Part shown: positions 1 to 64,000 of the stretch, piece after piece
How positions within the stretch are numbered: position 1 is the stretch's first letter
Layout: each line of letters opens with the position of its first letter
Source of the DNA: Deltaproteobacteria bacterium UBA5205
GTDB taxonomy: Bacteria; Desulfobacterota; Syntrophorhabdia; Syntrophorhabdales; Syntrophorhabdaceae
Assembly (NCBI GenBank): GCA_002412715.1
Contig: DHVP01000004.1
Span: forward strand, 8,707 to 72,706
Direction: 5' to 3'
Length of the DNA: 64,000 nucleotides
Position numbers and translations under genes: made by a program
Notes under the pieces: generated by a model
Databases searched by the model: none
Seen by the model: only the letters and a program-made list of their open reading frames with translations
What the model was told of the DNA's origin: nothing

Positions 1-21
1 CTTCAAACATGCAAGCCGCCT

Positions 22-930
22 TTATTTTTTTCTCAGGACACAGGTTATCTCGGTAAGGTCGCAACTTTCCTTGCATGGTTCCACGTGCACGATAACATCG
101 GAAAGAGGTATCGTTGTCTTTATCTGGTCCTCGATCCTGTGGGCAAGGGCGTGGGCTTCGTCGATATGAAGCTTTCTGCATGCAAGAAGGTGGAAATCTA
201 TATATTTGTTGCTTCCGGCATGACGGGTCCGCAGTTTATGGAACCCGGCCATAGGGAAGGACATCCCGTTGATTATATCCTTGATCTGGCGCTCTATCTC
301 ATCGGAGAGGCGTGAATCCATGATGCCCGAGATGCTTTCACGGAAGATGTTCACTGCCGAAACGATGATTATTATTCCGGCGACGACGGCAAAAACAAGG
401 TCGAAGAGGATAATACCCGTGTAACGGGCGAGCGCGATTGCCGCTATTGCCCCCGAGTTCGAATAGAGATCGCTCCTGTAATGGAGGGCGTCGGCCTTAA
501 GCGCGGCCGAGCCGGTACGCTTGCCGGTTCTCAGGAGGATTGTTGATATAACAAGACTGAAGACAAGAGAAAGACACATCGCAAAGAAATCGAAGAACGA
601 GTAGGATATGGTCCCTTTGTGAAGGAAGGTTTGCAGCGCCTTGCCGATAATAAACGACCCGGACAGCACGATCACCACAGACTGGAAGACACCCGCAAGA
701 TCTTCCGCCTTGCCGTGACCGTATCGATGCTCGTCATCGGCAGGTTCGGATGCCTTCCCGATGGCATAGAAGTTCATTGCCGACATGAAAACATCGAGAA
801 GGCTGTCGAGGCCGGAAGAAACCACCGTCATGGAGCCCGAAAAAAGCCCTATGGTGACTTTACCCGCGGCAAGAACCAGGGCTGATGCCGCGGCACTGAG
901 AGCTACCTTTTGTTTTATGTCCATAGACAT
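22..930 (-). CDS. Cation diffusion facilitator (CDF) family divalent-metal efflux transporter
   Basis: 302-aa ORF with N-terminal hydrophobic helices followed by a cytoplasmic domain. CDF-typical stretches HRYGHGKAEDLAG and HYRSDLYSN. Recognised by eye. Confidence 0.85.
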   Translation of the reverse strand: MSMDIKQKVALSAAASALVLAAGKVTIGLFSGSMTVVSSGLDSLLDVFMSAMNFYAIGKASEPADDEHRYGHGKAEDLAGVFQSVVIVLSGSFIIGKALQTFLHKGTISYSFFDFFAMCLSLVFSLVISTILLRTGKRTGSAALKADALHYRSDLYSNSGAIAAIALARYTGIILFDLVFAVVAGIIIIVSAVNIFRESISGIMDSRLSDEIERQIKDIINGMSFPMAGFHKLRTRHAGSNKYIDFHLLACRKLHIDEAHALAHRIEDQIKTTIPLSDVIVHVEPCKESCDLTEITCVLRKK

Positions 931-1094
931 GGTTCCATACTATATGCAGAATTCTCGTGGTTGTAAAATGCTTTGGTCAACGAAAGGCGGGCGCTGCGTC
1001 CAAAAGCTTCAACAATTTCAAGGCCGGATGCTCCGGTACGTCATACAGAACACCAACGCTTCCCGTCTTTTAACCCGAAACCCGAAACGTGTTC

Positions 1095-2942
1095 TTAAGG
1101 AAAATCAACGGTGGCTGGCGGAAAATCCGTATTGGGGTAAAGGGGGAGGGCGTTCGACATAAAGTCGATCCATATGGGCAGCGCTGTTGTTCCGCCGGCT
1201 TCCTTGGCGCCGAGATTTGTTTTCTTGTCGTAACCGACCCAAACGGCGCACAGAAGGTTCGGCGAAAATCCGATGAACCAGGCGTCGCGAAAGTCATCGG
1301 TCGTCCCGGTCTTTCCCGCCAGGTAATAGGGCATCTTCGCGGCAGCGCGCGCCGTGCCATGCTTGACGACCCCTTTCATGATATCCACCAGGGTATAGGC
1401 GACCTCCGGTGTTACGACGGGCTCTTCGACGGCCTCTTCGCGGTAGCGTTCCTCGCCATCGAGGGTCGTGATGGCCTTTACGGATATCGGCTGGACGTAT
1501 GCTCCTCCGCGGGCGAAGGTGCTGTAGGCCGCGGCGAGTTCAATGGGAGCGATCTCGGTGGTTCCGAGGGCAAGGGAAAGATTCGGTTCGAATCTGCTCG
1601 TAATATGGAGCTGTTTTGCCATGTCGATGACATTTTCGAGGCCTACCTGCTCGAGGAGCCGCACCGTCGCCGTGTTGAGTGAAAGCTCCAGCGCTTTTCG
1701 CATCGTAACGTCGCCATGATATTCGTTGCCGTAATTTCTCGGGCTCCAGCCCACTCCGGTATACGGGTTGGTATAAGTCAGCGGGGAATCCCTCAGCGTG
1801 CTGTTCGGGGTATACCCCTGCTCCAGCGCAGTCAGATAGATGATCGGCTTAAAGGACGAACCGGGTTGCCTTTTTGCCTGCACAGCCCTGTTATATGGCG
1901 ATTGCGAAAAGTCCCTTCCACCGACGATCACCTTCAGTTCCCCTGTCTTGACCTCCATGGCGACAAGGGCGACCTCGGGCAGTTCCTTGACGCCGGGATG
2001 ACGTTTTTTGTAGGCCTCCATGCCTTTCTCGATGGCGTCGTAGGCATACTGCACCATCTTGAGGTTCAAGGTGGTCTTTACGTTGAAACCACTGGTGAAT
2101 ATCTCCTGGGCCTGCTCGACATACTCCTCCAGCACCTGCTTCACATAGTCCGTGAAATATCCCGTTCTTTTCTCGTAGGTCTTGAACGGCGCAATGGCAA
2201 GGGTCGTTTGGATTGCCTTTGTGTATCGTGCCTTGTCAATGAAACCGGCCTCATGCATCTTTCTGAGGACCGTGTTACGCCGGTCCACCGTCCTGGCGGC
2301 GTTCTTATAGGGAGAAAGCCGTGAAGGCGATTTTGTGAGTGCCGCCAGCATTGCCGACTCTTCCAGGGTGAGGTCCCTGGCTTTCTTGTGGAAATAAGTG
2401 TATGCCGCGGCCTCGACGCCGTGCGCCCCCTCACCGAGGTAGATAAGGTTGAGGTACATGTTGAGTATCTCGTCCTTGGAATAGGTTCTCTCTATCTGGA
2501 TGGCGAGGATGGCCTCCTCGATCTTTCGCTTATAGGTCCTCTGAGGCGTCAGGTAGAGGTTCCGGGCAAGCTGCTGCGTTATGGTCGATGCACCTTCCGT
2601 AATACCTTTTTTTATAAGGTTGCGGACAAATGCCCGTCCGATGCCGCGGATGTCGACACCGAAATGATTGTAAAAACGTACGTCCTCGATGGCGACAAAA
2701 GCGAGCCTGAGGTGCCGGGGCATGTCAGTCAGCGGGATGGGTATCCTTTTCTCGACGTAGAGCTCCGCAAAAAGTGTTCCGTCGTCTGCGTAAATTCGTG
2801 TAGCCGATTTGGGCCGGTAGCTTTCGAGCTGCTTTACATCGGGGATCTCAAGATAGTTAACAAGGCCGTATCCCAGACCCACGCCGAAGATCATGGGCAG
2901 CATGATGAGGATGACCGCAAATTTGATAATCCTTGAATACAT
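1095..2942 (-). CDS. mrcA: Penicillin-binding protein 1A (bifunctional transglycosylase/transpeptidase)
   Basis: GT51 motifs EDVRFYNHFGVD and RKIEEAILA, then transpeptidase SSFKP, SLN and KTGTT. The ORF track runs to 3113, but the ATG at 2942 (MYSRIIKFAVILIML membrane anchor) avoids overlapping miaA. Confidence 0.9.
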   Translation of the reverse strand: MYSRIIKFAVILIMLPMIFGVGLGYGLVNYLEIPDVKQLESYRPKSATRIYADDGTLFAELYVEKRIPIPLTDMPRHLRLAFVAIEDVRFYNHFGVDIRGIGRAFVRNLIKKGITEGASTITQQLARNLYLTPQRTYKRKIEEAILAIQIERTYSKDEILNMYLNLIYLGEGAHGVEAAAYTYFHKKARDLTLEESAMLAALTKSPSRLSPYKNAARTVDRRNTVLRKMHEAGFIDKARYTKAIQTTLAIAPFKTYEKRTGYFTDYVKQVLEEYVEQAQEIFTSGFNVKTTLNLKMVQYAYDAIEKGMEAYKKRHPGVKELPEVALVAMEVKTGELKVIVGGRDFSQSPYNRAVQAKRQPGSSFKPIIYLTALEQGYTPNSTLRDSPLTYTNPYTGVGWSPRNYGNEYHGDVTMRKALELSLNTATVRLLEQVGLENVIDMAKQLHITSRFEPNLSLALGTTEIAPIELAAAYSTFARGGAYVQPISVKAITTLDGEERYREEAVEEPVVTPEVAYTLVDIMKGVVKHGTARAAAKMPYYLAGKTGTTDDFRDAWFIGFSPNLLCAVWVGYDKKTNLGAKEAGGTTALPIWIDFMSNALPLYPNTDFPPATVDFP

Positions 2943-2985
2943 CCGGGGGTTATTATACTGTATATCATTTATGTTATCAAACAGG

Positions 2986-3900
2986 ATGAAGCTCGTTGCC
3001 ATAGGCGGGCCGACGTGTACGGGCAAATCGGAACTGGCGGTCATCGTCGCCGAACGCTTCGGCGGAGAGATCGTCAACGGCGATTCCCTGCAGGTGTACC
3101 GCCACTTCGACATAGGGACGGCGAAACCTGATGCCGACGCCCGCAGGGTCGTTCCCCATCATCTCATCGACATTATCGATCCCGATGAGGAGTTTAACGC
3201 CGCCCTTTTCCAGGAGAGGGCCGACCGGGCCATCGTGGATATCAGCACACGGGGGAGACTGCCCATCATTGTCGGCGGGACCGGTCTTTACCTCAAGGCC
3301 CTCTTCTACGGGCTTTTTCCCGCGAAGAGAGACGACGCCCTGCGGGAGAAGCTCCGCGGCGACTACGCCCTTGACCCCATCTCTTTCTATGAAAGACTCA
3401 AGGAGGTCGATCCGGCATATGCCCTGAGGATCAGCTTCCGGGACCGTATACGGGCCGTCCGCGCCATGGAGATATATCTCCTGGAAGGAAAGCCCTTTTC
3501 GGAACTTGAGAAGGAGCACGGCTTCCGGGAGCCGAGATATGACATATGCAATATCGGCCTCATGGCCGAGCGCGGGGAGCTGTATCGAAGGATCGACGAC
3601 AGGGTACTCGCCATGCTTGCCAGGGGTCTCGTTGAAGAGGTAAAGTCTATTCTGGCGAGGGGATACACGAGGGAACTCAAGCCTTTTTCCAGCATCGGGT
3701 ACCGCGAAGTCCTGCATTATCTTAGTGGTTCCATTGGATATGAAGATATGGTAAAAGATATACAGAAAAATACCCGACATTATGCCAAAAGGCAATTCAC
3801 CTGGTTTGCAAAAGAACGAGATATGCAATGGTTCGAGTATCCCCGTGAACTGGACGGGATAGTCGACAGGATATCGGAGTTTGTGGATCGATGGAACTAA
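2986..3900 (+). CDS. miaA: tRNA dimethylallyltransferase
   Basis: P-loop GPTCTGKSELA, then SLQVYRHFDIGTAKP and a YAKRQFTWF tail. The ATG at 2986 (MKLVAIGGP) gives the canonical N-terminus; the ORF track start is 2893. Confidence 0.9.
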   Translation: MKLVAIGGPTCTGKSELAVIVAERFGGEIVNGDSLQVYRHFDIGTAKPDADARRVVPHHLIDIIDPDEEFNAALFQERADRAIVDISTRGRLPIIVGGTGLYLKALFYGLFPAKRDDALREKLRGDYALDPISFYERLKEVDPAYALRISFRDRIRAVRAMEIYLLEGKPFSELEKEHGFREPRYDICNIGLMAERGELYRRIDDRVLAMLARGLVEEVKSILARGYTRELKPFSSIGYREVLHYLSGSIGYEDMVKDIQKNTRHYAKRQFTWFAKERDMQWFEYPRELDGIVDRISEFVDRWN

Positions 3901-4409
3901 AGAACATAATAGAGGCGGTGCTTTTTTCTTCGCCGAGGCCCGTGACGGTGAAACAGGTCGCGCGGCGGCTTGAGGAATTTCCTGTTCAGGAGATCGAAGA
4001 GGCCTTTCGTGCGCTGATAGGAGAGTTCGCCGACCCCGGACGGTCAGTTGAGATAGCCGAGGTTGCCGGCGGATTCCAGATGAGAACCAAGGTGGCCTAC
4101 CGCGACTACGTCAAGCGTTTTGTCAGGGAAAAAGACGTTGGGCTTTCCCGGCCGATGCTCGAAACGCTTTCCATCATCGCCTACAAACAGCCTGTAACGA
4201 AAAAAGAGATCGACGTGGTGCGCGGCGTCGATTCAGCGCGGGCCTTAAGGCACCTCCTGGAGCGAAAGCTCGTCGAGATGGCCGGACGCAACGGCGATGC
4301 GGGAAAGCGCATCGTCTTCAGGACCACACCGAGGTTCCTGGAAGTCTACGGGTTGAAGGGCCTTGAAGATTTGCCGACATACAAAGAGATCGAATCGCTG
4401 GAAGGATAG
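3891..4409 (+). CDS. scpB: Segregation and condensation protein B
   Basis: 172-aa ORF with ScpB-like IIEAVLFSSPRPVTVKQV and SRPMLETLSIIAYKQPVTKKEID winged-helix repeats. Overlaps the miaA stop by 10 nt. Confidence 0.85.
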   Translation: MELKNIIEAVLFSSPRPVTVKQVARRLEEFPVQEIEEAFRALIGEFADPGRSVEIAEVAGGFQMRTKVAYRDYVKRFVREKDVGLSRPMLETLSIIAYKQPVTKKEIDVVRGVDSARALRHLLERKLVEMAGRNGDAGKRIVFRTTPRFLEVYGLKGLEDLPTYKEIESLEG

Positions 4410-4418
4410 GAGGACACC

Positions 4419-5453
4419 ATGGATATTTCAGAACTGCTGGGTTTTGCACTTGAGAGCGGAGGATCGGATTTGCACATCAGCGCGGGAGAGCCCCCCGTGA
4501 TCAGGATCCATGGCGAGATGACCAAGGTGGATCTGCCGGCCCTCGATAAAGAGGACGTGCATAACATGATCTACGACATTCTGAGCGATTTTCAGCGAAA
4601 GGTCTTCGAGGAACACCTCGAACTCGACTTTTCCTTCGGTCTTGGCGATCTGGCCCGTTTCAGGGTCAATGTTTTCAAGCAGCATCGCGGAGAATCAGCC
4701 GTCTTCAGGACCATCCCAAACAAGATACCGACCTTTGACCAGCTCAGTCTGCCGCGGGTCTTCAAAGACATCGCCGGTTTGGAAAAGGGCCTTGTCCTCG
4801 TCACCGGTCCGACGGGCAGCGGCAAATCAACGACTCTGGCTGCGATAATCGACTATATCAACGATACAGTGAAGGAACATATCCTCACCATCGAAGACCC
4901 CATAGAGTTCCTCCACATCTCCAAGAAGTGCCTTTTGAATCAGCGCGAACTGGGGCCGCATACCAAGAGTTTTGGCGCCGCCCTGCGAAGCGCTCTGCGT
5001 GAAGACCCCGATGTGATCCTCGTCGGCGAAATGAGGGACCTGGAGACGATTCAGCTTGCCCTGACGGCTGCTGAAACAGGCCACCTTGTCTTCGCCACCC
5101 TCCACACCAGTTCGGCTCCCGATACGGTAGACAGGGTTATCGATGTCTTTCCCGCCGGGCAGCAAAACCAGGTGCGCTCCATGCTTTCGGGTTCTCTCCA
5201 GGCAGTCATCTCGCAGGCCCTTTTCAAGAGGCGCGACGGTAAGGGGAGGGTCGCCGGTTTCGAGGTAATGATAGCCACCCCGGCCATCCGGAACCTCATC
5301 AGGGAAAACAAGATCGCCCAGATACCATCGATGATCCAGACGAGCAAAGGCATCGGCATGCAGACGATGGAAGCGGCATGCAACGAGCTCATAGCGAAGA
5401 ATCTTGTGACGAGAGACGAAGTGTCGTTCTATCTCAGCAGCTCAATGAGGTGA
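4419..5453 (+). CDS. pilT: Type IV pilus twitching-motility retraction ATPase PilT
   Basis: Walker A GPTGSGKST, LVGEMRD, ATLHT and AIRNLIRE motifs. A GGAGG RBS lies upstream. Confidence 0.9.
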   Translation: MDISELLGFALESGGSDLHISAGEPPVIRIHGEMTKVDLPALDKEDVHNMIYDILSDFQRKVFEEHLELDFSFGLGDLARFRVNVFKQHRGESAVFRTIPNKIPTFDQLSLPRVFKDIAGLEKGLVLVTGPTGSGKSTTLAAIIDYINDTVKEHILTIEDPIEFLHISKKCLLNQRELGPHTKSFGAALRSALREDPDVILVGEMRDLETIQLALTAAETGHLVFATLHTSSAPDTVDRVIDVFPAGQQNQVRSMLSGSLQAVISQALFKRRDGKGRVAGFEVMIATPAIRNLIRENKIAQIPSMIQTSKGIGMQTMEAACNELIAKNLVTRDEVSFYLSSSMR

Positions 5454-5456
5454 TCC

Positions 5457-6572
5457 ATGGACATCATCAATGAGTACCTGAAGTACATGGTCGAGAAGGA
5501 TGCATCGGATATCTATTTTACCGTGGGTGTGCCGCCGGCGTTCCGCATCGAAGGAATCGTCTCTCTCTATGGAGACAAGCCGCTCACCGCGGAAGACACA
5601 AAGAATTTTGCCTACGCCATCATGAACGAACGCCAGCAGAAAAAATTCGAAGAAGAGATGGAGATGAACCTTGCCATTTTTCAGCCGGAATATGGCAGGT
5701 TCAGGGTCAACGTATTCAGGCAGAAAAGCTTCATCGGCCTCGTTATCCGCCAGATCAAGCTTACGATCAAGACCATCGATGACTGGAACCTGCCGACAGT
5801 CATGAAAGACATCTGCATGTCGAAACGCGGCCTCGTCCTTGTCGTCGGCGCCACGGGCAGCGGTAAATCAACGACACTGGCGGCTCTTATCGACTATCGC
5901 AACTCCAATCAGGCGGGTCACATCATTACCATAGAGGACCCCGTGGAGTTTGTTCATCAGCACAAAATGAGCGTTGTTACCCAGAGGGAGGTCGGCTTCG
6001 ACACGCTGAGCTTCTACAACGCCCTCAAGAATACTCTGCGCCAGGCTCCGGACGTCATCCTCATCGGCGAGATCAGGGACGCCGAGACGATGGAAGACGC
6101 CATTACCTTTGCGGAAACCGGCCATCTCTGTCTTGCCACGCTTCACGCCAACAACGCCAACCAGGCCCTCGAAAGGATCCTCAACTTCTTTCCCACAGAA
6201 CGCCATCTGCAGATCTACATGCAGCTTTCGCTCAATATACGGGCCATCGTATCCCAGAGGCTCATTCCGACCATCGAGGGCAAGCGCGTCGCGGCCATCG
6301 AGATACTCCTCGATAGTCCCAGGGTAAAAGACCTCATCTTGAAGGGCGAGATAACCCTCCTGAAAGAGACGATGGCGGAATCTTACTTCGAAGGAATGCA
6401 GACCTTCGACCAGCATATCTTCGATATGTACCAGGCCGGCCTTCTCAACCTCGACAATGCCGTCGCCTACGCCGACAGCCCCAACGACGTCCGGCTCAAG
6501 ATCAAGATGGCGGAAATGAAGCCCGACGATGCGGCCGAAAAGAAGGATTCCGGCCTGAGACTCAAGCTTTAG
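5457..6572 (+). CDS. pilU: PilT-family ATPase, PilU-like
   Basis: GATGSGKST, IGEIRD, ATLHANNANQALERI and a C-terminal DVRLKIKM tail as in PilU. Lies directly downstream of pilT. Confidence 0.8.
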   Translation: MDIINEYLKYMVEKDASDIYFTVGVPPAFRIEGIVSLYGDKPLTAEDTKNFAYAIMNERQQKKFEEEMEMNLAIFQPEYGRFRVNVFRQKSFIGLVIRQIKLTIKTIDDWNLPTVMKDICMSKRGLVLVVGATGSGKSTTLAALIDYRNSNQAGHIITIEDPVEFVHQHKMSVVTQREVGFDTLSFYNALKNTLRQAPDVILIGEIRDAETMEDAITFAETGHLCLATLHANNANQALERILNFFPTERHLQIYMQLSLNIRAIVSQRLIPTIEGKRVAAIEILLDSPRVKDLILKGEITLLKETMAESYFEGMQTFDQHIFDMYQAGLLNLDNAVAYADSPNDVRLKIKMAEMKPDDAAEKKDSGLRLKL

Positions 6573-6768
6573 CCGTTTTCGCAAAGACCTGCACCTCAAA
6601 ACGCTACAGCGCCGCCGACCCGAGGAGGGATGGACTGGCGGCAGGGTACTAAACCATCTCGACAACTGTCTCACACCCGCTTCGCCAGGGATCGCAGTGA
6701 GATCTTTCCTTAATTCTCCGTGAGCTTGAGAGGGGAGCGAAGGGACGAACGGGCGCGAAGCAGTTTCT

Positions 6769-7335
6769 TTATTGCCTCTTCGTTTCCAGATGATAAACGT
6801 AAAAGGCAGAGGATTCGAGGGCGCTGGTCAGCATGTAGGCTTCCTCCAGGGTACTGCCGCGGGCGAAGCTGCCGTGGGCCCTGACCATGACGACCCTGTT
6901 GTCTTTCAGGGCTTCGCTAACGAGGTACGCGGCTTCCGCGGAAGCGATGGGATTCTGTGGGGCTACGACGGGAACACGTTTCAGGTGATAGGAACCTTCG
7001 GAGTCCACGGGGACGATCTCGCCGCTCATGGAAAGAAGGGTTGCGTAGGGAGGGTGAGCGTGTACCACGGCACGTGCACCGGTGTTGAGGTAAATGGCAC
7101 GGTGAACTATGTATTCCGATGATGCGTTGAGGATGCCAGGGTCGTCATCGCGCTGGAGGTCCACTTCGACTATATTTGCGGTGGACAGGCGGCTCGTCAT
7201 GGAGCCCTTTCCCGTGATGTAGACAGTCGAGGCGACCCGGACACTGATGTTTCCCGCATGGGAACTTACCAGACCCCGCAGGAACATATCCCGTCCGATA
7301 TCGACAAATTGCTTGGCTGTGGCAGGGTCGAGCAT
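6769..7335 (-). CDS. Class II aldolase/adducin-domain protein (FucA/MtnB-like)
   Basis: 188 aa. Contains SHAGNISVR and the metal-ligand region VHRAIY...VVHAHPPYAT typical of class II aldolases. Confidence 0.75.
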   Translation of the reverse strand: MLDPATAKQFVDIGRDMFLRGLVSSHAGNISVRVASTVYITGKGSMTSRLSTANIVEVDLQRDDDPGILNASSEYIVHRAIYLNTGARAVVHAHPPYATLLSMSGEIVPVDSEGSYHLKRVPVVAPQNPIASAEAAYLVSEALKDNRVVMVRAHGSFARGSTLEEAYMLTSALESSAFYVYHLETKRQ

Positions 7336-7419
7336 TGCATTTGTTTTCTAACACAAAATCGCGGACCTGTGAAGGAAAAGAATTCCTCGCGCACGGCCCT
7401 CATCGCCTGTTGTTTTGAC

Positions 7420-7448
7420 TTGAACCTCCTTTTGGGTTGTTTTATACT
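7420..7448 (+). promoter_or_regulatory. Candidate sigma70-type promoter for the LsrF-like gene
   Basis: TTGAAC (7420-7425), a 17-nt spacer, then TATACT (7443-7448). An AAGGAG RBS precedes the ATG at 7485. Confidence 0.35.
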
Positions 7449-7484
7449 CTGCGCAGCAAACTTCACGATAGAAAAGGAGAAAAA

Positions 7485-8366
7485 ATGGCTGACATGGATG
7501 GGATTAAAGAAGCCAAGAATTTTTATACGGACAGGCCACAGGAATGCGAGGGGTTCTTTCTGAAAGGCTCCAATTCGCTGGACTGGGGTATCAAGAACAG
7601 GCTGGCGAGAATATTCAACCCGGTGTCCGGCCGGACGGTCATGCTTGCCATCGACCACGGATATTTCCAGGGGCCGACAACGGGTCTCGAGCGTGTGGAT
7701 ATAAATATTCTTCCCCTGGTGCCTTATGCGGATACGCTCATGCTGACGCGGGGGATACTGCGGAGCGTCGTTCCGCCATCGATATCGAAGGCGATCGTCC
7801 TGAGGGTCTCCGGGGGCGCGAGCATTCTCAAGGAACTGTCCAACGAAGATATAGCTGTGGACATCGAGGAGTCCATCCGCCTCAACGTGTGCGCCATGGC
7901 GGTTCAGGTCTTTATCGGCGGGGAATACGAGAAACAGTCGATCATTAACATGACCCGCATGGTTGATATCGGCAACCGCTACGGCATTCCAACCCTGGCG
8001 GTGACTGCCGTGGGAAAGGACATGGCCCGCGATGCAAAGTATTTCCAACTGGCATGCCGCATATGCGCCGAACTGGGTGCCCATTACATCAAGACCTACT
8101 ACGTGGAAAAGGATTTCGATACCGTCACATCATCCTGCCCCGTACCCATCGTCATGGCGGGCGGCAAGAAGATACCCGAACTCGAAGCGCTGACCATGGC
8201 CTATAACGCCGTGCAGCAGGGGGCCTCCGGGGTGGACATGGGGCGCAATATCTTCCAGTCTGAGGCACCCATCGCCATGATCCAGGCCGTAGGCGCCGTC
8301 GTTCATGAGAACGCGACCCCGGCTTCCGCTTTTGACCTTTATAACAGTCTGAAAAACAAGGGATGA
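7485..8366 (+). CDS. LsrF/DhnA-type class I aldolase family protein (3-hydroxy-5-phosphonooxypentane-2,4-dione thiolase-like)
   Basis: [52 protein letters not shown], with the Schiff-base lysine context YIKTYY and [14 protein letters not shown]. Closely resembles my recollection of E. coli LsrF. Start taken at the RBS-preceded ATG at 7485. Confidence 0.8.
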
Positions 8367-8391
8367 CAGTCTCTTCGCGCGAGGGATAGCC

Positions 8392-9405
8392 ATAAAAGTC
8401 TCATACTGGTACAACAATCAGGATATTCGGATCGAAGACGTCCCCACACCTGTTCCCGGTCCACGGGAGATGCTGGTAAAGGTCCACGCCTGCGGCATCT
8501 GCGGAAGCGACATCGTCGAATGGTATCGCCTTCCCCGGGCGCCGCTCGTCCAGGGCCATGAAATAGGAGCCGAGGTGGTGGCAGCCGGTGAAGAGGTGGA
8601 CAGGTATAAACCCGGCGACAGGGTTTTCATTCCCCCCAAGATACCCTGCGGAAACTGCCTCTATTGCGCGAATGGGCATTATCCCCAGTGCACACAAATC
8701 AAGGAACGGCTGCCGGGCGGCTTCGCTGAGTACATCCTGGTTCCAGAGATTTTCGTACGGCAGGGAACGTATCCGCTGCCGGAGAGGGTCACCTACGATC
8801 AGAGTACATTCATAGAACCCCTGGCCTGTGCGGTCAGGGCTCAGCGGTTGGCGGGGGTAAAGAAAGATAACAGCGTCCTGGTGATAGGCTGCGGGATGTC
8901 AGGTCTCCTTCATATAAAGCTTGCCGCGGCACGTGGCTGCAAGGTCATCGCCGTCGACGTGAATCGGATGAAGCTGGATGTCGCCGCGCGAACAGGCGCC
9001 GCTTCTGTCATCGACGGTGCCGGTGACGTGGCGGAGCGCCTGACCGGTGAACAAGGAAGGAAGGCGGATACGGTGCTGCTTTGCTCTTCGGCCCGTCAGG
9101 CCGTGGCACAGGCCTGGAGATGCGTCGACAAGGGCGGAACGATCGTTCTCTTCGCCGTCCCCGGACCGGAAGAAAAGGTCGTTGTTCCCGTCAACGATTA
9201 CTGGATGAAAGAGATCACCATCCTGACCTCATACTACTGCGGCCCCCCGGATATCGCCGAGGCAATGAATTTGATCGAATCCGGCGATATCATCGTAGAC
9301 GACCTGATAACCCACCGCCTTCCTCTGGGCGACATTGCCAAAGGTTTCGCATTGGTCTCCGACGGCCGTGAATCCATCAAAGTAATCATCAAACCGCATC
9401 AATAA
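8392..9405 (+). CDS. Zinc-dependent medium-chain alcohol/polyol dehydrogenase
   Basis: Catalytic and structural zinc motifs ACGICGSD, GHE and CGNCLYCANGHYPQC, plus Rossmann VLVIGCGMSGL. The first ATG (8470) would remove the N-terminal beta strand. The open frame continues upstream to 8353 with no ATG/GTG/TTG. A GAGGGA RBS precedes an ATA at 8392, so the start is uncertain. Confidence 0.8.
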   Translation: MKVSYWYNNQDIRIEDVPTPVPGPREMLVKVHACGICGSDIVEWYRLPRAPLVQGHEIGAEVVAAGEEVDRYKPGDRVFIPPKIPCGNCLYCANGHYPQCTQIKERLPGGFAEYILVPEIFVRQGTYPLPERVTYDQSTFIEPLACAVRAQRLAGVKKDNSVLVIGCGMSGLLHIKLAAARGCKVIAVDVNRMKLDVAARTGAASVIDGAGDVAERLTGEQGRKADTVLLCSSARQAVAQAWRCVDKGGTIVLFAVPGPEEKVVVPVNDYWMKEITILTSYYCGPPDIAEAMNLIESGDIIVDDLITHRLPLGDIAKGFALVSDGRESIKVIIKPHQ

Positions 9406-9421
9406 AAGAACAAAATCAAAT

Positions 9422-9452
9422 TATAGGTCCTATAAGTCGTATTAGACCTATA
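9422..9452. repeat. Palindromic intergenic repeat, copy 1 (TATAGGTC-N15-GACCTATA)
   Basis: The 30-mer ataggtcctataagtcgtattagacctata (9423-9452) matches 16489-16518 at 29 of 30 positions. It lies between the convergent ADH and folK genes. Confidence 0.7.
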
Positions 9453-9488
9453 TAATTCTTCCAAGGACCAACACTCTCATTACTTGAT

Positions 9489-9511
9489 CCCGGTTGGGTA
9501 TGCCAACCAGG
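9489..9511. terminator. Possible bidirectional hairpin terminator between ADH and folK
   Basis: cccGGTTGGgtatgCCAACCagg hairpin followed by TTTACTG. The stem and T-run are both weak. Confidence 0.3.
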
Positions 9512-9522
9512 TTTACTGATCG

Positions 9523-10041
9523 CTAGAGGTCGTCTTCATCCGGGAAACCTATCCCTTCCAGCTTCGTCACGTGCTGGTCGGCGGGGATCTCTGAAAGGAA
9601 GCCGCAGAGGGGTTTCTTGAGGACAGGGTGGATGAGGTCAGGGTCGATCTCGATGCAGGGGACGATGGCGAACCTTCTGCGGTGGAGTTCCTTGTGGGGA
9701 ACCGTGAGGGGTTCTTCCTCGATGACGCCGTCGCCATACATGAGTATGTCGAGATCGATGATGCGCGGTCCGTTCACCTCTTCTCTGATCCTGCCCATTG
9801 AGGATTCAATGTCGCCCAGGAACCTGAGAAGTTCCAGGGGTGTACCTTGCCAGTCGATTTCAACGGCGCAGTTGATGAAATCATCCTGCTTTATATCTGA
9901 GACGGGTGATGTCGAGTAGAATGAGGATATCGATTTGAGGCCTGCCCTGCTGTCGCTGGAGATCCGCTTAATGGCAGTCATGCAGTTTTTGTAGCTGTGG
10001 CCGATATTCGACCCTATCCCGATGAAGATCTTCTTGTCCAC
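9523..10041 (-). CDS. folK: 2-amino-4-hydroxy-6-hydroxymethyldihydropteridine pyrophosphokinase
   Basis: 172 aa. IFIGIGSNIG N-terminus, RIIDLDILMYG and HPRMHERRF-like HKELHRRRFAIVP. Confidence 0.85.
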   Translation of the reverse strand: MDKKIFIGIGSNIGHSYKNCMTAIKRISSDSRAGLKSISSFYSTSPVSDIKQDDFINCAVEIDWQGTPLELLRFLGDIESSMGRIREEVNGPRIIDLDILMYGDGVIEEEPLTVPHKELHRRRFAIVPCIEIDPDLIHPVLKKPLCGFLSEIPADQHVTKLEGIGFPDEDDL

Positions 10042-10089
10042 GCCGGTACCTCCATACCCCCGCCGGTGATCCCAACGTGTGGCGTTTTA

Positions 10090-10242
10090 TTAACTCTTGC
10101 CGTCGGTTTCCTTGACTTCTTTTTTGAAATCCCTGATGCCTTTGCCTACCGACCCCATGATGGCCGGAAGCTTGCCCGCACCGAAGATAAGGACCACGAT
10201 AACAAGAATTATGATTATTTCTGGAACTCCTAGACCAAACAT
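10090..10242 (-). CDS. tatA: Twin-arginine translocase subunit TatA/E
   Basis: 50-aa product MFGLGVPEIIIILVIVVLIFGAGKLP followed by an amphipathic helix. The ORF track extends to 10407, but the internal ATG gives the canonical TatA. Confidence 0.85.
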   Translation of the reverse strand: MFGLGVPEIIIILVIVVLIFGAGKLPAIMGSVGKGIRDFKKEVKETDGKS

Positions 10243-10345
10243 TCCTAATGATATCACCGGCAAAGGAAACGAGTCAACGTTTTTCGGCGGGCATACATTT
10301 TGAAAATCCTTGATTATCCTCTTGTCGTCAGTATAAATACTAGCG

Positions 10346-10717
10346 GTGTCCGAAATGAACGACAGCGAACTTCTGAAAGACCTGAACATGATGCCTGTTA
10401 ACGTCATGGCCCTGAGGCTCCTCGAGGAGTCGGGGGATCATGCCGTCGATGGCAGCCTTCATTGCGTACGGGCGGCGATGTACGCCATCGAGAGCAATCA
10501 GGTCACTGTCGAGACGGATGTGGCCGAGACCGTAGCTGCAATGATGTCCTGGAGGCCCCAGCGGCTGGTTAATTTTCTCATGCTCATGAACGGTGAGGAA
10601 TATGATCCTCCGGGCTGGGAAAATGCCAGAGACCTGAAAGAATTCGCGCAGGTCGTTCTCGATGACATCGAAAACAAGATCATCACTCACTTTCCCTACT
10701 ACCGCAGTCCGGAATAG
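10346..10717 (+). CDS. Hypothetical acidic protein
   Basis: 123-aa ORF with natural-looking composition. I recognise no motif. An equally long antisense ORF (10340-10747) looks less protein-like. Confidence 0.4.
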   Translation: MSEMNDSELLKDLNMMPVNVMALRLLEESGDHAVDGSLHCVRAAMYAIESNQVTVETDVAETVAAMMSWRPQRLVNFLMLMNGEEYDPPGWENARDLKEFAQVVLDDIENKIITHFPYYRSPE

Positions 10718-10767
10718 AAGACGAAGAAACACGAAACTTTCAACCATTTCCCCCCCCTTTTCTCGGG

Positions 10768-10796
10768 TTGACTCTCCCGTCGATTTGGTTTAAAAC
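10768..10796 (+). promoter_or_regulatory. Candidate promoter for def-fmt (possibly leaderless)
   Basis: TTGACT (10768-10773), a 17-nt spacer, then TAAAAC (10791-10796). The def ATG is at 10802 with no Shine-Dalgarno upstream. Confidence 0.3.
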
Positions 10797-10801
10797 TTTA
10801 C

Positions 10802-11302
10802 ATGTCGACAATTGATATTCGTGTCATTCCCGACCCGGTGCTGAGGACGCAGTCAAAGCCGATTGAGAACATAACAGGCGAGCTTGTAAAGCTTACCGAT
10901 GACATGGTGGAAACCATGATCCTTGCTCATGGGGCGGGTCTTGCTGCTCCCCAGATCGGTTTTCCAATCCGGCTTATCGTCATAGACACGACGCTGAATC
11001 CCACGGAAAAAGAGCCCCTTATCCTTATCAATCCGCTCATTGTCGAGGCGCAACTCGAGGAGAACGGAGAGGAAGGGTGCCTGAGTGTTCCCGGTTACTA
11101 TGAGTATGTCAAAAGGGCAAAAAAGGTACTCGCGAGGGGTACCGGTCTCAAGGGCAAAACCATTGAGCTGGAATGCGAAGGCCAGCTGGCGCGGGCTCTC
11201 CAGCACGAGATCGATCACCTCAATGGAGTGCTTTTCATCGATCTGTTAAGTCCAATCAAAAAGAGCCTTTTCAAGAAGAAGTATTCCAGGAAAAATACAT
11301 GA
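10802..11302 (+). CDS. def: Peptide deformylase
   Basis: The three deformylase motifs are present: GLAAPQIG, EGCLSVPG and HEIDHLNG. Confidence 0.95.
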   Translation: MSTIDIRVIPDPVLRTQSKPIENITGELVKLTDDMVETMILAHGAGLAAPQIGFPIRLIVIDTTLNPTEKEPLILINPLIVEAQLEENGEEGCLSVPGYYEYVKRAKKVLARGTGLKGKTIELECEGQLARALQHEIDHLNGVLFIDLLSPIKKSLFKKKYSRKNT

Positions 11303-12225
11303 GGACGGTTTTTTTTGGGTCCTCGGGTTTTTCAGTTCCCGCCCTTCTGAAGATCAAAGATTCTGTTGTGGCCGTGGTGACCAAAAAAGCAAGACCTAAA
11401 GGCAGGGGTTACCAGACCGACGACAACGAGGTCAAGAGGGCGGCAGTACAGCTTGATTTGCCGCTTATCGAAATAGATTCTTTCAAAGATGACGAGGCGA
11501 AATCGATAGCCGATCATCGCCCCGATCTTTTTGTGGTAGTCTCCTTCGGGCTTATCGTCCCGAAATGGGCTCTCGATGTTCCGTCGATGGGACCGATCAA
11601 TATTCACCCGTCGCTCCTGCCTCTTTATCGGGGTCCGTCCCCGATGCAGTGGGCGTTGTTGAGTGGCGATAAGACAACCGGGATCACCTTCATCAGGATG
11701 AATGAGAAGATGGACGAAGGTGACATCATCTACCAGGAGCCGATCACCATAGAGAAGGATGACGATTACATCACGCTCTCGAAGAGGCTTTCCGAAAAGG
11801 CAGCAGACCGTCTTCCCGAAATAATCGATCGTATCGTTCGGAAAGGGGGCATGATAGAGAGGACCGTGCAGGATCATGCCATTGCCACCTATGCCCCGAT
11901 GATCACCAAGGAAATGGGCAAAATGGACTGGCAGCAAAGTGCCGCCCGGTTGGACTGTCAGGTGAAGGCGTTCGTGACCTGGCCTACGGCTTTCACGTAT
12001 CTTGATGGAAAGCTCTTGAAAGTGTTCTGTTCCTCGGTGGACGAGAGCGTTGAGGCGAAGGCCCCTGTCGGCACTATCGCGGGAGTCACCAAGGCAGGCC
12101 TTGAAGTAAGCACTGGCAAGGGTTTGCTCATCATCAGGGAGTTGCAGCTCGAAAATAAGAAACGCATGAATGCATACGATTTCTCCAGAGGATACCGTGA
12201 GTTACAAGACAAGTCATTGAATTAG
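11299..12225 (+). CDS. fmt: Methionyl-tRNA formyltransferase
   Basis: MRTVFFGSSGFSVP N-terminus and HPSLLPLYRGPSP motif. An ATGA overlap joins the def stop to the fmt start. The ORF track start at 11173 is an upstream extension. Confidence 0.95.
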   Translation: MRTVFFGSSGFSVPALLKIKDSVVAVVTKKARPKGRGYQTDDNEVKRAAVQLDLPLIEIDSFKDDEAKSIADHRPDLFVVVSFGLIVPKWALDVPSMGPINIHPSLLPLYRGPSPMQWALLSGDKTTGITFIRMNEKMDEGDIIYQEPITIEKDDDYITLSKRLSEKAADRLPEIIDRIVRKGGMIERTVQDHAIATYAPMITKEMGKMDWQQSAARLDCQVKAFVTWPTAFTYLDGKLLKVFCSSVDESVEAKAPVGTIAGVTKAGLEVSTGKGLLIIRELQLENKKRMNAYDFSRGYRELQDKSLN

Positions 12226-12248
12226 CTTTAAAAATAGCCATTTTTTTG

Positions 12249-12278
12249 TTGACAGAAAAGGCTTATAGCACATATCAT
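12249..12278 (+). promoter_or_regulatory. Candidate sigma70-type promoter for mltD
   Basis: TTGACA (12249-12254), an 18-nt spacer, then TATCAT (12273-12278), about 45 nt upstream of the ATG at 12325. Confidence 0.35.
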
Positions 12279-12324
12279 CAAGTAAGAACCACAGACAGAA
12301 TGCAGTACGGTAAATAAGGGGATC

Positions 12325-14112
12325 ATGAAAAAATATCTCGTGTTGACGGTTTTCGTTTTTCTTCTCGCTGGATGCGCAACATCCAATCATGTCGCCGTGC
12401 AGAATGTCAACGAACCTGCTGTGGCGGTCGCCCCTGAACAGCCCGCAGCGACCGGGTTCGGGTCGCCCGCTCTTTCAGAAACCGCCAGGAGTCCGGTTGC
12501 GAAGTCCCTGAAAACAAAAGCTATCGTCGCACAGACCCGGCAGAAGCAGGCAAAACAACTCCCATACGCGCTCGAAATGCAGGTCAAAGACGATGACGAT
12601 ATAACGAACCTGCTGACTCATGATTACAATAAGAATTTCGACATCCCCATCGTATTCAATGACGCCGTCAAGTATTATATAAAGTGGTTCTCGGAGGACA
12701 AGAAGAAGGTCTTCGCAGGTTGGCTGAAACGGTCCCGGCTTTACGTCCCTATTATTACCGAGATCCTCCGCGAAAAAGACATGCCGGAAGACCTTGTCTA
12801 TCTTGCCATGATCGAAAGCGGTTTCAACCCGAAGGCGTATTCCAGCGCAAAGGCATCAGGTCCATGGCAGTTTATCTATTCGACGGGCGGGCAATACGGT
12901 CTGGAAGTCGATTACTGGGTGGACGAAAGACGGGATCCCGAGAAATCGACGGTCGCCGCGGCCAAGTATCTCAAGAATCTGTTCGACCAGTTCGGGTGCT
13001 GGTACCTTGCCGCCGCAAGCTATAACGCCGGCGAGGGAAGAATAGGACGGCTGATTCAGAAGCATCAGACGAACGACTTTTGGGAATTATACAGATACAA
13101 TACGCTTCCCCGGGAAACGCGGGAATATATCCCTCAGCTTATAGCGGCTGCGATCATAGCGAAGGATCCGGCAAAATTCGGTTTCGGCAGTATTACCTAC
13201 GATCCCCCGATCAGGTTTGCCGAGGTGAGCGTACCCGCAGCCACACCGATCACGGCCATTGCGAAAGCGTCTTCAGTCGATATCGATCTTGTCCGAACCT
13301 ATAATCCCGAGCTCCTCAGGGGTATCACACCGCCGGGAACGAACGGCTATACAGTGAAACTGCCGTCCGGTGTTGACAAGGAGGCCTTTTACGGACGCCT
13401 TGAAACGGAACTTGAGGGAATTTCGACGATAAGAAGCGTTACCACGTACAAGGTAAGAAAGAAAGACAGCATGGCAGGGATCCTAAAGAAATACAATGTC
13501 AGGCAACAGGACCTGGTCCTGGTAAACTCCAGCGATAGCGAGCTCAGGATAAAGTCGGGAATGGTTATCGCCATACCAAAATTCTCCGGAGAGCCCGCGA
13601 GCCCTACCGTGCTTGCCAAAGGTGTTACGCAGGACCCTCCCGGCCCGAGCAAGACAAAAACTGCGGGGAAAGTGAAAGACGACGACGCCAGGCCGGCGAA
13701 ACCCGCGCCCATGAGAATCGCTAAAGCCGATAGGGCGGACCGCTCGGTCAGAGAAGCGCCTGTGCGCCCCGTCAAGGCCTTCCACGTTGTAAAAAAGGGT
13801 GAAACCCTTTCGGAGATCTGCGACCGCTACGGTATCGATGAGGACAGTCTGCGCTCGGCAAACAAGATCAGGGGCAACAGGGTCTATCCCAATATGAAGA
13901 TCCGCCTCGTGAGCCACGTTGAGCCAAAGAAGGCGGCTGTCGCGCCTGTGAGGACGAAAAAGGTCCGGTACCATACGGTAAAGAAAGGCGAAACGCTCAC
14001 TTCCATATCGGAAAAATATGGCGTTGATGTAGACGACCTGAAAACCGCCAACAGACTCAAAGGCAACAAGATCAACAAAAGCGCCAGATTGAAGATAGTG
14101 AAAGAAGGGTAG
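12325..14112 (+). CDS. mltD: Membrane-bound lytic murein transglycosylase D-like lipoprotein with three LysM domains
   Basis: Lipobox LLAGCAT and SLT catalytic region MIESGFNPKAYSSAKASGPWQF. Three LysM units begin YKVRKKDSMAGILKKY, HVVKKGETLSEICDRY and HTVKKGETLTSISEKY. Confidence 0.85.
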   Translation: MKKYLVLTVFVFLLAGCATSNHVAVQNVNEPAVAVAPEQPAATGFGSPALSETARSPVAKSLKTKAIVAQTRQKQAKQLPYALEMQVKDDDDITNLLTHDYNKNFDIPIVFNDAVKYYIKWFSEDKKKVFAGWLKRSRLYVPIITEILREKDMPEDLVYLAMIESGFNPKAYSSAKASGPWQFIYSTGGQYGLEVDYWVDERRDPEKSTVAAAKYLKNLFDQFGCWYLAAASYNAGEGRIGRLIQKHQTNDFWELYRYNTLPRETREYIPQLIAAAIIAKDPAKFGFGSITYDPPIRFAEVSVPAATPITAIAKASSVDIDLVRTYNPELLRGITPPGTNGYTVKLPSGVDKEAFYGRLETELEGISTIRSVTTYKVRKKDSMAGILKKYNVRQQDLVLVNSSDSELRIKSGMVIAIPKFSGEPASPTVLAKGVTQDPPGPSKTKTAGKVKDDDARPAKPAPMRIAKADRADRSVREAPVRPVKAFHVVKKGETLSEICDRYGIDEDSLRSANKIRGNRVYPNMKIRLVSHVEPKKAAVAPVRTKKVRYHTVKKGETLTSISEKYGVDVDDLKTANRLKGNKINKSARLKIVKEG

Positions 14113-14133
14113 AGAGAAGAAAAGAACCGTCTC

Positions 14134-14586
14134 TCAGACTTTCAGCACCAGGTTGATCATATCGCCGCGTGAAAAACCCATGGCGTGGAAGAACTGAAGA
14201 AGATCCCAATCGTTCCAGTTAACAAGAGTATATATAGTATCGACACTGTATTTCTGCAGGCTGTCGATAAGGCCTACTGCGAGAACTTTCGCAATACCCC
14301 TGTTCTGGTAATCCGGGTCGATGCCGATTGTGTCGATCCAGCCTATATTGTTGGGAACTTTGAACTCCCAACCACTGACCTCGCCAAGAATAAAGCCGGC
14401 CACCTTTCCATCAATTTCCGCTACCAGTGAGGCATCGGGGGGTCTATTCTCGGCCTGGTTTATAATTTTTGTGACCCAGTAATCTTTTCTGCTTTCGCCT
14501 AGAACCTTGGTATCGATTTCTACTATGGAGTCCAGATCACCCTTTGTCATCTGTCTCACGGATAGTTTGTCAAGAAAATTACTCAT
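14134..14586 (-). CDS. GNAT family N-acetyltransferase
   Basis: Acetyl-CoA binding motif IGIDPDYQNRGIAKVL. Start chosen at MSNFLDKLSVRQM; the ORF track extends to 14676. Confidence 0.75.
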   Translation of the reverse strand: MSNFLDKLSVRQMTKGDLDSIVEIDTKVLGESRKDYWVTKIINQAENRPPDASLVAEIDGKVAGFILGEVSGWEFKVPNNIGWIDTIGIDPDYQNRGIAKVLAVGLIDSLQKYSVDTIYTLVNWNDWDLLQFFHAMGFSRGDMINLVLKV

Positions 14587-14715
14587 TGTGGTTTTAACCT
14601 CGCTTGTACATTTTTTAACATAGTGCTGATATGGATTGCAAGAGAAAGATTGATCTTTAAGACATGAAACAGGCAATGTTATCGGAATGTTAGGAAGGAG
14701 AGTCTATTTTGTGGG

Positions 14716-15036
14716 TCAAAATGTCAGTCTTTCGACGGAAACGGCCTTGCCATGGGGAGGACCGGGTCTATGCGTCTTTGCTCTGTTTCTCTTCATTGCG
14801 GCTTTGCACTGCGGGCACAGAACCCCCGGACACTTCTCATCGACGGTGAATATTTCGCCGCACTGGTAGCACATCTCCTGGTTCCCGCTTCGCGTGGGGT
14901 AGTCGGGATAGATGCGATGGAGACATGTGGGCTTCGAACACACAAAGACTTTCACCGTGTTGCAGGCATCAAAATCGGGGTACATTTCCGAGCCGCAATG
15001 GGGGCAAGGGCTGGTGGGTGCTATTCTGTCGGTCAT
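14716..15036 (-). CDS. Cys-rich zinc-ribbon protein, function unknown
   Basis: 106 aa with paired CxxC motifs (CPHCGSE, CYQCGE, CPQC) and extra Cys pairs. I recognise no family. Confidence 0.5.
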   Translation of the reverse strand: MTDRIAPTSPCPHCGSEMYPDFDACNTVKVFVCSKPTCLHRIYPDYPTRSGNQEMCYQCGEIFTVDEKCPGVLCPQCKAAMKRNRAKTHRPGPPHGKAVSVERLTF

Positions 15037-15162
15037 GGGTTACCTCCCGTGTTTCTAAGAGGATTATCGGCAGGAGACATGGATATGTTAGTGGAAAAAT
15101 GTGAAAAAATGCATGCCCTGGGTAAAGGGACCAAATCGAATGTTTTGAAGTTGGTGTGAAGA

Positions 15163-16416
15163 CTACACGGGACGAGTTCTTCTTTTTGCTATCTCTGCAA
15201 AAAGACTGTGGAGCATGGGGGTTTTTTCGAAGTCTTCCGTTGTGATCCTGCGAACCGCAATGTCCGTCGTGGCAACGACCGTGGCGCTTCGCTTTCTGTC
15301 CATGGTGAAATAGGCCATTTCTCCAAAGATGTCTCCTTCGGACAGGTCCGCGATCCGGTTTCCTCCGGCATCTTCAACCCGTACTTTGCCCCGGGCGAGA
15401 TAGTAGATGCCGTTCGGTTCATCGCCGACCCTCATGATGACGTCGCCCTCCTTGAACCATTTTATCCTGAAAAGATTCTCCCATTTGGTGTTCTCCACGA
15501 GGGCATAGTAAAACTCCTGATCAAATGCCTTGATCAACTGCTGAGAGAGAAGTAATAGCCTGATGCCTATGGACTGCCCTTGTTTTTCGTCTATCGTCAT
15601 GCCCAGTTTTTCAAAGGTATCGAGAGGATAGGGGTGTTCGTGGATGTATTCGGATATGCGCAAAGTCGCCACATCAAGCTGACCCGTGGCCTTCCTGAAT
15701 GCCATCTCCGCCTGGTGTAATTTGTGTTCTGCAAGCTGGAAATTAGGGGTGATCCCCTTCTGTGCATTACCGATAAAATGTTCGATTGCCTCGTTCTTAA
15801 GCTGGATGAAATTGGCGAGACTGGCTTCATCAACGCCGGAAGGGCATTTATGTATGCCCGGTTTGTAGACGGAATAGACGTGGATTGGATGCTCAAAACC
15901 CTTGGGCGTTACTTTGCCGATGGCTACAATATGCCGTGCCTCTTTGTCCTGGGCGAGCGCCATCTCGCGGTCCATAAGAATGGTAGTGCCAAAATAGGCA
16001 CATAATTCTTCCAGCCTGTTGGCGGCGGCGAAACAACTCCCGAACCTCAGCATCAGCTTTCCGAATTGCGCTTCTATAACCTCTCCGACGTAAATCCCTA
16101 TCCTGGTGAAGGGGATCGTTCCCGCTTCAATCGCCCGCACAATTTCGATGGCTGCCTTGAGGGCCCGCCTGCATTTTTGTTCCCTGTCTTCCCCGTCCTT
16201 TTGCTTGAAGATGACAATCGATGCATCTCCGGCGCAAGGTTCGAAGTCGTCGGCGGCATGGTCCCCATCCATAACGATACTCTGCATCAATCCATGGTAA
16301 CCGATCATGAAATCCCGGATCTCTTCAGCGGTCATATTGGCTGTGATCCTGGAATATTGATGGATATCGGTTATAAGAACGGCGGCTTCGTTTCGAGGAT
16401 CGTTCGTTTTTGTCAT
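15163..16416 (-). CDS. Class III adenylate/guanylate cyclase domain fused to a C-terminal cyclic-nucleotide-binding (CAP-like) domain
   Basis: N-terminal cyclase-like AVLITDIHQYS..AGDASIVIF..RIGIYVGEV..AANRLEE. C-terminal cNMP-binding signature GDIFGEMAYF..RSATVVA. Confidence 0.75.
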   Translation of the reverse strand: MTKTNDPRNEAAVLITDIHQYSRITANMTAEEIRDFMIGYHGLMQSIVMDGDHAADDFEPCAGDASIVIFKQKDGEDREQKCRRALKAAIEIVRAIEAGTIPFTRIGIYVGEVIEAQFGKLMLRFGSCFAAANRLEELCAYFGTTILMDREMALAQDKEARHIVAIGKVTPKGFEHPIHVYSVYKPGIHKCPSGVDEASLANFIQLKNEAIEHFIGNAQKGITPNFQLAEHKLHQAEMAFRKATGQLDVATLRISEYIHEHPYPLDTFEKLGMTIDEKQGQSIGIRLLLLSQQLIKAFDQEFYYALVENTKWENLFRIKWFKEGDVIMRVGDEPNGIYYLARGKVRVEDAGGNRIADLSEGDIFGEMAYFTMDRKRSATVVATTDIAVRRITTEDFEKTPMLHSLFAEIAKRRTRPV

Positions 16417-16488
16417 GGTTTATCTTGCATGACCATTATACGCAAGAAGCCGACGACGAGTCAAGAAAGGTCGAGAAAACACAAAAAA

Positions 16489-16526
16489 ATAGGTCCTATA
16501 AGTCGTATAAGACCTATAGGACCTAT
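16489..16526. repeat. Palindromic intergenic repeat, copy 2 (12-bp perfect stem ATAGGTCCTATA-N14-TATAGGACCTAT)
   Basis: Shares a near-identical 30-mer with 9423-9452. Lies between the cyclase gene start and the end of the TPR lipoprotein gene. Confidence 0.7.
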
Positions 16527-16595
16527 TGAAAAACATCCAAAGCGCAGGCGCGGGTTTCCCGACCGTGTTTAAAGCCGAAGCGTCCGCGTTACCCC

Positions 16596-17231
16596 TTAAT
16601 TTGTAATAAACACCTTGTGTTTTTCCAGGATCTGTTTGAACTCTTTGCTCTTCCTGAGGTTGTTGATATCCGGGTCCTTTCTCAGGCTGTCGTAGTCGTT
16701 GAAACCCTTGGAAAGGGCCGCGTCGAGTTCGTCCAGACCGTAATCGGTGTTCCCCATAAGTGAATGAACGGAGGCGAGGTTGTACCGGATTGTCGCGCTG
16801 TCAGGTTTCAATTCCTTGGCTTTCTTGAGGTCGTCAAGTGCCTTGTTGTTCTTCTTCTGAAGCATGTAGGCCACTGCCCTGTTCGAATAGGCTTCGGCGT
16901 AGTTCGGGTCTTTGTTGATAGCGTTGGAGAATTCCGCGATAGCGTTGTCCAGGTTTTCGTTGAAGACGGACTTGGACGTGGCATTTTTCGCGATACTCAC
17001 ATAGCTCATACCCTGTTTCAGATGGGCCTTGACCTCCTGGCCCGGTCCCGATTCAGGTTTTTTGGCTTCGGGTCCGGCGGCTTCAGGTTTTTGCTCCTGT
17101 GCCTGCGGCGCGGGCTGCTGAGGCTCGGCCTTTGGCTGCGGTTTTGACCAGGGTAGCTTGTCGCATCCCATTCCCATAAGTCCCAGGGAAACCAGGACAG
17201 TTATGCTGACAACTGCAATCCATTTCCTCAT
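16596..17231 (-). CDS. TPR-repeat lipoprotein (last gene of the caspase operon)
   Basis: Lipobox LMGMGCDK, a Pro/Gln/Glu-rich linker, then TPR units (AEAYSNRAVAYMLQKKNNKALDDLKKAKELKPD). Confidence 0.75.
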   Translation of the reverse strand: MRKWIAVVSITVLVSLGLMGMGCDKLPWSKPQPKAEPQQPAPQAQEQKPEAAGPEAKKPESGPGQEVKAHLKQGMSYVSIAKNATSKSVFNENLDNAIAEFSNAINKDPNYAEAYSNRAVAYMLQKKNNKALDDLKKAKELKPDSATIRYNLASVHSLMGNTDYGLDELDAALSKGFNDYDSLRKDPDINNLRKSKEFKQILEKHKVFITN

Positions 17232-17264
17232 CTATCGATCCTCCTCCTTATTTAAATATCAAGG

Positions 17265-18512
17265 TTACTTTTTAATGCGCATGTTCCAGTTGTCGCTTGT
17301 TGCCATTGCCTGCGGCGTCTGACTGATCTCGGCGCCTTTCTCCTGTTTGACCCGTTGAGAGACAAGGGGTTTTGAATAGGTGAAGGCTTCTTTGACGGAA
17401 CCGTTGTACCTCTTCAATCCGTCAACAAAATAGTACGTGAAGACGCTGTTCTTGAGGCTGTCGGATTCCCAGGATTTCTCGCCTGCGCTGCTGGCGGACA
17501 GGAGTACTTTGCCGTAGCCGTCCTGGTTGTCGATACTCTTGCCGGCGCTGGCGGTCTTCTTCGGCGCTTCGTCGAGCACTATGTCTTTTGAGCCGAACAG
17601 TCGTTTCCCCTGGTCCTTTGAAATACCGTATCCCTCGTCCTCATCGGCCCCAAGAGACTTGCCTCCGGGAGGCAAAAAGCCCGGGATGGATCGGTAAGCA
17701 CCATTGCTGTAGCAGGTGTCAAGGATCATGACAAGCCGTTTGGCCCTCAGGCTCTCGACGAAGTCCTTGAGCATGTTTTCGGTCACGGCCGTATGCCAGA
17801 CGCGTTCGCGGGGCTTTACCTCCGTATCATAGGTCACGATATGGACGCCCCCGAACTTGTCGGGTGGCGTACCGTGGCTGCTCATGTAGATGACTACCAG
17901 GTCGTCGGGACCGGCAACGTTCTTGATTGTGTTGAGATATTTCATGATGTTGTCCCGCGTTGCGGTCTGGTCCGTAAGGTAATAGACGTTGCTCCGGGGG
18001 AATGCGGCTCCCTGGGGATTTACGATGAAGCTGTAGAAACTCGACGCATCCCTGACGGTGTATTGCAGCGTCTGAATACCATTTTTGAATTGTCCCACAC
18101 CGACAACAAGGGCGTAGCGGTTCCGTACTGAACCGGGTGCACCCTCAGACCCTGTTTCCTTGAGGACGCGGGCGCGGCTGAAAAGGCTCCCGATCCTCTT
18201 TTCCCATTCCTTTACCTTAATGTTGTCCGGTGTTACCGGTGAAACCCACTTGACCCCGACAACCGTCTGGGCGAGAGAGAAGGCAAGGTCGACCTGCCTG
18301 TCGTCCTCATAGCCCCCTTTCAGTTGAACCCGTCCGTATGAGTCAAGTTCAGCGAATCCATTTGCTATCCTGTTCTGTTTGAAACTGTTATTGATACCGT
18401 TCAGGTGGCCCTGGGTCACCGGTGAATTATCCGCAAAAAGGGAGTATTCTCCGGCCAGAAGAAAGACCAGGAGAAATGCACTTATTAATAATGATACGCG
18501 CGGTTTCATCAT
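17265..18512 (-). CDS. Secreted caspase-like cysteine protease (peptidase C14) with a BON-like N-terminal domain
   Basis: Signal peptide MMKPRVSLLISAFLLVFLLAG. BON-like RVQLKGGYEDDRQVDLAFSLAQTVVGVKWV. Caspase His/Cys pair in VIYMSSHGT and MILDTCYSNG. Confidence 0.8.
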   Translation of the reverse strand: MMKPRVSLLISAFLLVFLLAGEYSLFADNSPVTQGHLNGINNSFKQNRIANGFAELDSYGRVQLKGGYEDDRQVDLAFSLAQTVVGVKWVSPVTPDNIKVKEWEKRIGSLFSRARVLKETGSEGAPGSVRNRYALVVGVGQFKNGIQTLQYTVRDASSFYSFIVNPQGAAFPRSNVYYLTDQTATRDNIMKYLNTIKNVAGPDDLVVIYMSSHGTPPDKFGGVHIVTYDTEVKPRERVWHTAVTENMLKDFVESLRAKRLVMILDTCYSNGAYRSIPGFLPPGGKSLGADEDEGYGISKDQGKRLFGSKDIVLDEAPKKTASAGKSIDNQDGYGKVLLSASSAGEKSWESDSLKNSVFTYYFVDGLKRYNGSVKEAFTYSKPLVSQRVKQEKGAEISQTPQAMATSDNWNMRIKK

Positions 18513-18514
18513 CC

Positions 18515-19348
18515 CTACCTCATGACGGACCTGCCGGCCGTTTTCTGAAGCATCGAAACCTCTTCGATAACGAGTACAGTCTCGACGCGGTATGATCCCG
18601 GCTGATTCACGAGGGCGTGGATACGGTCGGTGTTGGGTACGAAAGTTGTTGCCTTCCGGACGGTGAGTTCGCGCTCTATCATATCCGATTTGCCTTCGGC
18701 GTTGACGATAAAAGCGATCTTGTACCGGCCTTCAGGTACGTCCTTGGGGATATCGAAGTTGCCGTCGGCGGTCCTGGTACCCGGAGCAGCGGTAACCTGC
18801 TGATCTACCTGTCCCAGATCCACGAATTCATTCTTGGACGGATCGAAGTACTTGACGATACGGGTCTCCGTCACCTTTATTTCAGTGCGATCGGGTGGCG
18901 CCATCACATAGTAGGAGCCGTTCAGCTTCACGGAACCGCCCTGGCCGACCGATGCCGGACTCACGTTAAAGCTCTGGATCTTTACAACTTCTCCCTGGGA
19001 CTGGTTGTAGCCAACCTTCCGGGCTGTTTCCTGATACCCCGCGGCAGGCTGACTCTTCAGTGTCGAATACAGCGAAAGGCATTTGCCCCAGGCGTAAGCG
19101 AACCCTATACCGCCCCCGATTGCGGCGCCGATACCGGCCCCCTTCCAATCTCCACCGATTAGTCCACCGATAAGGGCACCGCCGAGGGCTCCTCCAACGG
19201 TATGGAGGGCTATACATTGATTTCTCGCTCTGATGCGGTCTTCTTCGGTCTTTATGTCATCGGGGTTGGGCAGCATTGAAGCACAGGAGTAGAGAAAAAA
19301 CACCCCGATGAGTGCAATCGCGTATAGTCTTACCCGGTTTTTCTTCAT
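18515..19348 (-). CDS. Glycine-zipper lipoprotein, function unknown
   Basis: Lipobox FFLYSCAS and glycine zipper GGALGGALIGGLIGGDWKGAGIGAAIGGGIG, followed by a beta-rich C-terminal domain. Separated from the caspase start by 2 nt. Confidence 0.7.
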   Translation of the reverse strand: MKKNRVRLYAIALIGVFFLYSCASMLPNPDDIKTEEDRIRARNQCIALHTVGGALGGALIGGLIGGDWKGAGIGAAIGGGIGFAYAWGKCLSLYSTLKSQPAAGYQETARKVGYNQSQGEVVKIQSFNVSPASVGQGGSVKLNGSYYVMAPPDRTEIKVTETRIVKYFDPSKNEFVDLGQVDQQVTAAPGTRTADGNFDIPKDVPEGRYKIAFIVNAEGKSDMIERELTVRKATTFVPNTDRIHALVNQPGSYRVETVLVIEEVSMLQKTAGRSVMR

Positions 19349-19363
19349 GTCTTTAGTCTCTCC

Positions 19364-20227
19364 TTATCTGTGGTTCAACTTGATTTCGAGGGTGAGGATC
19401 TTGCCGTCCTCTATGTAGGATGCAGGCACAACGCCGAAATTTTCGCCCCCACGGGATTCAAGAACGATGTCTTTTTTGCCCTTGGGCTCAGGTTTCCAGC
19501 CGTTTTTCGGCGAGATAACCGAGTAGCTCGTTCTGTTCGAATCTTCAAGCGTGATGTCCTTGCCGCCTGCCAGAGATGCCGTCATGACTCCGGGGGGAGG
19601 GGGCGGCGGGATGTTTGCCACGTCTGCCTGTCCGGGAGGCGGCGGGGGAGGAAGTGCTGCACTTGCGTCGGCCACAGGAGGCGCTGACGGTGCCTGTGCC
19701 ATGGTCTGGCCACCCTGCACGGGCGCTCCCATGGGGTTCGGGCTTCCCGAGAGCATAACAAGGAGCTTTTCCGTGCCGGGGGCTCCGGAGAACCTGAAAT
19801 TCCCGGCCTTGGGGATCTCTACCATGCTGCCCGGCTCTGCCTGTTCGCTGTAAAGAACTGTAGTATTACCCGAGGTCCCTATGTTCATTATCGTAAGATA
19901 ACCAGGTTTGTTGGTCCTGACGAGAAGTTTCAGCCGTTCGCCGGAACGGAATGTCCTGGACCGGGGAACGATATCGAACCTGCCGTCGTCGCGAAGAAGA
20001 ACAAGTTTGTAGGAGATGCCGACATACTTTTCCTTTGCCGGAGCCGCCGCCGTCTGGGTGGCAGGTTTTACCGACCCCGAGCCTGAAGACATCCGAACCG
20101 CGGGGCCTTCGCCGCTGTCAAAGATGGCTTTTGCTCCTGTCGGCGCTTTTGTCTGGGCCTGGGCGCCGGAACATACGACAAGGATTGTTACAAGAACAAC
20201 GATCAAGATTGAAGGCAATGATTTCAT
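19364..20227 (-). CDS. Secreted DUF4384-like domain protein with proline-rich linker
   Basis: Signal peptide ending CSGAQAQ. DUF4384-like FRSGERLKLLVRTNKPGYLTIMNIGTSGNTTVLYS (recognised from memory of the family). Two PPPPPP tracts. First gene of the operon. Confidence 0.65.
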   Translation of the reverse strand: MKSLPSILIVVLVTILVVCSGAQAQTKAPTGAKAIFDSGEGPAVRMSSGSGSVKPATQTAAAPAKEKYVGISYKLVLLRDDGRFDIVPRSRTFRSGERLKLLVRTNKPGYLTIMNIGTSGNTTVLYSEQAEPGSMVEIPKAGNFRFSGAPGTEKLLVMLSGSPNPMGAPVQGGQTMAQAPSAPPVADASAALPPPPPPGQADVANIPPPPPPGVMTASLAGGKDITLEDSNRTSYSVISPKNGWKPEPKGKKDIVLESRGGENFGVVPASYIEDGKILTLEIKLNHR

Positions 20228-20333
20228 CTGAACCTCCGTCTAAATTAAGGTGTTTATGTCCTAAGACATTTATTCAGTATATCGGTTTAGCACTGATAGA
20301 TCTCGGCAGGGTGGAGATCATGGTGTACCACGT

Positions 20334-20363
20334 AGTATAACTACAACCCCGAAATTTTGTCAA
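20334..20363 (-). promoter_or_regulatory. Candidate sigma70-type promoter for the caspase operon
   Basis: On the minus strand: TTGACA (20363-20358), an 18-nt spacer, then TATACT (20339-20334). This gives a leader of about 100 nt to the start at 20227. Confidence 0.4.
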
Positions 20364-20420
20364 TCGAAGAAGGGTTTCCAGTGCAAATTTGAGGATATGT
20401 AAAACTGCCACATATTAATG

Positions 20421-20450
20421 TTGACAATCCATGCGTCTCACCGATATATT
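20421..20450 (+). promoter_or_regulatory. Candidate sigma70-type promoter for the 2057-aa protein gene
   Basis: TTGACA (20421-20426), an 18-nt spacer, then TATATT (20445-20450). The leader contains an AAAGGCAAA...TTTGCCTTT hairpin (20457-20499). Confidence 0.4.
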
Positions 20451-20568
20451 GCGTGAAAGGCAAAGGGTACGTTCTAAGAGTATCCGTCGTTTTGCCTTTC
20501 GGCAGATTGAGCCGCCACGGATTTAATACGAACCTCACATATCACGGACGTTCAGGAAGGGAGATCGC

Positions 20569-23500
20569 ATGCGCATTCCAGGATCGTTGAGAACGAAATT
20601 TTCAGCGTCAATTCTTTGTCTTTTTCTTCTTTTACCAGCCTTGCTTTTCGCCGTATCCGTTCCGCCGCAAACGCTTGTCAGCAATGCGATGGATGGCGTT
20701 CTCCTGGACATGGGCAATCCCTTTCTCAAGGTCATCAAACAGGGATCATGGATATCGGGTGAGAAGTACCGCAACCCCCTGACGAATCTCCTCGATCCTT
20801 CCGACCACGACGCACGGTTGTTCATTTCGCTCGACGATGTGCCGCCCGAGCGGGCCCGGGAGGTTTGGAAGGCCTACCAGGGACGCCTCAGGAAGAAGAT
20901 ATTCGCGATGGCGCAGAACGCGGGGTACAGCACGGATGAGATACAATTACTCCTCAAATCGGTCAACTTCTATCCCCCCTCACAACTCCTGAAGGGAATA
21001 GGGCAGAATGAAGAGGCGATCGCCAAATTCCTGAAGATGGGCAACTACCCCAACCTCCTGGAAGTTGGTGAAGAGGCGGCGGAGGGGCTCTATACGACGC
21101 CCACGAAGTTCATCCGCCAGGGCTACGAGACAGGGGCACGAGTCCAGGTCGCAGAGCTTGCCGCCGACGAGGGATCGGACGCATATCGCATTGTACACAA
21201 GGCGACCGCCGAGGCGGAGCACGCGGCGGAGGTAGTCGGTGAGGCCAACCTCAAAGGATATGTGCAATCCGCGGAGTACTCTCTGAACGAGGCGCAGAAG
21301 GCGTTAAACGAGGGCAAGCTCGATACCGCGAAGAAGAACCTTCAGCGGGCGAAGGACCGCATGAAAAGCGCCCGGAAACTTGGCGGGGTCAGCGCCGAGG
21401 GCGGTGCCGTAAAGGAACTCGACGCACTGGAGAGCCAGGTCGATGATGCCATCAAGCTTGCCTTTGAATCAGCGGACGATGCGAAGGCAATGCTTGGCAA
21501 GACGAAGCAGCTGGCAAACAAGCTTGGCGGTGAGGTCATGAAAAAGACCAGCGTCGACCTTGCTGCCCTGGAGGCGATGGGGCTCAAGAATTCGGTGAAG
21601 CAACGCGCATTCCTCAAAGGAGTTCTGGAGGGGGAGGGCAAGTGGGCGACGCTCAGGGTGAATCTTGAAGAGGCATCGGGCAGCGCGCTGACGACCCTGC
21701 GAAGCGGTGCCAGGCTGGCCTATAAAAACTGGTTCATGTCGCTTATCGCCCTGTGGGAGCTCAAGGAGTTCCCGGCAGCAATTGAAAAGGAGGGCGTAGC
21801 CAAAGCGAGCGCCCGGCTGGCGGCGACCGTCGCAGGCCTTATAAACCCGACCTTCGGTTATGCCCAGCTTTTCAGCGTGATCTTCATGACCACCGGGGAA
21901 CTTCTCGTGGACTGGATCAGCTCCTACGGCTACGTCGCCGTTGTGGGCAGACAGGACTGCATGGACCTCATCGCCGGTATCTACACGGTCCCCGGAAGGG
22001 AACAGAACATCGAAGGGAAAGAATGTGAGCAGATCCAGAGTGACGGGCAACTCGCGTGCCGGATCTACGATTCGAAGGGACTCAGGAGAGATCTGGCGGC
22101 GGGACGGAAGTTCAACCAGGAACTGATACCGCCTTTCATGATCTCCCTTCTGAACTGCCATGCGAAGGCGGCATCGAAACACTACGACGACTACGAATCC
22201 ATGCACGATGAGGGTGTTCAGCAGGCCCTGGTCAACAAGTGCCTCCAGCCGGTCCTGAAGACCTGGCTCGACAGCCGCCAGCTTGTTGTCAACGAGGTAG
22301 ACGCGCTGCGTCAGGGCATGGAGGAGCAGTCCGTGAGGGTCATGGCCGCTCCCTCCCGTTTGAAGGAGAAGGGTACGGTGAGGCTCTCCGCGGACGATTC
22401 ATCGAGCATTGCGGGGATCGAGAGGGACATCGAGGAGAAGGCAAAGTGCCTTGGCGGGGTCCATGCAAAACCCCGTTCGGGCCGCGACTATATATGGACG
22501 GTGAACGGCAGGGAGTTCAGGAAGGATTACAACAGGAACACCGCCGAGCTTTCCCTCGATACGCCCGGCAGCTACGAGGTGTGTGCCGCCGTTCACTATA
22601 CGTGGCGCATCGACGGTCTCCCCATCGTTTCACTGGAGGACGGGCTCTCGGGCAAGGGGGTCAGGACAGGGTGTGTGACGGTGGTCGTTGAGCTGCCGCC
22701 CGATGAGAAGAAGCCTGAGGATGCGAAGAAACCCGAGACCCCACCACCCGCCGACCCTCTCACCAGTGTGAAGAAAGAGCCTCCAGTGGACGTAAAAAAG
22801 GCGCCGCCGACATGCTCCTACGAATATTCCGCCTGGGGCGAATGCGGCCGGGAGACGAAGAAACAGACGCGAACGGTGACGGCGAAGAAGCCCGAAGGCT
22901 GCGTGGAAAAGAGCAAGCCATCGCTCGAACAGGGGTGTACTCCGCCTCCGACGAAAAGTGAACTGGATTCCCGGTATTACAACTGCCTTTGCCGCTGTTA
23001 CTCCGGCTGGGCGGGACACATCGGCGTATGGTGGGACCCTGAAGGGAAGTCCATACCGGAGGCCCCGAGCAGCGGTCCCTGTTTCGGCGGGGCTGGAGCC
23101 TTCGGTGCTACGAGAAGGCATGGCTTCGGGCCTCCCAACGATTGCGCCAAAGGATGCTGGGAAGGCGCCTACGGTAAGGGGACCTGGGACCAGAAGAAAG
23201 CCGATGAAATGAGAAGGGAAGAGAACAAGAAGCACAAGAAACCTCTCAAGGTAAAGCTCAACGCATCGAAGAACCCTGCTGATTTTGGCGATATCGTGAT
23301 CCTTACCGCGGAGGCGATCGACGGGACCGCAGGATACAAATATACGTGGGGCGGCTGTGCGCAGGACGCGAAGGACAACAAGGCGAAGGTACTCAACAGC
23401 ATGCAATGCAAGCCCTGCACGGCATCCGTTACCGTAACGGACCAGGATGATGAAAGCGCTTCCGCCTCCGTCACGATCCAGTGTACCGCTCTTAAGGTGA

Positions 23501-26500
23501 AGCTCACCAAGGAGAGCCCGAAGGAAGACGCTATCCCCATCGGCGGCAAGGCCACGTTCCGAGCCGAGGTTTTCTCCGGCGACAAGCCGGCGAGCGGTTC
23601 ATTCACCTACCTCTGGGAGCGGAACCCCGACGTGCTGTTCGGCGACCCAAAGAACCCGAAATATGAGACCACAGGGGGTTCCACGGCGCGGAACTCCGCT
23701 TCTTTCGGAAAGCCGGCAGCGACTCCGGTGTGGGTCGTGGTGCTGCGCGAGGTCGAAGGGCGCAAGATGACCGTCGGCGAGTCGGAGAGGATCATGATCC
23801 AGGTGGTCAAGCCCAAACTGAGCCTCAAGGCCGAGCCACAGGACCCGCTTGTCGGCCAGCAAGTGAAGATCACCCTCACCGAGGAACCGAAACTGGATGA
23901 TCAGACGGTCTCCTATTGGTGGGAGATAGCGGGCAACACGCAAAACTCAGGACCCGAGAGGGACCAGCGCATTTACACATACAAACCGAAAGATGACAAG
24001 CCCGTGACGGTCACCGTTCACGCGAAGGCGAAGGATGGTGGAGAGGAGATCGGCGTCGAGAAGATCACCATCTCCGCGAAGAAACCGACTGTTACCGTGA
24101 CGGGCCCGAAGATAGCCGGGCCGCCCCCCATGATCTGGAAGGAAGGCGTCGGGCTCGTGCCGGCGGACCGCCAGATAGCCGAACATCAGCGCGTGGAGTT
24201 TTCTGTCGCGGTGACCCCTGCTGGCGCCCAGCAGTTGCGCTACCAGTGGACAGTTGCACCCGAGGGGTGCAGCATCTCCGCCCCCTCTTCAAAGGAAACG
24301 GGTGTGACGTGCAGCAAGACCGGTGCCTATACGATGACCTGTGCGGTGAAGAGCGCCGAGGGCGCCGACCTCGGCAGCGGCACGGGATCGTTGAGCGTCA
24401 CCATATCCCAGTCCGATATGTCGGGGGCCAAGAAGAAGGATGAGGCGAAAAAGAAGCTCGATTCAGCGAAACAGCTCTGGTCCCAGAAGAAATACGACGA
24501 AGCGATTGCTGCGGCCGAGGCAGCGGCGCAGGTCGATCCCAAGCTTGCCGCGCCCGTCCTTAACCAATTCTCCCAGGAACTGAAGAAGATGGGTTGGGAC
24601 GCCCTGAACAAGGCTGACCACACGGAAGCAATAAAACGTCTTGAGCAGGCAGTGAAGTTGAACCCCGCCGATGCCGACGCAAAGAAGAAGCTGGAGGAGG
24701 CGAAGAAGTATGCCGCAGTGTGGCCGCGCGTCGAGGCAAAGGCAAAGGAATTCGACGCCTTTATCGCCCAGAAGAAGGTATGGTCGGCGCAGAAGGCAAT
24801 GCTCGAGATGCAGGACATACTGCGCGGCCAATCCGGCGGCCAGTCGTCGACGAATCCCCTCTGGACCAGGGTGATGGCGGATTTCAACAAGGGGGTTGCC
24901 TGGTACAACGATTTTTCTCAGAAGAGCAACGCCGAGTGGACCAGACTTTTCAAGGCTGAGGACTGGGAAAAGGCCGAAGCGCATATCAAGCAAGTCATGA
25001 CACAGGAGCTTTCTCCTGCCGACCAGAAACATTATGCATCCGCCCTCCAGACGACGCAGACGATGCTCGGGATGAAAAAAGAATCGATGCAGTACTACGA
25101 GACTGCAAAGGCCAATTTCGTGAAAGGCCAGCCCGCCGACGCCAACGGACTTGCCGCCGTCGCGAAGGAACTCAGGAACAAGGCGGCACGATTCAAGGAA
25201 GGCGACGCCCGGCGCACGCAGATCACGGAGCTTGCGGCGGCGATGGAGAAGAAGCAGAAGGGTGTCAACGCAAAGGCATACGCACAGAGCTTCTTCAACA
25301 ACGGCGATCAGTATTACCGTTCGAACAATTTCGAGCCTGCCGTGAAGCAATATGACGAGGGGCTTAAAGCCATCAGGGAAAACGGAGACGTGAAGGATCC
25401 GGACTACGCAAAGTATATGAAGCTCCGGGAAGACGCTGCTCAAAAGGACAAGCGTTTCAAGGAGCTTTACGCATACGCCGCAGGGCTTGCCGCAACCACG
25501 AAGCCCCTTGACGAAGAAACCATTAAGAAGGGCATAGCCTCGGCCGAAGAGGGGCTCAAGATCCGTCCTCGCAACGGCGATATGGAGATCCACTGGAACA
25601 AGCTGAAGTGGAAGCTCGGCGAGCTGAAGAACGCCATTGCAAAGAAACAGGATGAGCAGCGTAAGTGCGAGGCGAAGTGGATCGAGGGCCAGGCGCTTTA
25701 TAATGCCGGGAAACACCCCGAGGCCCTGGCGAAGTTCAAGGAGAACATGGCCTGCGCACCGGGGAACAAGGAACGCGAGACGTATATCCGGCAGCTCGAG
25801 GATGCTCTCAGGAAACAGGTGGCCGCCAAACAGGCATGTCTTGCGCTAAGACAGCAAGGCGACGCCTTCGTGCAGCAGAAACAATATGCCGCGGCGGTGA
25901 CAAAATACCGGGAGAGTTTGAAATGCCAGCCCGACCCGAAGCTGGAGGCCTATATACGCCAGCTCGAAGGCGAGATGAAAAAGCAGGCCGATGCCCAGGC
26001 AAACGCAGCGCGAGCTACTCAATTGCGCGCTGAAGGCACCCAGCTGCAGAATCAGAAACGCTATGCCGACGCCATCGCGAAATACCGGGAAAGCCTGCGT
26101 TATCTCCCGGACAAGGCGTTGGAACAGCACATCGTTCAACTGGAAGGGCAGCTCAAGAAAATGAATGACCAGCAGGCAGTACAGACCCGCGCGAAAGCGC
26201 TGCGTGATGAAGGCGCGTCGCTTCAGAAGCAGAACAAAGTCCGCGACGCCATCGCCAAATACCGGGAGAGCCTGAGGTATGTGTCCGACCCGCAACTGGA
26301 GGCCCACATCGTCAAACTCGAGTCAAGTCTGAAATCGACTCCGGCCGCCCCGACATCGAGCCCGACAACAGCCGCGACGGGAAGCCAGGCGTCGGCTGCA
26401 GCTGGTTCCTGGGCAGGCACCTGGAAGAGCGTGGCCGGTCCCGAGGGTGAGACGATCAACTTTGTACTTACTTCGAGCGGTAACCGCATTAACGGCACCT

Positions 26501-26742
26501 TTTCCGTTGCCGTCCCTTACAAAACTTCCTCGGGTGCACGCAAGACGGAGACGCTTGGCGGCCCCCTGGAGGGAACCGTGTCGGGCAACAGGGCGAAAGG
26601 CACCTTTCGCGAATCCAGTGACGCAAAACACGCAGGGACCTTTGATTTTATCATGGCATCCGGCGGCAACCAGTTCAGCTGTACCGTACGGGCCACCGAT
26701 GGTGGAGACAGCAGGTCCTATACGGTGCGACGGACGAAGTGA
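20569..26742 (+). CDS. Giant secreted multidomain protein (2057 aa): unknown N-terminal region, Cys-rich module, PKD/Ig-like repeats, TPR-like modules, C-terminal beta domain
   Basis: RBS GGAAGGGAG and signal peptide ILCLFLLLPALLFA. Four Ig-like units carry a Y-x-W signature (YKYTWGG, FTYLWERN, VSYWWEIAG, LRYQWTVAP). The C-terminal half has many TPR-like helices. Confidence 0.85.
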   Translation: MRIPGSLRTKFSASILCLFLLLPALLFAVSVPPQTLVSNAMDGVLLDMGNPFLKVIKQGSWISGEKYRNPLTNLLDPSDHDARLFISLDDVPPERAREVWKAYQGRLRKKIFAMAQNAGYSTDEIQLLLKSVNFYPPSQLLKGIGQNEEAIAKFLKMGNYPNLLEVGEEAAEGLYTTPTKFIRQGYETGARVQVAELAADEGSDAYRIVHKATAEAEHAAEVVGEANLKGYVQSAEYSLNEAQKALNEGKLDTAKKNLQRAKDRMKSARKLGGVSAEGGAVKELDALESQVDDAIKLAFESADDAKAMLGKTKQLANKLGGEVMKKTSVDLAALEAMGLKNSVKQRAFLKGVLEGEGKWATLRVNLEEASGSALTTLRSGARLAYKNWFMSLIALWELKEFPAAIEKEGVAKASARLAATVAGLINPTFGYAQLFSVIFMTTGELLVDWISSYGYVAVVGRQDCMDLIAGIYTVPGREQNIEGKECEQIQSDGQLACRIYDSKGLRRDLAAGRKFNQELIPPFMISLLNCHAKAASKHYDDYESMHDEGVQQALVNKCLQPVLKTWLDSRQLVVNEVDALRQGMEEQSVRVMAAPSRLKEKGTVRLSADDSSSIAGIERDIEEKAKCLGGVHAKPRSGRDYIWTVNGREFRKDYNRNTAELSLDTPGSYEVCAAVHYTWRIDGLPIVSLEDGLSGKGVRTGCVTVVVELPPDEKKPEDAKKPETPPPADPLTSVKKEPPVDVKKAPPTCSYEYSAWGECGRETKKQTRTVTAKKPEGCVEKSKPSLEQGCTPPPTKSELDSRYYNCLCRCYSGWAGHIGVWWDPEGKSIPEAPSSGPCFGGAGAFGATRRHGFGPPNDCAKGCWEGAYGKGTWDQKKADEMRREENKKHKKPLKVKLNASKNPADFGDIVILTAEAIDGTAGYKYTWGGCAQDAKDNKAKVLNSMQCKPCTASVTVTDQDDESASASVTIQCTALKVKLTKESPKEDAIPIGGKATFRAEVFSGDKPASGSFTYLWERNPDVLFGDPKNPKYETTGGSTARNSASFGKPAATPVWVVVLREVEGRKMTVGESERIMIQVVKPKLSLKAEPQDPLVGQQVKITLTEEPKLDDQTVSYWWEIAGNTQNSGPERDQRIYTYKPKDDKPVTVTVHAKAKDGGEEIGVEKITISAKKPTVTVTGPKIAGPPPMIWKEGVGLVPADRQIAEHQRVEFSVAVTPAGAQQLRYQWTVAPEGCSISAPSSKETGVTCSKTGAYTMTCAVKSAEGADLGSGTGSLSVTISQSDMSGAKKKDEAKKKLDSAKQLWSQKKYDEAIAAAEAAAQVDPKLAAPVLNQFSQELKKMGWDALNKADHTEAIKRLEQAVKLNPADADAKKKLEEAKKYAAVWPRVEAKAKEFDAFIAQKKVWSAQKAMLEMQDILRGQSGGQSSTNPLWTRVMADFNKGVAWYNDFSQKSNAEWTRLFKAEDWEKAEAHIKQVMTQELSPADQKHYASALQTTQTMLGMKKESMQYYETAKANFVKGQPADANGLAAVAKELRNKAARFKEGDARRTQITELAAAMEKKQKGVNAKAYAQSFFNNGDQYYRSNNFEPAVKQYDEGLKAIRENGDVKDPDYAKYMKLREDAAQKDKRFKELYAYAAGLAATTKPLDEETIKKGIASAEEGLKIRPRNGDMEIHWNKLKWKLGELKNAIAKKQDEQRKCEAKWIEGQALYNAGKHPEALAKFKENMACAPGNKERETYIRQLEDALRKQVAAKQACLALRQQGDAFVQQKQYAAAVTKYRESLKCQPDPKLEAYIRQLEGEMKKQADAQANAARATQLRAEGTQLQNQKRYADAIAKYRESLRYLPDKALEQHIVQLEGQLKKMNDQQAVQTRAKALRDEGASLQKQNKVRDAIAKYRESLRYVSDPQLEAHIVKLESSLKSTPAAPTSSPTTAATGSQASAAAGSWAGTWKSVAGPEGETINFVLTSSGNRINGTFSVAVPYKTSSGARKTETLGGPLEGTVSGNRAKGTFRESSDAKHAGTFDFIMASGGNQFSCTVRATDGGDSRSYTVRRTK
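25663..26334 (+). repeat. Four tandem ~56-aa TPR-like modules inside the giant gene
   Basis: Repeating unit ..A..YRESL(K/R)(C/Y).PD..LE..I.QLE..LKK. The similarity is visible at DNA level (aaataccgggagag... occurs three times). Confidence 0.75.
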
Positions 26743-26885
26743 CGGGAACAGCGGCGGGCGAATTATTCCGGATGCGCAAGCAGGGAAGTTATGCACAGGA
26801 AAGACCGGCCGATAACATCAAGACCAGGGAATGATGCCGGGAATTTCCGGTCACCCCGGTATGTTAAATCATGAGGAGGCCCCCG

Positions 26886-27857
26886 ATGAACGGGTGCAAA
26901 TTTCTTTTCATAACTATTCTTTGTCTTTTATTCTCCTTCGTTGCCGCGGATGCGTACTGCCAGGGATTCAATCTGGCGGATTTCAAGACGGCCCTGAAGG
27001 CGCAGATAAAATCGACGGGTGCAAGGGATACCATAGTTAAGCGTGTGCCGGCCGGCCAGTCCTGCGTCGAAGCGTCGGACTCCAGGGCCGAAGAGGTTGC
27101 CAAAGTAGTGAAAAACATGCAGTCCAATGGCAAATTCGGCCTCCTGGGGGCGAGGATCGGCAGAACGAGCGGCTGGAATCCCCTTTCCATCGTCTCCGAG
27201 GAGACCCGGAAGAAATATATCGGCGAAACGGCATCGGGGAGCGTGCATACCTATACTGTCGCCCAGTTGTACGATGCGAACGGCAAGGTGTGGTTTACCA
27301 TCGATGCGGACAATTACCTGGGGCCCATTTATATATCGGAGCACGGGGCCGTCGACTGGAACGCCGATCATACGAAGCTGATCGAGGACGTCCCGCCTGT
27401 CATCAGAGGGGTCCACATGTTCAACCCGCCTGCCGCCTTCGTGGGTGACAACGTTCAGTTCCAGGTGAGCGCCGAGGCGGCGCCCTGGATCTCGGGGAGC
27501 CTGAAGTATAAATGGATGTACGTCGGCGGGACAAAGGTGCTAGGTCAGGGCGAATCGCTGAACCTCAGGGTGGACCGCCCGACCACCTATAATCTGAAGG
27601 CCATCGTCTATCACGTCGTCAAGGGCAAGGAGATAGTCCTTGCCGAGGCCACGGGTTCAACGCTCGTCAGTGCGAAGCCCGTCATTCCCGTTGCGCCTGC
27701 CCCCGGTACCAGTACAACGGGCAGGGGATACACCTCACGTTCATCGGGAGGTCAGTCAGCCAATCCCACCGGGATTGTACCGCCGATAAACACGACGAAC
27801 CCCGTGCAGGGTGTTTTCGATGTATTCAAGAAGGCCGGTGATTTCTTCGGGAAGTAA
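26886..27857 (+). CDS. Secreted hypothetical protein with a C-terminal PKD/Ig-like domain related to those of the giant protein
   Basis: A GAGGAGG RBS lies 6 nt before the ATG at 26886. Signal peptide FLFITILCLLFSFVAADA. Ig-like unit with LKYKWMYVGG. S/T/P/G-rich tail. Confidence 0.7.
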   Translation: MNGCKFLFITILCLLFSFVAADAYCQGFNLADFKTALKAQIKSTGARDTIVKRVPAGQSCVEASDSRAEEVAKVVKNMQSNGKFGLLGARIGRTSGWNPLSIVSEETRKKYIGETASGSVHTYTVAQLYDANGKVWFTIDADNYLGPIYISEHGAVDWNADHTKLIEDVPPVIRGVHMFNPPAAFVGDNVQFQVSAEAAPWISGSLKYKWMYVGGTKVLGQGESLNLRVDRPTTYNLKAIVYHVVKGKEIVLAEATGSTLVSAKPVIPVAPAPGTSTTGRGYTSRSSGGQSANPTGIVPPINTTNPVQGVFDVFKKAGDFFGK

Positions 27858-27860
27858 GCA

Positions 27861-29219
27861 GTGACGGGCGGAGGCCGCACCCGGTATGCGCTTGTCCCGC
27901 TGGCTGCGGTTGTCCTTGCCTATCTCAACTCCTTCCAGGGGGTATTCCAGCTCGATGACTACAACGTCATTGTCTTCAACCCCGCCGTCCACTCCTGGTC
28001 CGCCTTCTGGCAGGACTGGTTCCACGGGATACGCCCGCTCCTCAAGCTGACCTATACCCTTAACTGGAGCTCACCGGCAGGGACGTTCGGGTTCCATGTA
28101 TTCAACCTGGCTGTGCACCTGGCGAACACTCTCCTGATTTTTAACCTTACCGCATATTTTTTCAGAGAAGGTCGTGAGGCCCTGCCGGTGAAGACACTGT
28201 ACATGACTGCCTGCCTGACGGCACTTATCTTCGGATTGCATCCCATCCAGACCGAGGCGGTGACATACATAAGCGGACGCAGCGCGTCGCTGATGTCAAT
28301 GTTCTATCTGGGAAGTCTTGCCGCCTACATCAAAGGCACCCGGGAGAGTAGGCCCGTCTGCCTCTACCTTCTTTCCCCGTTGCTCTTTCTCCTTGCTGTG
28401 GCGACAAAAGAGACGGGTATTACCCTGCCGTTCGCCATGGTGCTCTGGGAAGCCGCCGCAGGGCGGCGCGCCGGTTTTAAAAGGGCGCTCGGGAACCAGT
28501 CGGTCCACTGGATGCTCCTGGGGGTGCTGGCTGCAGCCGTCCTCGCCCATCCGCGCTACCGCCTGTTTCTCCTTTACAGTCTCAACCTCAGAGGATTCCA
28601 GGAGAACCTTCTTGGCCAGATAAACGGGGCGGCCCACCTGCTTTCGCACGTGGTCATGCCGGGTCGGCTCAATGTCGATCCCGGCACTTTGCCTCCCGTT
28701 GGCTGGTTCTCGGTAGAATCGCTCACTCTTGTCTGTATCGCGGCGCTGGCTGCTGTCGGGATATGGAAAAAGAGGTCCTGGCTCTTTTTCGGCACAGCAT
28801 GGTTTCTCCTGCACATGATGGTGATAAATGTCCTTATCCCGCGCATCGACAGTGTCAGCGACCGTCATTTCTACCAGGCAAGCTGGGGGATCTTTCTGGT
28901 TGCCGGCGGCGCCATAGGGTGGCTCTTTCTTCGTTTCCCCGGAGGCAGCCGATGGTTCATAACCGTGGTGGCCGGAGTCTCCATCCTTCTCGGTGGCTAC
29001 ACTGTTACCCGTAATTGCGTGTACAAGAGCGAGATCGCCCTGTGGGAGGACACCGCCAGAAAATCGCCTCAGAACCCCAGGGCGTACAATAACCTAGGCT
29101 ATGCCTATGCTCTGAAGGGGCGCAAGGCCGACGCACGCGATGCCTACCGGCATGCCCTCGAGATAGACCCCGCCTTCGAACACGCCCGCAACAACCTGAA
29201 AATGCTCGACAAGCAATGA
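27861..29219 (+). CDS. TMTC/PMT-like GT-C family glycosyltransferase with C-terminal TPR repeats
   Basis: GTG start 3 nt after the upstream stop. First-loop motif FQGVFQLDDYNVIVFNPAV resembles the F-x-DD motif of TMTC/PMT O-mannosyltransferases. About 10 TM helices. C-terminal TPR PRAYNNLGYAYALKGRKADARDAYRHALEIDP. Confidence 0.7.
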   Translation: MTGGGRTRYALVPLAAVVLAYLNSFQGVFQLDDYNVIVFNPAVHSWSAFWQDWFHGIRPLLKLTYTLNWSSPAGTFGFHVFNLAVHLANTLLIFNLTAYFFREGREALPVKTLYMTACLTALIFGLHPIQTEAVTYISGRSASLMSMFYLGSLAAYIKGTRESRPVCLYLLSPLLFLLAVATKETGITLPFAMVLWEAAAGRRAGFKRALGNQSVHWMLLGVLAAAVLAHPRYRLFLLYSLNLRGFQENLLGQINGAAHLLSHVVMPGRLNVDPGTLPPVGWFSVESLTLVCIAALAAVGIWKKRSWLFFGTAWFLLHMMVINVLIPRIDSVSDRHFYQASWGIFLVAGGAIGWLFLRFPGGSRWFITVVAGVSILLGGYTVTRNCVYKSEIALWEDTARKSPQNPRAYNNLGYAYALKGRKADARDAYRHALEIDPAFEHARNNLKMLDKQ

Positions 29220-29291
29220 TCCTGGCGGCAGTACCTACGAAAATATGGCGGACAGTGCAGACAATTCGGCAAGAAGTATTGTTATGTCTCC

Positions 29292-29954
29292 CTATTGCTC
29301 ATCCCGATAACGGGCCATCTGTTTTTCTGTCAACACCTCGGAGAGGCGCTTCGTCATGGCTTTTTCGACATCCGCGAGTTCAGAGTTTACGGCGGCGAGA
29401 TCGGGATGGTCCATTTTTTCATACTTCCCGATGATGAGCGCTCGTTTGTTCTTCTGATCTTCCAGGATGGATGCGACCTGCGATTGCTGCGCGGGATCGA
29501 GGTTCAGGCGGTCCTTCAGCGTCGCGGCATCGGGAAGGCCATTCTGCGCAGTGTTCAACAATCTGAAGTAATAGGAAGTGTATCTCCGGGAAAACCTTTC
29601 CTGCCTCGCCTGCAGCCTGGTCTTCTGTTCGTCATTAAGCTTCTCTTTTATGAGTTCAAAATTCCGAACGTAAACCTTCTTGAGACTTGGCTCATAGGAC
29701 GCCCTGACACCTGTCGCCTTTGCCTCCGTCATTGTGAGTATCTTATGGATCTCGGCCTGCTGCCCGGTATCGAGATTGAGGTCAACGGTGAGCTTTTTCA
29801 TGATCTTCTTCACCCTGTCCTCGGCACTGCGTGACCTGTCGGCCCGGGATCCATCCAACTGGTGATTGAGGTATATCCGCGTCCCCAGTGAGCCGGCGAA
29901 GATCCCTACCAGCAGGACGAGCACCAACGTGACGATGATCTTTATCTTGTCCAT
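29292..29954 (-). CDS. Periplasmic Spy/CpxP-like (LTxxQ-repeat) protein
   Basis: N-terminal anchor/signal MDKIKIIVTLVLVLLVGIFAG. Repeated L(N/T)xxQ motifs (LNLDTGQQ, LNDEQKTRLQ, LNLDPAQQ, LTEKQMARY). Start taken at the ATG at 29954. Confidence 0.6.
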   Translation of the reverse strand: MDKIKIIVTLVLVLLVGIFAGSLGTRIYLNHQLDGSRADRSRSAEDRVKKIMKKLTVDLNLDTGQQAEIHKILTMTEAKATGVRASYEPSLKKVYVRNFELIKEKLNDEQKTRLQARQERFSRRYTSYYFRLLNTAQNGLPDAATLKDRLNLDPAQQSQVASILEDQKNKRALIIGKYEKMDHPDLAAVNSELADVEKAMTKRLSEVLTEKQMARYRDEQ

Positions 29955-29967
29955 GGTATCTCTCCTC

Positions 29968-30291
29968 TTAACCATTGTCATCCAGAAGGACCAACTCGAC
30001 GGTGTCGTCGGCCACAATCCGGGCGAAATACTGATCGGCGGTCACATCATAGCGGTATACGGCAACGGCAAGAAATATGATGATCGCACATGCCACGGGG
30101 CAGATTCGCCAGAACATCTTCCCGAACATATCCGTCCAGGCGGGGGCCTCCGACGCGTCCGCGATGCGGCCTATGCTGTTCATGACCCCCATTTCCCATG
30201 AGTTGCCCGGTTCGGGCCCCCCGCGGCTCTTGTGCGTGGCGGCGAGGGCCTTTTCGAGCCTTTTGAGTTCCTCTTCCTTCAGGGATTTCAT
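29968..30291 (-). CDS. Putative single-pass anti-sigma factor
   Basis: 107 aa with one TM segment (ICPVACAIIIFLAVAVY). Lies 15 nt downstream of the ECF sigma gene. The call rests on position and topology only. Confidence 0.5.
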   Translation of the reverse strand: MKSLKEEELKRLEKALAATHKSRGGPEPGNSWEMGVMNSIGRIADASEAPAWTDMFGKMFWRICPVACAIIIFLAVAVYRYDVTADQYFARIVADDTVELVLLDDNG

Positions 30292-30305
30292 ATGACATGC
30301 CTCCT

Positions 30306-31067
30306 TTATTTCCTGCCGGCATCTTTAAGGAGCTTACGAAGCCTGTTGCGCGACCGGAAAGAACGAATCTTCACGTTTGCCGTGCTCCATCCGAGCAGAT
30401 CGGCTGTTTCCCGCACCGATAACCCTTCCATGTAGACGAGTTCCAGCACCATGCGATCTTCCGGTGTCAATCTGGCCAATGCCCAGTCAAGTACTTCCCG
30501 TGCCTCGATCTGCCTTCCGATATCATCCAGCGACCCCCCGGACGACTCGGACAGGGTATACTCGATCCATTCGCGGTGCTGGTCGCCGAGGGAACTCATG
30601 GTCACCTCTTTCGATCGATAGGCGCGTCTCCAGTAGTCGTAGCAGGTTCGTGTCGCAATCGCCGCGATCCAATGTCTGAATCCTTCGGGCCCGCTGAACT
30701 TCGCAAGAGACTCCCAGACCCGTATGAAGGCGTCATGAGCCACCTCTTCGGCGTCCTCATAGGGGATATGGCGATTTACGATCTTAAAGACATACATTTT
30801 GTATTTCTTGAGAAGAAAGGCGAAGGCGTTCCTGTCCCCGTTGAGGACGCGGGTTATATATGCGGCGTCGGAGGACGCATGTTCGTCCTGTTCAATATGA
30901 TCAACCACGGCGGATACCCATACAGGTCTGTTATAACAAAGCTGACCGGCCAGGGCAAGCTCCATATCCAGGGGCCGCCGACCCATCGGCGGGTTTACCG
31001 CCGTGTGAGCCCTCGATCTTGTTTCGCAAACGCCTTCCACATTCTCTCCATCACGGAGCCTTTTCAC
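30306..31067 (-). CDS. ECF-type RNA polymerase sigma-70 family factor
   Basis: Region 2 (EEVAHDAFIRVWESL, FRHWIAAIATRTCYDYWR) and region 4 (LSVRETADLLGWSTANVKIRSFRSRNRL). The GTG at 31067 has an AAGGAG RBS. Internal starts at 30965 (ATG) or further downstream would give a more typical ECF length. Confidence 0.85.
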   Translation of the reverse strand: MKRLRDGENVEGVCETRSRAHTAVNPPMGRRPLDMELALAGQLCYNRPVWVSAVVDHIEQDEHASSDAAYITRVLNGDRNAFAFLLKKYKMYVFKIVNRHIPYEDAEEVAHDAFIRVWESLAKFSGPEGFRHWIAAIATRTCYDYWRRAYRSKEVTMSSLGDQHREWIEYTLSESSGGSLDDIGRQIEAREVLDWALARLTPEDRMVLELVYMEGLSVRETADLLGWSTANVKIRSFRSRNRLRKLLKDAGRK

Positions 31068-31084
31068 CTGCTCCTTTTCCTCTT

Positions 31085-31113
31085 AAGTCGTACCATCCGC
31101 AAAAAAGGTTACA
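31085..31113 (-). promoter_or_regulatory. Candidate ECF-type promoter (TGTAACC-N16-CGACTT) for the sigma operon
   Basis: Minus-strand TGTAACC (31113-31107), a 16-nt spacer, then CGACTT (31090-31085). The same motif pair occurs in mirror image at 31234-31262. Confidence 0.4.
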
Positions 31114-31122
31114 AGAAGATGA

Positions 31123-31224
31123 GAAGATAGGTAATAGGTAATAGGTGATGGGTAATGGGTAAAACGAGAAACAAAAAAAGAGTCCTTCCTATAACCCATT
31201 ACCCATCACCTATTACCTATCTTC
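31123..31224. repeat. Long imperfect inverted repeat built from AT(A/G)GGT(A/G) heptamers
   Basis: Left arm gaagATAGGTAATAGGTAATAGGTGATGGGTAATGGGT (31123-31160). Right arm is its reverse complement minus one heptamer (31194-31224). The loop is about 33 nt. Confidence 0.8.
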
Positions 31225-31233
31225 ATTTCTTTT

Positions 31234-31262
31234 TGTAACCGATCGTGAATCTTTTACGACTT
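31234..31262 (+). promoter_or_regulatory. Candidate ECF-type promoter (TGTAACC-N16-CGACTT) for the efflux operon
   Basis: TGTAACC (31234-31240), a 16-nt spacer, then CGACTT (31257-31262). Mirror image of the site at 31085-31113. Confidence 0.4.
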
Positions 31263-31326
31263 CATAGAAAGCATGATGAAGAATTTGAAAACGTGGATGA
31301 AAAATTATTATGGCAAGGAGCCCCAG

Positions 31327-32616
31327 ATGGAAGAAGCTCATAACGAAACCTCATATATCAGGAAGATCCTCGGGTCGGCAGGACAGGGCAAGGGTCTGAA
31401 GAAAAGAACAATATGGCTTGCCTCGGCCGCGGCTGCAATCATTCTGACGGGGGCGGTTGTCCTATACGCATCGACGGGCAAATCGGAGGTTCGCTACAGG
31501 ACATCTGAGGTCAAGAAGGGCGACCTGACCGTCACCGTCACTGCCACGGGAACGCTGGAGCCTGTCGAGCAGGTTGAGGTCGGCACGGAGGTTTCGGGAA
31601 CTATCAAGACGGTCTCCGTGGATTTCAACGACAAAGTGAAGGTGGGACAGGTCCTTGCAAAACTGGACACGACGAAGCTGGAGGCCCAGGTTCTCCAGTC
31701 GGAAGCGACGTTGAACTACGCACGGGCGAAGCTGCTGGAGACACAGGCTACCGTTTCCGAAACGCAAAGCAAATTGAACCGTTTTAAAGAAAGCCTCGAA
31801 CTCAGCGGGGGCAAGGTTCCTTCCCGAGCCGAATACGACTCCGCGGAGGCGGCATTCAAGCGTGCCAAAGCTCAGGAGGGGACAGCCCGTGCTGATATTG
31901 CGAAGGCTGAGGCGACCCTGAAAGCGAACAAATCCGATCTGTCGAAGGCTACCATACGTTCCACAATCAACGGGATAGTTCTGGAGCGCAAGGTCGAGCC
32001 CGGCCAAACGGTTGCGGCGTCCCTTCAAACTCCGGTATTGTTCAAGCTCGCCGAGGATTTGAGACAGATGGAGCTTCGCATCTATGTCGATGAAGCGGAC
32101 GTTGGCCAGGTTACGGAAGGCCAGAGCGCCATCTTCACTGTAGATGCCTTCCCCGAAAAGGAATTCCCCGCCAAAGTCAAGGAGGCCCGTTTTGCCGCCA
32201 AAACGGAAAATAACGTGGTCACCTATGAGACAATTCTGGAAGTGGACAATACGGAGATGTTCCTTCGTCCCGGCATGACCGCTACCGCCTTTATCACCGT
32301 GAAGAACGTCTCGGATGCCCTCCTGGTTCCCAACGCCGCCCTCAGGTTTACGCCGCCGCAGGACAAATCTCAGAAGGAAGGGTCGGGAGGAAGCCAGTTG
32401 CTGACGAGTCTTTTAAGCCGCAGGCCTCCGGGAGCGAATACGCGGCAAACGCAAAAGCCCAATGGCAGCCCCTCGGTCTGGAAGGTTGAAGGCGAAGGTA
32501 TCGTTCGCGTACCGGTCAAGCCCGGCGTCACTGATGGCGCAATGACACAGATCGTTGAGGGAAATCTTGTCCCCGGGGCCATCGTGGCAACGGACATCGT
32601 GAGGGCAAAACAATGA
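31327..32616 (+). CDS. Efflux periplasmic adaptor subunit (HlyD/MacA family)
   Basis: TM anchor, barrel-sandwich GTLEPVEQVEVGTEVSGTI, a long coiled-coil hairpin, then beta-barrel domains. Start moved to the AAGGAG-preceded ATG at 31327; the ORF track start is 31273. Confidence 0.85.
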   Translation: MEEAHNETSYIRKILGSAGQGKGLKKRTIWLASAAAAIILTGAVVLYASTGKSEVRYRTSEVKKGDLTVTVTATGTLEPVEQVEVGTEVSGTIKTVSVDFNDKVKVGQVLAKLDTTKLEAQVLQSEATLNYARAKLLETQATVSETQSKLNRFKESLELSGGKVPSRAEYDSAEAAFKRAKAQEGTARADIAKAEATLKANKSDLSKATIRSTINGIVLERKVEPGQTVAASLQTPVLFKLAEDLRQMELRIYVDEADVGQVTEGQSAIFTVDAFPEKEFPAKVKEARFAAKTENNVVTYETILEVDNTEMFLRPGMTATAFITVKNVSDALLVPNAALRFTPPQDKSQKEGSGGSQLLTSLLSRRPPGANTRQTQKPNGSPSVWKVEGEGIVRVPVKPGVTDGAMTQIVEGNLVPGAIVATDIVRAKQ

Positions 32617-33350
32617 AGGAACAGATGAATGAGATAGCGCAGAAACCAGGTGAGCCTCTTATCGAACTCATGGGCATCACAAAGGTATACGGCAAGGGAC
32701 AGGCCGCCCTGCAGGCATTGAGAGGAATCGATCTGTCCGTTTACGAAGGCGACTTCGTGGCCGTGATGGGGCCGAGCGGCTGCGGAAAATCAACATGCAT
32801 GAATCTGCTTGGATGTCTCGACACCCCGACGAGCGGCCGGTACCTCTTCAAGGGGATAGACATCGGGGACCTGTCGCGCAACCAGAGGGCATTGCTCAGG
32901 CGCCACTATCTGGGTTTTGTCTTCCAGGGGTTCAACCTTCTCAGCCGGACATCGGCCTTAGAGAATGTTGAGCTGCCTCTCCTGTACAGGGGCACTCCCC
33001 ATTCCCAGCGCAGACAGATCGCCAGCGACGCACTGAATGCGGTGGGCCTTGCCGGGTGGGAGCACCACACTCCGGCAGAGCTCTCCGGAGGGCAGCAGCA
33101 GCGGGTAGCCATAGCACGGGCTATCGCAACCTCGCCAACGGTCCTGCTTGCAGATGAGCCCACAGGCAACCTCGATTCCGTTCGCAGCAGGGAGATTATG
33201 GAACTTCTTTCGACGCTCAACACGGACAGGGGCATCACAGTTATGATGGTCACCCATGAGCCGGACATGGCGGAATATGCGAGCCGCACGGTACGTTTCC
33301 GGGATGGCCTCATCGCTTCCGACAGACGTGGCAGGGAGGTGGTGCAATGA
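32613..33350 (+). CDS. MacB-type ABC transporter ATP-binding protein
   Basis: Walker A GPSGCGKST, signature LSGGQQQRVAIARA and Walker B LLADEPTGNLD. 4-nt overlaps with both neighbouring genes. Confidence 0.9.
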   Translation: MKEQMNEIAQKPGEPLIELMGITKVYGKGQAALQALRGIDLSVYEGDFVAVMGPSGCGKSTCMNLLGCLDTPTSGRYLFKGIDIGDLSRNQRALLRRHYLGFVFQGFNLLSRTSALENVELPLLYRGTPHSQRRQIASDALNAVGLAGWEHHTPAELSGGQQQRVAIARAIATSPTVLLADEPTGNLDSVRSREIMELLSTLNTDRGITVMMVTHEPDMAEYASRTVRFRDGLIASDRRGREVVQ

Positions 33351-34555
33351 TAGGGAACGCGCTTATACTGGCACTTCGGGCGATCCGGCGCAACAAAATG
33401 CGTTCGTTCCTGACGATGCTCGGCATTGTCATCGGTGTCGCGGCTGTCATCACTCTCGTAACGGTGGGAGGCGGGGCAACGGCGAAGGTGACCGAGGATA
33501 TCGCCAAACTCGGCAGCAATCTGCTCATGGTTACGCCCGGCCAGATGAGGGGCGGGGGCGGCGGGCATGGAACGGCCAAATCCTTCGACGTGGATGACGC
33601 AAAGGCCATTACCCGTGAGATAGGTTCTCTTAAGGCGGTTGCCCCGTCCTCTTCCTCGACGGCAATGGCAGTGTTCGGATCAAAGAGCTGGTCGACACTG
33701 GTTACCGGTGTCGAGAACGGTTTTCTGAAGGTGAAGGACTGGTCGGTGGAGGAAGGGAGGGAGTTTTCAGACGGGGAGATCCGTTCGGGAACTGCCGTGT
33801 GCATACTGGGGGCGACGGCGAAGAAAGAGCTCTTCGGCGAGCAGACGCCTGTCGAACAGAGGATTCGGATCAAGGGTATTTCCTTCGAGGTTGTGGGCAT
33901 ACTGACTGCCAAAGGCCAGTCCACCACGGGGAGGGATCAGGATGACCTTATCATCATGCCGCTGCGAGCTTTTCAACGGCGCATTTCAGGAAATGAAGAT
34001 ATCAGCCTGATTCAGGTTTCAGTTGAGGACGGGGCTTCCACGGAAAAGGCCCAGCAGGACATCGAAGGCCTGCTTAGGGAGCGCCGGCGTATTTCAACAC
34101 TTAAGGCGAACGACTTTCAAATCAGGGACATGAAGGAACTGGCGAGTACGATGCTCGCTACGACGCAGCTGCTTACAACGCTTCTCGGCGCGGTGGCGGC
34201 CGTAAGCCTTCTGGTTGGAGGCATCGGGATCATGAACATCATGCTCGTCTCCGTGACGGAACGGACACGGGAGATCGGCACCCGCCTGGCTATAGGCGCG
34301 CTGGAGCGTGAAGTCCTCCTGCAGTTCCTCGTCGAGGCGATGGTGCTTTCCGCATTCGGTGGTTTTTTCGGGATCATACTGGCCCTTATTACGTCCGCCG
34401 TCCTGGTTCGCATCCTTGACGTGCCTTTTGTCTGGAACACAGGGATCATTTTCATCGCCTTTGTTTTTTCGGCGGCGGTCGGGCTTATATTCGGCTACGT
34501 CCCGGCACATAAAGCGGCAAGTCTCGACCCGATCGAGGCGCTTCGACACGAGTAG
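33347..34555 (+). CDS. MacB-type ABC transporter permease (FtsX-like with periplasmic MacB_PCD domain)
   Basis: N-terminal ALRAIRRNKMRSFLTMLGIVIGVAAV, a large periplasmic domain, a C-terminal FtsX helical bundle and a DPIEALRHE terminus. Confidence 0.9.
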   Translation: MIGNALILALRAIRRNKMRSFLTMLGIVIGVAAVITLVTVGGGATAKVTEDIAKLGSNLLMVTPGQMRGGGGGHGTAKSFDVDDAKAITREIGSLKAVAPSSSSTAMAVFGSKSWSTLVTGVENGFLKVKDWSVEEGREFSDGEIRSGTAVCILGATAKKELFGEQTPVEQRIRIKGISFEVVGILTAKGQSTTGRDQDDLIIMPLRAFQRRISGNEDISLIQVSVEDGASTEKAQQDIEGLLRERRRISTLKANDFQIRDMKELASTMLATTQLLTTLLGAVAAVSLLVGGIGIMNIMLVSVTERTREIGTRLAIGALEREVLLQFLVEAMVLSAFGGFFGIILALITSAVLVRILDVPFVWNTGIIFIAFVFSAAVGLIFGYVPAHKAASLDPIEALRHE

Positions 34556-34564
34556 GAAGATAGC

Positions 34565-36067
34565 ATGATCAAGATGGAGGACATAGCGACCATGAACGTC
34601 AAAGAGAGAATCCTGAAGTACGCGGCAATCTTCGCAGCTGTTGTCATGCTGGCCGGATGCGCGACAGTCGGGCCCGATTACGCAGCACCGGATACAAAGG
34701 CCCCCGATAAATGGAATACCGCCGTGCCTGCCGGCAGCGGCGCCGCGGACACATCCCGCGATTCTCTTGCGTCGTGGTGGGCGAACCTAGACGACCCCGC
34801 CCTTGTAGCGCTCATCGATGTTGCTCTCAGGAACAATAAAGACCTCAAGCAGGCGAAGGCACGTATACGGGAAGCCAGGGCCCAGCGGGGTGTCGTCGAA
34901 GCAAGACTCCTGCCTTCGGCAGACGCCTCAGGTTCCTACACGTTGTCCCGGACAGAAAACAATTCCGAGGCGGGAACGACCAGGAACCTTTTTGCCGCGG
35001 GTCTCGATGCCGGATGGGAGATCGATCTTTTCGGCGGCCTCAGAAGGGCCACGGAGGCGTCACAGGCTGCCTACGAAGCATCTCAGGAGGACTACCTGAT
35101 GGTTCATGTGAGCCTGGCGGCGGAGGTTGCCCTCAATTATATCGATGTGCGGACGCTCCAGGAGAGGCTCGCGATCGTCGAAGAAAACCTGAAGCTTCAA
35201 ACGGAGACCTATGAATTGACGACGTATCGTCTCAAGGCCGGCCTTGTAACGCAACTCGACGTGGACCGCGCGAAAACGAACATGGAAGAGACCCGCGCAT
35301 CTGTCCCGACGCTGGTCACCCGTCTGGCCGCCGCCAGGAACAGGCTCTCCGCCCTCATGGGAGAATATCCCGGCTACGCCGACCCGCAGGTCGCCGACCC
35401 CAAAACACTTCCGATAGCCCCCCTCGAAATAGCATTGGGCGTACCCGCGGAAACACTTCGCCGCCGCCCCGACATCCGCAGCGCCGAGAGGGAACTGGCA
35501 GCGCAAACCGCACGGATAGGTGTGGCAACCGCCGATCTGTATCCGAAACTGAGCCTCAACGGTTCCATAGGTATCGATGCCTCCAGCTTCGCTGGCCTCT
35601 TCTCGGCCAATAGCCGCGGCGCCGCCATAGGCCCAAGGTTTACCTGGAACATCTTCAGCGCAGGCGCGGTGCGCAGCAATATCGAAATCCAGAATGCAAA
35701 ACAGGAACAGGCGCTTCTCCAGTATGAGAACACCATCCTCCTGGCCCTGGAAGAAGCCGAAAACGCCATAACCGCCTATGTCAACGAACAAAAGCGCGCC
35801 CAATCGCTGAACGACGCCCTGCTGTCCGCCACCAGTTCAACAAATCTGGCATTGAATCAATACCAATCCGGCCTTATCGATTTTCAAGGCGTACTCGACG
35901 CCCAGAGGACCTTGCTTTCCGTAAAAGACAACCTGGCAGTAAGCAAGGGAACCGTGATAGCCAACCTGGTACGCCTTTACAAGGCCCTCGGCGGCGGCTG
36001 GACCCCCGCGGCAATCCCTGTCCGGCAAGGTTCTTCCGCCAATGGAGAAAAAGAGAAGAAGGGGTAA
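34565..36067 (+). CDS. Outer membrane factor lipoprotein (NodT/TolC family)
   Basis: Lipobox VMLAGCAT. Duplicated TolC-like helical and beta repeats. LVRLYKALGGGW C-terminal motif typical of NodT-family OMFs. Confidence 0.9.
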   Translation: MIKMEDIATMNVKERILKYAAIFAAVVMLAGCATVGPDYAAPDTKAPDKWNTAVPAGSGAADTSRDSLASWWANLDDPALVALIDVALRNNKDLKQAKARIREARAQRGVVEARLLPSADASGSYTLSRTENNSEAGTTRNLFAAGLDAGWEIDLFGGLRRATEASQAAYEASQEDYLMVHVSLAAEVALNYIDVRTLQERLAIVEENLKLQTETYELTTYRLKAGLVTQLDVDRAKTNMEETRASVPTLVTRLAAARNRLSALMGEYPGYADPQVADPKTLPIAPLEIALGVPAETLRRRPDIRSAERELAAQTARIGVATADLYPKLSLNGSIGIDASSFAGLFSANSRGAAIGPRFTWNIFSAGAVRSNIEIQNAKQEQALLQYENTILLALEEAENAITAYVNEQKRAQSLNDALLSATSSTNLALNQYQSGLIDFQGVLDAQRTLLSVKDNLAVSKGTVIANLVRLYKALGGGWTPAAIPVRQGSSANGEKEKKG

Positions 36068-36179
36068 CGTTCCCCTTTATTACTGAGATTCCATAGTGTA
36101 TACTATCCCCGTTTCTGGGAGAACCTCGCATCGTCTTCCCCTGCGTACGTCTGACATGCAATTTTCCTGTAATCTTTTG

Positions 36180-36207
36180 TTGACTTAAGTGATTGATTAA
36201 GTAAAAT
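36180..36207 (+). promoter_or_regulatory. Candidate sigma70-type promoter of the polysaccharide locus
   Basis: TTGACT (36180-36185), a 16-nt spacer, then TAAAAT (36202-36207). This implies a leader of about 375 nt. Confidence 0.35.
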
Positions 36208-36503
36208 ATCAAACATAGATGTAATGTATTCGAAAACATTACATAAAATGTGGTCGGAGCAACGAAGGTTTCCGGTCCTTAGCACCTGTTCATGTTGGGC
36301 ACGACGCAACTCCGATATGAACAACGACAACGGGGCAGTTATCAAGTGTTTAGCTAACCCTGTTCACCATGATCATTGATAAAGCCGCCCCAGTATTTAA
36401 TGCACGGGTTACTCACCGACCCTGTGCCAGGCATTAAAGCAATTTGCTAGTGAAGGCATCATGAAAACTGAGCCCCATTCCATGGCGCCAAATTCCCGCC
36501 GCT

Positions 36504-36515
36504 GGCGGTAGCCTG
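36504..36515 (+). promoter_or_regulatory. ops-like element GGCGGTAGCCTG in the operon leader
   Basis: Exact 8-nt ops core GGCGGTAG followed by nnTG, on the non-template strand 75 nt upstream of the first gene. It is preceded by CCGCC-gct-GGCGG self-complementarity. Confidence 0.4.
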
Positions 36516-36589
36516 TTTCAAATTTCTCATGAGAACTTGTCCAGACGAACCATACGCTTTGATGTGAAAGCCTCATATAAGGAGCCCTT

Positions 36590-37939
36590 ATGCCTCAGAG
36601 CCTTATAAAAAAGATCACCGGCCGATCGGCTAGAATAGGTGTCATCGGTCTTGGGTATGTTGGTCTGCCTCTGGTAATCGAATTCTTCAAGAGCGGTTTC
36701 GATGTCACCGGGTTCGATGTTGACGCGAGGAAGGTAAAGGCTCTGGACAGGGGAGAGAGGTATATAAAGCACGTCGACATCTCGCCGCTTATAGTGGGTC
36801 GGTCGGAAAAGGCGTTTACAGGAAAAGAGAGAAAGCAGCAGTCCAATCCGAAGAGCGGTTCCTTCAGACCAACCACCGATTTCACATGCCTGGAAGAAAT
36901 GAACTGCATCGTCATTTGCGTACCCACGCCCTTAACTAAATATCGCGAGCCCGACCTTTCCTACGTCCTGGAGACAACTAAGACTATTGCCCGGTATCTG
37001 CGTAAAGGCCAACTCATCGTCCTGGAGTCTACCACTTATCCCGGCACCACCGACGAAGATATGCGGACGGTATTGGAGAAAACTGGTCTCAAGGCAGGCA
37101 GGGATTTCTTCCTGGCCTTTTCCCCTGAACGCGAAGACCCTAATAACAGGGAGTACCGGACGGGTACGATCCCCAAGGTCGTCGGAGGATATACTAAAAA
37201 ATGTCTCGCCGCCGCGGTGGCGCTTTACGATACTATCGTGCTGAAAACAGTTCCTGTCTCTTCAACACGGGTCGCAGAGGCGACAAAGCTTATCGAGAAT
37301 ATATACCGCAGTGTAAACATAGCCCTGGTCAACGAACTGAAGGTTCTCTTTGACAGGATGGGAATAGACATCTGGGAAGCTATAGATGCAGCAAAAACAA
37401 AGCCATTCGGCTTCCAGGCCTTCTATCCCGGCCCCGGCCTCGGCGGCCATTGTATACCTATAGATCCCTTTTACCTCACCTGGAAGGCAAGGGAGTACGG
37501 CTTTTCGACTCGTTTCATAGAACTTGCCGGTGAGATCAATACATCCATGCCCGACTATGTGGTATCGAAGGTGGTTAAGGCATTGAACGATGTAAGGAAG
37601 CACGTGAAGGACTCTAGAATACTCATGCTCGGGCTCTCCTACAAGGCAAACATAGATGATGACAGGGAATCCCCCGCCTACCGTTTGATGGAAAAGCTGG
37701 AAGAAATGGGCGCAAAGGTTTCATACAACGACCCCTACATACCGGTAATAAAGCCAACTCGTGAATTCTCAAAATTAGCCGGCAGAAAATCCGTAGAGAT
37801 CACCGATGATTACGACCTTTTGCTCATTACTACAGCACACGATGAGTATTCGGGAACCGATTTCACCTCTTTCGGTGTTCCCGTGGTAGATACGAGAGAT
37901 GTCATTAAAAAGAAAAGCAGGCTTGTTTATAGGGCGTAG
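36590..37939 (+). CDS. Nucleotide-sugar 6-dehydrogenase (UDP-glucose/GDP-mannose dehydrogenase family; UDP-GlcNAc/ManNAc dehydrogenase-like)
   Basis: Rossmann RIGVIGLGYVGLPL and catalytic Cys context GPGLGGHCIPIDP. The C-terminal domain follows. AAGGAG RBS. Confidence 0.85.
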   Translation: MPQSLIKKITGRSARIGVIGLGYVGLPLVIEFFKSGFDVTGFDVDARKVKALDRGERYIKHVDISPLIVGRSEKAFTGKERKQQSNPKSGSFRPTTDFTCLEEMNCIVICVPTPLTKYREPDLSYVLETTKTIARYLRKGQLIVLESTTYPGTTDEDMRTVLEKTGLKAGRDFFLAFSPEREDPNNREYRTGTIPKVVGGYTKKCLAAAVALYDTIVLKTVPVSSTRVAEATKLIENIYRSVNIALVNELKVLFDRMGIDIWEAIDAAKTKPFGFQAFYPGPGLGGHCIPIDPFYLTWKAREYGFSTRFIELAGEINTSMPDYVVSKVVKALNDVRKHVKDSRILMLGLSYKANIDDDRESPAYRLMEKLEEMGAKVSYNDPYIPVIKPTREFSKLAGRKSVEITDDYDLLLITTAHDEYSGTDFTSFGVPVVDTRDVIKKKSRLVYRA

Positions 37940-39848
37940 GGAAAACAAGACCGTACTTACGTCTGCCAGCCACGAACTATACGATAAAATAGTGTTTTTA
38001 CGAAAGCCCTCAAACACCGCATGCTTGTGTAAAACCGTTTTCTTAACCGTAATGTTTTGCTTTGTGAACCTAAACAATGTTGTTGCGGCGAACATTCTTG
38101 ATGAACTTGGAGCAACATTGGTGGCAAGTTTCGATAAGGCAATCGTCGTTGATAGACCAAAAGCACTACAGTTTGAAAAACATGGTGGTGAGATCATACT
38201 GGACGGTATTTCAGGCGGAGCTTTACAATTAAGAAAGGGTGAGTATTTCGCATTTGACGCAAAGACAGTTATTAAGTCGGATGAAGGGACGATAGCGTTC
38301 TGGGTCAGACCTCACTGGAGTTTTTATGACAAGAGAAATATTTTGATATCCCATACGTTCGCTTCTCTTACATGGTCTGATAATAGAAATGGTTATTTCG
38401 TGGTATCGGATGGTTGGTGGGAGCCAGATGGAGCATTCAATACATATTTCGTAAAAAACAACCAGGAATATGCACATACGGCAACCAGGATTCTCTACAG
38501 AAAGGGCAATTGGATACACCTTGCATGTACTTGGAGCATAAACGGTACGGGGTTGGTAAAGCTTTATGCTGACGGTGTTTTAGCGGCTCAGAGCAAGGTG
38601 TCTGTCGGGCCATCAGTTGCACCAAGAAAATTGTACCTGGGTTCCGATAAAGGCACCCCCATCAGTAAGGATCGATGGGCAGACAGTGACATCGATGAAG
38701 TTGTAGTTTTTGAGAGAGCTCTCAACGAGAAAGAGATTTTAAGTGTGATAAAGGTTCAGAACCCGAATTCTTTTGTTGAGAGGCATATTCGTTGTGAAAA
38801 GATTTTATCGCAACCTTATTCTCCTAAACGAGACAAAGACGGAACAATTTTGGAAACGAGAGCAATATTCGATGAGGGAACAGGTTGGACATCAAAAAAA
38901 GGTGCGGATAGAGTAATTAAAAACATCAAGAAAGCAGGCTTTAACGTCTACGTTCCTTGTGTTTGGCACGGCTCTGGTACCAGATATCCATCGGCGGCCT
39001 TTCCAGCAGAAAAAGGAAGTCATTTTCAAGAAGCGGATCCTCTGGAATATCTAATAGCTAAAGCGCACGCGAGTGGTATCCAGGTACATCCCTGGTTCAC
39101 TGTCTCGTTGCGGGATCGTGAATTTCTTACAAGTTATTATGGGCCAGGAACCCCATCAGGGGCTTTTGACTTACATAGACCTGAATTTCAACGATTCATT
39201 GTTGATCTTATTGCAGATGTCGTGAGACGGTATAAGGTCGATGGTATCAATCTCGACTATGTCCGGACAATGGGGATATGCAGGTGCAGTTATTGTGTTT
39301 CGGAGTATCAAAAACGGTACAAAAGAAACATGTTTGAAGACCTTCAGCGAAAGGGGCCCAGGGGAGGGCTTGAGCCACACATCCAGGAATGGCAGGATCA
39401 GACAGTTGAAACTATAGTTCGGGGAATATCAAAAGCTGTGAAAAAGATCAAGCCGGATCTTGTCCTGAGTGTCGATGGACATCCGATTCCAGATTTTCTA
39501 CCGCCCAATGTGGAAGGCCGACAGGAAATTAGGTGGGCAAATGCAGGTTTAATCGATGTCATTTTTAGTATGGACTATACACGGGAACCGGATTTTGAAA
39601 AGCACGAGCTCGTTCGCAACGAACTTAAGGAGCCGGCAAAAGCGATTATGCTACTTGGGAACTACGATAAGACTTTAATTGGCAAGGTAATACCCAGAAA
39701 AGCAGCAATGTTAACAGGTTTTACTTCCTATGTTCAAAGAAGATGGCCGGGCGGTGTGGGCATATATCTTTATTCCCAACTAAGTGAAGCACAGATTGGC
39801 GCATTTGCTTCTGGTCCGTTCAATCAAATTGCCAAACCAGAGTGGTGA
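37899..39848 (+). CDS. Secreted LamG/concanavalin-like lectin domain fused to a glycoside-hydrolase-like (GHL10/YngK-type) TIM-barrel domain
   Basis: N-terminal LamG-like GTIAFWVRP..WIHLACTW..LYADG..LYLGSD..DEVVVFERAL. C-terminal GHL10-like GFNVYVPCVWHGSG..GIQVHPWF..DGINLDYVR. The real start may be the TTG near 38025, which gives signal peptide MCKTVFLTVMFCFV. Confidence 0.65.
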   Translation: MSLKRKAGLFIGRRENKTVLTSASHELYDKIVFLRKPSNTACLCKTVFLTVMFCFVNLNNVVAANILDELGATLVASFDKAIVVDRPKALQFEKHGGEIILDGISGGALQLRKGEYFAFDAKTVIKSDEGTIAFWVRPHWSFYDKRNILISHTFASLTWSDNRNGYFVVSDGWWEPDGAFNTYFVKNNQEYAHTATRILYRKGNWIHLACTWSINGTGLVKLYADGVLAAQSKVSVGPSVAPRKLYLGSDKGTPISKDRWADSDIDEVVVFERALNEKEILSVIKVQNPNSFVERHIRCEKILSQPYSPKRDKDGTILETRAIFDEGTGWTSKKGADRVIKNIKKAGFNVYVPCVWHGSGTRYPSAAFPAEKGSHFQEADPLEYLIAKAHASGIQVHPWFTVSLRDREFLTSYYGPGTPSGAFDLHRPEFQRFIVDLIADVVRRYKVDGINLDYVRTMGICRCSYCVSEYQKRYKRNMFEDLQRKGPRGGLEPHIQEWQDQTVETIVRGISKAVKKIKPDLVLSVDGHPIPDFLPPNVEGRQEIRWANAGLIDVIFSMDYTREPDFEKHELVRNELKEPAKAIMLLGNYDKTLIGKVIPRKAAMLTGFTSYVQRRWPGGVGIYLYSQLSEAQIGAFASGPFNQIAKPEW

Positions 39849-39933
39849 TTTCAATAATATGTCTAGCCCGCACTAGTCAAGAAAACCTTTACCCTAATCT
39901 TGCTTGTAATCTGAATACACTAAAGGTAATAGC

Positions 39934-41280
39934 TTGAATACACTGATCATTCTAAGTCTTTTTTTCGTTACAATGCCCATCTTTTTATTATGGAGAAGGG
40001 AGTTCTTGGTCTTTTTTACACTGTTTATTGCATCACAGGTTCTGGGATTAATCCATGAATACAGTTTTGGTTTCGCGGGCTACTTTGATATAAATTCAAC
40101 TTTGTTTATCATGTTCCACTTTGCGGTGCTGATGTCGTTTCGACACATCGGCGAATTGAAAAAATCTCTATTTGCGAAGCATTTTATTGTCTTACTACCG
40201 TTGTATGTTTATGCGCTTATTTATCCTTGGGTCACCGGGTTGTCGTCATTATTATACTGCGTGAAGGCATCAAAAGAATTTGCGATGTATTTCTGCTATT
40301 TTGCGGTCTTTCTTTTCATAAGGACAGAAAGACAGGTAAATATGAGTTGGGTTTTTATTGGGTGTTTAGCAGTTTACTATTCTCTTCTTGAAGTTTTGGG
40401 TGGTTTATTTCATGGATATCTATTTTCATTCCTTCAATACAGCTATCAGAGGGAACGAATAAACTTTCCCAAAATCTATCTGCCTATATTCACCATCATG
40501 GTTGCAATGTTTTTTAATAGATTACACAAATTGTTGTTCCGGTTGAGATCCGTAAAAAATGTTCTAGTTCTTTCAATCTACAGTCTGGGCGTTCTGCTAA
40601 CATTTTTCAGAGCGTACATATTAGCAAGTGTCTTTACTGTGCCATTACTTCTTTTCTTGAAAGGAAATTCAAGGAAGGCCGTAATCGCTACCACGGCAAT
40701 CGCTTTAATAATCCCACTTTCCCTTCTTGTGCTTGTCCCTTTAACTTCAAAGAGCTATGAAGAAATATTTGACTCTTTCATAGGCTCTGGTATCACAGAG
40801 CTTTATCATTATGAAGGGGGTTCATTACGAGGCAGAGATGCAGTTTCAGCAGGTCGCCTAGAACTGGTGAAACAAAAATTGTGGACTGGCTGGGGGTTTG
40901 TTGCTTGGGACTCTGAAATAGGTAAGAAGATAAGGCCAAAACTCGGTTACGATGGAAGAACTATAAAGGGGGGAACCGAGCTTGGTTTTATTGACAAGGG
41001 CTATTTGGATGTTGCTGCAAAGTTCGGGATTATAGGATCCATATTACTGTACGGTTCATTCGTCACTGCACTATTCAAACTCATTAAAGTACTACGAGCC
41101 TCAAATAGTATTGATTTTAACCCAAGGGCGTTTGCCTGTGCGGCCTTAATTATTGTGTTTCTCTGTGTTCAGTTTACCCATGCGCCCCTAACAAGACAGT
41201 TTGGGATTATTCCACTGTCAATAGTGATGGCCTTGGTTGATCGCCAATATGTCTTATTAAGCGGAACACTTAATAGTTAG
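39934..41280 (+). CDS. O-antigen polymerase/ligase family (Wzy-like) membrane protein
   Basis: About 11 hydrophobic helices, with a large periplasmic loop containing RGRDAVSAGRLELVKQKLWTGWGF. AT-rich with rare codon usage, typical of wzy. Confidence 0.6.
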   Translation: MNTLIILSLFFVTMPIFLLWRREFLVFFTLFIASQVLGLIHEYSFGFAGYFDINSTLFIMFHFAVLMSFRHIGELKKSLFAKHFIVLLPLYVYALIYPWVTGLSSLLYCVKASKEFAMYFCYFAVFLFIRTERQVNMSWVFIGCLAVYYSLLEVLGGLFHGYLFSFLQYSYQRERINFPKIYLPIFTIMVAMFFNRLHKLLFRLRSVKNVLVLSIYSLGVLLTFFRAYILASVFTVPLLLFLKGNSRKAVIATTAIALIIPLSLLVLVPLTSKSYEEIFDSFIGSGITELYHYEGGSLRGRDAVSAGRLELVKQKLWTGWGFVAWDSEIGKKIRPKLGYDGRTIKGGTELGFIDKGYLDVAAKFGIIGSILLYGSFVTALFKLIKVLRASNSIDFNPRAFACAALIIVFLCVQFTHAPLTRQFGIIPLSIVMALVDRQYVLLSGTLNS

Positions 41281-41593
41281 TAGACTGCTATAATGATGGC
41301 CTTAAACAACTGGACTATCTTACATATGATATCAGGACTGTTCCGTTATGAAGGGATGCCGAAAAGATACTAGAGGTGACGGATGCGCTTAAGGCAGAAC
41401 AGAAGGATTAGTAGATCTAATGACTCGCAATACCAGGCCGCAACTCGTGAAGCAGATTATTAACGATCGCTCGGAGACGCGAACAAAAGTATAAAGGGGC
41501 AGAATGCGGGCTATCCGGGTTTTTGCGACGTGAACGCTTTCGGAAGACATGGACAAGATAGTACCCGTTGACCTATAAGGAAAATTACCTTTC

Positions 41594-42682
41594 ATGTCTA
41601 GAGTAGTCTGCTTGATAACAAATATCCCGGCTCCTTACAGGATACCAGTATTTGATCGGCTTTATTCCAAGCTAAGGGAGCAAAATATCGATCTAATCGT
41701 TCTGTACCTTTCGAGGACAGAACCCAACAGACTATGGAAACTGCCCGATATATGGCACAAGCATGAAATATTGCCCGGGAGAGTTATTTCTGTTGGTGGC
41801 GTCTATTTTCATTGGAATCCGTCGCTCATCAAGCAGCTGAATCTTTTGAAGCCAATCGCTGTCATAACATGCGGCTTTGATTTCGCAATGATGCAGGGTT
41901 TTTTGTGGTCGGTCTTGAAAAGGGTTCCCCACATATCTTTCAGTGATGGCACATTGGACTCGGAGAGCAATATCGGTTTCTTTCGACGTTTGACGAGAAA
42001 AATCGTGATCAAGAATAGCCATTCCCTCGTAGGAGCAAGTCTCAAGACTTTATCGTTATTTCAACATTATGGAGCGGCACGGAAAGATTGTTTTCAGAGT
42101 TGTTTGTGTGTCGATAATAGCGTTTATATAGACCGTACGCAAAAGAAAGCTTTTGATTTGCTTTATGTCGCCCGGATTGTTCGCGGAAAAATGCCTGAGC
42201 TAATAATCGAAATCATGGAAGCTTTAGGAGGAGATTATTCTTTAGAAATAGTCGGGGATGGAAACCTCCGGGGATGGTTTATAGATACTCTCGCACAAAA
42301 AAAGGTGAAGTATAATTATGACGGATTTGTACAGCCCGAATTTATTCCAAGGTTCTATCAGTCATCCTCGCTACTTTTGTTTCCCACACGATCTGACTCG
42401 TGGGGTGTCGTTGCAAATGAAGCTTGCGCCGCCGGTGTTCCTGTTCTTACAACTGAATCAGCCGGTGTTGCGGGTGAGTTAATTGTGCATGGAGAGAATG
42501 GTTTTGTCCTTCCGCCTCTGGCCCATGTATGGGCAGACCATATTCGCCTGTTATTGAGTGATCAAAAACTTTATCAACAGATGTCACGAAACGCGTTTAA
42601 TAGTGTACAGTCATACAATTATGAGAGCGCTTCTTCGGGATTATTGCAAGCGGTACTTAATACAGTCAATGGGTCTTGTTAG
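41594..42682 (+). CDS. Glycosyltransferase family 4 (GT-B)
   Basis: C-terminal GT1/GT4 core with LLLFPTRSDSWGVVANEACAAGVPVLTTESAG..ELIVHGENGFV (E-x7-E region). Confidence 0.8.
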   Translation: MSRVVCLITNIPAPYRIPVFDRLYSKLREQNIDLIVLYLSRTEPNRLWKLPDIWHKHEILPGRVISVGGVYFHWNPSLIKQLNLLKPIAVITCGFDFAMMQGFLWSVLKRVPHISFSDGTLDSESNIGFFRRLTRKIVIKNSHSLVGASLKTLSLFQHYGAARKDCFQSCLCVDNSVYIDRTQKKAFDLLYVARIVRGKMPELIIEIMEALGGDYSLEIVGDGNLRGWFIDTLAQKKVKYNYDGFVQPEFIPRFYQSSSLLLFPTRSDSWGVVANEACAAGVPVLTTESAGVAGELIVHGENGFVLPPLAHVWADHIRLLLSDQKLYQQMSRNAFNSVQSYNYESASSGLLQAVLNTVNGSC

Positions 42683-42714
42683 TTCGATTCCGAATCTACC
42701 CGAAGGCAAAATTA

Positions 42715-44028
42715 ATGAATGATATGAAGGCGGATTCATATAGTATTGACCAAAAGATCAGAAAGAGTAATATCATTGGGTTCTCTCGTACTGCGTTGGC
42801 AATTCCTGTTTACTTTATACTCACTCCATTTGTTATTAATGCAATTGGAAAAGAGTTTTACGGTCTTTGGTCGCTAAACACCGTAATTTGGACAATTTTA
42901 TCCTTAGGAGATTTCGGATTTCAGAACAGTCTCGTCCATTTCACCGCAATGCATCTGGATGATAATCCAAGACTATGTACCCTGTTTAACACCGTTTTCT
43001 TTTTCTTCTTAACTATCTCCATTATATTTGTTCTATCTATTCTGATCTTTAATGACTTCATAGTTTACACTCTACTAAAAATTAGTCCGGAGTACTATCG
43101 AGAAGCTACTTTTGTTGTCGTATCCTCTGCCATTGGATTTGGGATCAGGTTCATGGCTGCCCCCTACCAAGCTATCATCGAAGGGAATCAACGAGTGTAT
43201 TACTCACAAAAGGTATCTTTGTACTGGCTGCTTTTTAATGCGTTGGCAACTCTCATCGGTCTCTATATCTTTCCCTCGATCTACTTAATAGGTGTCATCA
43301 ATATCGTTGGCAACATACTTATCCTGGGCCTTTTTCTCGCCGATGCTCAGAGAAATTACATCTATGCGACAATAAGCCCAAAGCTGTTTAAGCTATCAAC
43401 TCTTAAATACATTTTTCCTTACAGTGCAGGGGTTCAGCTGGCATCTGCTCTTATTATACTCCGTGAGCCGTTGTTAAAGACCATTATTGTCAGGAAATAT
43501 GGCCTTGATGGCTTGGCCTCATTTGAAGTTGTATACAGGTTGACGATACAATGCATGTCATTTGTTACTGTACCACTTCTTACAGCTTTGCCTGTAGCTT
43601 CCAGCTTGCATGATCGATTACCGGCGCTTCACAGAATTGTAAAAAAATATCTGACGTGGGTAGTAGGTATCTTGATTATCCCAAGCATCATTGTCTGGTT
43701 CTTTTCAGGTCCCTTTATTAGCCTCTGGCTTGGTGAAGGTTTCGACGTTGCCTCATCAATGCTGCCTTGGATCTTCACTTCATTTGCAATATATTATCTT
43801 ACTGAACCTTTGTACAAGTCAATACAGGGTATCGGAAAGTCCGCCCTGAGTGTGCTTTCGCAAGGATTATTTTTGGGATCACTGATCATCTTCTGGTTGC
43901 TAATGCCTCAACTATGGGGAATTCAGTCTATCTCATACGCGTTTTTCATAGCCAGTCTTGCTTTTTCTCTCTGCAATGTTTCTATGTACAGGCGAAGTGT
44001 ATCGAGCTTTCGGGTACCCACGACTTAG
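42715..44028 (+). CDS. Polysaccharide flippase (Wzx / MOP superfamily)
   Basis: 12-14 hydrophobic helices and polysaccharide-biosynthesis-protein-like organisation. Start taken at MNDMKADSYS; the ORF track start is 42676. Confidence 0.7.
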   Translation: MNDMKADSYSIDQKIRKSNIIGFSRTALAIPVYFILTPFVINAIGKEFYGLWSLNTVIWTILSLGDFGFQNSLVHFTAMHLDDNPRLCTLFNTVFFFFLTISIIFVLSILIFNDFIVYTLLKISPEYYREATFVVVSSAIGFGIRFMAAPYQAIIEGNQRVYYSQKVSLYWLLFNALATLIGLYIFPSIYLIGVINIVGNILILGLFLADAQRNYIYATISPKLFKLSTLKYIFPYSAGVQLASALIILREPLLKTIIVRKYGLDGLASFEVVYRLTIQCMSFVTVPLLTALPVASSLHDRLPALHRIVKKYLTWVVGILIIPSIIVWFFSGPFISLWLGEGFDVASSMLPWIFTSFAIYYLTEPLYKSIQGIGKSALSVLSQGLFLGSLIIFWLLMPQLWGIQSISYAFFIASLAFSLCNVSMYRRSVSSFRVPTT

Positions 44029-44148
44029 ATGGTTAGCTGAAGCCGAACCTATCTGGGATATTCCTTCTCTGGCCAAATAACATAACTTTGTAGTGTCACA
44101 ACCGTTCGATCTGATATATTTTTCCATTCATGTTGTAAAGACTAGGGG

Positions 44149-45246
44149 TTGGTGTTCGCGGTGAACGTTCTTTATTTACTTCCTTCAGCCAATATCTACG
44201 GTGGAACACCACAGAAAACACTTGATTTGGTCAAAGGCTCTCGCAACCGGTCTATTGTGTACTTTTGGTCCGATGCTTATAGCGATAAGCACATACTTTT
44301 CAGACAAGCAGGGGCGGGAATTTATTCTGGGGCTTATGGGAGAAACGTATTTCGTCACGTTCGTTTCATAGTCGATCTTATAGATATGTACTCGATCGAT
44401 CTCATTCAGACACAGTTTTCCTTTGGTGAGGTTCTTGGATACTTTGCCAAATTGATGAGACCCAGAGTTAAGTTAATTGTTACTTTTGAGGGTAGTCTAA
44501 AACCATCTTTATTGAGGAGATTGATTTTAAAGTGGATATATCATCATGTTGACAACTTTATCTATATTTCGGAATATGTAAAAAAAGAGAAACTCGTTTC
44601 ATTTCCCATGTTGGAGAGTTTGCCTGGCAGAGTTATATACAATGGAAGTAATCTATTGGCACAATCAGTGCGATGTTCTGCACCCTCTTCGCCCTATAAG
44701 ATTCTTGATGTTGCCGGCCTGACTCCAATAAAGAATATCTCGACCTTGATTCGTGCGGTAGGCATTATGGTGCACGACATGGACAAACGGAATGTTGAGC
44801 TGATCGTAGCAGGTGAAGGACCCGAGCGCGGAAATCTGGAGCGTCTGATCTTTGACCTGCACCTTGCAAGGAATGTACATCTAATCGGGTATAGAGACGA
44901 TATCGGTGATTTGCTGTGTCAATGTGCTGTTTTTGCACATCCTTCCGTGGCAGAAGGCTTTGGTATTGCAGTGACCGAGGCAATGATGACCGGACTGCCT
45001 GTTGTCGCAGCTGATGCGGGCGCATTGCCAGAATTAATTATCGACGGTGAATCGGGCTTGCTCGTTAATCCCCTTGATGCTGAAAAATGGGCGGAGGTAA
45101 TAAGCAAACTAATGAAAGATCCAGTGCTGGCCAAACAAATTGCAGATAATGGGAGAATCAGGGCCTTAAATCTGTTTTCCACAGAACGATTTGTCTCGAA
45201 CTATGAAAATATGTATGAGATGGTGGTCAATCGGCAGCGTATTTAA
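44149..45246 (+). CDS. Glycosyltransferase family 4
   Basis: NVLYLLPSANIYGG N-terminus and C-terminal VFAHPSVAEGFGIAVTEAMMTGLPVVAADAGALPELIIDGESGLLV. The start codon (TTG 44149 or GTG 44161) is uncertain. Confidence 0.85.
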   Translation: MVFAVNVLYLLPSANIYGGTPQKTLDLVKGSRNRSIVYFWSDAYSDKHILFRQAGAGIYSGAYGRNVFRHVRFIVDLIDMYSIDLIQTQFSFGEVLGYFAKLMRPRVKLIVTFEGSLKPSLLRRLILKWIYHHVDNFIYISEYVKKEKLVSFPMLESLPGRVIYNGSNLLAQSVRCSAPSSPYKILDVAGLTPIKNISTLIRAVGIMVHDMDKRNVELIVAGEGPERGNLERLIFDLHLARNVHLIGYRDDIGDLLCQCAVFAHPSVAEGFGIAVTEAMMTGLPVVAADAGALPELIIDGESGLLVNPLDAEKWAEVISKLMKDPVLAKQIADNGRIRALNLFSTERFVSNYENMYEMVVNRQRI

Positions 45247-45452
45247 GAACAGTTTATTTACACGCCGAGTGGGTAACGCTTGATATGCTATCCGCTGTTT
45301 GAAGGAACCCTCGATCTAGAACAGCCGCGGACAGAAAAACAGATGGATCTACGAATGTTTCAAAAGGCGAGACATCGGATTGATTCTGAAGTTACGGAAA
45401 AACGGAAACCTTTTTTTGAGTACAAGACGATTTCGATCATATCTACAGCATA

Positions 45453-46652
45453 GTGACCGTTTTGCGAATACTTCTAGTTCATAATCATTATGGTAATTAC
45501 GCCCAGGGCGGCGAGGCTAATGTGATGGAGGCTGAAGCACGCTTGCTCGCCGAACACGGTCATATTGTCATGAAGTATGAACGGACGAATGCAGAGATTG
45601 AAGATGCCGGTATCATGATCAGGGCAAAATCCGCTTTCAATGTTGCCTGGTCCAAAACGGCTTATGACGCCATAGACAGTATTCTTCAGGAATTTAAGCC
45701 GGATATCATGCATGTTCATAATTACTGGTTGTTGTTGACTCCCTCAATATTCGCAGCGGCTAAGCTTCGTGGCGTTGCCACGGTACTGACGCTTCACAAT
45801 TACAGACTTGTTTGTCCCGGGACACAGTTTTTGAGGAATAACGAACCTTGTGAACTTTGTTTGGATGGCAAGCCATGGCGCGTCCTCCTGCATCGTTGTT
45901 ATCCTGGAAGAAGTCTTCTTAAGTCCGTACTTTCGCTGAGACTTTTCCTTGATACGCGAAAGAAGCAATTTCTTTCACCCTGGGTCGATGGTTATATCGC
46001 CCTTTCTGATTTTGGTCGGGAGAAATTCATAGAGGGTGGATTGCCTGGAGAGAAAATTCATGTAAAACCCAACTTCATAGATGATCCGTACAAACAGGAC
46101 GAAATACCATCGTCAGGAAGGGGCGCTGTTGTCATTGGCCGAATTTCACAGGAAAAAGGGTTGGATACGGTAGCAAAAGCATGGCAGCGCCTGAATTATC
46201 CTTTGACGATAGTGGGCGATGGGCCTCTGCGGAAAAGCGTAGAACAGAAAATGCCTGCAAGTGTCAGGTTTACGGGCCAAAAGCCTCATGACGAGACCAT
46301 GCAAATATGCAAACAATCGCCAATTTTCATTTTCCCGTCAGAATGTTACGAAGGGTCCCCCTTATCCCTTCTCGAAGCGATGGCCTTGGGTCGTGCAATC
46401 ATTGCTACTGATCTTGGGCAACGGCGTGAAATAATACGGGATGGTGTCTCCGGCATTCTATATCAAGCGGGCAATGCGGAAGATCTTCGCAGGAAGATAG
46501 TTCAACTCATAGAGAACCCCGATCTATGCAAGTCTTTGGGAAATGCTGCAAGGCATACCTACCTGGAAAGGTACGTTCCGGAAAAGAACTATGAAATGTT
46601 GATGAATATTTATCAGAGAGTTCTTGGATACACCGGAGAGAGGAAGAATTAA
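45453..46652 (+). CDS. Glycosyltransferase family 4
   Basis: RILLVHNHYGNYAQGGE N-terminus and C-terminal IFIFPSECYEGSPLSLLEAMALGRAIIATDLG..EIIRDGVSGILY. Confidence 0.85.
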   Translation: MTVLRILLVHNHYGNYAQGGEANVMEAEARLLAEHGHIVMKYERTNAEIEDAGIMIRAKSAFNVAWSKTAYDAIDSILQEFKPDIMHVHNYWLLLTPSIFAAAKLRGVATVLTLHNYRLVCPGTQFLRNNEPCELCLDGKPWRVLLHRCYPGRSLLKSVLSLRLFLDTRKKQFLSPWVDGYIALSDFGREKFIEGGLPGEKIHVKPNFIDDPYKQDEIPSSGRGAVVIGRISQEKGLDTVAKAWQRLNYPLTIVGDGPLRKSVEQKMPASVRFTGQKPHDETMQICKQSPIFIFPSECYEGSPLSLLEAMALGRAIIATDLGQRREIIRDGVSGILYQAGNAEDLRRKIVQLIENPDLCKSLGNAARHTYLERYVPEKNYEMLMNIYQRVLGYTGERKN

Positions 46653-48541
46653 TGTGTGGGATTGTGGGGGTTTTTTCGCTAAATGCGAGCCAGCCCCTTT
46701 CCGAAATTAGTCTGGCACGAATGCGAGATCAAATGGAGCACAGAGGGCCCGATGATGCCGGGATTTTTTTGTACAATGACAATTCTCTCTCGCTGGGACT
46801 AGGCCACCGTAGATTATCCATCATAGACCTGTCCTCTCTTGGACATCAGCCTATGAGTACTGCTGATGAGACTCTCTGGATTGTCTTTAATGGAGAAATA
46901 TTCAACTACCAGGAGCTCAGGCAGGAACTCCTCCAAACGGGCAGACACATTTTCAGATCCAAAACAGACACAGAGGTAATTCTCTATGGGGTACGGGAAT
47001 GGGGTTTAGAAGGATGTCTCAAACGCATTCGTGGAATGTACGCTTTCGCCCTGTTCGACAAAGAAGAGCATTCCCTGACCCTTGTCAGGGATCCAGTCGG
47101 CGTAAAGCCTCTATACTATACACAGGATTCAAATACGATTGTCTTTGCATCAGAGATCAAAGCTATACTCGCAAAACCCGGCTTTCAAAAGAATATCGAT
47201 GAAACAGCCCTTTATCATTACCTGACCTTTGCTAATTCGCCAGCGCCAGCAACTCTCTTTGAAGGGGTCAAAAAGCTTGAGGCAGGCATGTATCTGAAAA
47301 TCGATCGAATGGGGCAGGCCAATAGAGTCAGATATTGGGATCCGACAAAATTCAAGCCTGAAAATACTGGCAGTAGTGAGCTAACACATATAGAAGAAGT
47401 TCGGAGGCTTTTAAGACAATCAGTGCGCCGTCGCATGGTGTCAGATGTGCCTTTTGGTGTTTTCTTGAGTGGTGGAGTTGACTCATCACTTAATGTGGCA
47501 TTGATGGCGGAGTCCATGAGCAGACCGGTTGAAACCTTCTCTGTCGGTATAGATGGCGATCCCTCGAATGAGTTCCTGTATGCCAGGCTCGTGGCCAAAC
47601 ATTTTGGGACTAACCATCATGAAGTAGTCATAAATGACGATGATTTTATATCGTTCCTGCCAAAAATGGCGTTCTTTCAAGACGAACCTTTGGCCGATCC
47701 TGTCTGTGTTCCCCTCCACTATGTTTCAAAGCTGGCCCGTGACAATGGAACAATAGTAATTCAAGTGGGCGAAGGAAGCGATGAGATCTTTGCCGGTTAT
47801 GGAATGTACGATCTTTTCAGAAAATGGAACGTCGGTGGGTTTGGCCCCTATGGGAAATTGCCTGGTTTTTTGAGAAAGCTTCTCTACCGACTAGTCGAAA
47901 CGCACACATCCCCGTACATCACCGATGCATTTAGGCGAGCATATTCTAATGAACCCTTGTTCATTGGTAACTCAATCGCTTTCTGGGATCATGAAAAGAG
48001 GCAATTGCTGAAAGACCTGGAAATTGATGAAACATCCGGAAAGATAGCCCGTGAACTGTGCACAGACTTTAATGTGAAGGATGAGCTATCGAAGATAATC
48101 CAGCTTGAATTGAAGAACCGATTGCCCGAACTATTGTTGATGCGGGTGGACAAAATGAGTATGGCTAATTCGATAGAAACACGAGTACCTTTTCTCGACG
48201 AGGATCTGGTAGAATACGCTCTTCAGATACCGTCCTCTCTAAAAATCAAAAATGGAGAACCGAAATACATCCTTAAGAAATCTGCTGAAGGTATCATTCC
48301 AACAGATGTAATCTACAGAAAGAAATGGGGGTTCTGTGGATCTGCAACAAATATGATCAATGAAAATATTGTAGCTTACGCGAAAGATACAATTATGAAC
48401 AGTTGTTTGACTGAAAGGTATCTTGACAGGCGGTATATTGAAAACATCTTCGAAAATCACAAGACGCAGAAACGTTTTAATAGTTTCAAAATTTGGAACC
48501 TTTTAAATCTTACCCTGTGGTATGACTGCTGGTTTAGTTAA
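46652..48541 (+). CDS. asnB: Asparagine synthase (glutamine-hydrolysing) family amidotransferase, exosortase-locus type
   Basis: N-terminal nucleophile MCGIVG and GHRRLSIID. Synthetase domain PP-loop FLSGGVDSS. 629 aa, overlapping the upstream stop by 1 nt. Confidence 0.9.
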   Translation: MCGIVGVFSLNASQPLSEISLARMRDQMEHRGPDDAGIFLYNDNSLSLGLGHRRLSIIDLSSLGHQPMSTADETLWIVFNGEIFNYQELRQELLQTGRHIFRSKTDTEVILYGVREWGLEGCLKRIRGMYAFALFDKEEHSLTLVRDPVGVKPLYYTQDSNTIVFASEIKAILAKPGFQKNIDETALYHYLTFANSPAPATLFEGVKKLEAGMYLKIDRMGQANRVRYWDPTKFKPENTGSSELTHIEEVRRLLRQSVRRRMVSDVPFGVFLSGGVDSSLNVALMAESMSRPVETFSVGIDGDPSNEFLYARLVAKHFGTNHHEVVINDDDFISFLPKMAFFQDEPLADPVCVPLHYVSKLARDNGTIVIQVGEGSDEIFAGYGMYDLFRKWNVGGFGPYGKLPGFLRKLLYRLVETHTSPYITDAFRRAYSNEPLFIGNSIAFWDHEKRQLLKDLEIDETSGKIARELCTDFNVKDELSKIIQLELKNRLPELLLMRVDKMSMANSIETRVPFLDEDLVEYALQIPSSLKIKNGEPKYILKKSAEGIIPTDVIYRKKWGFCGSATNMINENIVAYAKDTIMNSCLTERYLDRRYIENIFENHKTQKRFNSFKIWNLLNLTLWYDCWFS

Positions 48542-48577
48542 GCTTTGAACCGTGGAAGAGAGAATGACGGGGTTTCT

Positions 48578-50743
48578 ATGAAACAAGTTACTCAAAAATT
48601 GAAGAACGGACGCATGGAGATTTTGGAGGTGCCGTGTCCAATGCTTGGGAAAGGGCATATACTTGTACGAAATCGCTACTCCCTTATCAGTGCCGGTACC
48701 GAGGGAAGCACGGTCAAAACCGCTCGAAGCAGCTATCTGGCAAAAGCCATGGAGAGGCCTCAGCAGGCAAAACAAGTTCTCGACACTCTTCGCTCTCAGG
48801 GTATTGCACAAACGTACAGAGCGGTAATGAAAAAGCTCGACGCCTATTCCCCTTTGGGTTATTCCTGCGCCGGAAAGGTCATTGATGTAGGTGCCGGGGT
48901 AGAAGAATTCAGTGTTGGAGATCTTGTTGCGTGCGGCGGGCTTACGGCATCCCACGCTGAAGTAGTGTCGGTCCCGGTTAACCTCTGCGTGAAGCTTTCT
49001 CCCGATGCCGATCTCAAGAAGGCGGCATACAATACCCTTGGTTCTATTGCCTTGCAAGGCGTAAGGCAGGCCGATCTTCGGCTTGGAGAGACCTGCGCAA
49101 TTATTGGAATGGGACTTTTGGGACAGCTCACCGGGCTTATCTTGAGAGCTTCGGGTGTGAGGGTGATCGGTATCGATATTGACCCATCTATGGTGGAGAT
49201 CGCAGAAAGATACTCTGCCGATCTGGCATTACAGCGCGGTACCGCAGGTATTGATGACAGGGTTATCCAGTTTGGTCGAGGTCTCGGTTGTGATGCTGTA
49301 ATCATAACGGCGGCCAGCAGGTCTTTGGATCCCATCAATTTTGCCGGGTCAATTTCACGGAAGAAAGGTACAATAGTCGTCGTCGGCGCAGTTCCAACCG
49401 GGTTCGATCGAGAGCCGAATTTTTATAAGAAAGAACTACAGGTCAAGATGTCGTGTTCTTATGGACCGGGACGTTATGATCCGCTGTATGAAGAAAAGGG
49501 CATCGACTATCCGGCGGCATATGTGCGATGGACTGAGAAGCGTAACATGGAAGCGTTCCAGGAATTGATCCAAAGCAAAAAGATCGACGTAGATTATTTG
49601 ACCACGCACACAGTCAAATTGGAAAATGTCCCTAAAGCTTACGACATGATGCTTTCCAAGTCGGAGCCATTCATCGGTATCCTCATAGAGTATGATGTTG
49701 GAAACGACTTTTCGAGAAATTATTCGAGGATCAATTTAAAAGGAAACGAGAAAAATGCAGGGCCCGACACTGTTTCGATAGGCTTCATCGGCGCCGGATC
49801 GTACGCCCAGAGTCATCTTCTGCCTAATATACCAAAAGAGAAGGACGTTATCTTGAAAGGCGTTACGACCTTCACTGGTATTGGTTCACAATCGGTGGCG
49901 GAACGTTTCAATTTTGAATTCTGTGCAGGCAGTGACAAAGACATTCTGGAAGACCCCGAGGTCAACACGGTATTTGTTGCAACCCGTCATGATTCGCATG
50001 CTCAATATGTCTTAAGCGCTCTACGGGCTGCTAAACATGTCTTCGTAGAGAAACCGCTTTGTCTCACTGAGCCGGGGCTAAAGGAGATCACCGATCTTTA
50101 TTCAATCCTCAGTGCTCAGCAATCAATAACACCCATCCTTATGGTCGGCTACAATCGACGTTTTTCCCCCCTTGCCAGGGAAATGAAAAAGGCTCTTGGA
50201 CAGGGACCCATGGCCATAACGTATCGGATCAATGCAGGGAGGATTGCTGCCGATTCATGGATTCAGGATCCAGAGATTGGCGGAGGAAGGATCATTGGGG
50301 AAGCCTGCCATTTTATTGATTTCATTACCTACCTTACCGGGTCGTTGCCTGTGTCCGTCCATATGGTCGCAATGGCCATGCCGGGAAATTTGAACGACAC
50401 GGCCATCCTCTCGCTTTCTTATTCTGATGGGTCTATTGGAAGTATTTGTTATTTCGCCAATGGAGACAAAGGCGTGCCCAAGGAATATGTGGAAGTTTAT
50501 TGCCATGGCGTAACTGCTATTTTAGAGGATTTTCGGTCCCTTTCCATCTATGCATCAGGAAAGAGAAAACAGAAAAAGATGTCTAGTCAGGATAAAGGGC
50601 ACAAGAATGAAGTCCAGGAATTTTTACGGGCTGTAAAAAGCGGCAACTCGTCGCCCATTCCTTTTGACGAGATCATCAGTAGTTCCCTGGCAACATTCAA
50701 GGCAATTGAGTCCTACAGAACGGGGAAAGCCATGAGGTTCTAA
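48578..50743 (+). CDS. Bi-domain oxidoreductase (MDR zinc-ADH-like domain + Gfo/Idh/MocA domain)
   Basis: N-terminal MDR-like segment with AIIGMGLLGQL Rossmann. C-terminal Gfo/Idh/MocA IGFIGAGSYAQSHLLP and VFVEKPL. Confidence 0.85.
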   Translation: MKQVTQKLKNGRMEILEVPCPMLGKGHILVRNRYSLISAGTEGSTVKTARSSYLAKAMERPQQAKQVLDTLRSQGIAQTYRAVMKKLDAYSPLGYSCAGKVIDVGAGVEEFSVGDLVACGGLTASHAEVVSVPVNLCVKLSPDADLKKAAYNTLGSIALQGVRQADLRLGETCAIIGMGLLGQLTGLILRASGVRVIGIDIDPSMVEIAERYSADLALQRGTAGIDDRVIQFGRGLGCDAVIITAASRSLDPINFAGSISRKKGTIVVVGAVPTGFDREPNFYKKELQVKMSCSYGPGRYDPLYEEKGIDYPAAYVRWTEKRNMEAFQELIQSKKIDVDYLTTHTVKLENVPKAYDMMLSKSEPFIGILIEYDVGNDFSRNYSRINLKGNEKNAGPDTVSIGFIGAGSYAQSHLLPNIPKEKDVILKGVTTFTGIGSQSVAERFNFEFCAGSDKDILEDPEVNTVFVATRHDSHAQYVLSALRAAKHVFVEKPLCLTEPGLKEITDLYSILSAQQSITPILMVGYNRRFSPLAREMKKALGQGPMAITYRINAGRIAADSWIQDPEIGGGRIIGEACHFIDFITYLTGSLPVSVHMVAMAMPGNLNDTAILSLSYSDGSIGSICYFANGDKGVPKEYVEVYCHGVTAILEDFRSLSIYASGKRKQKKMSSQDKGHKNEVQEFLRAVKSGNSSPIPFDEIISSSLATFKAIESYRTGKAMRF

Positions 50744-50762
50744 TTTCGGTGGTTATCACGCT

Positions 50763-52598
50763 TTGAAAGGCAGCAAGACAAGTTTTTATATATCCAGGTT
50801 TCGACGGGCTTCCATACCTGAACTGGTCCATAGGGCTGTTGAGGCCCTTTCCATCAAGAAGATCAGGCGAGCGATCAGGGCCGGGAAGCCACTGTATACG
50901 ATCCCGGCTGTTTGCATGAGAGAGATTGATGCTCTCTGTCTACCTGAAATGATATTTCGCAATTCTGACAATCAGATACAGAGACTGATGCATGGTGGAA
51001 AATTCACTCTTAATACAGAAGAGAGTGAGATTCTGAGCTGCGAAAGAATGTGGAGAGATAAGTTTTATTCGGATGTCCATCCCGATGCTTCTCTTGATAT
51101 AAGATCTGTGTGGGAGCCGGCCCGCTTGCAAAATATTTCAGTCCTGCTGGCAGACATAACCGGGTCGGACGACCGTTCTCGTGTGGCTATGGCTAAGAAC
51201 ATTGCCAAAAATGAGGTTCTCGAGTGGCTGGATTCCAATCCCTTCTTTTTCGGGCCCCACTACATGTCCGCCATGGAATGCGGATTACGTATCCCGGTAT
51301 TTTTCTACTGTTTGAAGGGGTTGGACAATCTTACGGATGCCGACAGCCTGCGGTTGCTGACGTTTATTTATGAACACGCCTGGCTGGTATTTAAGCGTTT
51401 GTCGCTGTATTCATCTGTCGGTAATCATACCGTAGCTGAATGTGTCGGGCTCGTATTTGGCGGCGCCATGTTCCGAAACTCCAGGGAAGGCATGCAGTGG
51501 TTGCAAAAAGGATCAGAACTTCTGGAACAGGAACTGTACCATCAGGTTCTTGCGGACGGAGGGCCCGCCGAACAATCCTTAAGCTATCACCGATTCGTCC
51601 TGGATCTGTATTGGCTTGCAGCAGATTTTCTTGAATCGAACAATCTTGCCGATTGTAGTTCTTGGAAAACAAGGCTCATTGAAGGAGAGCATTTCCTCGC
51701 ATGTTTTTCAGATTTATCGGGAAATCTTCCATCCATAGGCGATAGCGATGATGGCCGTGCCATGGCACCCGGCATTTGTCCGAAAAGAGACGGTAAGGAT
51801 ACTGTGGAAACAAAACCGTGCATAACCTTTCCGGAGAGTGGATATACAGTGGTCCGGGGTGACAACGGCATGCTTCTTACCTTTGATCATGGCCAGCTTG
51901 GAATGGGCCCTTTGTACAATCATGGCCACGCGGATGCTCTTTCCATCACACTTTCCGTTGCGGGAGAACAAGTCATAGTTGACCCCGGGACATTCCGGTA
52001 TAATGGAGTGCCGGAATGGCGACGTTACTTCAAAGGAACCAGGGCACATAATACGGTAACCATTGATGCCAGGGATCAAGCTATTCAGGCAACCGGCTTC
52101 ATCTGGAGCCATCCCTACAGCGCAAAACTCGTTAAGGTTTCCGATAACGATGGCAAGCCATACATTGAGGCGACGCATGATGGATATTCGAGGCTTCCTG
52201 AGCCCGTTATCCACAGGCGGGTTGTCGCTTTTTGCTCGCGCAGCCTTTTTCTCATTAAAGACTCATTTTCAGGAAAAGGTCTGCATAATTTCGAACTCAA
52301 TTTTCACGTCCATCCGGATTGCACGTTTGAATGGAATGGCAGACATTCACTTATCAAAAAAGGGGCGGCGGAAATATCGATCATGTTGCTGGGCGGAAAA
52401 GAGTTCAGTACGAGCTGCGGTGATACGGCACCGCCGTTTGGATGGTATTCCCAGGCTTACGGTCTAAAGACACAAAGCCCCGTTTTGTTCTGCGAGATGC
52501 ATGGCCAACCCGATCATGTTTCTTATGCAACAGCCATAAGTCTGGGTGGTACTATCCCCGACAAAGCAGTTCTGGAGGAAATTGCTTGCCGTCTTTAG
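50763..52598 (+). CDS. Heparinase II/III-like (alginate-lyase fold) protein
   Basis: 611 aa with an alpha/alpha toroid-like N-terminal half. YNHGHADALS motif and a beta-sandwich C-terminal half, typical of the family. Confidence 0.75.
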   Translation: MKGSKTSFYISRFRRASIPELVHRAVEALSIKKIRRAIRAGKPLYTIPAVCMREIDALCLPEMIFRNSDNQIQRLMHGGKFTLNTEESEILSCERMWRDKFYSDVHPDASLDIRSVWEPARLQNISVLLADITGSDDRSRVAMAKNIAKNEVLEWLDSNPFFFGPHYMSAMECGLRIPVFFYCLKGLDNLTDADSLRLLTFIYEHAWLVFKRLSLYSSVGNHTVAECVGLVFGGAMFRNSREGMQWLQKGSELLEQELYHQVLADGGPAEQSLSYHRFVLDLYWLAADFLESNNLADCSSWKTRLIEGEHFLACFSDLSGNLPSIGDSDDGRAMAPGICPKRDGKDTVETKPCITFPESGYTVVRGDNGMLLTFDHGQLGMGPLYNHGHADALSITLSVAGEQVIVDPGTFRYNGVPEWRRYFKGTRAHNTVTIDARDQAIQATGFIWSHPYSAKLVKVSDNDGKPYIEATHDGYSRLPEPVIHRRVVAFCSRSLFLIKDSFSGKGLHNFELNFHVHPDCTFEWNGRHSLIKKGAAEISIMLLGGKEFSTSCGDTAPPFGWYSQAYGLKTQSPVLFCEMHGQPDHVSYATAISLGGTIPDKAVLEEIACRL

Positions 52599-52606
52599 AT
52601 GGGAGA

Positions 52607-53356
52607 TTGCCTATTCTTGATATATGGGTTGATCCTGTTACCACAGATCAAGCCTTGGCATATGTGAGGCACGTTGTCGAAACTGGCGATAGGCCCCACT
52701 CAATATTTGCGGTCAATCCGGAGAAGAACTTTTCGGTGCCGAAGAACCCCATTCTTTGGCAGACATTCAGGGTTGCGGATCTTCTCATACCTGACGGGAT
52801 TGGTATTGTTCTGGCGGCAAGGATTTTGTATGGCGCAAGAATGAAACGTGTTCCCGGTGTTGAGTTTATGCTTGAAATTTGCAGGCTTGCGGCGGCACGT
52901 GGATATAGAGTTTTCATATATGGGGCAAAGGAAGAAACGAGCAAGAAGGCAGTGGACGAATTGATCCGGCGTTACCCGGGTCTTAAAGTTGTCGGCCGGG
53001 CCAACGGTTATGTGAGAGATGAAGAAATGCCGCAGCTGATAGACAGGATTAATACATCCGGAGCCGAGATTCTCTTCCTTGCCCTTGGATCTCCGAAACA
53101 GGAACAATGGTTTACAACACACAAGGACTCCCTGAAACGTGCAAGGGTTTGCCAGGGAATTGGGGGAACACTAGATGCAATTACGGGGAATGTTAAGCGA
53201 GCCCCGGAGGTGTGGTGTAAATACAATGTTGAATGGCTTTATCGACTGATATCAGAACCAAAAAGAATAAAGAGACAAAAAGTGCTTCCCGTTTTCGCTT
53301 TGCTGGTTATGGTCGCTAAACTGAAAATGATTTTTCATAGTGAAAGGAAAAGATGA
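52607..53356 (+). CDS. WecG/TagA/CpsF family glycosyltransferase (N-acetylmannosaminyl/mannosaminuronyl transferase)
   Basis: ILDIWVDPVTTDQALAYV, FAVNPEKN, DLLIPDGIGIV, YGAKEE, LGSPKQEQW and IGGTLD motifs. Likely TTG start at 52607; the ORF track begins at 52442 inside the previous gene. Confidence 0.85.
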   Translation: MPILDIWVDPVTTDQALAYVRHVVETGDRPHSIFAVNPEKNFSVPKNPILWQTFRVADLLIPDGIGIVLAARILYGARMKRVPGVEFMLEICRLAAARGYRVFIYGAKEETSKKAVDELIRRYPGLKVVGRANGYVRDEEMPQLIDRINTSGAEILFLALGSPKQEQWFTTHKDSLKRARVCQGIGGTLDAITGNVKRAPEVWCKYNVEWLYRLISEPKRIKRQKVLPVFALLVMVAKLKMIFHSERKR

Positions 53357-53357
53357 C

Positions 53358-54452
53358 ATGAAAGTGTTTCTGATAGCCGGGGCCAGGCCTAATTTCATGA
53401 AGATCGCGCCGGTTTTCCGTGCCTCGCGGGAATATGAAAACGTCCAATGTAAAATAGTCCATACCGGACAGCACTACGATTACGAAATGTCCCAGACTTT
53501 TTTCGATGAGCTGGGGATACCGAAACCGGCATTTTATCTTGATGCCGGATCCGGTTCCCACGCCCAGCAGACCGCAAAGATCATGGTAGCCTTTGAAAAG
53601 GTGTGTGAGAAAGAAAGACCTGACATTGTTATGGTTGTCGGTGATGTTAATTCTACGTTGGCTTGCAGTGTTGTAGCAAAAAAGTTGTGTATAAAAGTTG
53701 CCCATGTAGAAGCTGGACTAAGAAGCTTTGACTTTACCATGCCGGAAGAGATAAATCGGATGGTGACCGATGTTCTTTCGGACTATTTCTTCGTAACGGA
53801 GGAAAGCGGCGTTGAGAACCTCCTCAAAGAGGGGAAGCCCAAGGCAAAGATCTATTTTGTCGGTCACGTCATGGTAGACAACCTCTTGTACCAGAAAAAG
53901 CTTCTTGAAGAGTCAGATACGACCGGATTTTCAGTTTGTGAGCTGAAAAATAAGTTCAAAACTTATGCGTTCTTAACCCTTCATAGGCCATCCAATGTTG
54001 ATGACCGTAAGGCCTTCGGTCGGATCGCAGGAGCATTGGGCGAGATCGCGCGAAAACGGCCGATTTTTTTTCCGGTACACCCTCGAACGGCAAAGATGAT
54101 GAAGGAGCATGGCATTAAATTATCAAAAGACGTCATCTTACTGCCTCCCCTTGGTTTCCAGGAATCACTTTTTCTCTGGAAGGATTCCCAAGTGGTTCTC
54201 ACGGATAGCGGAGGGCTTCAGGAAGAGACAACGGCCCTTGGGGTACCTTGCGTGACGATCCGCGAGAATACCGAAAGGCCCATCACGATAAAGATGGGAA
54301 CCAATGTCCTAGCAGGTACAAAAAGGGAAAATATTGTCAAGGCCTACGACGAGAGCATGAAAAAGGCAGAAAAGGCGAGAATTCCCTCAAAATGGGACGG
54401 TAAAGCGGCCAAGCGGATGTGGAAAGTATTGCTTAAAAATGAAGAGTTTTGA
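53358..54452 (+). CDS. wecB: UDP-N-acetylglucosamine 2-epimerase (non-hydrolysing)
   Basis: MKVFLIAGARPNFMKIAPV, HTGQHYDYEMSQ, VVGDVNSTLA, HVEAGLRS and TDSGGLQEE. Confidence 0.9.
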   Translation: MKVFLIAGARPNFMKIAPVFRASREYENVQCKIVHTGQHYDYEMSQTFFDELGIPKPAFYLDAGSGSHAQQTAKIMVAFEKVCEKERPDIVMVVGDVNSTLACSVVAKKLCIKVAHVEAGLRSFDFTMPEEINRMVTDVLSDYFFVTEESGVENLLKEGKPKAKIYFVGHVMVDNLLYQKKLLEESDTTGFSVCELKNKFKTYAFLTLHRPSNVDDRKAFGRIAGALGEIARKRPIFFPVHPRTAKMMKEHGIKLSKDVILLPPLGFQESLFLWKDSQVVLTDSGGLQEETTALGVPCVTIRENTERPITIKMGTNVLAGTKRENIVKAYDESMKKAEKARIPSKWDGKAAKRMWKVLLKNEEF

Positions 54453-54500
54453 TTCTCCTAATTGGTTTAACATGCAGTCATTCTTGAAAGACAATTCGAG

Positions 54501-56093
54501 GTGGTTATATTGAAGGTACTCGAAGATATAACGATAAGACCAGCGAGCTGGGTCAAAGCCGGTGTATACGCTCTGGTTATTGGCGCCGCGTATTTTTCGA
54601 CCCTTACCTATCTTGTAGGTCTCTGGAATAACGATGATTTTTCTTACTGCTATCTTGTTCCTTTCTTTGTACTTTTCCTGATCTGGGAAAAAAGAAAAAG
54701 ACTTGCCGCAATACCGTCGAATCCCTCATGGAAAGGGGCGATAGTATTTGGTATCGGCATCCTTCTCTATTGTTTGGGCGAGTTTGGAGGTGAGTATTAT
54801 ACACTTTTTATATCTTTCTGGTTGGTAATCGTAGGCATTGTATGGTTGCATTTCGGATGGCGGAAGGTAAAGACCATCTGGTTTGCGCTGGCCACGATGC
54901 TTGCCATGTTCCCGCCTCCCAATATAATTTGCGTGCAGGTCAGCCTCGGGCTGAAGCTTCTTTCTTCGCAACTAGGTGTATGGTTGCTTCACCTCTCGGG
55001 AATGTCAGCTTTCAGAGAGGGAAACATCATCGATCTGGGTTTTACCCAGCTCCAGGTCGTGGATGCCTGCAGCGGATTGCGATATTTGGTGCCGCTCATG
55101 GTGCTGAGCCTGCTTTTCGCCCACTGGTTCATGGGACATTTTTGGAAACGCGTTGTGCTTTTCGCTTCGGCTGTACCGCTTGCAATATTCATCAACAGCT
55201 TCCGCATAGCGATGACAGGTATTTTATACCGTCTTGCCGGAGCTGAGATTGCGAAAGGGTTCTTCCATGGATTCGCTGGTGGGCTCATTTTTGTGGTTGC
55301 TCTGCCGGTTTTCTTTGCCATAGTCTGTTTCCTAAAAAGAATGCCTCCCAAGGAGACGGGATTCAAACTGCAGTTGGCGAATGTTTCGCCCGAAATGCTA
55401 AAATTGGGCCGCGAGCGCGAGCCCGTTGCAAACAAAGGATGGAGGGAGGCCCTTTTCCAATCTCGTTTCGTGGCTGTAGTTATTGTTCTCCTCGGCGTCT
55501 TTGCCATTGCCCATACTTTTGACTTTCGTGAAAAGATACCCGTTCGGAAGCCTTTTAGTCAGTTTCCCGTGGCCGTGGAGGAATGGAGGGGGGCAAAGCA
55601 GACCATGGATCAGCAGTTCATAGATGCACTTAAATTCAGCGACTATATTAGCGTCAATTATTATAACAGGCAGGGCAAGATGGTGAGTTTATATGTAGCC
55701 TACTATGACGACCAGATCAAGGGCGAATCCATTCATTCACCGGCGTCATGTTTACCGACCAGCGGCTGGGAGTTCCGCGAGGTGGGGACAGCGGGGCTCC
55801 CGGAGGGTGCCGGGCAGCGGTCAATAAAGGTCAATCGAGCCTTCATTGAAAAGGAAGGGTTCACAGATGTTGCCTACTATTGGTTCCCCATGCGCGGGAA
55901 GGTGCTGACCCAGCTATATCAAATTAAGCTTCACAATTTCTGGGATGCCCTAACAGCGCGAAGAACGGACGGTGCCGTGATAATAGTCGTAACTCCCATC
56001 TATCCAGCCGAACCGCCAAGAGAAGCGGACCAACGACTGCAGAAGTTTGTAGCCGATATAAGGCCAATCCTGAGTGAATTTTTGCCGGAATAG
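54501..56093 (+). CDS. Exosortase (EpsH/Xrt family) fused to a C-terminal EpsI-family domain
   Basis: Exosortase catalytic Cys/Arg/His contexts VDACSGLRYL, FINSFRIAMTG and FFHGFAGG. EpsI-like ESIHSPASCLPTSGWEF in the C-terminal soluble domain. Confidence 0.85.
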   Translation: MVILKVLEDITIRPASWVKAGVYALVIGAAYFSTLTYLVGLWNNDDFSYCYLVPFFVLFLIWEKRKRLAAIPSNPSWKGAIVFGIGILLYCLGEFGGEYYTLFISFWLVIVGIVWLHFGWRKVKTIWFALATMLAMFPPPNIICVQVSLGLKLLSSQLGVWLLHLSGMSAFREGNIIDLGFTQLQVVDACSGLRYLVPLMVLSLLFAHWFMGHFWKRVVLFASAVPLAIFINSFRIAMTGILYRLAGAEIAKGFFHGFAGGLIFVVALPVFFAIVCFLKRMPPKETGFKLQLANVSPEMLKLGREREPVANKGWREALFQSRFVAVVIVLLGVFAIAHTFDFREKIPVRKPFSQFPVAVEEWRGAKQTMDQQFIDALKFSDYISVNYYNRQGKMVSLYVAYYDDQIKGESIHSPASCLPTSGWEFREVGTAGLPEGAGQRSIKVNRAFIEKEGFTDVAYYWFPMRGKVLTQLYQIKLHNFWDALTARRTDGAVIIVVTPIYPAEPPREADQRLQKFVADIRPILSEFLPE

Positions 56094-56178
56094 TAAACTT
56101 TATGTGTTACGGGAGTTCTTCTTTTGAATCCGTAACATCCGTTTCAAATCTTTTACATGTAAGCCGAAACAATCTCTT

Positions 56179-57819
56179 ATGATGATCTATCTATCCACTC
56201 TCTTATTGACCCTTCTTGTCACGATCGTCCTGGTTCCAATCACTATCAAGGTATCTGAGATGATCCAGAAGTACGACATGCCGGGCAAGCGTAAGATGCA
56301 TACCGTTCCGGTACCGAGAACGGGTGGTATCGCCATGGCGGTTGCTGTTTTTAGCTCCATGTTGTTGTGGGCACAAGAGAGCTCATTTCTCAGTGCTTAC
56401 GTCATGGGGACGGGCATTATCGTTGTTTTCGGACTTATCGATGACTTCGTAGACCTGCCTTACCGTTACAAATTCGCCGGCCAGTTCCTGGCGGCGTTGG
56501 TCGTTGTTATTTTGGGAGATGTCCAGATTCGCAACCTCGGCAACTTGTTTCCTGGCAGCGGCCAATTGAGTTTATGGATCTCTATTCCAATCACTGTAAT
56601 TGTTATTGTGGGTGTAACGAACGCAATAAATCTGGCAGATGGCCTTGATGGTCTTGCGGGCGGTATTTGCATCCTCAGTTTTTGCTGTACCGGCTACATT
56701 GCCTATTTGAGTAACAACACGGACATTTCACTCCTTGCAGTTGCGCTTGTTGGTTCTATATTCGGGTTTCTGAAATACAACACATATCCAGCCTCCATTT
56801 TCATGGGTGATACAGGAAGCCAGTTCCTCGGTTTTTCTCTTGTGACCACCACGGTATCGATGACTCAGACTGGTACGGGTTTGAGCCCTCTTTTGCCGAT
56901 GATAATCTTCGGGTTTCCTGTCCTCGACACGGCCGTTGTCATGCTGGAGCGTATCGGCGCGGGAAGGTCTCCCTTCAATGCGGATAAGAACCATTTCCAC
57001 CATAAACTTATCCGCATTGGTCTTGTTCATAAAGAGGCAGTGTTCGTTATCTATCTCCTGCAGGCGCTTCTGGTCGTATCTGCTTTTGTCTTCAGACACT
57101 ATTCGGACTGGTTCCTGTTGATCGGCTACGGTATTTTTGTCGACATAGTTGTAATAGGTTTTTTTGCAGCGGAGATCACCAGGTGGAAGGCAAAGCGCTA
57201 CACGTTTCTCGACAAACACGTCAAGGGAAAACTGGCAAAGATCAAAAAGAGGGGGGTATGGATCATCTTCTCGTTCAAGATCGTCGAGTATGGCATACCA
57301 CTGCTTCTCTTTGTTACCACTCTTCTGCCCGCAACCGTGCCGGGATACTTTTCCTACATCGCGGCAGGTCTACTTATCCTCACCACCGTGATCGCATTTA
57401 CGAAGAAGAAATGGCTCAAATGGTTCCTCATGGCCGACCTTTACATAGTGATACCGCTCATCGTCTTTTTCAGCACGCAATCGGCCGATCCCTTTGTGAC
57501 GCAGTTCCTGATGTGGGCATACAACTGCGCTTTCATTGTGTTGGTCTTCTTTGTGATTATGACCTTGAGGCTGACCCGGAGGAGGAGCGGTTTCAAGGTG
57601 ACTCCCATGGACTTCCTCATAGTATTTATAGCGATAATTGCTCCATTTGTTTCAGGGGTCTATGGACAAAACAAACAAGTGACCTTTGTAGCTGCCAAGA
57701 CGGTAATGCTTTTCTTCAGCTACGAAGTGCTTATTGGCGAATTGAGGGGAGAATACAGGGGGCTGGTTCTTTTTACCATGTGCTCTCTGGCTGTGATAGT
57801 AGCCAGGGGGCTGGTGTGA
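56179..57819 (+). CDS. Polyprenyl-phosphate N-acetylhexosamine-1-phosphate transferase (MraY/WecA family) with a ~200-aa extra membrane domain
   Basis: GLIDDFVDLPYRYKF, VTNAINLADGLDGLAGG, MGDTGSQFLGF and HFHHKLI motifs. 546 aa, versus about 350 aa for typical WecA. Confidence 0.8.
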   Translation: MMIYLSTLLLTLLVTIVLVPITIKVSEMIQKYDMPGKRKMHTVPVPRTGGIAMAVAVFSSMLLWAQESSFLSAYVMGTGIIVVFGLIDDFVDLPYRYKFAGQFLAALVVVILGDVQIRNLGNLFPGSGQLSLWISIPITVIVIVGVTNAINLADGLDGLAGGICILSFCCTGYIAYLSNNTDISLLAVALVGSIFGFLKYNTYPASIFMGDTGSQFLGFSLVTTTVSMTQTGTGLSPLLPMIIFGFPVLDTAVVMLERIGAGRSPFNADKNHFHHKLIRIGLVHKEAVFVIYLLQALLVVSAFVFRHYSDWFLLIGYGIFVDIVVIGFFAAEITRWKAKRYTFLDKHVKGKLAKIKKRGVWIIFSFKIVEYGIPLLLFVTTLLPATVPGYFSYIAAGLLILTTVIAFTKKKWLKWFLMADLYIVIPLIVFFSTQSADPFVTQFLMWAYNCAFIVLVFFVIMTLRLTRRRSGFKVTPMDFLIVFIAIIAPFVSGVYGQNKQVTFVAAKTVMLFFSYEVLIGELRGEYRGLVLFTMCSLAVIVARGLV

Positions 57820-57846
57820 TTTATCGGAATGCGTGGAGGTAACATC

Positions 57847-60255
57847 ATGGTTTGCATTAACAGGATTTTCATGAAGCTAACCATTGTGGTGTTGGTGTTT
57901 CTTCTTGCCGGTTGCAGCGGGCCTGAGGCCAAGAAGATTAAGTTTCTTGAGAAAGGAAAGAATTTCTATGAACAGGGTGAATACATCAAGGCAAGGCTGG
58001 AACTCAAGAACGCCATACAGATAGATCCGAAATTCACTGAGGCGCATTATGTTCTTGGTCTGGTCGCCGTGAAAACAGACGATCTCAGGGGCGCTTTTTC
58101 CGAGTTTGCGAAGGCTATCGAACTGGACCCGGGTCATAAGGACGCACACGTCGAACTGGGAAAGATCTATCTTGTGGCGAAGGCCACAGACAAGGCTACC
58201 GAAGAGGCAGATCTGGTCCTGAAAGCTGACCCGAAAAATCAGGGTGCCCTCCTTCTCAAGGCTGCCATCATGATAGCGAGCAACGATAACGAGACAGCAA
58301 TTTCTTGCCTTAACGGACTCTTGCAGGACGGATCGAAAGACCAGGATGTTTTCCTACTTCTGGCCGGTGTGTATATGCGTAAGGGCTTGGTCTCCGAAGC
58401 AGAAGCTATCCTTAAGAAAGGAATAGTGGCACGCCCCAGGTCGGTTATGCTTTATAGCACCCTTGGAGATTTTTATTTGAAAAACAGAAGAGTCGAGGAC
58501 GCCCTTTCAATCGCGAGAAAGCTTGTCGAAATCGAACCCGATCAACCGCGACATAAGCTCACCATTGCGAGCCTCTATTGGGACTCCGGCAAGCAGGACA
58601 AGTCGCGCGAAACGTTGAAAGAACTTTTATCGATGAGTTCCCGAAACGAGGAAACCTGGGTTCAGGTTGCCACATTCTATATATCAAAAAAGCGTCCGGA
58701 CGAAGCAGAGGCAATTCTGAAGGACGGGATGCAAAAAATTCCCGGGAGCTTTGCGATTCGTTTCGCTCTGAGCGATGTCTATCTCAACACGGAAAGGTCC
58801 GATGACGCCGTGGCATTACTGAAGGAAACGGCCGCCCTCAAAAAGAGCGGTGAGGACAAGAACATCATCCAGGCAAAAAACACTTTGGCCCGGGTCTACC
58901 TTTTACGTCACGAGATAACTCAGGCCCAAAAACTCGTCGAAGAAGTGATCAAGGATAACCCCAGGGATGTCGAGGCACATTACCTGAGAGGTGATACATT
59001 TCTTGCCCTTGGAGAAGGCATAAAGGCTATCTCCGAGTTTCGCACTGTAGTTACGGAACGGCCCGAGTTTGTATCGGGATACGTCAAGCTTGCCGAGGCT
59101 CACGTCATGGCCGGTGAAATCAATCTTGCCGTTGATACTCTTCAAAATGCCCTCAATGCTCAGCCAAACTCAAAAGAGGCCATCCGCGCCCTTGGCAAAG
59201 CCTATGCTTTGCAGGGAGATTTCAGGAAAGCTGAATCACGCATGCGTAAGGCCATCGAGGAGAACCCAGACGATCTGGAGGCAAAGGCCGATCTCGGGGA
59301 CCTCTTTATGGCAATGAAAGAATATGCCAGGGCAGAGATCCTCTATAGCGATATCAAGAAAAAAGAGCCGAAGAATCCGTATGGTTACGTTAAGACAGGG
59401 GATCTCATGACCGCCCAGGATAAATGGGACCGTGCGGCGAAGGAATACGAGCAGGCCTACGCACTAAACCCTTCGTCGACGCGACTTCTGGAGTTAGCCG
59501 TGCTTGCCCTTATGAAAACGAAGGACTACCAGGGTGCTCTTTCCTTGTGCGAGAAAAAGATACGCGAGACCCCGAAAGATGCCGTTGCCTATGATCTGAT
59601 GGGACGGGTTTATGTAGTTCAGAAAGACATGAGGCGAGCCGAGGAATCCTTCCAGAAAGCAATCTCTCTTCAGCCGCTTCTGTCAGCAGCGCACAACGAT
59701 CTTGCCAGGCTCTATGTAATAGAAGGCCGGACAGCTGAGGCCATTCAGAAACTTGAGGGATCGATCAAGGCGAACCCGGAAAACACCGGGGCCTACCTTT
59801 CGCTGGCCCGGGTCTACGGACAAAGCGGCGACTATAAGAAATCCATCCTTCTTTACGAGAAGATCTTGAAGAAGGAGCCAAACCTCTGGGTTGCCCTCAA
59901 CGATCTCGCATTCCTGTTGAGCGAATATGGAAATTCCAAAAAAGATCTCAATAGGGCATTGGAGCTTGCCCTGCATGCCCGGAAGCAAAGGCCCGATGAG
60001 CCGGCCGTACTGGATACACTCGGATGGATATATTACAAGAAAGGCGATGCCAACACTGCCCTTGGATTAATCGAGAATGCCAGCGGGAAGAACCCGAAAA
60101 GCCCTGTTATCAATTATCATCTGGGGATGACCTATCGGAAGCTGGGAAAAACAGCCGAAGCAAAAGAACATTTGAGAAAAGCCCTGCAAAACAAGGAAAG
60201 CTTTCCCGGCAGGGATGAAGCAAAAAAAGCGCTGGGAGAGTATGAAAGGAGATGA
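57847..60255 (+). CDS. prsT: PEP-CTERM-system TPR-repeat lipoprotein (PrsT-like)
   Basis: A GGAGG RBS precedes the ATG at 57847. Lipobox FLLAGCSG. About 20 consecutive TPR units over about 800 aa. Positioned next to the exosortase and export genes. Confidence 0.8.
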   Translation: MVCINRIFMKLTIVVLVFLLAGCSGPEAKKIKFLEKGKNFYEQGEYIKARLELKNAIQIDPKFTEAHYVLGLVAVKTDDLRGAFSEFAKAIELDPGHKDAHVELGKIYLVAKATDKATEEADLVLKADPKNQGALLLKAAIMIASNDNETAISCLNGLLQDGSKDQDVFLLLAGVYMRKGLVSEAEAILKKGIVARPRSVMLYSTLGDFYLKNRRVEDALSIARKLVEIEPDQPRHKLTIASLYWDSGKQDKSRETLKELLSMSSRNEETWVQVATFYISKKRPDEAEAILKDGMQKIPGSFAIRFALSDVYLNTERSDDAVALLKETAALKKSGEDKNIIQAKNTLARVYLLRHEITQAQKLVEEVIKDNPRDVEAHYLRGDTFLALGEGIKAISEFRTVVTERPEFVSGYVKLAEAHVMAGEINLAVDTLQNALNAQPNSKEAIRALGKAYALQGDFRKAESRMRKAIEENPDDLEAKADLGDLFMAMKEYARAEILYSDIKKKEPKNPYGYVKTGDLMTAQDKWDRAAKEYEQAYALNPSSTRLLELAVLALMKTKDYQGALSLCEKKIRETPKDAVAYDLMGRVYVVQKDMRRAEESFQKAISLQPLLSAAHNDLARLYVIEGRTAEAIQKLEGSIKANPENTGAYLSLARVYGQSGDYKKSILLYEKILKKEPNLWVALNDLAFLLSEYGNSKKDLNRALELALHARKQRPDEPAVLDTLGWIYYKKGDANTALGLIENASGKNPKSPVINYHLGMTYRKLGKTAEAKEHLRKALQNKESFPGRDEAKKALGEYERR

Positions 60256-60853
60256 CATATTGAAAGGCGTATTGCTGATTCTGTGTGTTCTTATGGTATT
60301 GGGCGGTTGCGCGACCGGGGGGAACGTAACGCGGCCGGATACCGGGGTTGTCCAATCGGAGAAGCCTGGCGACGACTACATCATAGGCTCCGGGGATATC
60401 CTCGACATTTCGCTCTGGAAGGACGAGGCCATGACGAAGCAGGTTACCGTTTTGACTGATGGCAATGTAGTCTTTCCCCTTATTGGTGAGGTGCAAGCGG
60501 CCGGCAGAACCATCGCCGAGGTAAAGCAGGATATGATAGAGCGGCTTAAAGAATACGTCCCCGAGCCCGTGTTGAACGTGGATGTCAAGCAGGTTAATAG
60601 CATGATCGTCTACGTGACCGGTCGGGTCACGACACCGGGCCGTTATCCCGTCAATACCAGGGTAACGGTTCTCCAGGCCCTGTCCATAGCCGGTGGCGTT
60701 AATGTGTTCGCAAAACGCAACAAGATAAAGATATTCCGCCAGGAAGGCAATACGACCATTACATATCCCTTCAATTATGATCAAGTGGTGGATGGGGTAA
60801 ATCTGCAGCAGAACATAGTCCTCAAACGAGGGGATGTTATAGTAGTTCCATAG
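60242..60853 (+). CDS. Polysaccharide export outer-membrane/periplasmic protein (Wza/EpsE-like; Poly_export + SLBB)
   Basis: Lipobox MVLGGCAT, YIIGSGDILDISLW, PLIGEVQAAGRT..EVKQDM and SLBB-like GRVTTPGRYP. Overlaps the prsT end by 14 nt. Confidence 0.85.
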   Translation: MKGDDILKGVLLILCVLMVLGGCATGGNVTRPDTGVVQSEKPGDDYIIGSGDILDISLWKDEAMTKQVTVLTDGNVVFPLIGEVQAAGRTIAEVKQDMIERLKEYVPEPVLNVDVKQVNSMIVYVTGRVTTPGRYPVNTRVTVLQALSIAGGVNVFAKRNKIKIFRQEGNTTITYPFNYDQVVDGVNLQQNIVLKRGDVIVVP

Positions 60854-60857
60854 GGAC

Positions 60858-62132
60858 TTGTTTCAGTCTCTCAATTTGCAACCCGGAACCTTTTCTTTAT
60901 TGATTCGGAGGCTGGAAATAGGACTCAGGTTTGTAGATAGCTGGACATGTTTTCTTGTAATCATTCTTTGCGCGGTGTCTTTCCCCGGGATAGGCCGGGC
61001 TGATGAGATCAAGTTGACTCCGTCTGTTGCAGTTAAAGAGGAGTACAATGACAACATACTTTACGGTTCCTCTGAGACGCAAAAAGACTTCTATACTACC
61101 TTTTCCCCGGGTCTAACCTTTCTCGAAAAGACTGAAAGGCTGCAGATGGATCTCTCTGGCCGGGCTGAAAGAAGGATCTATTCAAAATACAGCGAGCTAA
61201 ATGCAACGGACCAGTTCTATAATGGAAGCGGTCAGTACTCCCTGACGGAACGCCTGGGTATAACGGGAAGGGCGGAGTATTCGCAGGACTCTCGGCCGGA
61301 CCGCGATCTCGAGACCACGGGCCTGGCATTCACCGGGGTGACCCGGTATCGTCAGAGCTACGGTTTTGGATCAAACTACCTGTTGTCCGAGATATTGCTC
61401 GCTACTTTTTCGTATGATTACTCGAACGATACTTACAACGATCCCCGCTATAGCGATATGGAAGCACACGTGTTCGGGATGGGAGTTGTCCACGATCTGA
61501 ATTATTTTATGCAAAAGACACAGGCCAGGACGAATATCAAATATGCAAGGTACAACATACCCAATCTGCGACTGGACAATTACGAATGGACTGCGGGTAT
61601 TAACAGGGCGCTTGATGAGAAATGGAACCTCTTGATCGATGTGGGTCTGCGCTACACCGACTCCAGTTTTACGTACGCCGAATTTATTCCTATCCCGCCG
61701 TTTTATACCAATAGATATGAGAATAATCAGGATTGGGGGGCAGTGGGACAACTGGCCCTGACGTATAAAGGACTTAAGAATTCGGGCGACGTGAGGATAA
61801 ATCACGACATCATGCCTGCGAGCGGTCAATCGGGAACAACAGAACGGACGAGTTTTCTCTTCAATCTGACCACGAGATTGACGTACGAATTCCGTTGCGC
61901 GCTCAGTGGAGGCTATTTCATGAATAAGTCCCAAGCGGGCCAATACTCGGTTCAGCAAATCGATGAGACTAGCATCTGGATCAGCCCCGACCTTATCTAT
62001 GAATATTCAAAAGATGTCTCTTTTAGTTTTTCTTATTCCTATAACAAAACGTACTATCACATAACCAACACAGACGCCGAGCGAAACGTTTTCCAGATAC
62101 GCTACAAGATTCAACACGACCTCTTCCATTGA
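60858..62132 (+). CDS. Predicted outer-membrane beta-barrel protein, PEP-CTERM-locus associated
   Basis: Signal-like FLVIILCAVSFPGIGRA and alternating-hydrophobic beta strands throughout. An aromatic residue lies near the C-terminus (QHDLFH). The start codon is uncertain. Family assignment is from memory of exosortase loci. Confidence 0.55.
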   Translation: MFQSLNLQPGTFSLLIRRLEIGLRFVDSWTCFLVIILCAVSFPGIGRADEIKLTPSVAVKEEYNDNILYGSSETQKDFYTTFSPGLTFLEKTERLQMDLSGRAERRIYSKYSELNATDQFYNGSGQYSLTERLGITGRAEYSQDSRPDRDLETTGLAFTGVTRYRQSYGFGSNYLLSEILLATFSYDYSNDTYNDPRYSDMEAHVFGMGVVHDLNYFMQKTQARTNIKYARYNIPNLRLDNYEWTAGINRALDEKWNLLIDVGLRYTDSSFTYAEFIPIPPFYTNRYENNQDWGAVGQLALTYKGLKNSGDVRINHDIMPASGQSGTTERTSFLFNLTTRLTYEFRCALSGGYFMNKSQAGQYSVQQIDETSIWISPDLIYEYSKDVSFSFSYSYNKTYYHITNTDAERNVFQIRYKIQHDLFH

Positions 62133-62209
62133 AAAGCTTGCTCAATCAGGATTTGATTTAACAAAACGGTAAATATGTGTATTATTAGTGAAACCTATCG
62201 GGGGTATGA

Positions 62210-63793
62210 ATGGAAGAAGAAGTAAAGACGATACGCGACTATTTTGATATCGTAAAACGCAGGAAATGGGCCTTGGTTTTTCCGGCGTGTGTCATTTTAT
62301 TTCTTGCCTTCATTATAACGTTAATACTGCCTCCCGTCTTCCGGTCCATGTCGACGATTCTTATTGAGGAGCAGGATATACCCCCTGAATACGTAAAAAC
62401 AACTGTATCAGGTTACGCGGAGCAACGCCTTCAATCCATCAGTCAACGAATAATGAGTTCTCAAAGGCTCGTCGAAGTCATCAACCGCTTTAATCTTTAT
62501 CGTGATCTTAGAAGAAAACTCACTATCGACGAAGTCATAGGGATCATGCGGAAGGATATCCGGTTCGAGGCAATCAATGTCGACGTTGTGGACCGTGGCA
62601 GGGGAGGGGCACCGACACCAATGACTATAGCCTTCACTCTTTCCTATGACGGCCGCAATCCCCAGGTGGTCCAGCAGGTAGCGAATGTGTTGGCATCGCT
62701 CTATCTTGAAGAGAATCTGAAGGTGCGTGCAGATAGGGCCAGGGAGGCCTCGAAATTCCTCGATGACGAAACAAAGAATATGCAAGACCAGCTTGCCCAG
62801 GTGGATGCGAAGATAGCGAACTTCAAGGAAAAGCATGTCAATGAATTGCCCGAACTTGTGCCGATCAATATTCAGACCCTCGACAGGGTGGAGCGTGAAG
62901 TTGACATGCTCAAGCAGCAGTTGAGGACGGCGAAAGAACGGGAAGGATATTTGGAATCCCAACTCGCCGGAATACCCGTCGATGCTTCGAGCCAGGACAG
63001 GATACTTCTTAAAGATCTCAAGGCGAAGCTCATTCAACTTAAGAGCAAGTACTCCGACAAGCATCCCGACGTGAAGAAAATGAAGACGGAGATCGCAGAA
63101 CTGGAAGAGAGGGTGAAGGGAACACCTGCAAAGCCGATCGGCGGCAGACAAAGATTCCAGCCGGATGATCAGCCGGACAATCCTGCGTATGTTTCGTTTT
63201 CAGCGCAGCTTTCTTCCATCCAGGCAGAGATTACAACGCTCCAGCGGCAGATTGATGATCTCAATAAGAAACGGAGCGATTATTACCAGAGAATAGAGGC
63301 ATCTCCCAGGGTCGAAGAAGCGTACAAGGCTTTGATGGCGGACCGCAATAACATCCAGACCAAATTCGACGAGATGATGAAGAAGACCATGGAAGCGAGA
63401 GTGGCCCAGGGTCTGGAAAAAGAGCAGATGGGTGAACGCTTCACCATTATCGATCCAGCGAGGCTTCCGGAAAAACCCGTAAAACCGAATGTCCCGGCAA
63501 TACTGCTCATTGGACTTTTTCTCGGTGTCGGCGCCGGTGTCGGCACGGCCGCGATGAAGGAATTTAACGATCGATCCGTAAGAGACCCCAAAGTCCTTAC
63601 AGAACTGCTGCGGCTTCCCGTCCTTGTCACGGTCCCGGTCATCGTTACAGCCAGGGATGTGCTTCGTCAGAAGATCCAGCGCAGGCGTATCACCGTGATT
63701 GCAGCGGCGATCTTTGTCATCGGCCTTATCCTCATACACTTTTTCGTTGTGGACCTTGTTGTTCTGTGGGCGCGCCTGACGAGGCGTCTGTGA
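62210..63793 (+). CDS. Polysaccharide chain-length determinant (Wzz/GumC/EpsF-like)
   Basis: N-terminal Wzz motif YFDIVKRRKWALVFPACVI, a long coiled-coil periplasmic region, a P-rich PEKPVKPN motif and a second TM near the C-terminus. Confidence 0.85.
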   Translation: MEEEVKTIRDYFDIVKRRKWALVFPACVILFLAFIITLILPPVFRSMSTILIEEQDIPPEYVKTTVSGYAEQRLQSISQRIMSSQRLVEVINRFNLYRDLRRKLTIDEVIGIMRKDIRFEAINVDVVDRGRGGAPTPMTIAFTLSYDGRNPQVVQQVANVLASLYLEENLKVRADRAREASKFLDDETKNMQDQLAQVDAKIANFKEKHVNELPELVPINIQTLDRVEREVDMLKQQLRTAKEREGYLESQLAGIPVDASSQDRILLKDLKAKLIQLKSKYSDKHPDVKKMKTEIAELEERVKGTPAKPIGGRQRFQPDDQPDNPAYVSFSAQLSSIQAEITTLQRQIDDLNKKRSDYYQRIEASPRVEEAYKALMADRNNIQTKFDEMMKKTMEARVAQGLEKEQMGERFTIIDPARLPEKPVKPNVPAILLIGLFLGVGAGVGTAAMKEFNDRSVRDPKVLTELLRLPVLVTVPVIVTARDVLRQKIQRRRITVIAAAIFVIGLILIHFFVVDLVVLWARLTRRL

Positions 63794-63833
63794 TGAAGAG
63801 AGAACATATGAGTAGCCACCAGGGAGGCACACA

Positions 63834-64000
63834 TTGAAGGATAAAGGCTTGTTAAAGGATGTCCTGGAAAGAATGAAAGGGTTCTGGGGGAAAATGCCCG
63901 CAGAAGAGATCGTTCCCGTAGAGGCTATATCTCAGGAGTTTACGCAAAAAGAAAAGGAAAATGCCGGATGGGTCTCCCCGAACTACAGCAAATCGAGAAC
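63834..64000 (+). CDS. 5' end of a downstream ORF, possibly the locus tyrosine autokinase (truncated by the window end)
   Basis: A GGGAGG RBS lies 7 nt before the TTG at 63834. The frame stays open to the window end (MKDKGLLKDVLERMKGFWGK...). The function is guessed from usual gene order only. Confidence 0.25.
   Translation, partial: MKDKGLLKDVLERMKGFWGKMPAEEIVPVEAISQEFTQKEKENAGWVSPNYSKSR

Follow-up and report, generated by a model that had tools for sequence, protein, structure and literature searches.

The DNA analysed here is a window of 64,000 nucleotides (the whole stretch examined), in which four co-directional genes, designated A, B, C and D, occupy positions 16596-20227 of the minus strand. 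The ORF coordinates bear out the tight spacing (15, 2 and 33 nt) reported in a preliminary description of this DNA, and all peptide motifs quoted there are present in the products. A candidate sigma-70-like promoter, recognized by consensus match, is located ~107 nt upstream of the start codon of A; the total count of promoter-like sites in this consensus scan was no higher than the shuffled expectation. The terminator-like hairpin downstream of D likely represents the 3' end of the A-D transcript, setting it apart from a gene for a cNMP-binding protein, which possesses its own promoter-like site beyond the hairpin and is kept in close relatives only. On the other side, gene G is oriented divergently from A. 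No function has been described for the four-gene set. The features of the locus are compiled in Table 1.

Table 1. Genes and features at the A-D locus; positions refer to the window.
Feature	Position	Strand	Remarks
Gene A	19364..20227	-	287 aa, exported DUF4384 protein; PF14326 match, homologues, conserved signal peptide
A, Sec-type signal peptide (aa 1-24)	20156..20227	-	predicted; ...SGAQA-cut-Q; hydrophobic core Kyte-Doolittle 2.62
A, motif GAKAIFDSGEG (aa 31-41)	20105..20137	-	near-invariant, at predicted mature N-terminus
A, DUF4384 beta domain (aa 92-163)	19739..19954	-	Pfam match
A, proline-rich linker (aa 164-214)	19586..19738	-	two PPPPPP tracts
A, motif copy 1 GGKDITLED (aa 221-229)	19541..19567	-	G221, K223, D224 invariant
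A, motif copy 2 GKKDIVLES (aa 250-258)	19454..19480	-	G250, K252, D253, E257 invariant
Gene B	18515..19348	-	277 aa, glycine-zipper lipoprotein with C-terminal beta-rich domain
B, lipoprotein signal peptide	19283..19348	-	predicted; lipobox Cys22 (FLYS-cut-C, +2 Ala)
B, glycine zipper (aa 45-90)	19079..19216	-	flanked by Cys45 and Cys90
Gene C	17265..18512	-	415 aa, exported BON-like / caspase-family (C14) protease
C, Sec-type signal peptide (aa 1-27)	18432..18512	-	predicted; ...SLFA-cut-D
C, putative BON-like domain (aa 34-100)	18213..18413	-	weak profile evidence and AF2 model
C, caspase/metacaspase domain (aa 132-402)	17307..18119	-	PF00656, alignments, Foldseek
C, Asp155	18048-18050	-	S1 pocket, along with Ser211 and Asp265
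C, His213	17874-17876	-	catalytic dyad
C, Cys267	17712-17714	-	catalytic dyad
C, linker motif GSKDIVLDE (aa 307-315)	17568..17594	-	G307, K309, D310 at least 90% conserved
Gene D	16596..17231	-	211 aa, TPR lipoprotein
D, lipobox Cys23, +2 Asp (aa 1-24)	17160-17231	-	predicted
D, Pro/Ala/Gln-rich linker	17034-17159	-	
D, TPR repeats	16623-17006	-	
Terminator-like hairpin	16488..16527	-	17-bp stem followed by T-run, just 3' of D; by consensus scan
Candidate promoter of A	20334..20363	-	sigma-70-like, TTGACA-18-TATACT, 11/12 consensus matches
Gene G	20569..26742	+	2057-aa secreted protein
Candidate promoter of G	20421..20450	+	sigma-70-like, 11/12 matches, by consensus

Export signals and domains of A, B and D

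As stated in the preliminary description, every product begins with a signal peptide or a lipobox: Sec-type signal peptides are predicted for A and C, and lipobox cysteines for B and D. As sequence patterns, the export signals of all four are conserved across phyla, and the site of action of A, B, C and D seems to lie outside the cytoplasm. Since A carries a Sec-type signal peptide, the sequence CSGAQAQ represents a signal-peptidase I site rather than a lipobox; the AxA-type cleavage site is kept among the A homologues. A lipobox Cys is found at the N-termini of B in nearly all lineages (locus L051 is without one), and the lipobox of D is likewise conserved, with Asp or Glu at position +2 in most lineages.

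The DUF4384-like domain ascribed to A was recovered with 40.6 bits against Pfam PF14326 (cutoff 27; E 2.8e-10, residues 92-163), and 17 of 17 A homologues match the same family. Within the motif at the mature N-terminus, G31, A32, K33, F36, D37, S38, G39 and G41 are invariant. The corresponding pattern K-x-[ILV]-F-[DE]-[STAG]-G is present in the A genes of 48 retrieved loci as well as in that of the window, and outside A genes it was found as a single copy, in the giant protein of locus L056. The proline-rich linker differs widely in sequence and length among lineages, and the C-terminal domain of A is confined to A-like proteins (34 clusters in 1.84 billion representatives).

For B, the proposed glycine zipper held for the family, but the window protein itself stays under the Pfam cutoffs (21.1 versus 28.9 and 19.0 versus 24.2), while 17/17 family members tested match Rick_17kDa_Anti (best E 7.6e-8). 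Cys45 and Cys90 are invariant and may form a disulfide. The C-terminal domain of B (aa ~95-235) gave no above-threshold family match, and some B homologues carry an extra C-terminal SH3b domain. D had been called a TPR lipoprotein, and indeed exceeds the Pfam cutoffs of TPR_11 (E 8.6e-16), TPR_1 and TPR_2, in addition to matching TPR_END_plus (E 4.7e-21).

C encodes a caspase-family protease that retains its His/Cys dyad

The His-Cys pair of caspase type noticed earlier in C proved to belong to a significant match to Peptidase_C14 (PF00656; 66.4 bits, cutoff 21.4; E 3.9e-18). When C is aligned to AtMC4 and Yca1, its sequences SSHGT and DTCYS stand opposite SGHGT and DSCHS of the metacaspases, and Asp155 aligns with the Asp of the metacaspase C-x-N-D sequence. 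D155, H213, D265 and C267 are invariant in 107 sequences sharing 45-92% identity, and S211 is at least 90% conserved. The AF2 model of C (pLDDT 89.3, pTM 0.86) retrieved metacaspases, MALT1 and GSU0716 as top Foldseek matches, with E down to 1e-10. We adopted the S1 pocket definitions for metacaspases and orthocaspases from PMC6426788 and the AtMC4 paper, according to which the acidic pocket makes these enzymes cleave after Lys/Arg. Because the dyad and an acidic S1 pocket of metacaspase type are kept, C probably cuts after Lys or Arg as well.

The BON-like identity of the N-terminal domain, also put forward previously, is plausible but not established. C of the window gave no Pfam match for BON even at E<=10, but weak matches to PF04972, below Pfam thresholds, were obtained for 11 of 16 C homologues (best 1.2e-3), and the best PDB match of the domain profile is OsmY (8rjx; E 5.5e-4). 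In the AF2 model the domain follows an alpha-beta-beta-alpha-beta order (helix 34-46, strands 52-56 and 62-68, helix 71-85, strand 98-100), with pLDDT above 90 across most of it.

The four-gene order is conserved in three phyla

Synteny was assessed in 55 loci, 45 of which have adequate flanks. A-B-C-D is colinear in 43 of these 45, covering Desulfobacterota, Nitrospirota and Burkholderiales, which answers the question of gene-order conservation raised by the preliminary description. Independent gene calls in loci L056, L057, L059 and L060 also give the A-D set. In other lineages, the envelope context comprises a BepA-like M48-TPR lipoprotein, SLT and large secreted TPR proteins. Taken together, the data support a conserved operon whose products are all exported and in the centre of which stands a caspase-family protease; its His/Cys dyad is intact. 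The original observation is confirmed, and its core reading is supported.

A and C have a co-varying motif in common

An eight-residue motif, G-x-K-D-[IL]-V-x-E, is present once in the p20-p10 linker of C and twice in the C-terminal domain of A. Two copies were detected in 46/50 A homologues and one copy in 52/55 C homologues, and a six-frame search of 741 kb gave 152 strict matches, every one of them inside an A or C gene. Comparison of A motif 1 with the C linker motif by hhalign yielded a probability of 86.7 (E 4.4e-6). Over the A and C copies, the I/L position is uniformly Ile (III) in 28 loci and uniformly Leu (LLL) in 14, with 4 loci being mixed; the LLL state occurs in at least three separate clades. 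This co-variation is not accounted for by GC content, and of five conserved Ile columns in C the motif column alone flips between Ile and Leu. In loci L045 and L046 the motif ends in 'KDLV-x-V' in A and C alike, and in L054 both proteins have KDLVAE. At the level of sequence, these data point to A as the closest functional partner of the protease, and the shared, co-evolving motif suggests A and C as a testable enzyme-partner pair.

We propose, with about an even chance of being right, that C is an orthocaspase anchored at the envelope, the linker of which serves for self-processing or autoinhibition, that A is its substrate or pseudosubstrate, and that B and D are membrane anchors. The A-D operon would thereby encode an extracytoplasmic, membrane-tethered proteolytic module built around a C14 orthocaspase/metacaspase-like cysteine protease. 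According to the AtMC4 paper, Lys225 in the linker of that enzyme occupies and thereby blocks the active site, and self-cleavage takes place first at this Lys. The orthocaspase MaOC1 needs autoprocessing to become active. By analogy with Lys225, Lys309 in the linker of C may act as a self-processing and/or autoinhibitory P1 residue. As A displays two copies of this linker site, it would serve as a dedicated substrate or pseudosubstrate regulator of C. The BON-like domain of C together with lipoprotein B would keep the complex at a membrane. Under the +2 rule of lipoprotein sorting, an E. coli rule that might not apply to these phyla, B (+2 Ala/Gly) would probably be at the outer membrane and D (+2 Asp) would probably stay at the inner membrane, from where its Pro-rich linker may allow D to reach into the periplasm and to serve as a docking scaffold. 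Where present, the giant TPR/PKD protein G may be a scaffold or a client. The module would likely serve to monitor or remodel the cell envelope rather than to bring about cytoplasmic cell death or phage defence.

Several points count against this proposal. The exchange of Ile for Leu is a conservative swap, and independent co-switches are few (~three). Cys267 is the sole Cys of mature C, and in those hosts that are aerobic Burkholderiales a periplasmic site leaves this catalytic residue open to oxidation. The linker that holds Lys309 has moderate pLDDT (51-76) in the AF2 model. The residue following the motif Lys, at what would be P1', is an invariant Asp, for which the literature searched provided no precedent; it could have a structural or docking role instead.

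Alternatively, the motif may be a docking peptide through which A and C bind a common receptor of the module, with the TPR of D or the B beta-sandwich as the most plausible candidates, so that a multivalent complex is built up at the envelope and the protease acts on some other substrate. Exclusivity and co-variation of the motif would suit any common binding partner equally well, and short, extended acidic peptides are typical TPR ligands. Electrostatic docking would fit the acidic end of the motif and its invariant Asp next to the Lys, part of the motif forms a short beta strand (312-313) in the AF2 model, and D is linked to the set as tightly as A and B. However, the copy in C is positioned exactly at the processing site of C14 proteases, the p20-p10 linker, and its near-invariant Lys is matched to the acidic S1 pocket. 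We regard docking as rather unlikely to be the role of the motif, although both readings are not mutually exclusive.

Gene G is a frequent but facultative neighbour

The preliminary description considered the 2057-aa neighbour as a possible partner or substrate. This association is real but facultative: G-like genes are found within 8 kb in 31/55 loci from three phyla, in varying positions, either divergent upstream or directly 3' of D on the same strand. G has a signal peptide with an N-terminal hydrophobic segment and an unannotated stretch of 620 aa, and further contains a TSR/pleiotrophin-like segment rich in Cys, repeats of the PKD/Ig and TPR types and, C-terminally, a domain of ~120 aa. 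C might be a dedicated maturation or release protease of G in the style of LapG, a periplasmic cysteine protease by which the giant adhesin LapA is trimmed, with A, B and D as regulators or anchors. In favour of this, G carries a signal peptide, its sequence includes 30 Cys and abundant Lys/Arg, and loci L056 and L057 carry A-B-C-D-G in one direction, their giants (2991 and 2178 aa) being 53-60% identical to G over long stretches. However, no giant is present near the core in L059 and L060, the place of G is taken by other proteins in Syntrophaceae-type loci, and in L051 and L058 a cytoplasmic tubulin-like protein is found instead. Moreover, G is without a copy of the motif common to A and C, and in the window genes for an outer-membrane translocator or for type I secretion are not seen beside it; LapG comes from a protease family not related to that of C, and LapA is secreted through a type I system. 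We consider it unlikely that C is dedicated to G, which is supported as a frequent yet facultative partner of the module.

That A-D represents an anti-phage or conflict system of known kind (gasdermin-activating proteases, NLR/STAND-caspase or EACC1-associated caspases) is highly improbable: C matches the generic PADLOC 'caspase' model (47 bits) and NCBIfam caspase_w_EACC1 (72 bits, far under the cutoff of 140), and the neighbouring cNMP-binding protein matches Pycsar-type models via its cNMP domain, but all four products are exported, as opposed to the cytoplasmic action of known systems, NTPase, sensor, gasdermin and effector domains are missing, A, B, D and G gave no PADLOC matches, the flanks in L056, L057, L059 and L060 are housekeeping genes rather than defence islands, and the cNMP gene is separated from the operon as described above.

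Discussion

Our preferred reading, an envelope-anchored orthocaspase with A as its substrate or pseudosubstrate, can be compared with several known systems. The N-terminal domain of C may be compared with BON envelope proteins such as OsmY and DolP, the former being its best PDB match by profile; our literature search yielded no paper on a caspase-family protein with a BON domain. In outer-membrane lipoproteins of the SlyB, YfgH and 17-kDa antigen type, as in B, a glycine-zipper 2TM-type segment comes after the lipobox, but B possesses in addition the conserved Cys pair around the zipper and a beta-rich domain of 140 aa, at times with SH3b. Members of the SlyB-type group reportedly stabilize the outer membrane under envelope stress. 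We know of no functional link between SlyB-type proteins and a protease. LapG-LapA offers an analogy only, in that a periplasmic Cys protease is encoded near a giant secreted repeat protein, as C is near G; the LapG family and the LapA type I secretion system are both absent here.

Orthocaspases, including MaOC1 of Microcystis and GSU0716 (PDB 3bij), a fold match of C, are bacterial C14 proteases with Arg/Lys specificity. MaOC1 reportedly cleaves an antitoxin (PMC7935541). The characterized orthocaspases are cytoplasmic, in contrast to the exported C. The premise of the preliminary description that bacterial caspase homologues are cytoplasmic is nevertheless incomplete, since a 2012 survey (PMC3501461) notes members from prokaryotes that probably begin with a signal peptide or have extracellular domains. 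A BON-caspase fusion, fixed lipoprotein partners or a conserved four-gene envelope operon were not found in the literature search.

The best PDB sequence match of C, and one of its top fold matches, is the Arabidopsis type II metacaspase AtMC4 (PDB 6w8s/6w8r). Both have the His/Cys dyad, an acidic S1 pocket to which Ser at His-2 and Asp at Cys-2 contribute, and a conserved Lys in the linker joining the p20-like and p10-like parts, at ~12-16% identity in fold alignments. The linker of C comprises ~60 residues, whereas AtMC4 has a large helical domain, and C differs further by its export and its BON-like domain. Unlike C with A, AtMC4 is not known to have a partner protein bearing copies of its linker site.

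DUF4384 occurs in multidomain proteins as caspase-DUF4384, trypsin-like/p20-DUF4384 and Ser/Thr kinase-DUF4384 and in one group with a Csx30 C-terminal domain (type III-E CRISPR). Its recurrent pairing with protease domains is found here as two genes, A and C, of one operon; unlike in the fusions, A is a separate, secreted protein, whose unique C-terminal domain bears the linker motif of the protease. Exported bacterial caspase homologues and DUF4384-protease fusions are already known from surveys; new here is the G-x-K-D-[IL]-V-x-E motif common to A and C.

Organization and conservation of the four-gene module

The module spans positions 16596-20227 and consists of four minus-strand ORFs, designated A to D, whose gaps of 15, 2 and 33 nt are exactly those given in the preliminary description. 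By consensus match only, a promoter-like site (11/12 consensus matches) lies upstream of A, and D is directly followed by a terminator-like hairpin whose 17-bp stem precedes a T-run. The next gene on this strand encodes a cyclase-like/cNMP-binding protein, has a promoter-like site of its own and, as judged from these elements, appears to be transcribed separately. Therefore, with a promoter-like site before A, a terminator-like hairpin after D and a separately bounded cNMP-binding gene, A to D are regarded as the unit. Membership of the cNMP-binding gene was rejected, as it appears to form a separate transcription unit and is kept beside the module in close relatives only. The N-terminal half of its product gave a weak nucleotide-cyclase-like match (Guanylate_cyc, E 1e-3) and is probably degenerate, while Pycsar-type PADLOC models were matched via the cNMP domain only. 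Neither Rfam matches nor tRNAs were detected in the window.

Features of the module and its neighbours (nucleotide positions refer to the window, aa positions to the respective protein)
Feature	Position	Strand	Description
A	19364-20227	minus	ORF, 287 aa; DUF4384 protein
B	18515-19348	minus	ORF, 277 aa; glycine-zipper lipoprotein
C	17265-18512	minus	ORF, 415 aa; caspase-family (C14) protein
D	16596-17231	minus	ORF, 211 aa; TPR lipoprotein
cNMP-binding gene	15163-16416	minus	417 aa; cyclase-like/cNMP-binding protein, 179 nt past D
G	20569-26742	plus	2057 aa; signal peptide, PKD/Ig repeats, TPR repeats, small C-terminal domain
Motif copies in A	aa 221-229; aa 250-258		GGKDITLED; GKKDIVLES
Motif copy in C	aa 307-315		GSKDIVLDE; linker between p20-like and p10-like parts

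With each species represented by a single genome, a pattern scan yielded 55 related loci. All are from MAGs, and they derive from Syntrophorhabdaceae, Syntrophales, Desulfatibacillum, Nitrospirota (Thermodesulfovibrionales, Dissulfurispiraceae), Burkholderiales and other Pseudomonadota. The best match within Syntrophorhabdaceae, the group of the window itself, is 99% identical, and one further protein match is attributed to Tectomicrobia by its source name only. Synteny was counted by tblastn; simple ORF calls gave antisense artefacts in GC-rich loci (family f4). The order A-B-C-D is colinear and on one strand in 43 of the 45 loci with enough flanking DNA, so that the arrangement first noticed in a single genome holds across genomes. 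The exceptions are L045, which has a short flank, and L052, in which the caspase gene is disrupted. Independent gene calls on other contigs revealed the same order, and the flanks are ordinary housekeeping genes that differ by lineage.

Damage was seen in two loci: a frameshift splits the A gene of L010, and the caspase gene of L052 is truncated or disrupted. These lesions could stem from faulty assembly, or the module could be decaying in some lineages. Contig JAWCMS010000009.1 (locus L055) is labelled 'Candidatus Pacearchaeota archaeon'. Of the caspase gene it has the 3' part, accompanied by the genes for the TPR lipoprotein and an M48-TPR lipoprotein, with bacterial lipoboxes; most likely it is a mis-binned bacterial contig.

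C is a C14 protein with a predicted metacaspase-type S1 pocket

Protein C scored 66.4 bits against PF00656 (cutoff 21.4); the match runs from residue 132 to 402 and takes in positions 2-226 of the 233 in the profile. Residues His213 (SSHGT) and Cys267 (DTCYS) align with the dyads of Arabidopsis AtMC4 and yeast Yca1 and are invariant in 107 sequences sharing 45-92% identity. The caspase/metacaspase-type His-Cys pair originally read from the window thus falls on metacaspase catalytic positions. Homologues had been added to this alignment via a second search from a distant member, and the AF2 model built from it reached a pLDDT of 89.3. The best Foldseek matches of the model were metacaspases, the paracaspase MALT1 and the bacterial protein GSU0716 (E 1e-10 to 1e-7, probability 1.00). 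Taken together, C is a member of the C14 family by sequence, dyad and fold.

Metacaspases possess an acidic S1 pocket, which involves Asp95 and Asp211 in TbMC2 (AtMC4 Asp137, at Cys-2) and Ser84 in AtMC4 (at His-2) (PMC6426788; AtMC4 paper). Equivalents are present in C: Asp155 is aligned to the Asp of the metacaspase C-x-N-D signature, Asp265 is located at Cys-2 and Ser211 at His-2. Both aspartates are invariant and Ser211 is at least 90% conserved in the 107 sequences. By its predicted S1 pocket C belongs on the metacaspase/orthocaspase side, and judged by dyad, fold and pocket together it looks active and Lys/Arg-specific. Lys309, which resides in the p20-p10 linker, is likewise at least 90% conserved; the linker has a pLDDT of 51-76 in the AF2 model.

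The preliminary description had also assigned a BON-like domain to C. The window protein does not match PF04972 even at E<=10, but weak matches were obtained for 11 of 16 C homologues (best 1.2e-3), and OsmY (8rjx) ranked first in the PDB (E 5.5e-4) when a profile of the N-terminal domain was searched. In the AF2 model this domain has high confidence and a helix-strand-strand-helix-strand order, which fits the alpha-beta-beta-alpha-beta order of BON. The Foldseek list for the whole protein was filled by caspase-domain matches. The BON-like assignment is therefore tentative and the weakest of the identity claims.

Family assignment and predicted export of the partner proteins

Profile searches bore out the DUF4384-like domain proposed for A, which scored 40.6 bits against PF14326 (cutoff 27); all 17 A homologues inspected matched as well, the best with 2.8e-14. 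The glycine zipper of B was upheld at the level of the family, but the window protein stays below both Pfam cutoffs (PF05433, 19.0 vs 24.2 bits; PF13441, 21.1 vs 28.9 bits). The assignment holds for the family because 17/17 diverse members match PF05433 (glycine zipper 2TM), with E-values down to 7.6e-8. D is above threshold for TPR families in Pfam. Profiles of A and B found nothing useful among PDB sequences. Some B homologues, mostly from Nitrospirota (L019, L024, L039 and L045; also L058:1484-2542), end in a bacterial SH3 domain (SH3_3, up to E 7e-14), which is missing in B of the window and suggests an optional cell-wall or ligand anchor.

Export was read, at the level of patterns, from the N-termini compared across the 55 loci. 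The N-termini of A and C invariably progress from a basic to a hydrophobic segment and a small-x-small site, as is typical of Sec signal peptides. Lipoboxes are present in B (FLYS-C22) and D (GMG-C23), with the Cys found in nearly every lineage and the Cys plus the hydrophobic region conserved in most. Export patterns are thus conserved for all four products, as had been proposed, with the correction that the '..CSGAQAQ' stretch of A is a signal-peptidase I site rather than a lipobox. In E. coli, Asp or Glu at position +2 is a signal for retention in the inner membrane; residue +2 is usually Asp or Glu in D and Ala, Gly, Thr or similar in B. An oxidising compartment would fit the Cys content of the proteins, since mature C possesses a single Cys, the catalytic Cys267, the zipper of B is flanked by an invariant Cys pair and G contains 30 Cys. 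The signal segment of A is followed by a near-invariant GAKA[IL]FDSG sequence. Recurrence of GAKAIFDSG in the giants, i.e. G-like proteins of other loci, was considered and rejected, as the single match, in the giant of L056, is probably incidental.

A short motif co-varies between A and the linker of C

Alignment of homologues revealed the motif G-x-K-D-[IL]-[VIMT]-x-[ED], which is present in two copies in the small C-terminal domain of A and in one copy in C. It occurs twice in 46/50 A homologues and once in 52/55 C homologues, and was never found in D or G. When 741 kb were scanned in all six frames with the strict pattern, all 152 matches fell inside A or C genes. After K-D, 28 loci have Ile throughout the three copies, 14 have Leu throughout and 4 are mixed, the all-Leu state being found in at least three separate clades of the C tree. 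Among five conserved Ile columns of C, the complete flip is confined to the motif column. A GC-content artefact was rejected as the source of the I/L co-variation, since the all-Leu loci include GC contents of 0.38-0.46 and the all-Ile loci reach 0.64. Further changes are also common to both proteins: in L045/L046, A and C alike have Val in place of the terminal acidic residue, and A and C of L054 both carry KDLVAE.

Comparison of the A and C regions by hhalign aligned 18 columns (probability 87%, E 4e-6) and stopped there, and on this ground a shared domain, such as mimicry of a p10 strand, was rejected. By sequence comparison, the likeness of A and C is a short linear motif and not a common domain. 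Among 1.84 billion representatives, a deep search with the C-terminal domain of A retrieved only 34 clusters, which consist almost entirely of A-sized proteins or fragments; three long outliers were spurious, being unrelated repeat proteins.

The giant protein G is a frequent but facultative neighbour

Gene G is divergent from A and encodes a secreted giant protein. Searches of Pfam and the PDB recognized TPR, PKD and, below threshold, a PTN_MK_C-like segment but nothing else, and they provided no annotation for the first 620 aa. Of the 55 loci, 31 have a G-like gene no more than 8 kb from the core. In Syntrophorhabdaceae the gene is upstream and divergent, while in several Nitrospirota and Burkholderiales loci it directly follows D on the same strand. 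The order is A-B-C-D-G in L056 and L057, whose giants measure 2991 and 2178 aa and, over long stretches, share 53-60% identity with G. The position thus changes while linkage stays, which argues for a functional tie of G to the core. In L059 and L060, the core has no giant nearby. The genes after D in Syntrophaceae-type loci instead specify a DUF6438 protein that is secreted, an M48-TPR lipoprotein resembling BepA and a lytic transglycosylase. Given the linkage in 31/55 loci, the cores that lack a giant and the other neighbours elsewhere, G is a frequent, facultative partner, in support of the role as plausible partner that it had initially been given.

In L012, the genes after D (9967-14783, plus strand) encode a DUF6438 protein (E 3e-29), a lipoprotein with Peptidase_M48 and TPR, a 241-aa protein and an SLT lytic transglycosylase; L014, L016 and L017 share this arrangement. 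These neighbours constitute an envelope-maintenance context, and the wider context of the module is consistently the cell envelope. The most divergent variants of the module, L051 and L058, carry a gene for a Tubulin_2 (PF13809) protein without signal peptide inside the cluster (L051:3884-6916 and L058:4183-7407, both plus strand; E 3.5e-64 and 6.2e-60). The L058 protein ends in a double zinc ribbon and its gene is preceded by one for a 107-aa multi-pass membrane protein. No Tubulin_2 gene is present in the window or in any locus besides these two, in which the sequences hint at a periplasmic set linked to a cytoplasmic tubulin-like GTPase.

A Cys-rich segment of G (22790-22940, aa ~740-790; 'CSYEYSAWGEC...QTRTV...C...C') has a counterpart at aa ~1395-1440 of the L056 giant and is conserved in giants of other phyla. 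It gave sub-threshold matches to the C-terminal (TSR-like) domain of pleiotrophin/midkine and to a pleiotrophin chain in the PDB. It resembles a thrombospondin-type repeat, an unusual element for bacteria. Directly downstream of G, two genes on the same strand (26871-29219, plus) encode a 328-aa protein without Pfam match and a 452-aa protein that has TPR repeats in its C-terminal part and gave a weak Wzy_C_2-like match; both genes may be co-transcribed with G. Farther along the window, at ~36000-64000, GC content falls from about 0.58 to 0.41-0.49 across a plus-strand island of surface-polysaccharide genes. The island encodes a UDP-glucose dehydrogenase, a GHL10 plus laminin-G protein, a Wzy-type O-antigen ligase/polymerase-like protein, two GT4 glycosyltransferases, an asparagine synthase, a GFO/IDH oxidoreductase fusion, a heparinase II/III-like protein and an 808-aa TPR protein.

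Discussion

As the motif co-evolves in A and C, both proteins should see a common binding site; everything beyond this we infer. The most economical candidate for the site is the substrate cleft of C, because the motif is located where C14 enzymes are processed and combines a near-invariant Lys with an acidic S1 pocket in the same enzyme. AtMC4, a type II metacaspase, has a linker Lys that lies between its catalytic residues, where it obstructs the site and is cleaved first during self-processing, and the orthocaspase MaOC1 needs autoprocessing for activity. We propose that Lys309 of C works like the AtMC4 residue, as an autoinhibitory or self-processing site, and that A is a dedicated substrate or pseudosubstrate of C. 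The BON-like domain, B and D would tether the system at membranes, and G and its lineage-specific replacements would be scaffolds or clients. The whole could then form a self-contained extracytoplasmic proteolytic switch, in which periplasmic C is kept inactive by its own linker, wired to A as its one dedicated partner through the two motif copies acting as decoy or trigger, and slung between the membranes by two lipoproteins. We offer this switch tentatively and consider it rather unlikely to be right.

The main rival explanation takes the motif for a docking peptide, bound by the TPR domain of D or by B. The invariant Asp after the motif Lys fits docking at least as well as cleavage; the placement of the motif at the processing region of C and the acidic pocket speak for the cleft. 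Under the cleft reading, the co-varying motif turns a set of 'hypothetical exported proteins' into one cheap question, namely whether C cuts itself and A after the motif lysine. If it does, DUF4384, which accompanies protease and kinase domains, would gain its first functional context, control of a caspase-fold enzyme in the periplasm would be demonstrated, and the question would arise which envelope process is governed. If it does not, a well-defined and phylogenetically broad envelope complex would still stand. Should the full switch prove true, it would be the first mechanistic model of an envelope-resident bacterial caspase system, e.g. one that senses envelope damage or controls a giant periplasmic/surface scaffold, and would provide the first role for DUF4384 proteins, frequent companions of bacterial proteases.

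The literature searched contained no account of a fixed four-gene envelope operon, a BON-like-caspase fusion, two lipoprotein partners, a link to giant secreted proteins or a motif common to a protease linker and a DUF4384 protein, and nothing on a metacaspase with a glycine zipper or on Tubulin_2 with a caspase. A known anti-phage defence system was rejected: PADLOC-DB v2 returned only its generic 'caspase' model on C (47 bits) and no matches for A, B, D or G. Likewise, C is no EACC1-associated caspase (NF047832), for which it scores 72 bits against a cutoff of 140. The module is thus distinct from known conflict systems.

Bacterial caspase homologues are widespread and the few that have been studied are cytoplasmic and act in toxin-antitoxin control or defence; to our knowledge, almost none has a known function. 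The initial premise that bacterial caspase homologues are cytoplasmic proved incomplete, since a 2012 survey already counted prokaryotic homologues bearing probable signal peptides or extracellular domains (PMC3501461). The module would overturn nothing. It represents a clean, conserved, exported version with fixed partners, which extends over Desulfobacterota, Nitrospirota, Burkholderiales and, by one protein name, Tectomicrobia, and to which a specific and testable mechanism is attached.

What the first reader, a model, noticed from the sequence alone, without database searches (positions are those of the whole stretch)
20569..26742. 2057-aa secreted mosaic protein of unknown function
This single ORF has a good RBS and a cleavable-looking signal peptide. 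Its first ~740 aa are helical/coiled and match no family I can name. A lysine/proline linker follows (PPDEKKPEDAKKPETPPP), then a Cys-rich module. Next come four PKD/Ig-like units with a recurring Y-x-W signature (about 23250-24415) and about 640 aa of TPR-like helices (about 24420-26340). An S/T/P linker (STPAAPTSSPTTAATGS) leads to a small beta-rich C-terminal domain. The combination of adhesin-like Ig repeats with a large TPR scaffold, and its neighbours (caspase operon upstream, Ig protein and GT-C glycosyltransferase downstream), suggest a cell-surface assembly not described to my knowledge.
Basis: partly seen in the sequence, partly recalled or inferred. Interest (0 to 1): 0.65.

Follow-up and report, generated by a model that had tools for sequence, protein, structure and literature searches.

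The report
Exported giant protein with uncharacterised, enzyme-like head
This is a real, strongly conserved 2057-residue exported protein whose N-terminal third belongs to an unnamed protein family with a nucleotidyltransferase-like motif, and whose gene always sits next to an exported caspase-type protease cluster; what it does remains untested.

Summary
The ORF 20569-26742 (+) is real. It has a Shine-Dalgarno site, a conserved promoter, and dN/dS of 0.07-0.2 in every segment. First, there are five Ig/PKD-like units, not four. Second, the N-terminal 740 aa are not just helical filler. Residues ~30-650 define an unannotated family of about 150 clusters at 50% identity, spread over several phyla. 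The domain is always N-terminal, usually follows a signal peptide, and is followed by variable Ig/TPR modules.

AlphaFold models the first 270 residues with pLDDT 94. No solved structure matches significantly. Eleven residues are invariant in 108 sequences. They include G59-S60, S78-D79-x-D81, K256 and R260. This motif aligns in register with the catalytic GS/DxD motif of OAS1, Cid1, PAP and kanamycin nucleotidyltransferase, but only weakly (hhalign probability 21-37%). The third catalytic carboxylate is replaced by Asn or Ser.

Every ortholog with readable flanks lies beside an exported four-gene module: DUF4384, Gly-zipper lipoprotein, orthocaspase and TPR lipoprotein. The module is divergent in Syntrophorhabdaceae and co-directional in Betaproteobacterial and unassigned loci. 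The module itself usually occurs without this protein.

Most likely this is an envelope-resident enzyme-like scaffold that partners the protease module. The function, surface exposure and GT-C neighbour remain unproven.

The parts
20421..20450 (+). Sigma-70-like promoter of the large gene (TTGACA-18-TATATT)
   Evidence: It matches 11 of 12 consensus positions. Both hexamers are invariant in 9 Syntrophorhabdaceae loci, while the spacer as a whole is only 53% identical.
20334..20363 (-). Divergent sigma-70-like promoter of the DUF4384/caspase operon (TTGACA-18-TATACT)
   Evidence: It matches 11 of 12 consensus positions. The blocks GTAGTATAAC and TTTTGTCAA are invariant in 9 loci.
20555..20563 (+). 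Shine-Dalgarno sequence GGAAGGGAG, 5 nt before the ATG
   Evidence: Read directly from the sequence. The GGAGGG/GGGGGA core is kept in the orthologous loci.
20569..20658 (+). Signal peptide (aa 1-28/30)
   Evidence: Basic n-region followed by the only hydrophobic stretch in the protein. A hydrophobic N-terminus is present in 82% of 108 family members. Cleavage is inferred, not predicted with a dedicated tool.
20659..21258 (+). Alpha/beta core of the family domain (aa 31-230), nucleotidyltransferase-like. It carries G59-S60, S78-D79-H80-D81, N133-x-Y135-P-P137, P161, E172-G173 and E187
   Evidence: G59, S60, S78, D79, D81, Y135, P137 and P161 are invariant in 108 sequences; G173 is 99% conserved and E187 96%. 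The AlphaFold model has pLDDT 94 and the order helix, strand, GS, short helix, strand (DxD), helix, strand. Profile alignments to OAS1, Cid1, PAP and KNTase are in register. The top BFVD match is a Pol-beta-type nucleotidyltransferase domain protein.
21259..22128 (+). Helical part of the family domain (aa 231-520). It begins with a three-helix bundle (aa 228-301) carrying invariant K256 and R260. It ends with the motif Q462-D-C-x-D-L-x-x-G470-I-Y-x-V-x-G-R-E
   Evidence: Conservation. Helices. MIT-like three-helix matches have probability 0.98 but E 0.3. The two moderately hydrophobic helices at aa 385-460 are not transmembrane-grade.
22129..22443 (+). Conserved Cys-containing extension of the family domain (aa 521-625)
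   Evidence: Covered by the family profile in most long members. C530 and C558 are invariant among close orthologs.
22444..22695 (+). Ig/PKD-like unit 0 (aa 626-709, motif YIW at aa 641)
   Evidence: The same stretch matches 10-12 tandem repeats in two unrelated proteins, P0131 and P0149. It also matches the later PKD units of this protein.
22696..22812 (+). Lys/Pro-rich linker (aa 710-748)
   Evidence: Read from the sequence. Its length and sequence vary among orthologs.
22813..23253 (+). Two Cys-rich modules and a conserved basic motif. A thrombospondin-repeat-like module (aa 749-790) is followed by CLCRC...GWAGHIGVW...CAKGCWEG (aa 806-884). The basic motif is ENKKHKKPL (aa 885-895)
   Evidence: PTN_MK_C matches at 23.3 bits, below the 25.3 cutoff. 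The Cys pattern and the EN[KR]K[HF]K motif are conserved in orthologs at 41-75% identity.
23254..24417 (+). Four PKD/Ig-like units (aa 896-1283), with Y-x-W at aa 925, 1014, 1116 and 1225
   Evidence: Pfam PKD matches the last unit above its cutoff. Internal profile matches come and the motifs.
24418..26334 (+). TPR-like helical region (aa 1284-1922), including four ~58-aa repeats at aa 1700-1922
   Evidence: Pfam TPR_2, TPR_11 and TPR_16 match. Repeats were found by segment BLAST with E 1e-9 to 1e-17. This is the most variable part among orthologs, at 52-90% identity.
26335..26742 (+). Ser/Thr/Pro linker (aa 1923-1944), small C-terminal domain (aa 1945-2057) and stop codon
   Evidence: Read from the sequence. 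No family matches; there is only a weak Cadherin-like hit at E 0.018. It is not conserved in the more distant orthologs P0007-P0010.
19364..20227 (-). Exported DUF4384 protein, first gene of the partner module
   Evidence: Pfam DUF4384 at 40.6 bits. Signal peptide seen. Adjacency to the large gene is conserved.
18515..19348 (-). Gly-zipper lipoprotein
   Evidence: Weak Gly-zipper_YMGG match. The N-terminus ends in ...FLYSC. Synteny is conserved.
17265..18512 (-). Exported orthocaspase (peptidase C14) with the His213/Cys267 dyad
   Evidence: Pfam Peptidase_C14 at 66.4 bits. Signal peptide seen. The dyad is invariant in orthologs down to 58% identity.
16596..17231 (-). TPR lipoprotein, last gene of the four-gene module
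   Evidence: Pfam TPR families match. The N-terminus ends in ...GMGC. Synteny is conserved.
27861..29219 (+). Polytopic membrane protein with a C-terminal TPR.
   Evidence: Only TPR is detected. It lies downstream in most Syntrophorhabdaceae loci with readable downstream flank. A 46-49% homolog directly follows the caspase module in L036-L041.

Best explanation
The gene encodes a Sec-exported, envelope-resident multidomain protein of a Syntrophorhabdaceae bacterium.

**Conserved head (aa ~30-650).** It belongs to an unnamed family. Its alpha/beta core most likely derives from the Pol-beta-type nucleotidyltransferase fold, of the OAS/PAP/Cid1 kind. G59-S60 and D79/D81 would hold a divalent metal and a phosphate-containing ligand. 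K256 and R260, on the adjoining helical bundle, would contact the phosphates. Because the third carboxylate is Asn or Ser in the aligned members inspected, the chemistry may not be classical two-metal nucleotidyl transfer. It could be ligand binding or a phosphodiester transfer.

**Rest of the protein.** Five Ig/PKD units act as a spacer. About 640 aa of TPR-like helices form a protein-docking platform.

**Partnership.** In this subfamily the protein works with the adjacent exported module (DUF4384 protein, Gly-zipper lipoprotein, orthocaspase, TPR lipoprotein). It is either a client docked through TPR contacts or a substrate cut at its Lys-rich inter-domain linkers.

**Shown:** gene reality, purifying selection, domain order, family membership, invariant residues, conserved adjacency and conserved promoters.

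**Inferred:** export and signal-peptide cleavage, the nucleotidyltransferase relationship, ligand binding, the physical partnership, and any proteolytic processing.
For: **Gene reality.** dN/dS is 0.07-0.2 in all six segments against four orthologs. Orthologs at 73-95% identity occur in 12 Syntrophorhabdaceae-type genomes. The promoter hexamers are invariant in 9 loci.

**Family.** Exhaustive HMMER finds 150 cluster representatives, 96 of them at E<=1e-10. The domain is always N-terminal. The C-terminal parts vary: PKD, TPR, CarboxypepD_reg, PEGA and Big_1.

**Enzyme-like core.**
- Eleven residues are invariant in 108 sequences.
- The AlphaFold model has pLDDT 94.3 and pTM 0.89, with the secondary-structure order of a nucleotidyltransferase core.
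- hhalign places GS and SDxD on the catalytic GS and DxD of human OAS1 (probability 21%, P 1e-3).
- Against a 106-sequence OAS1 alignment the probability is 37% and P is 3.6e-4.
- Cid1, KNTase and Pap1 align in the same register at P 0.01, 0.016 and 0.054. Nine unrelated control proteins give P 0.16-0.84 on arbitrary segments.
- The best BFVD structural match is a 'Polymerase nucleotidyl transferase domain-containing protein' (probability 0.89, E 0.026).

**Export.** The N-terminus is hydrophobic and no other transmembrane-grade segment exists. The protein carries Cys-rich and PKD modules typical of extracytoplasmic proteins.

**Partnership.**
- The caspase module is adjacent in every ortholog of >=47% identity with readable flanks.
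- It is divergent in Syntrophorhabdaceae.
- It is co-directional, with gaps of 9-93 bp, in L012, L013, L087, L102 and L105.
- All four module proteins carry signal peptides or lipoboxes.
- Orthocaspases cut after basic residues (PMC6426788, found). A basic motif EN[KR]K[HF]K is conserved between two domains of the large protein.
Against: **Against a nucleotidyltransferase core.**
- No significant structural match to any solved structure despite a confident model. The best PDB matches have E 0.3-0.5, and the tRNA nucleotidyltransferase hits have probability <0.1 and TM ~0.2.
- HMMER finds no nucleotidyltransferase family in Pfam, NCBIfam, PADLOC or PDB sequences.
- The hhalign probabilities are below 50%.
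- cGAS and DncV do not align.
- The position of the third catalytic carboxylate is Asn or Ser, never Asp or Glu, in the 22 aligned members.
- NTPs are not expected in the periplasm (general knowledge).

**Against an obligate partnership.**
- The caspase module occurs without this protein in 14 of 17 fully assessable loci.
- More distant family members (26-41% identity) have unrelated neighbours.

No expression, localisation or interaction data exist.
Confidence: 0.4

Rival explanations
1. It is a purely structural surface adhesin or envelope-layer protein, as the first reader leaned towards. The Ig/PKD stalk and TPR region mediate adhesion or aggregation. The conserved N-terminal domain is a non-enzymatic anchoring or assembly module.
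For: - The protein is large, has a signal peptide and five Ig-like units.
- The layout of a conserved N-terminal module plus variable C-terminal passenger-like modules resembles N-terminally anchored adhesins.
- The genomic surroundings are envelope-related: SLT-LysM, MacAB-TolC and a polysaccharide island.
Against: - No adhesin, S-layer, SLH, RTX, autotransporter, LPXTG, PEP-CTERM or T9SS signal was found.
- There is no beta-barrel or transmembrane anchor.
- Absolute invariance of small polar and charged residues (GS, SDxD, K, R) across 108 sequences is more typical of a ligand or catalytic site than of an anchor.
Confidence: 0.2
2. The N-terminal domain has a genuinely new fold, and its GS/DxD pattern resembles nucleotidyltransferases only by convergence or chance. 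It binds a metal or some other envelope ligand. The protein is mainly a substrate or regulator of the exported orthocaspase.
For: - The model is confident yet has no significant neighbour in the PDB.
- The third carboxylate is missing.
- The profile similarity is confined to ~50 residues around the motif.
Against: - Four of six independent nucleotidyltransferases align in the same register, while none of nine controls does.
- The top BFVD hit is a nucleotidyltransferase.
- The secondary-structure order matches the nucleotidyltransferase core.
Confidence: 0.25
3. It is a secreted toxin or effector. A nucleotidyltransferase-like toxic head is delivered outside the cell, the Ig/TPR modules bind the target, and the neighbouring caspase activates it by cleavage.
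For: - Nucleotidyltransferase-fold toxins exist (general knowledge).
- The protein has a signal peptide, Lys-rich linkers and an adjacent protease.
Against: - The conserved domain is N-terminal and its sequence is stable, unlike polymorphic toxins.
- No immunity-like small gene is conserved next to it in any context.
- No dedicated secretion system is linked across phyla.
- dN/dS is uniformly low, with no diversifying segment.
Confidence: 0.07
4. The adjacency to the caspase module has no functional meaning. A gene block was inherited or transferred together, and the large protein acts independently of the module.
For: - The module usually lacks this protein.
- Distant family members lack the module.
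Against: - Adjacency survives an inversion of relative orientation between Thermodesulfobacteriota and Betaproteobacteria, at only ~50% protein identity.
- In five loci the genes are co-directional with short gaps, as in an operon.
- In Syntrophorhabdaceae the two promoters are back to back and conserved.
Confidence: 0.25

Closest known systems
Pol-beta-superfamily nucleotidyltransferases of the OAS / poly(A) polymerase / Cid1 / kanamycin nucleotidyltransferase type (Pfam PF01909 and relatives)
   Same: - The G-S turn after strand 1 and the S-D-x-D motif at the start of strand 2 align in register.
- The order of secondary-structure elements is helix, strand, helix, strand, helix, strand.
- A helical bundle carrying invariant Lys and Arg follows the core, as in the PAP/OAS1 layout. 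That comparison rests on general knowledge.
   Different: - No significant sequence or structure match.
- The GS-to-DxD spacing is 18 residues rather than ~10-13.
- The third carboxylate is Asn or Ser.
- The domain is exported behind a signal peptide, whereas these enzymes are cytosolic.
Giant Ig-repeat envelope proteins with an N-terminal conserved module, such as inverse autotransporters of the intimin/invasin type
   Same: A signal peptide is followed by a conserved N-terminal module, a run of Ig-like units and a variable C-terminal end.
   Different: - The N-terminal module is alpha/beta plus helical, not a beta-barrel.
- There is no LysM and no family match.
- Surface exposure is not shown.
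Periplasmic TPR scaffold proteins of envelope machineries (BcsC, PelB, PgaA, NlpI, PilW/Tgl-type lipoproteins)
   Same: It has a long TPR-like helical region in an exported protein. It lies next to TPR lipoproteins and near a polysaccharide island.
   Different: - There is no C-terminal porin and no lipobox.
- No linked synthase is conserved across phyla.
- The TPR region is the least conserved part.
Prokaryotic orthocaspase / metacaspase-like (peptidase C14) systems
   Same: The neighbouring protease has the p20 His-Cys dyad. DUF4384 and TPR are known companions of bacterial caspase homologs; DUF4384 turns up in papers on bacterial and cyanobacterial caspase homologues, though those papers were not read.
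   Different: - All four module proteins are exported. Described systems are treated here as cytoplasmic, which rests on general knowledge.
- A fixed four-gene exported module, with or without this large protein, was not found in the papers searched.

Membership tests
Pol-beta-type nucleotidyltransferase fold (PF01909-like) | hG[GS] motif in the turn after strand 1 | tested here: met
   G59-S60 are invariant in 108 sequences. They lie directly after strand 1 of the model.
Pol-beta-type nucleotidyltransferase fold (PF01909-like) | [DE]h[DE]h motif on strand 2 (two metal-binding carboxylates) | tested here: met
   S78-D79-H80-D81 has D79 and D81 invariant. The motif lies at the start of strand 2. 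It aligns to D75/D77 of OAS1.
Pol-beta-type nucleotidyltransferase fold (PF01909-like) | Third carboxylate (h[DE]h) on strand 3 | tested here: not met
   Strand 3 carries N133-x-Y135. The position is Asn or Ser in all 22 aligned members, never Asp or Glu.
Pol-beta-type nucleotidyltransferase fold (PF01909-like) | Significant structural similarity of the core to solved nucleotidyltransferases | tested here: inconclusive
   In the PDB, the best nucleotidyltransferase hits (3wfr, 3wfp) have E ~0.4, probability <0.1 and TM ~0.2. In BFVD, the top hit is a nucleotidyltransferase domain protein with probability 0.89, E 0.026 and TM 0.30-0.34.
Pol-beta-type nucleotidyltransferase fold (PF01909-like) | Profile match to a nucleotidyltransferase family | tested here: inconclusive
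   HMMER finds none. hhalign gives 21-37% probability against OAS1, with four of six nucleotidyltransferases in register and none of nine controls.
Pol-beta-type nucleotidyltransferase fold (PF01909-like) | Metal-dependent nucleotidyl transfer activity | not testable with these tools
   This needs purified protein.
PKD domain (PF00801) | Profile match above the curated cutoff | tested here: met
   Residues 1202-1266 score 27.3 bits against a cutoff of 23.5. Four further units are recognised only by internal similarity and the Y-x-W motif.
Tetratricopeptide repeats (PF07719 and clan) | Profile match above the curated cutoff, in several repeats | tested here: met
   TPR_2 scores 54.6 bits against a cutoff of 27, in five stretches.
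Characterised adhesin / S-layer / secretion-signal families (SLH, RTX, autotransporters, LPXTG, PEP-CTERM, T9SS C-terminal domain) | Any family-specific domain or sorting signal | tested here: not met
   Nothing appears in Pfam or NCBIfam at E<=1.
Thrombospondin type-1 / pleiotrophin-midkine repeat | Profile match above cutoff for the Cys module at aa 748-790 | tested here: inconclusive
   PTN_MK_C scores 23.3 bits against a cutoff of 25.3. Pleiotrophin chain 8voi_B matches at E 0.11.
GT-C glycosyltransferase (neighbouring gene 27861-29219) | Match of the membrane domain to a GT-C family | tested here: not met
   No Pfam family matches aa 1-400 even at E<=10. Only the C-terminal TPR is found. 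The FQLDDYNVIV motif recalls TMTC-type enzymes, but only from memory.
Peptidase C14 orthocaspase (neighbouring gene 17265-18512) | p20 domain with catalytic His and Cys | tested here: met
   Peptidase_C14 scores 66.4 bits. H213 (SSHG) and C267 (DTCYS) are invariant in orthologs.

The most novel reading that the evidence does not exclude
The conserved head is an active extracytoplasmic enzyme of nucleotidyltransferase ancestry that uses a non-classical donor. Together with the exported DUF4384 / Gly-zipper / orthocaspase / TPR module it forms an undescribed envelope processing or signalling system. In that system, caspase-type proteolysis and a phosphodiester or nucleotide modification both take place outside the cytoplasm.
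Probability: 0.15. Interest if true: 0.8.

Novelty: new variant of a known kind. Interest (0 to 1): 0.55.

Why it matters
If the head domain is catalytic, it would define a family of about 150 clusters of exported nucleotidyltransferase-like proteins. These occur in Thermodesulfobacteriota, Pseudomonadota and Nitrospirota and have no annotation in any curated library.

Its fixed association with an exported orthocaspase would also help. That four-gene protease module is widespread, is not described in the papers searched, and acts outside the cytoplasm, so this protein would be its first candidate client.

For annotation, the work turns a 'TPR repeat protein' or 'hypothetical protein' into a defined domain with testable residues: G59, S60, D79, D81, K256 and R260.

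Tried and rejected
1. **Word-indexed homolog search with the N-terminal 740 aa** gave only 5 hits, which suggested an orphan. Exhaustive HMMER overturned this. A repeat of the indexed search with the family alignment again returned only close relatives.
2. **HMMER against curated libraries and PDB sequences.** Pfam, NCBIfam, PADLOC and PDB sequences gave no informative match for the head domain with single sequences, 22 members or profiles.
3. **Foldseek of the 491-residue model** was dominated by helical repeats. I re-modelled aa 30-301 alone. There was still no significant PDB match.
4. **A transmembrane hairpin at aa 385-460** was considered and rejected. The median maximum hydropathy is 1.1 for the first helix and 1.5 for the second, below transmembrane grade for most of the 108 members.
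5. **The search for related loci with the diverse alignments A1 and A5** failed because no stretch was conserved enough.
6. **A conserved neighbourhood for the wider family** was sought in eight further loci and none was found.
7. **Adjacent paralogs** were sought with the family HMM and none was found.
8. **An Rfam match for the conserved 5' leader** was sought and none was found. The RNAalifold consensus is weak, at -3.3 kcal/mol.
9. **Self-BLAST of the whole protein** returned only the identity hit. Segment-wise BLAST was needed to find the repeats.

Full report
**1. The observation**

The ORF 20569-26742 (+) is the longest in the region and translates to 2057 residues without interruption. 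GGAAGGGAG lies 5 nt upstream of the ATG.

The N-terminus has basic residues and then the only strongly hydrophobic stretch in the protein, aa 7-38. This is consistent with a Sec signal peptide, though no dedicated predictor was available.

- the Lys/Pro linker at aa 710-727;
- the Cys-rich stretch at aa 749-863;
- Y-x-W motifs at aa 925, 1014, 1116 and 1225;
- the Ser/Thr/Pro linker at aa 1923-1939.

Pfam confirms one PKD unit above its cutoff and several TPR stretches. Segment-wise BLAST finds four ~58-aa repeats at aa 1700-1922.

The gene is under strong purifying selection in every segment. dN/dS is 0.07-0.2 against four orthologs.

**2. Source organism and orthologs**

A scan of one genome per species found a 95%-identical copy in 'Deltaproteobacteria bacterium UBA5756'. 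It also found 73-83% copies in Syntrophorhabdus/Syntrophorhabdaceae genomes assembled from metagenomes, and ~50% copies in two Betaproteobacteria, one labelled Ideonella. Syntrophorhabdaceae belong to Thermodesulfobacteriota.

Several orthologs appear split into two or three genes. The neighbouring genes on those contigs are also fragmented, so these look like assembly frameshifts.

**3. The N-terminal 740 residues are a family, not filler**

The word-indexed search gave only five hits. The exhaustive HMMER search of 1.84 billion representatives gave 150, of which 96 had E<=1e-10. In these proteins (750-2500 aa) the matching region is always N-terminal. 82% of 108 aligned members have a hydrophobic N-terminus.

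None of 29 full-length members has any Pfam family over this region. Their C-terminal parts carry PKD, TPR, CarboxypepD_reg, PEGA or Big_1 modules. Source names are 'hypothetical protein' or 'TPR repeat protein'. Labelled members come from Syntrophorhabdaceae (including a 34%-identical paralog), Thermodesulfovibrionales, Syntrophobacterales and Betaproteobacteria.

In a 108-sequence alignment, G59, S60, S78, D79, D81, Y135, P137, P161, K256, R260 and G470 are 100% conserved. W61, N133, G173, E187 and Q462 are nearly so.

Residues 626-709 are a fifth Ig-like unit. They match tandem repeats in unrelated proteins and the later PKD units of this protein.

**4. Structure**

AlphaFold on a 22-sequence alignment gave pLDDT 82 for aa 30-520. 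It gave pLDDT 94.3 and pTM 0.89 for aa 30-301. The order of elements is:
- a helix;
- strand 1;
- G59-S60;
- a short helix and a loop;
- strand 2, starting with S78-D79-H80-D81;
- a long helix;
- strand 3, carrying N133-x-Y135-P-P;
- further helices and a hairpin;
- a three-helix bundle carrying K256 and R260.

Foldseek against the PDB found nothing at E<=0.001. The best hits were MIT-like three-helix bundles for the C-terminal helices, and class-II tRNA nucleotidyltransferases with low probability. Against predicted viral structures, the top hit was a 'Polymerase nucleotidyl transferase domain-containing protein' (probability 0.89, E 0.026).

**5. Testing the nucleotidyltransferase lead**

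The pattern 'GS, then SDxD on the next strand' is the signature of Pol-beta-type nucleotidyltransferases (general knowledge). I tested it with hhalign.

- Against human OAS1, the family profile aligns GS and SDHD onto the catalytic G-S and D75/D77. The probability is 21% and P is 1e-3. My typed OAS1 sequence proved 100% identical to a database entry annotated PF01909 + PF10421.
- Against a 106-sequence OAS1 alignment, the probability is 37% and P is 3.6e-4.
- With a 108-sequence query profile, Cid1, kanamycin nucleotidyltransferase and yeast Pap1 align in the same register (P 0.01, 0.016, 0.054).
- cGAS and DncV do not align.
- Nine unrelated control proteins give P 0.16-0.84 on arbitrary segments.

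This is consistent but weak support. A defining feature is also not met: the third carboxylate on strand 3 is Asn or Ser in the members aligned. I therefore say the core is 'nucleotidyltransferase-like' with about 60% confidence. I do not file it as a member of the family.

**6. Genomic context**

Upstream and divergent lie four exported proteins:
- a DUF4384 protein;
- a Gly-zipper lipoprotein;
- a peptidase C14 orthocaspase with an intact His-Cys dyad;
- a TPR lipoprotein.

The 341-bp spacer holds two back-to-back promoter-like sites, each matching 11 of 12 consensus positions. Their hexamers are invariant in nine Syntrophorhabdaceae loci, although the spacer is otherwise only 53% identical.

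By tblastn, the four genes flank the large gene in all Syntrophorhabdaceae loci. In the two betaproteobacterial loci they lie co-directionally just upstream, with gaps of 9-93 bp and unrelated genes on both sides. Three more co-directional cases were found: L087, L102 and L105.

Seen from the other side, the picture differs. A metagenome scan with the caspase alignment returned 80 loci, of which 51 have all four genes. Of the 17 with at least 3 kb on both sides, only 3 carry the large gene. The four-gene module is therefore the widespread unit, and the large protein is a facultative partner whose own orthologs always keep the module.

More distant family members (26-41% identity) have unrelated neighbours.

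The downstream membrane/TPR protein is syntenic in Syntrophorhabdaceae. A 46-49% homolog directly follows the caspase module in another clade. Its GT-C identity is unsupported. The 328-aa protein is patchy and matches no family.

**7. Interpretation**

The best reading is an exported envelope protein. It has an enzyme-like or ligand-binding head, an Ig spacer and a TPR docking platform. In this subfamily it acts with the exported orthocaspase module.

Orthocaspases cut after basic residues (PMC6426788). The Lys-rich linker at aa 710-748 and the conserved EN[KR]K[HF]K motif at aa 885-895 are candidate cut sites. This is inference only.

Still open are: surface exposure, catalysis, the nature of any substrate (NTPs are not expected in the periplasm), and a physical link to the module.

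Rivals are a purely structural adhesin, a new fold with a convergent motif, a secreted toxin, and meaningless synteny. They are weighed in their own sections.

**8. Novelty and score**

The Ig and TPR parts are ordinary. New are three things: the unannotated head family, its possible descent from nucleotidyltransferases in an exported setting, and its strict association with an exported caspase-type module that I did not find described.

I rate it a new variant of a known kind, with interest 0.55. It is a solid lead with testable residues, but without functional evidence.

Noticed in passing
window 16596-20227 (-); loci L025-L104: The four-gene exported module (DUF4384 protein, Gly-zipper lipoprotein, orthocaspase with intact His-Cys dyad, TPR lipoprotein) is itself widely conserved. 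A metagenome scan returned 80 loci at 57-98% caspase identity, and 51 of them carry all four genes in the same order. I did not find it described in the papers searched.
   Followed up: partly
window ~20476-20516 (+), 5' leader of the large gene: There is a conserved inverted repeat AAGGCAAA...TTTGCCTT in the ~120-nt leader. One locus (L009) appears to have compensatory changes on both arms (GGGGCGG/CCGCCC). There is no Rfam match, and the RNAalifold consensus is weak.
   Followed up: partly
window 15163-16416 (-): This gene has a weak class-III cyclase-like N-terminus and a cNMP-binding C-terminus. It lies between the GNAT gene and the TPR lipoprotein gene in some Syntrophorhabdaceae loci only (absent in L001, L006, L009, L018). 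The PADLOC hits to Pycsar components cover only the cNMP-binding part.
   Followed up: partly
window 36500-52600 (+): G+C drops from ~0.56-0.59 to 0.41-0.48 over a one-strand run of surface-polysaccharide genes. These include UDP-glucose dehydrogenase, a Wzy_C-type polymerase/ligase, three GT4 glycosyltransferases, asparagine synthase, an oxidoreductase and a heparinase II/III-like protein. This looks like an acquired polysaccharide island.
   Followed up: partly
window 22813-22938 (aa 749-790): A small four-Cys module (CSYEYSAWGEC...) resembles thrombospondin type-1 / pleiotrophin repeats. PTN_MK_C scores just below its cutoff and there is a weak hit to pleiotrophin chain 8voi_B. This is an unusual module in a bacterial protein, and it is duplicated in ortholog P0010.
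   Followed up: no
L020 (contig NODE_2220, sample ERZ795030): Syntrophorhabdaceae carry a second, 34%-identical paralog of the large protein (P0013, 2338 aa). It lies head to head with another 2627-aa TPR/PKD protein and has no caspase module nearby.
   Followed up: no
L036-L041, about 12050-13360 in L036: In another clade, a 46-49% homolog of the membrane/TPR protein (window 27861-29219) directly follows the four-gene caspase module, with no large protein between them. This suggests the membrane protein may be linked to the module rather than to the large protein.
   Followed up: no
window 29292-36067: An LTXXQ-like protein, an ECF sigma factor and a HlyD/ABC/MacB/TolC-type exporter lie downstream. 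They are syntenic in most Syntrophorhabdaceae loci with readable downstream flank but absent next to the betaproteobacterial operons.
   Followed up: partly
L021 (GCA_036689865.1): A distant family member (P0046, 800 aa) sits in a cluster with a Gly-zipper lipoprotein, an FGE-sulfatase-domain protein, an ABC/FtsX pair and a protein with faint MG2/A2M-like hits. This hints at other envelope partners for the family.
   Followed up: no

What the first reader, a model, noticed from the sequence alone, without database searches (positions are those of the whole stretch)
31085..31262. 178-bp mirror-symmetric control region: two divergent TGTAACC-N16-CGACTT promoters flanking a heptad-repeat hairpin
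Between the ECF sigma operon (minus) and the MacAB-type efflux operon (plus), the same ECF-looking promoter pair occurs on both strands. Both copies read TGTAACC, a 16-nt spacer, then CGACTT (31113-31085 minus, 31234-31262 plus). Each lies exactly 9 nt from the ends of a central inverted repeat (31123-31224). The arms of that repeat are tandem AT(A/G)GGT(A/G) heptamers, five on the left and four on the right. The flanks are also partly palindromic (aagtcgta...ggttaca on both sides). This could be a composite operator for a repeat-binding regulator, a cruciform- or hairpin-forming element, or a palindromic mobile element that carried a promoter with it. I have not seen this arrangement described.
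Basis: seen in the sequence. Interest (0 to 1): 0.62.

Follow-up and report, generated by a model that had tools for sequence, protein, structure and literature searches.

The report
ECF promoter pair split by repeat
Two back-to-back promoters for a stress sigma factor and the neighbouring efflux pump look real and are conserved across species, but the hairpin between them is one of about a hundred copies of a genome-wide seven-base repeat element, not a purpose-built switch.

Summary
TGTAACC-N16-CGACTT occurs on both strands (31113-31085 minus, 31234-31262 plus). The two copies flank a 102-nt imperfect palindrome of AT(A/G)GGT(N) heptamers (31123-31224).

The genome is a Syntrophorhabdus MAG. 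The two ECF-type promoter motifs are invariant in all eight orthologous sigma/MacAB-TolC loci that I could read, while their spacers and surroundings diverge. The distance between the -35 boxes ranges from 35 to about 530 nt. Only the nearest relatives carry this hairpin. One species has a different heptamer family at the same spot, and others have unrelated sequence or almost nothing.

The hairpin belongs to a dispersed family: 140 arrays in about 98 loci of this 3.7-Mb genome, 94 of them intergenic. The family shows no preference for divergent promoter regions, and half of the gene 3' ends facing an element lie within 12 nt of it. The promoter-bearing flanks are unique in the genome.

Best reading: an autoregulated ECF sigma operon and its divergent efflux operon, with a passenger REP-like heptamer element inserted upstream of both -35 boxes. 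The closest description is the Xanthomonas/Nostoc heptamer repeats (Rehm 2015). Interest is low to moderate.

The parts
31085..31113 (-). P_sig: ECF-type promoter of the sigma operon (-35 TGTAACC 31113-31107, T-tract spacer, -10 CGACTT 31090-31085)
   Evidence: Invariant TGTAAC.TTTT and TACGACT blocks in 7 aligned orthologues (A2), plus G019. No sigma-70-like site in 30850-31450.
31234..31262 (+). P_mac: ECF-type promoter of the efflux operon (-35 TGTAACC 31234-31240, -10 CGACTT 31257-31262)
   Evidence: Invariant TTGTAACC.AT and CGACT.CA blocks in 8 sequences (A1), plus G019.
31123..31224 (.). Imperfect palindrome built of ATRGGTN heptamers. It is one copy of a dispersed extragenic family, and the element probably extends to about 31114-31229 with its GAAG/CTTC ends.
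   Evidence: for the structure; for the family census.
31127..31161 (+). Left arm: five heptamers, ATAGGTA ATAGGTA ATAGGTG ATGGGTA ATGGGTA. It has one unit more than the right arm, giving a 7-nt bulge.
31162..31187 (.). Loop (AAACGAGAAACAAAAAAAGAGTCCTT). One sister copy, 95% identical, lies 32 kb upstream at genome C37:7889-7927.
31188..31220 (-). Right arm: a partial unit plus four heptamers, read on the minus strand as ATAGGTA ATAGGTG ATGGGTA ATGGGTT ATAGG.
30306..30965 (-). ECF sigma factor gene. The conserved start is ATG at 30965 (MELALAGQLCYNRPVW...). The open frame runs on to GTG at 31067, but that extension is not conserved.
   Evidence: Pfam Sigma70_r2/r4_2/ECF; TIGR02937 at 93 bits; orthologues 67-97% identical and syntenic; start deduced.
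29968..30291 (-). 107-aa protein with one membrane span and no family match; putative anti-sigma factor
   Evidence: Conserved directly downstream of the sigma gene in six loci. The role is inferred from position only.
29292..30017 (-). About 220-241-aa membrane-anchored protein with a weak LTXXQ (CpxP/Spy-like) match; third gene of the sigma operon
   Evidence: PF07813, E = 0.0018, below cut-off; syntenic.
31327..32616 (+). MacA-type periplasmic adaptor. The likely start is ATG at 31327, behind AAGGAG at 31315-31320. The open frame begins at 31273.
   Evidence: Start deduced (conserved AGGAG-N6-ATGGAAGAA).
32613..34555 (+). MacB-type ABC exporter: ATPase (32613-33350) and MacB_PCD/FtsX permease (33347-34555)
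34565..36067 (+). TolC-like outer-membrane factor (OEP)

Best explanation
The locus holds two ancestral, back-to-back ECF-sigma-dependent promoters. P_sig most likely drives the autoregulated operon sigma / putative anti-sigma (107 aa) / LTXXQ-like protein. P_mac most likely drives the divergent MacA-MacB-TolC efflux operon, so the pump is probably the main or only target of this sigma factor. The heptamer hairpin between them is not part of that circuit. It is one copy of a REP-like, genome-wide extragenic palindrome family made of ATRGGTN heptamers. That family expanded in this Syntrophorhabdus subclade, and one copy landed in the insertion-tolerant DNA upstream of both -35 boxes. There it is transcribed from neither promoter, so it most likely acts as a neutral spacer. 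The mirror symmetry arises because an internally palindromic element sits between two copies of one promoter motif that face away from each other. Shown: the motif, its conservation, the family census and the variability at this locus. Inferred: sigma dependence, transcription starts and the neutrality of the insert.
For: The sigma operon is syntenic in L002-L007.

Both motifs are invariant in all orthologous loci while spacers and upstream DNA diverge (A1, A2). The motif has the ECF hallmarks: AAC in the -35 box, a CGAC -10 like the B. subtilis sigX autoregulatory promoter, and a -35-proximal T-tract on the sigma side (PMC5758882). No sigma-70-like promoter or intrinsic terminator lies in 30850-31450. 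Genome-wide there are six hits to TGTAAC-N17-18-CGAC. Two are at this locus, and three of the other four are inside genes.

The distance between the -35 boxes is 35 nt (L005 = G006), 112 (L003), 116 (L006), 120 (window), 207 (L002), 258 (L007), 330 (G019) and about 530 (L004).

The same hairpin is present only in L006 and, next to a MITE, in L001. L002 carries palindromes of a different heptamer family, GCGTRAA, which is itself genome-wide there: 52 hits against 0 in the control. Contigs from other metagenomes carry 31-37-nt mini heptamer palindromes in place of 31114/31120-31227.

Family census in this genome: 140 arrays against 6 in the reversed-sequence control, forming 98 elements. Adjacent arrays are oriented '+ then -' in 33 cases and '- then +' in none, and 94 of 98 elements are intergenic. 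By intergenic type the counts are tandem 55, convergent 22, divergent 16, roughly proportional to intergenic length. Of the gene 3' ends facing an element, 49% lie within 12 nt of it, against 24% under uniform placement. The promoter flanks are single-copy. The family is absent (0 hits) from the genomes whose loci lack the hairpin.
Against: There are no transcription-start or expression data. The only RNA run is kept as assembled contigs and is uninformative. Sigma dependence rests on motif type, position and conservation alone. Neutrality of the insert is not shown. The hairpin sits directly against both -35 boxes, where upstream promoter contacts are made, and it persists in three related lineages. 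Two different heptamer families, plus other unrelated inserts, occupy the same inter-promoter gap in different species. That could reflect targeting or selection rather than tolerance. My gene calls for the census are a home-made ORF and codon-usage caller, so distances to stop and start codons are approximate.
Confidence: 0.8

Rival explanations
1. The heptamer palindrome has been co-opted as a shared cis-regulatory element for the two promoters. It might be an operator for a heptamer-binding protein, an insulator that relieves steric clash between two divergent polymerases, or a supercoil-driven cruciform.
For: It abuts both -35 boxes symmetrically. It is retained in the window, L006 and L001. 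Five of seven heptamer positions are nearly invariant across 140 arrays although the arms do not co-vary, which fits reading by a protein. Most orthologues have at least 110 nt between the promoters, whatever the sequence.
Against: It is not conserved with the promoters. L005/G006 works with 35 nt, and other species have unrelated inserts. About 98 copies lie mostly in non-promoter settings, many next to stop codons. Size varies between close strains, from 31-37 nt to 102 nt. From general knowledge, a 26-nt loop and a 7-nt bulge make cruciform extrusion from duplex DNA unfavourable.
Confidence: 0.08
2. A palindromic mobile element brought one or both promoters with it, with outward-facing promoters at its ends.
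For: The extended arms 31077-31159 and 31188-31270 are 73% complementary and include the promoter boxes.
Against: Both promoters are present in five genomes that lack the hairpin and, in four of them, the whole heptamer family. The flanks 31040-31126 and 31221-31300 match only themselves in the genome. No other heptamer element carries TGTAAC-N17-18-CGAC. The spacers agree at only 6 of 16 positions.
Confidence: 0.02
3. The TGTAACC...CGACTT motifs are conserved but are not read by the adjacent sigma factor. They could belong to another ECF sigma of the genome or be half-sites of a DNA-binding regulator.
For: There is no experimental link. ECF promoters of different sigmas can overlap in specificity (PMC5758882).
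Against: The pair stays with this sigma gene in every orthologous locus. The distance between the two copies varies from 35 to about 530 nt, which a dimeric operator would not tolerate. The fixed 16-17-nt internal spacing and the AAC/CGAC blocks are those of an ECF promoter.
Confidence: 0.1

Closest known systems
Autoregulated ECF sigma promoters, for example B. subtilis sigX (-10 CGAC) and sigW/sigV-type promoters with a -35 AAC and a -35-proximal T-tract (Gaballa et al. 2018, PMC5758882)
   Same: A -35 box containing AAC (TGTAAC), a CGAC -10, a 16-17-nt spacer, a T-tract just downstream of the -35 on the sigma-side promoter, a position upstream of the sigma's own operon, and a second copy in front of a neighbouring target operon.
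   Different: The organism is a Desulfobacterota syntroph and the ECF group was not assigned. No anti-sigma domain is recognisable in the downstream 107-aa protein. Nothing has been tested experimentally.
Genome-wide G-rich heptamer repeats of Xanthomonas (GGGAATC) and Nostoc (GGGGAYT, the STRR class) (Rehm et al. 2015, PMC4692102)
   Same: A 7-nt unit with a G-tract and two variable positions, about 100-190 loci per genome, arrays mostly of 4-5 units, and strong over-representation in non-coding DNA. Pairs of arrays in convergent orientation form inverted repeats (70-75 such pairs in Xanthomonas). Elements lie close to stop codons, and length differs between related genomes.
   Different: The unit sequence is ATRGGTN. 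Only 9 of 140 arrays have four GGG tracts in a row, so a quadruplex cannot be the common denominator. Related species carry different units, GCGTRAR and TCGTAAA. The arrays are associated with a 350-bp MITE, whereas Rehm et al. found no association with mobile elements.
REP/BIME (REPIN) elements of enterobacteria and pseudomonads, with their RAYT transposases
   Same: Short extragenic imperfect palindromes in about 100 copies, often just after stop codons. They break assemblies and are used as landing sites by other mobile elements.
   Different: The internal 7-nt periodicity. No RAYT link: the only Y1-transposase gene and its orthologues are flanked by a different inverted repeat, GGGGTCAGGTCTTG.
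MITEs, such as the Neisseria Correia element, that insert near or donate promoters
   Same: A small palindromic non-coding element lying immediately next to promoter boxes.
   Different: No terminal inverted repeats distinct from the heptamers and no recognisable target-site duplication. The promoters pre-date the element instead of being supplied by it.

Membership tests
ECF sigma-dependent (autoregulatory) promoter | -35 box with conserved AAC and a group-specific CG-rich -10 (CGT/CGAC) at 16-17 nt spacing | tested here: met
   TGTAACC-N16-CGACTT on both strands. Criteria taken from PMC5758882.
ECF sigma-dependent (autoregulatory) promoter | Located upstream of the sigma factor's own operon and conserved there in orthologues | tested here: met
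   Invariant blocks in 7 aligned sigma-side sequences plus G019, and 8 aligned mac-side sequences plus G019. Synteny shown.
ECF sigma-dependent (autoregulatory) promoter | Transcription starts downstream of the -10 and depends on the cognate sigma | not testable with these tools
   The only RNA run (X19) is kept as contigs without direction.
Dedicated operator or composite control region for the divergent promoters | Element co-conserved with the promoters it controls | tested here: not met
   The inter-promoter segment is 35 to about 530 nt of unrelated sequence in orthologues. The hairpin occurs only in L006 and L001.
Dedicated operator or composite control region for the divergent promoters | Sequence specific to this locus or to a small regulon | tested here: not met
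   140 arrays in about 98 loci genome-wide, 94 of them intergenic and in all intergenic classes.
Heptameric intergenic repeats (Rehm et al. 2015; STRR-like) | Tandem 7-nt units, genome-wide, over-represented in non-coding DNA, modal array length about 4 units | tested here: met
   Arrays by unit number: 28 of 3, 52 of 4, 54 of 5, 5 of 6, 1 of 11. 121 period-7 arrays against 0-7 for periods 8-11. 94 of 98 elements are intergenic.
Heptameric intergenic repeats (Rehm et al. 2015; STRR-like) | Frequent convergent plus/minus array pairs forming inverted repeats, and proximity to stop codons | tested here: met
   41 pairs; 33 '+-' against 0 '-+'. Median distance to a facing stop codon is 14 nt.
Heptameric intergenic repeats (Rehm et al. 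2015; STRR-like) | At least four consecutive G3 tracts (quadruplex-competent) | tested here: not met
   9 of 140 arrays. The copy at this locus has only two GGG units per arm.
REP/REPIN-RAYT system | Extragenic imperfect palindromes in many copies | tested here: met
REP/REPIN-RAYT system | A single-copy Y1 (RAYT) transposase gene flanked by the same repeats | tested here: not met
   The Y1_Tnp gene at C10:162811-163659 and its orthologues in G028, G036 and G041 are flanked by GGGGTCAGGTCTTG-type repeats, not heptamers. G138 has 79 arrays and no homologue.
MITE | Terminal inverted repeats plus a target-site duplication, shown by filled versus empty sites | tested here: inconclusive
   The ends show only a loose GAAG...CTTC. 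Orthologous 'empty' sites are too diverged to read a duplication.
Known RNA family (Rfam) | Match above the gathering score | tested here: not met
   Only sub-threshold matches to plant and animal miRNA hairpin models, that is, generic long-hairpin hits.

The most novel reading that the evidence does not exclude
The ATRGGTN palindromes are an actively spreading family, probably horizontally acquired, with an unknown mobilising or templating machinery. The unit is kept at 5 of 7 positions without arm co-variation. It is patchily present in 11 of 201 sampled genomes of the phylum. Sister species carry different heptamer units. The DNA upstream of back-to-back promoters may be a preferred landing site, since two different heptamer families and several other inserts occupy the same gap in different species. 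If so, these elements would routinely reshape promoter spacing.
Probability: 0.2. Interest if true: 0.55.

Novelty: new member of a known kind. Interest (0 to 1): 0.3.

Why it matters
For this locus, the result gives a clean, testable regulon prediction in an uncultured or hard-to-grow syntroph. One ECF sigma factor, one putative membrane anti-sigma, one CpxP-like periplasmic protein and one MacAB-TolC pump are tied together by two conserved promoters. It also removes a false lead: the eye-catching symmetry is an accident of a palindromic repeat landing between two outward-facing copies of one motif.

More generally, Syntrophorhabdus and scattered other Desulfobacterota carry heptamer-built extragenic palindromes of the kind described in Xanthomonas and Nostoc. 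Here they have lineage-specific units and are mostly not quadruplex-competent. That weakens the quadruplex explanation for this class and leaves open what maintains a 7-nt unit.

Tried and rejected
- Rfam scan of 30000-32500 gave only sub-threshold miRNA-hairpin look-alikes.
- Sigma-70 promoter and intrinsic terminator scan of 30850-31450 found nothing.
- RAYT/REP hypothesis: the genome has one Y1 transposase. It and its orthologues have their own, different flanking repeat, and its presence does not track the heptamer family outside the genus. Rejected.
- Hairpin selection test: own-partner agreement at the two variable heptamer positions is 0.69, against 0.667 +/- 0.02 for shuffled partners. 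There is no evidence that arms are kept complementary, so an origin by perfect palindromic duplication, or strong selection for a perfect stem, is not supported for the family. The copy here is among the better-matched ones (7 of 8).
- G-quadruplex reading: only 9 of 140 arrays qualify. Rejected as the general explanation.
- Transcription-start evidence: the only RNA run holding related sequence (X19) is kept as undirected contigs, one of which spans the promoter. Uninformative.
- Regulon search: the motif is no more frequent genome-wide than chance (6 found, about 14 expected for uniform composition). Apart from this locus there is only one other intergenic hit, C10:124117, which I did not follow.
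- Literature searches for a described Syntrophorhabdus repeat found nothing relevant.
- DNA search for the orthologous locus in G028 and G036 returned only heptamer hits, so the state of the site in those genomes is unknown.

Full report
**Observation**

- Minus strand: TGTAACC at 31113-31107, a 16-nt spacer, and CGACTT at 31090-31085.
- Plus strand: TGTAACC at 31234-31240, a 16-nt spacer, and CGACTT at 31257-31262.

TGTAACC-N15-17-CGAC occurs only at these two places in the window, against 0.04 expected. In the whole 3.7-Mb genome, TGTAAC-N17-18-CGAC has six hits. Three of the other four lie inside genes.

Between the two motifs lies an imperfect palindrome, 31123-31224. Its 34-nt arms are 91% complementary. 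It folds far better than shuffles, with z = -9.1 and -8.6. The arms are tandem AT(A/G)GGT(N) heptamers: five on the left and four and a half on the right. Each -35 box is 9 nt from the palindrome.

**Genes**

The genome is a Syntrophorhabdus MAG. The nearest named relatives are Syntrophorhabdus MAGs and S. aromaticivorans UI.

On the minus strand lie three genes:
- an ECF sigma factor (Pfam Sigma70_r2/r4_2/ECF; TIGR02937);
- a 107-aa single-span protein with no family match;
- a membrane-anchored protein with a weak LTXXQ (CpxP-like) match.

This trio is syntenic in six related loci.

On the plus strand lie a MacA-type adaptor, a MacB ATPase, a MacB_PCD/FtsX permease and a TolC-like OEP.

Comparison with orthologues moves both start codons. 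The sigma most likely starts at ATG 30965 (conserved MELAL...QLCYNRPVW), not at GTG 31067. MacA most likely starts at ATG 31327, behind AAGGAG at 31315-31320, not at 31273. Both genes therefore have leaders of roughly 55-110 nt behind the predicted promoters.

**The promoters are real features**

I read the orthologous locus in L002, L003, L004 (S. aromaticivorans UI), L005 (= G006), L006, L007, G019 and, for the mac side only, L001. Both motifs are present in every one.

In alignments anchored on the motifs, the only invariant blocks are these:
- mac side: TTGTAACC.AT and CGACT.CA (A1);
- sigma side: TGTAAC.TTTT and TACGACT (A2).

The spacers and the upstream DNA diverge freely. Within the window, the two spacers agree at only 6 of 16 positions. 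This is the pattern expected when selection acts on two promoter boxes, not when a block has been duplicated.

The motif has the published ECF hallmarks (Gaballa et al. 2018, PMC5758882):
- AAC in the -35 box;
- a CGAC -10, as in the B. subtilis sigX autoregulatory promoter;
- on the sigma side, the -35-proximal T-tract.

No sigma-70-like promoter or intrinsic terminator is detectable in 30850-31450. That the adjacent sigma reads both promoters is an inference from type, position and co-conservation. It has not been shown.

**The hairpin is not part of the circuit**

| Locus | Distance between -35 boxes (nt) | Content of the gap |
|---|---|---|
| L005 / G006 | 35 | almost nothing |
| L003 | 112 | unrelated sequence |
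| L006 | 116 | the same ATRGGTN hairpin |
| window | 120 | ATRGGTN hairpin |
| L002 | 207 | palindromes of another family, GCGTRAA |
| L007 | 258 | unrelated sequence |
| G019 | 330 | unrelated sequence |
| L004 | about 530 | unrelated sequence |

- L006 (MacA 88% identical) has the same hairpin, with unit-level differences that look like gain and loss of single heptamers.
- L001 (98% identical) has the right arm and loop, with the loop inverted, abutted by a 350-bp MITE-like element.
- The GCGTRAA family of L002 is itself dispersed through that genome: 52 double-unit hits against 0 in the control.
- Contigs from two other metagenomes are colinear with both flanks but carry only 31-37 nt of heptamer palindrome in place of 31114/31120-31227.

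**The hairpin belongs to a genome-wide family**

With strict criteria the genome holds 140 ATRGGTN arrays, against 6 in the reversed sequence. They form about 98 elements. Adjacent arrays are always '+ then -' (33 cases to 0), which is the palindromic arrangement. Arrays have mostly 4-5 units. Period-7 arrays number 121, against 0-7 for periods 8-11.

94 of the 98 elements are intergenic. The split is tandem 55, convergent 22, divergent 16. This roughly follows the share of intergenic DNA in each class, so the family has no affinity for divergent promoter regions.

Instead, half of the gene 3' ends that face an element lie within 12 nt of it, against 24% under uniform placement. In tandem gaps the element is nearer the upstream stop codon in 37 cases and nearer the downstream start in 18. 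The copy studied here is therefore in an atypical place.

The promoter-bearing flanks occur once in the genome. The loop has one sister copy 32 kb away.

**Distribution of the family**

Triple-unit matches, by genome:

| Genome | Matches |
|---|---|
| window genome | 122 |
| G028 | 139 |
| G036 | 119 |
| G046 (L006) | 140 |
| G047 (L001) | 146 |
| G041 (L002) | 29 |
| G006, G042-G045 | 0 |
| G019 | 1 |

So the hairpin is present at this locus only where the family exists.

Across the phylum, four-unit arrays occur in 11 of 201 sampled genomes from several families. Examples are G138 with 79, G217 with 42 and G101 with 40.

**What the family is**

It is not a RAYT-driven REP. The single Y1 transposase gene and its orthologues are flanked by a different inverted repeat, and presence of the gene does not track the family outside the genus.

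The two arms of a palindrome do not match each other at the variable positions better than they match arms of other copies: 0.69 against 0.667 +/- 0.02. Only 9 of 140 arrays could form a three-tetrad quadruplex.

The closest published description is Rehm et al. 2015 (PMC4692102). They report about 185 GGGAATC-type heptamer arrays per Xanthomonas genome. Those arrays prefer four units, are enriched in non-coding DNA, include 70-75 convergent inverted pairs, lie close to stop codons, and differ in length between species. The family here fits that class in architecture but not in quadruplex competence. What maintains the 7-nt unit, and how copies spread, remains unexplained.

**Mechanism and verdict**

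Best reading, at about 0.8:
1. The ECF sigma autoregulates from P_sig and drives the MacAB-TolC operon from P_mac.
2. A REP-like heptamer palindrome inserted upstream of both -35 boxes, in DNA that tolerates insertions in every lineage examined.
3. There it is transcribed from neither promoter and acts at most as a spacer.

The mirror symmetry is a by-product of a palindrome lying between two outward-facing copies of one motif.

Residual possibilities:
- the element was co-opted at this locus (about 0.08);
- the motif is read by another factor (about 0.1);
- the element carried the promoters (about 0.02, effectively contradicted).

Both components are members of known kinds. Interest is low to moderate, and it comes mainly from the heptamer family rather than from the control region.

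Noticed in passing
Genome contig C37:7523-7956 (about 0.75-1.2 kb before window position 1); also C39:84160-84489, C15:187535-187845, C44:65255-65536; L001:150-235: A MITE-like element of about 350 bp, with ends CACTGCTGTCCAAAA.../...TTTTGGACAGCAGTG, sits inside or against ATRGGTN heptamer palindromes. In the 98%-identical strain (L001) it abuts the very hairpin studied here. The heptamer arrays seem to be its landing sites.
   Followed up: partly
Genome contig C10:162811-163659; L101-L104: The only Y1 (IS200/RAYT-like) transposase gene and its orthologues in G028, G036 and G041 are bracketed by their own inverted repeat, GGGGTCAGGTCTTG(A/T)AT. This is a separate small REP/RAYT-like system unrelated to the heptamers.
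   Followed up: partly
L004:3149-3812 (S. aromaticivorans UI): A perfect tandem array of 94/111-bp units (at least 4 copies, 100% identical) fills much of the roughly 1.1-kb leader between the conserved mac promoter and macA.
   Followed up: no
L091-L095 (G041), L098-L099 (G006), genome contigs C41:11059, C20:65214, C1:134494: Other heptamer families exist. GCGTRAR and GTTCCAT palindromes occur in G041, TCGTAAA arrays in G006, and minor G3N4 units (GGGTTTC, GGGATCA, GGGCTTC) in the window's genome. The unit sequence is lineage-specific while the 7-nt period recurs.
   Followed up: partly
Whole genome G000 (census); for example C15:14073, C8:19503, C32:35415: Many heptamer elements begin within a few bases of, or overlap, the stop codon of the upstream gene, often as TGA-AGAC-GGGTA. 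Of facing gene 3' ends, 49% are within 12 nt.
   Followed up: partly
G138, G101, G060 (one genus), G217, G222, G192, G080, G116: The same ATRGGTN unit forms arrays in scattered, unrelated families of the phylum (11 of 201 genomes sampled). This suggests horizontal spread or repeated independent origin.
   Followed up: no
window 30966-31067: The sigma ORF can be extended 34 codons upstream to GTG 31067, behind AAAGGAG, but this extension is absent from orthologues. The roughly 110-nt leader here and in L006 is longer than in other species.
   Followed up: partly
Genome contig C10:124117-124143: This is the only other intergenic match to TGTAAC-N17-18-CGAC, 68 nt upstream of a plus-strand gene. 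It is a possible extra regulon member or a chance match.
   Followed up: no
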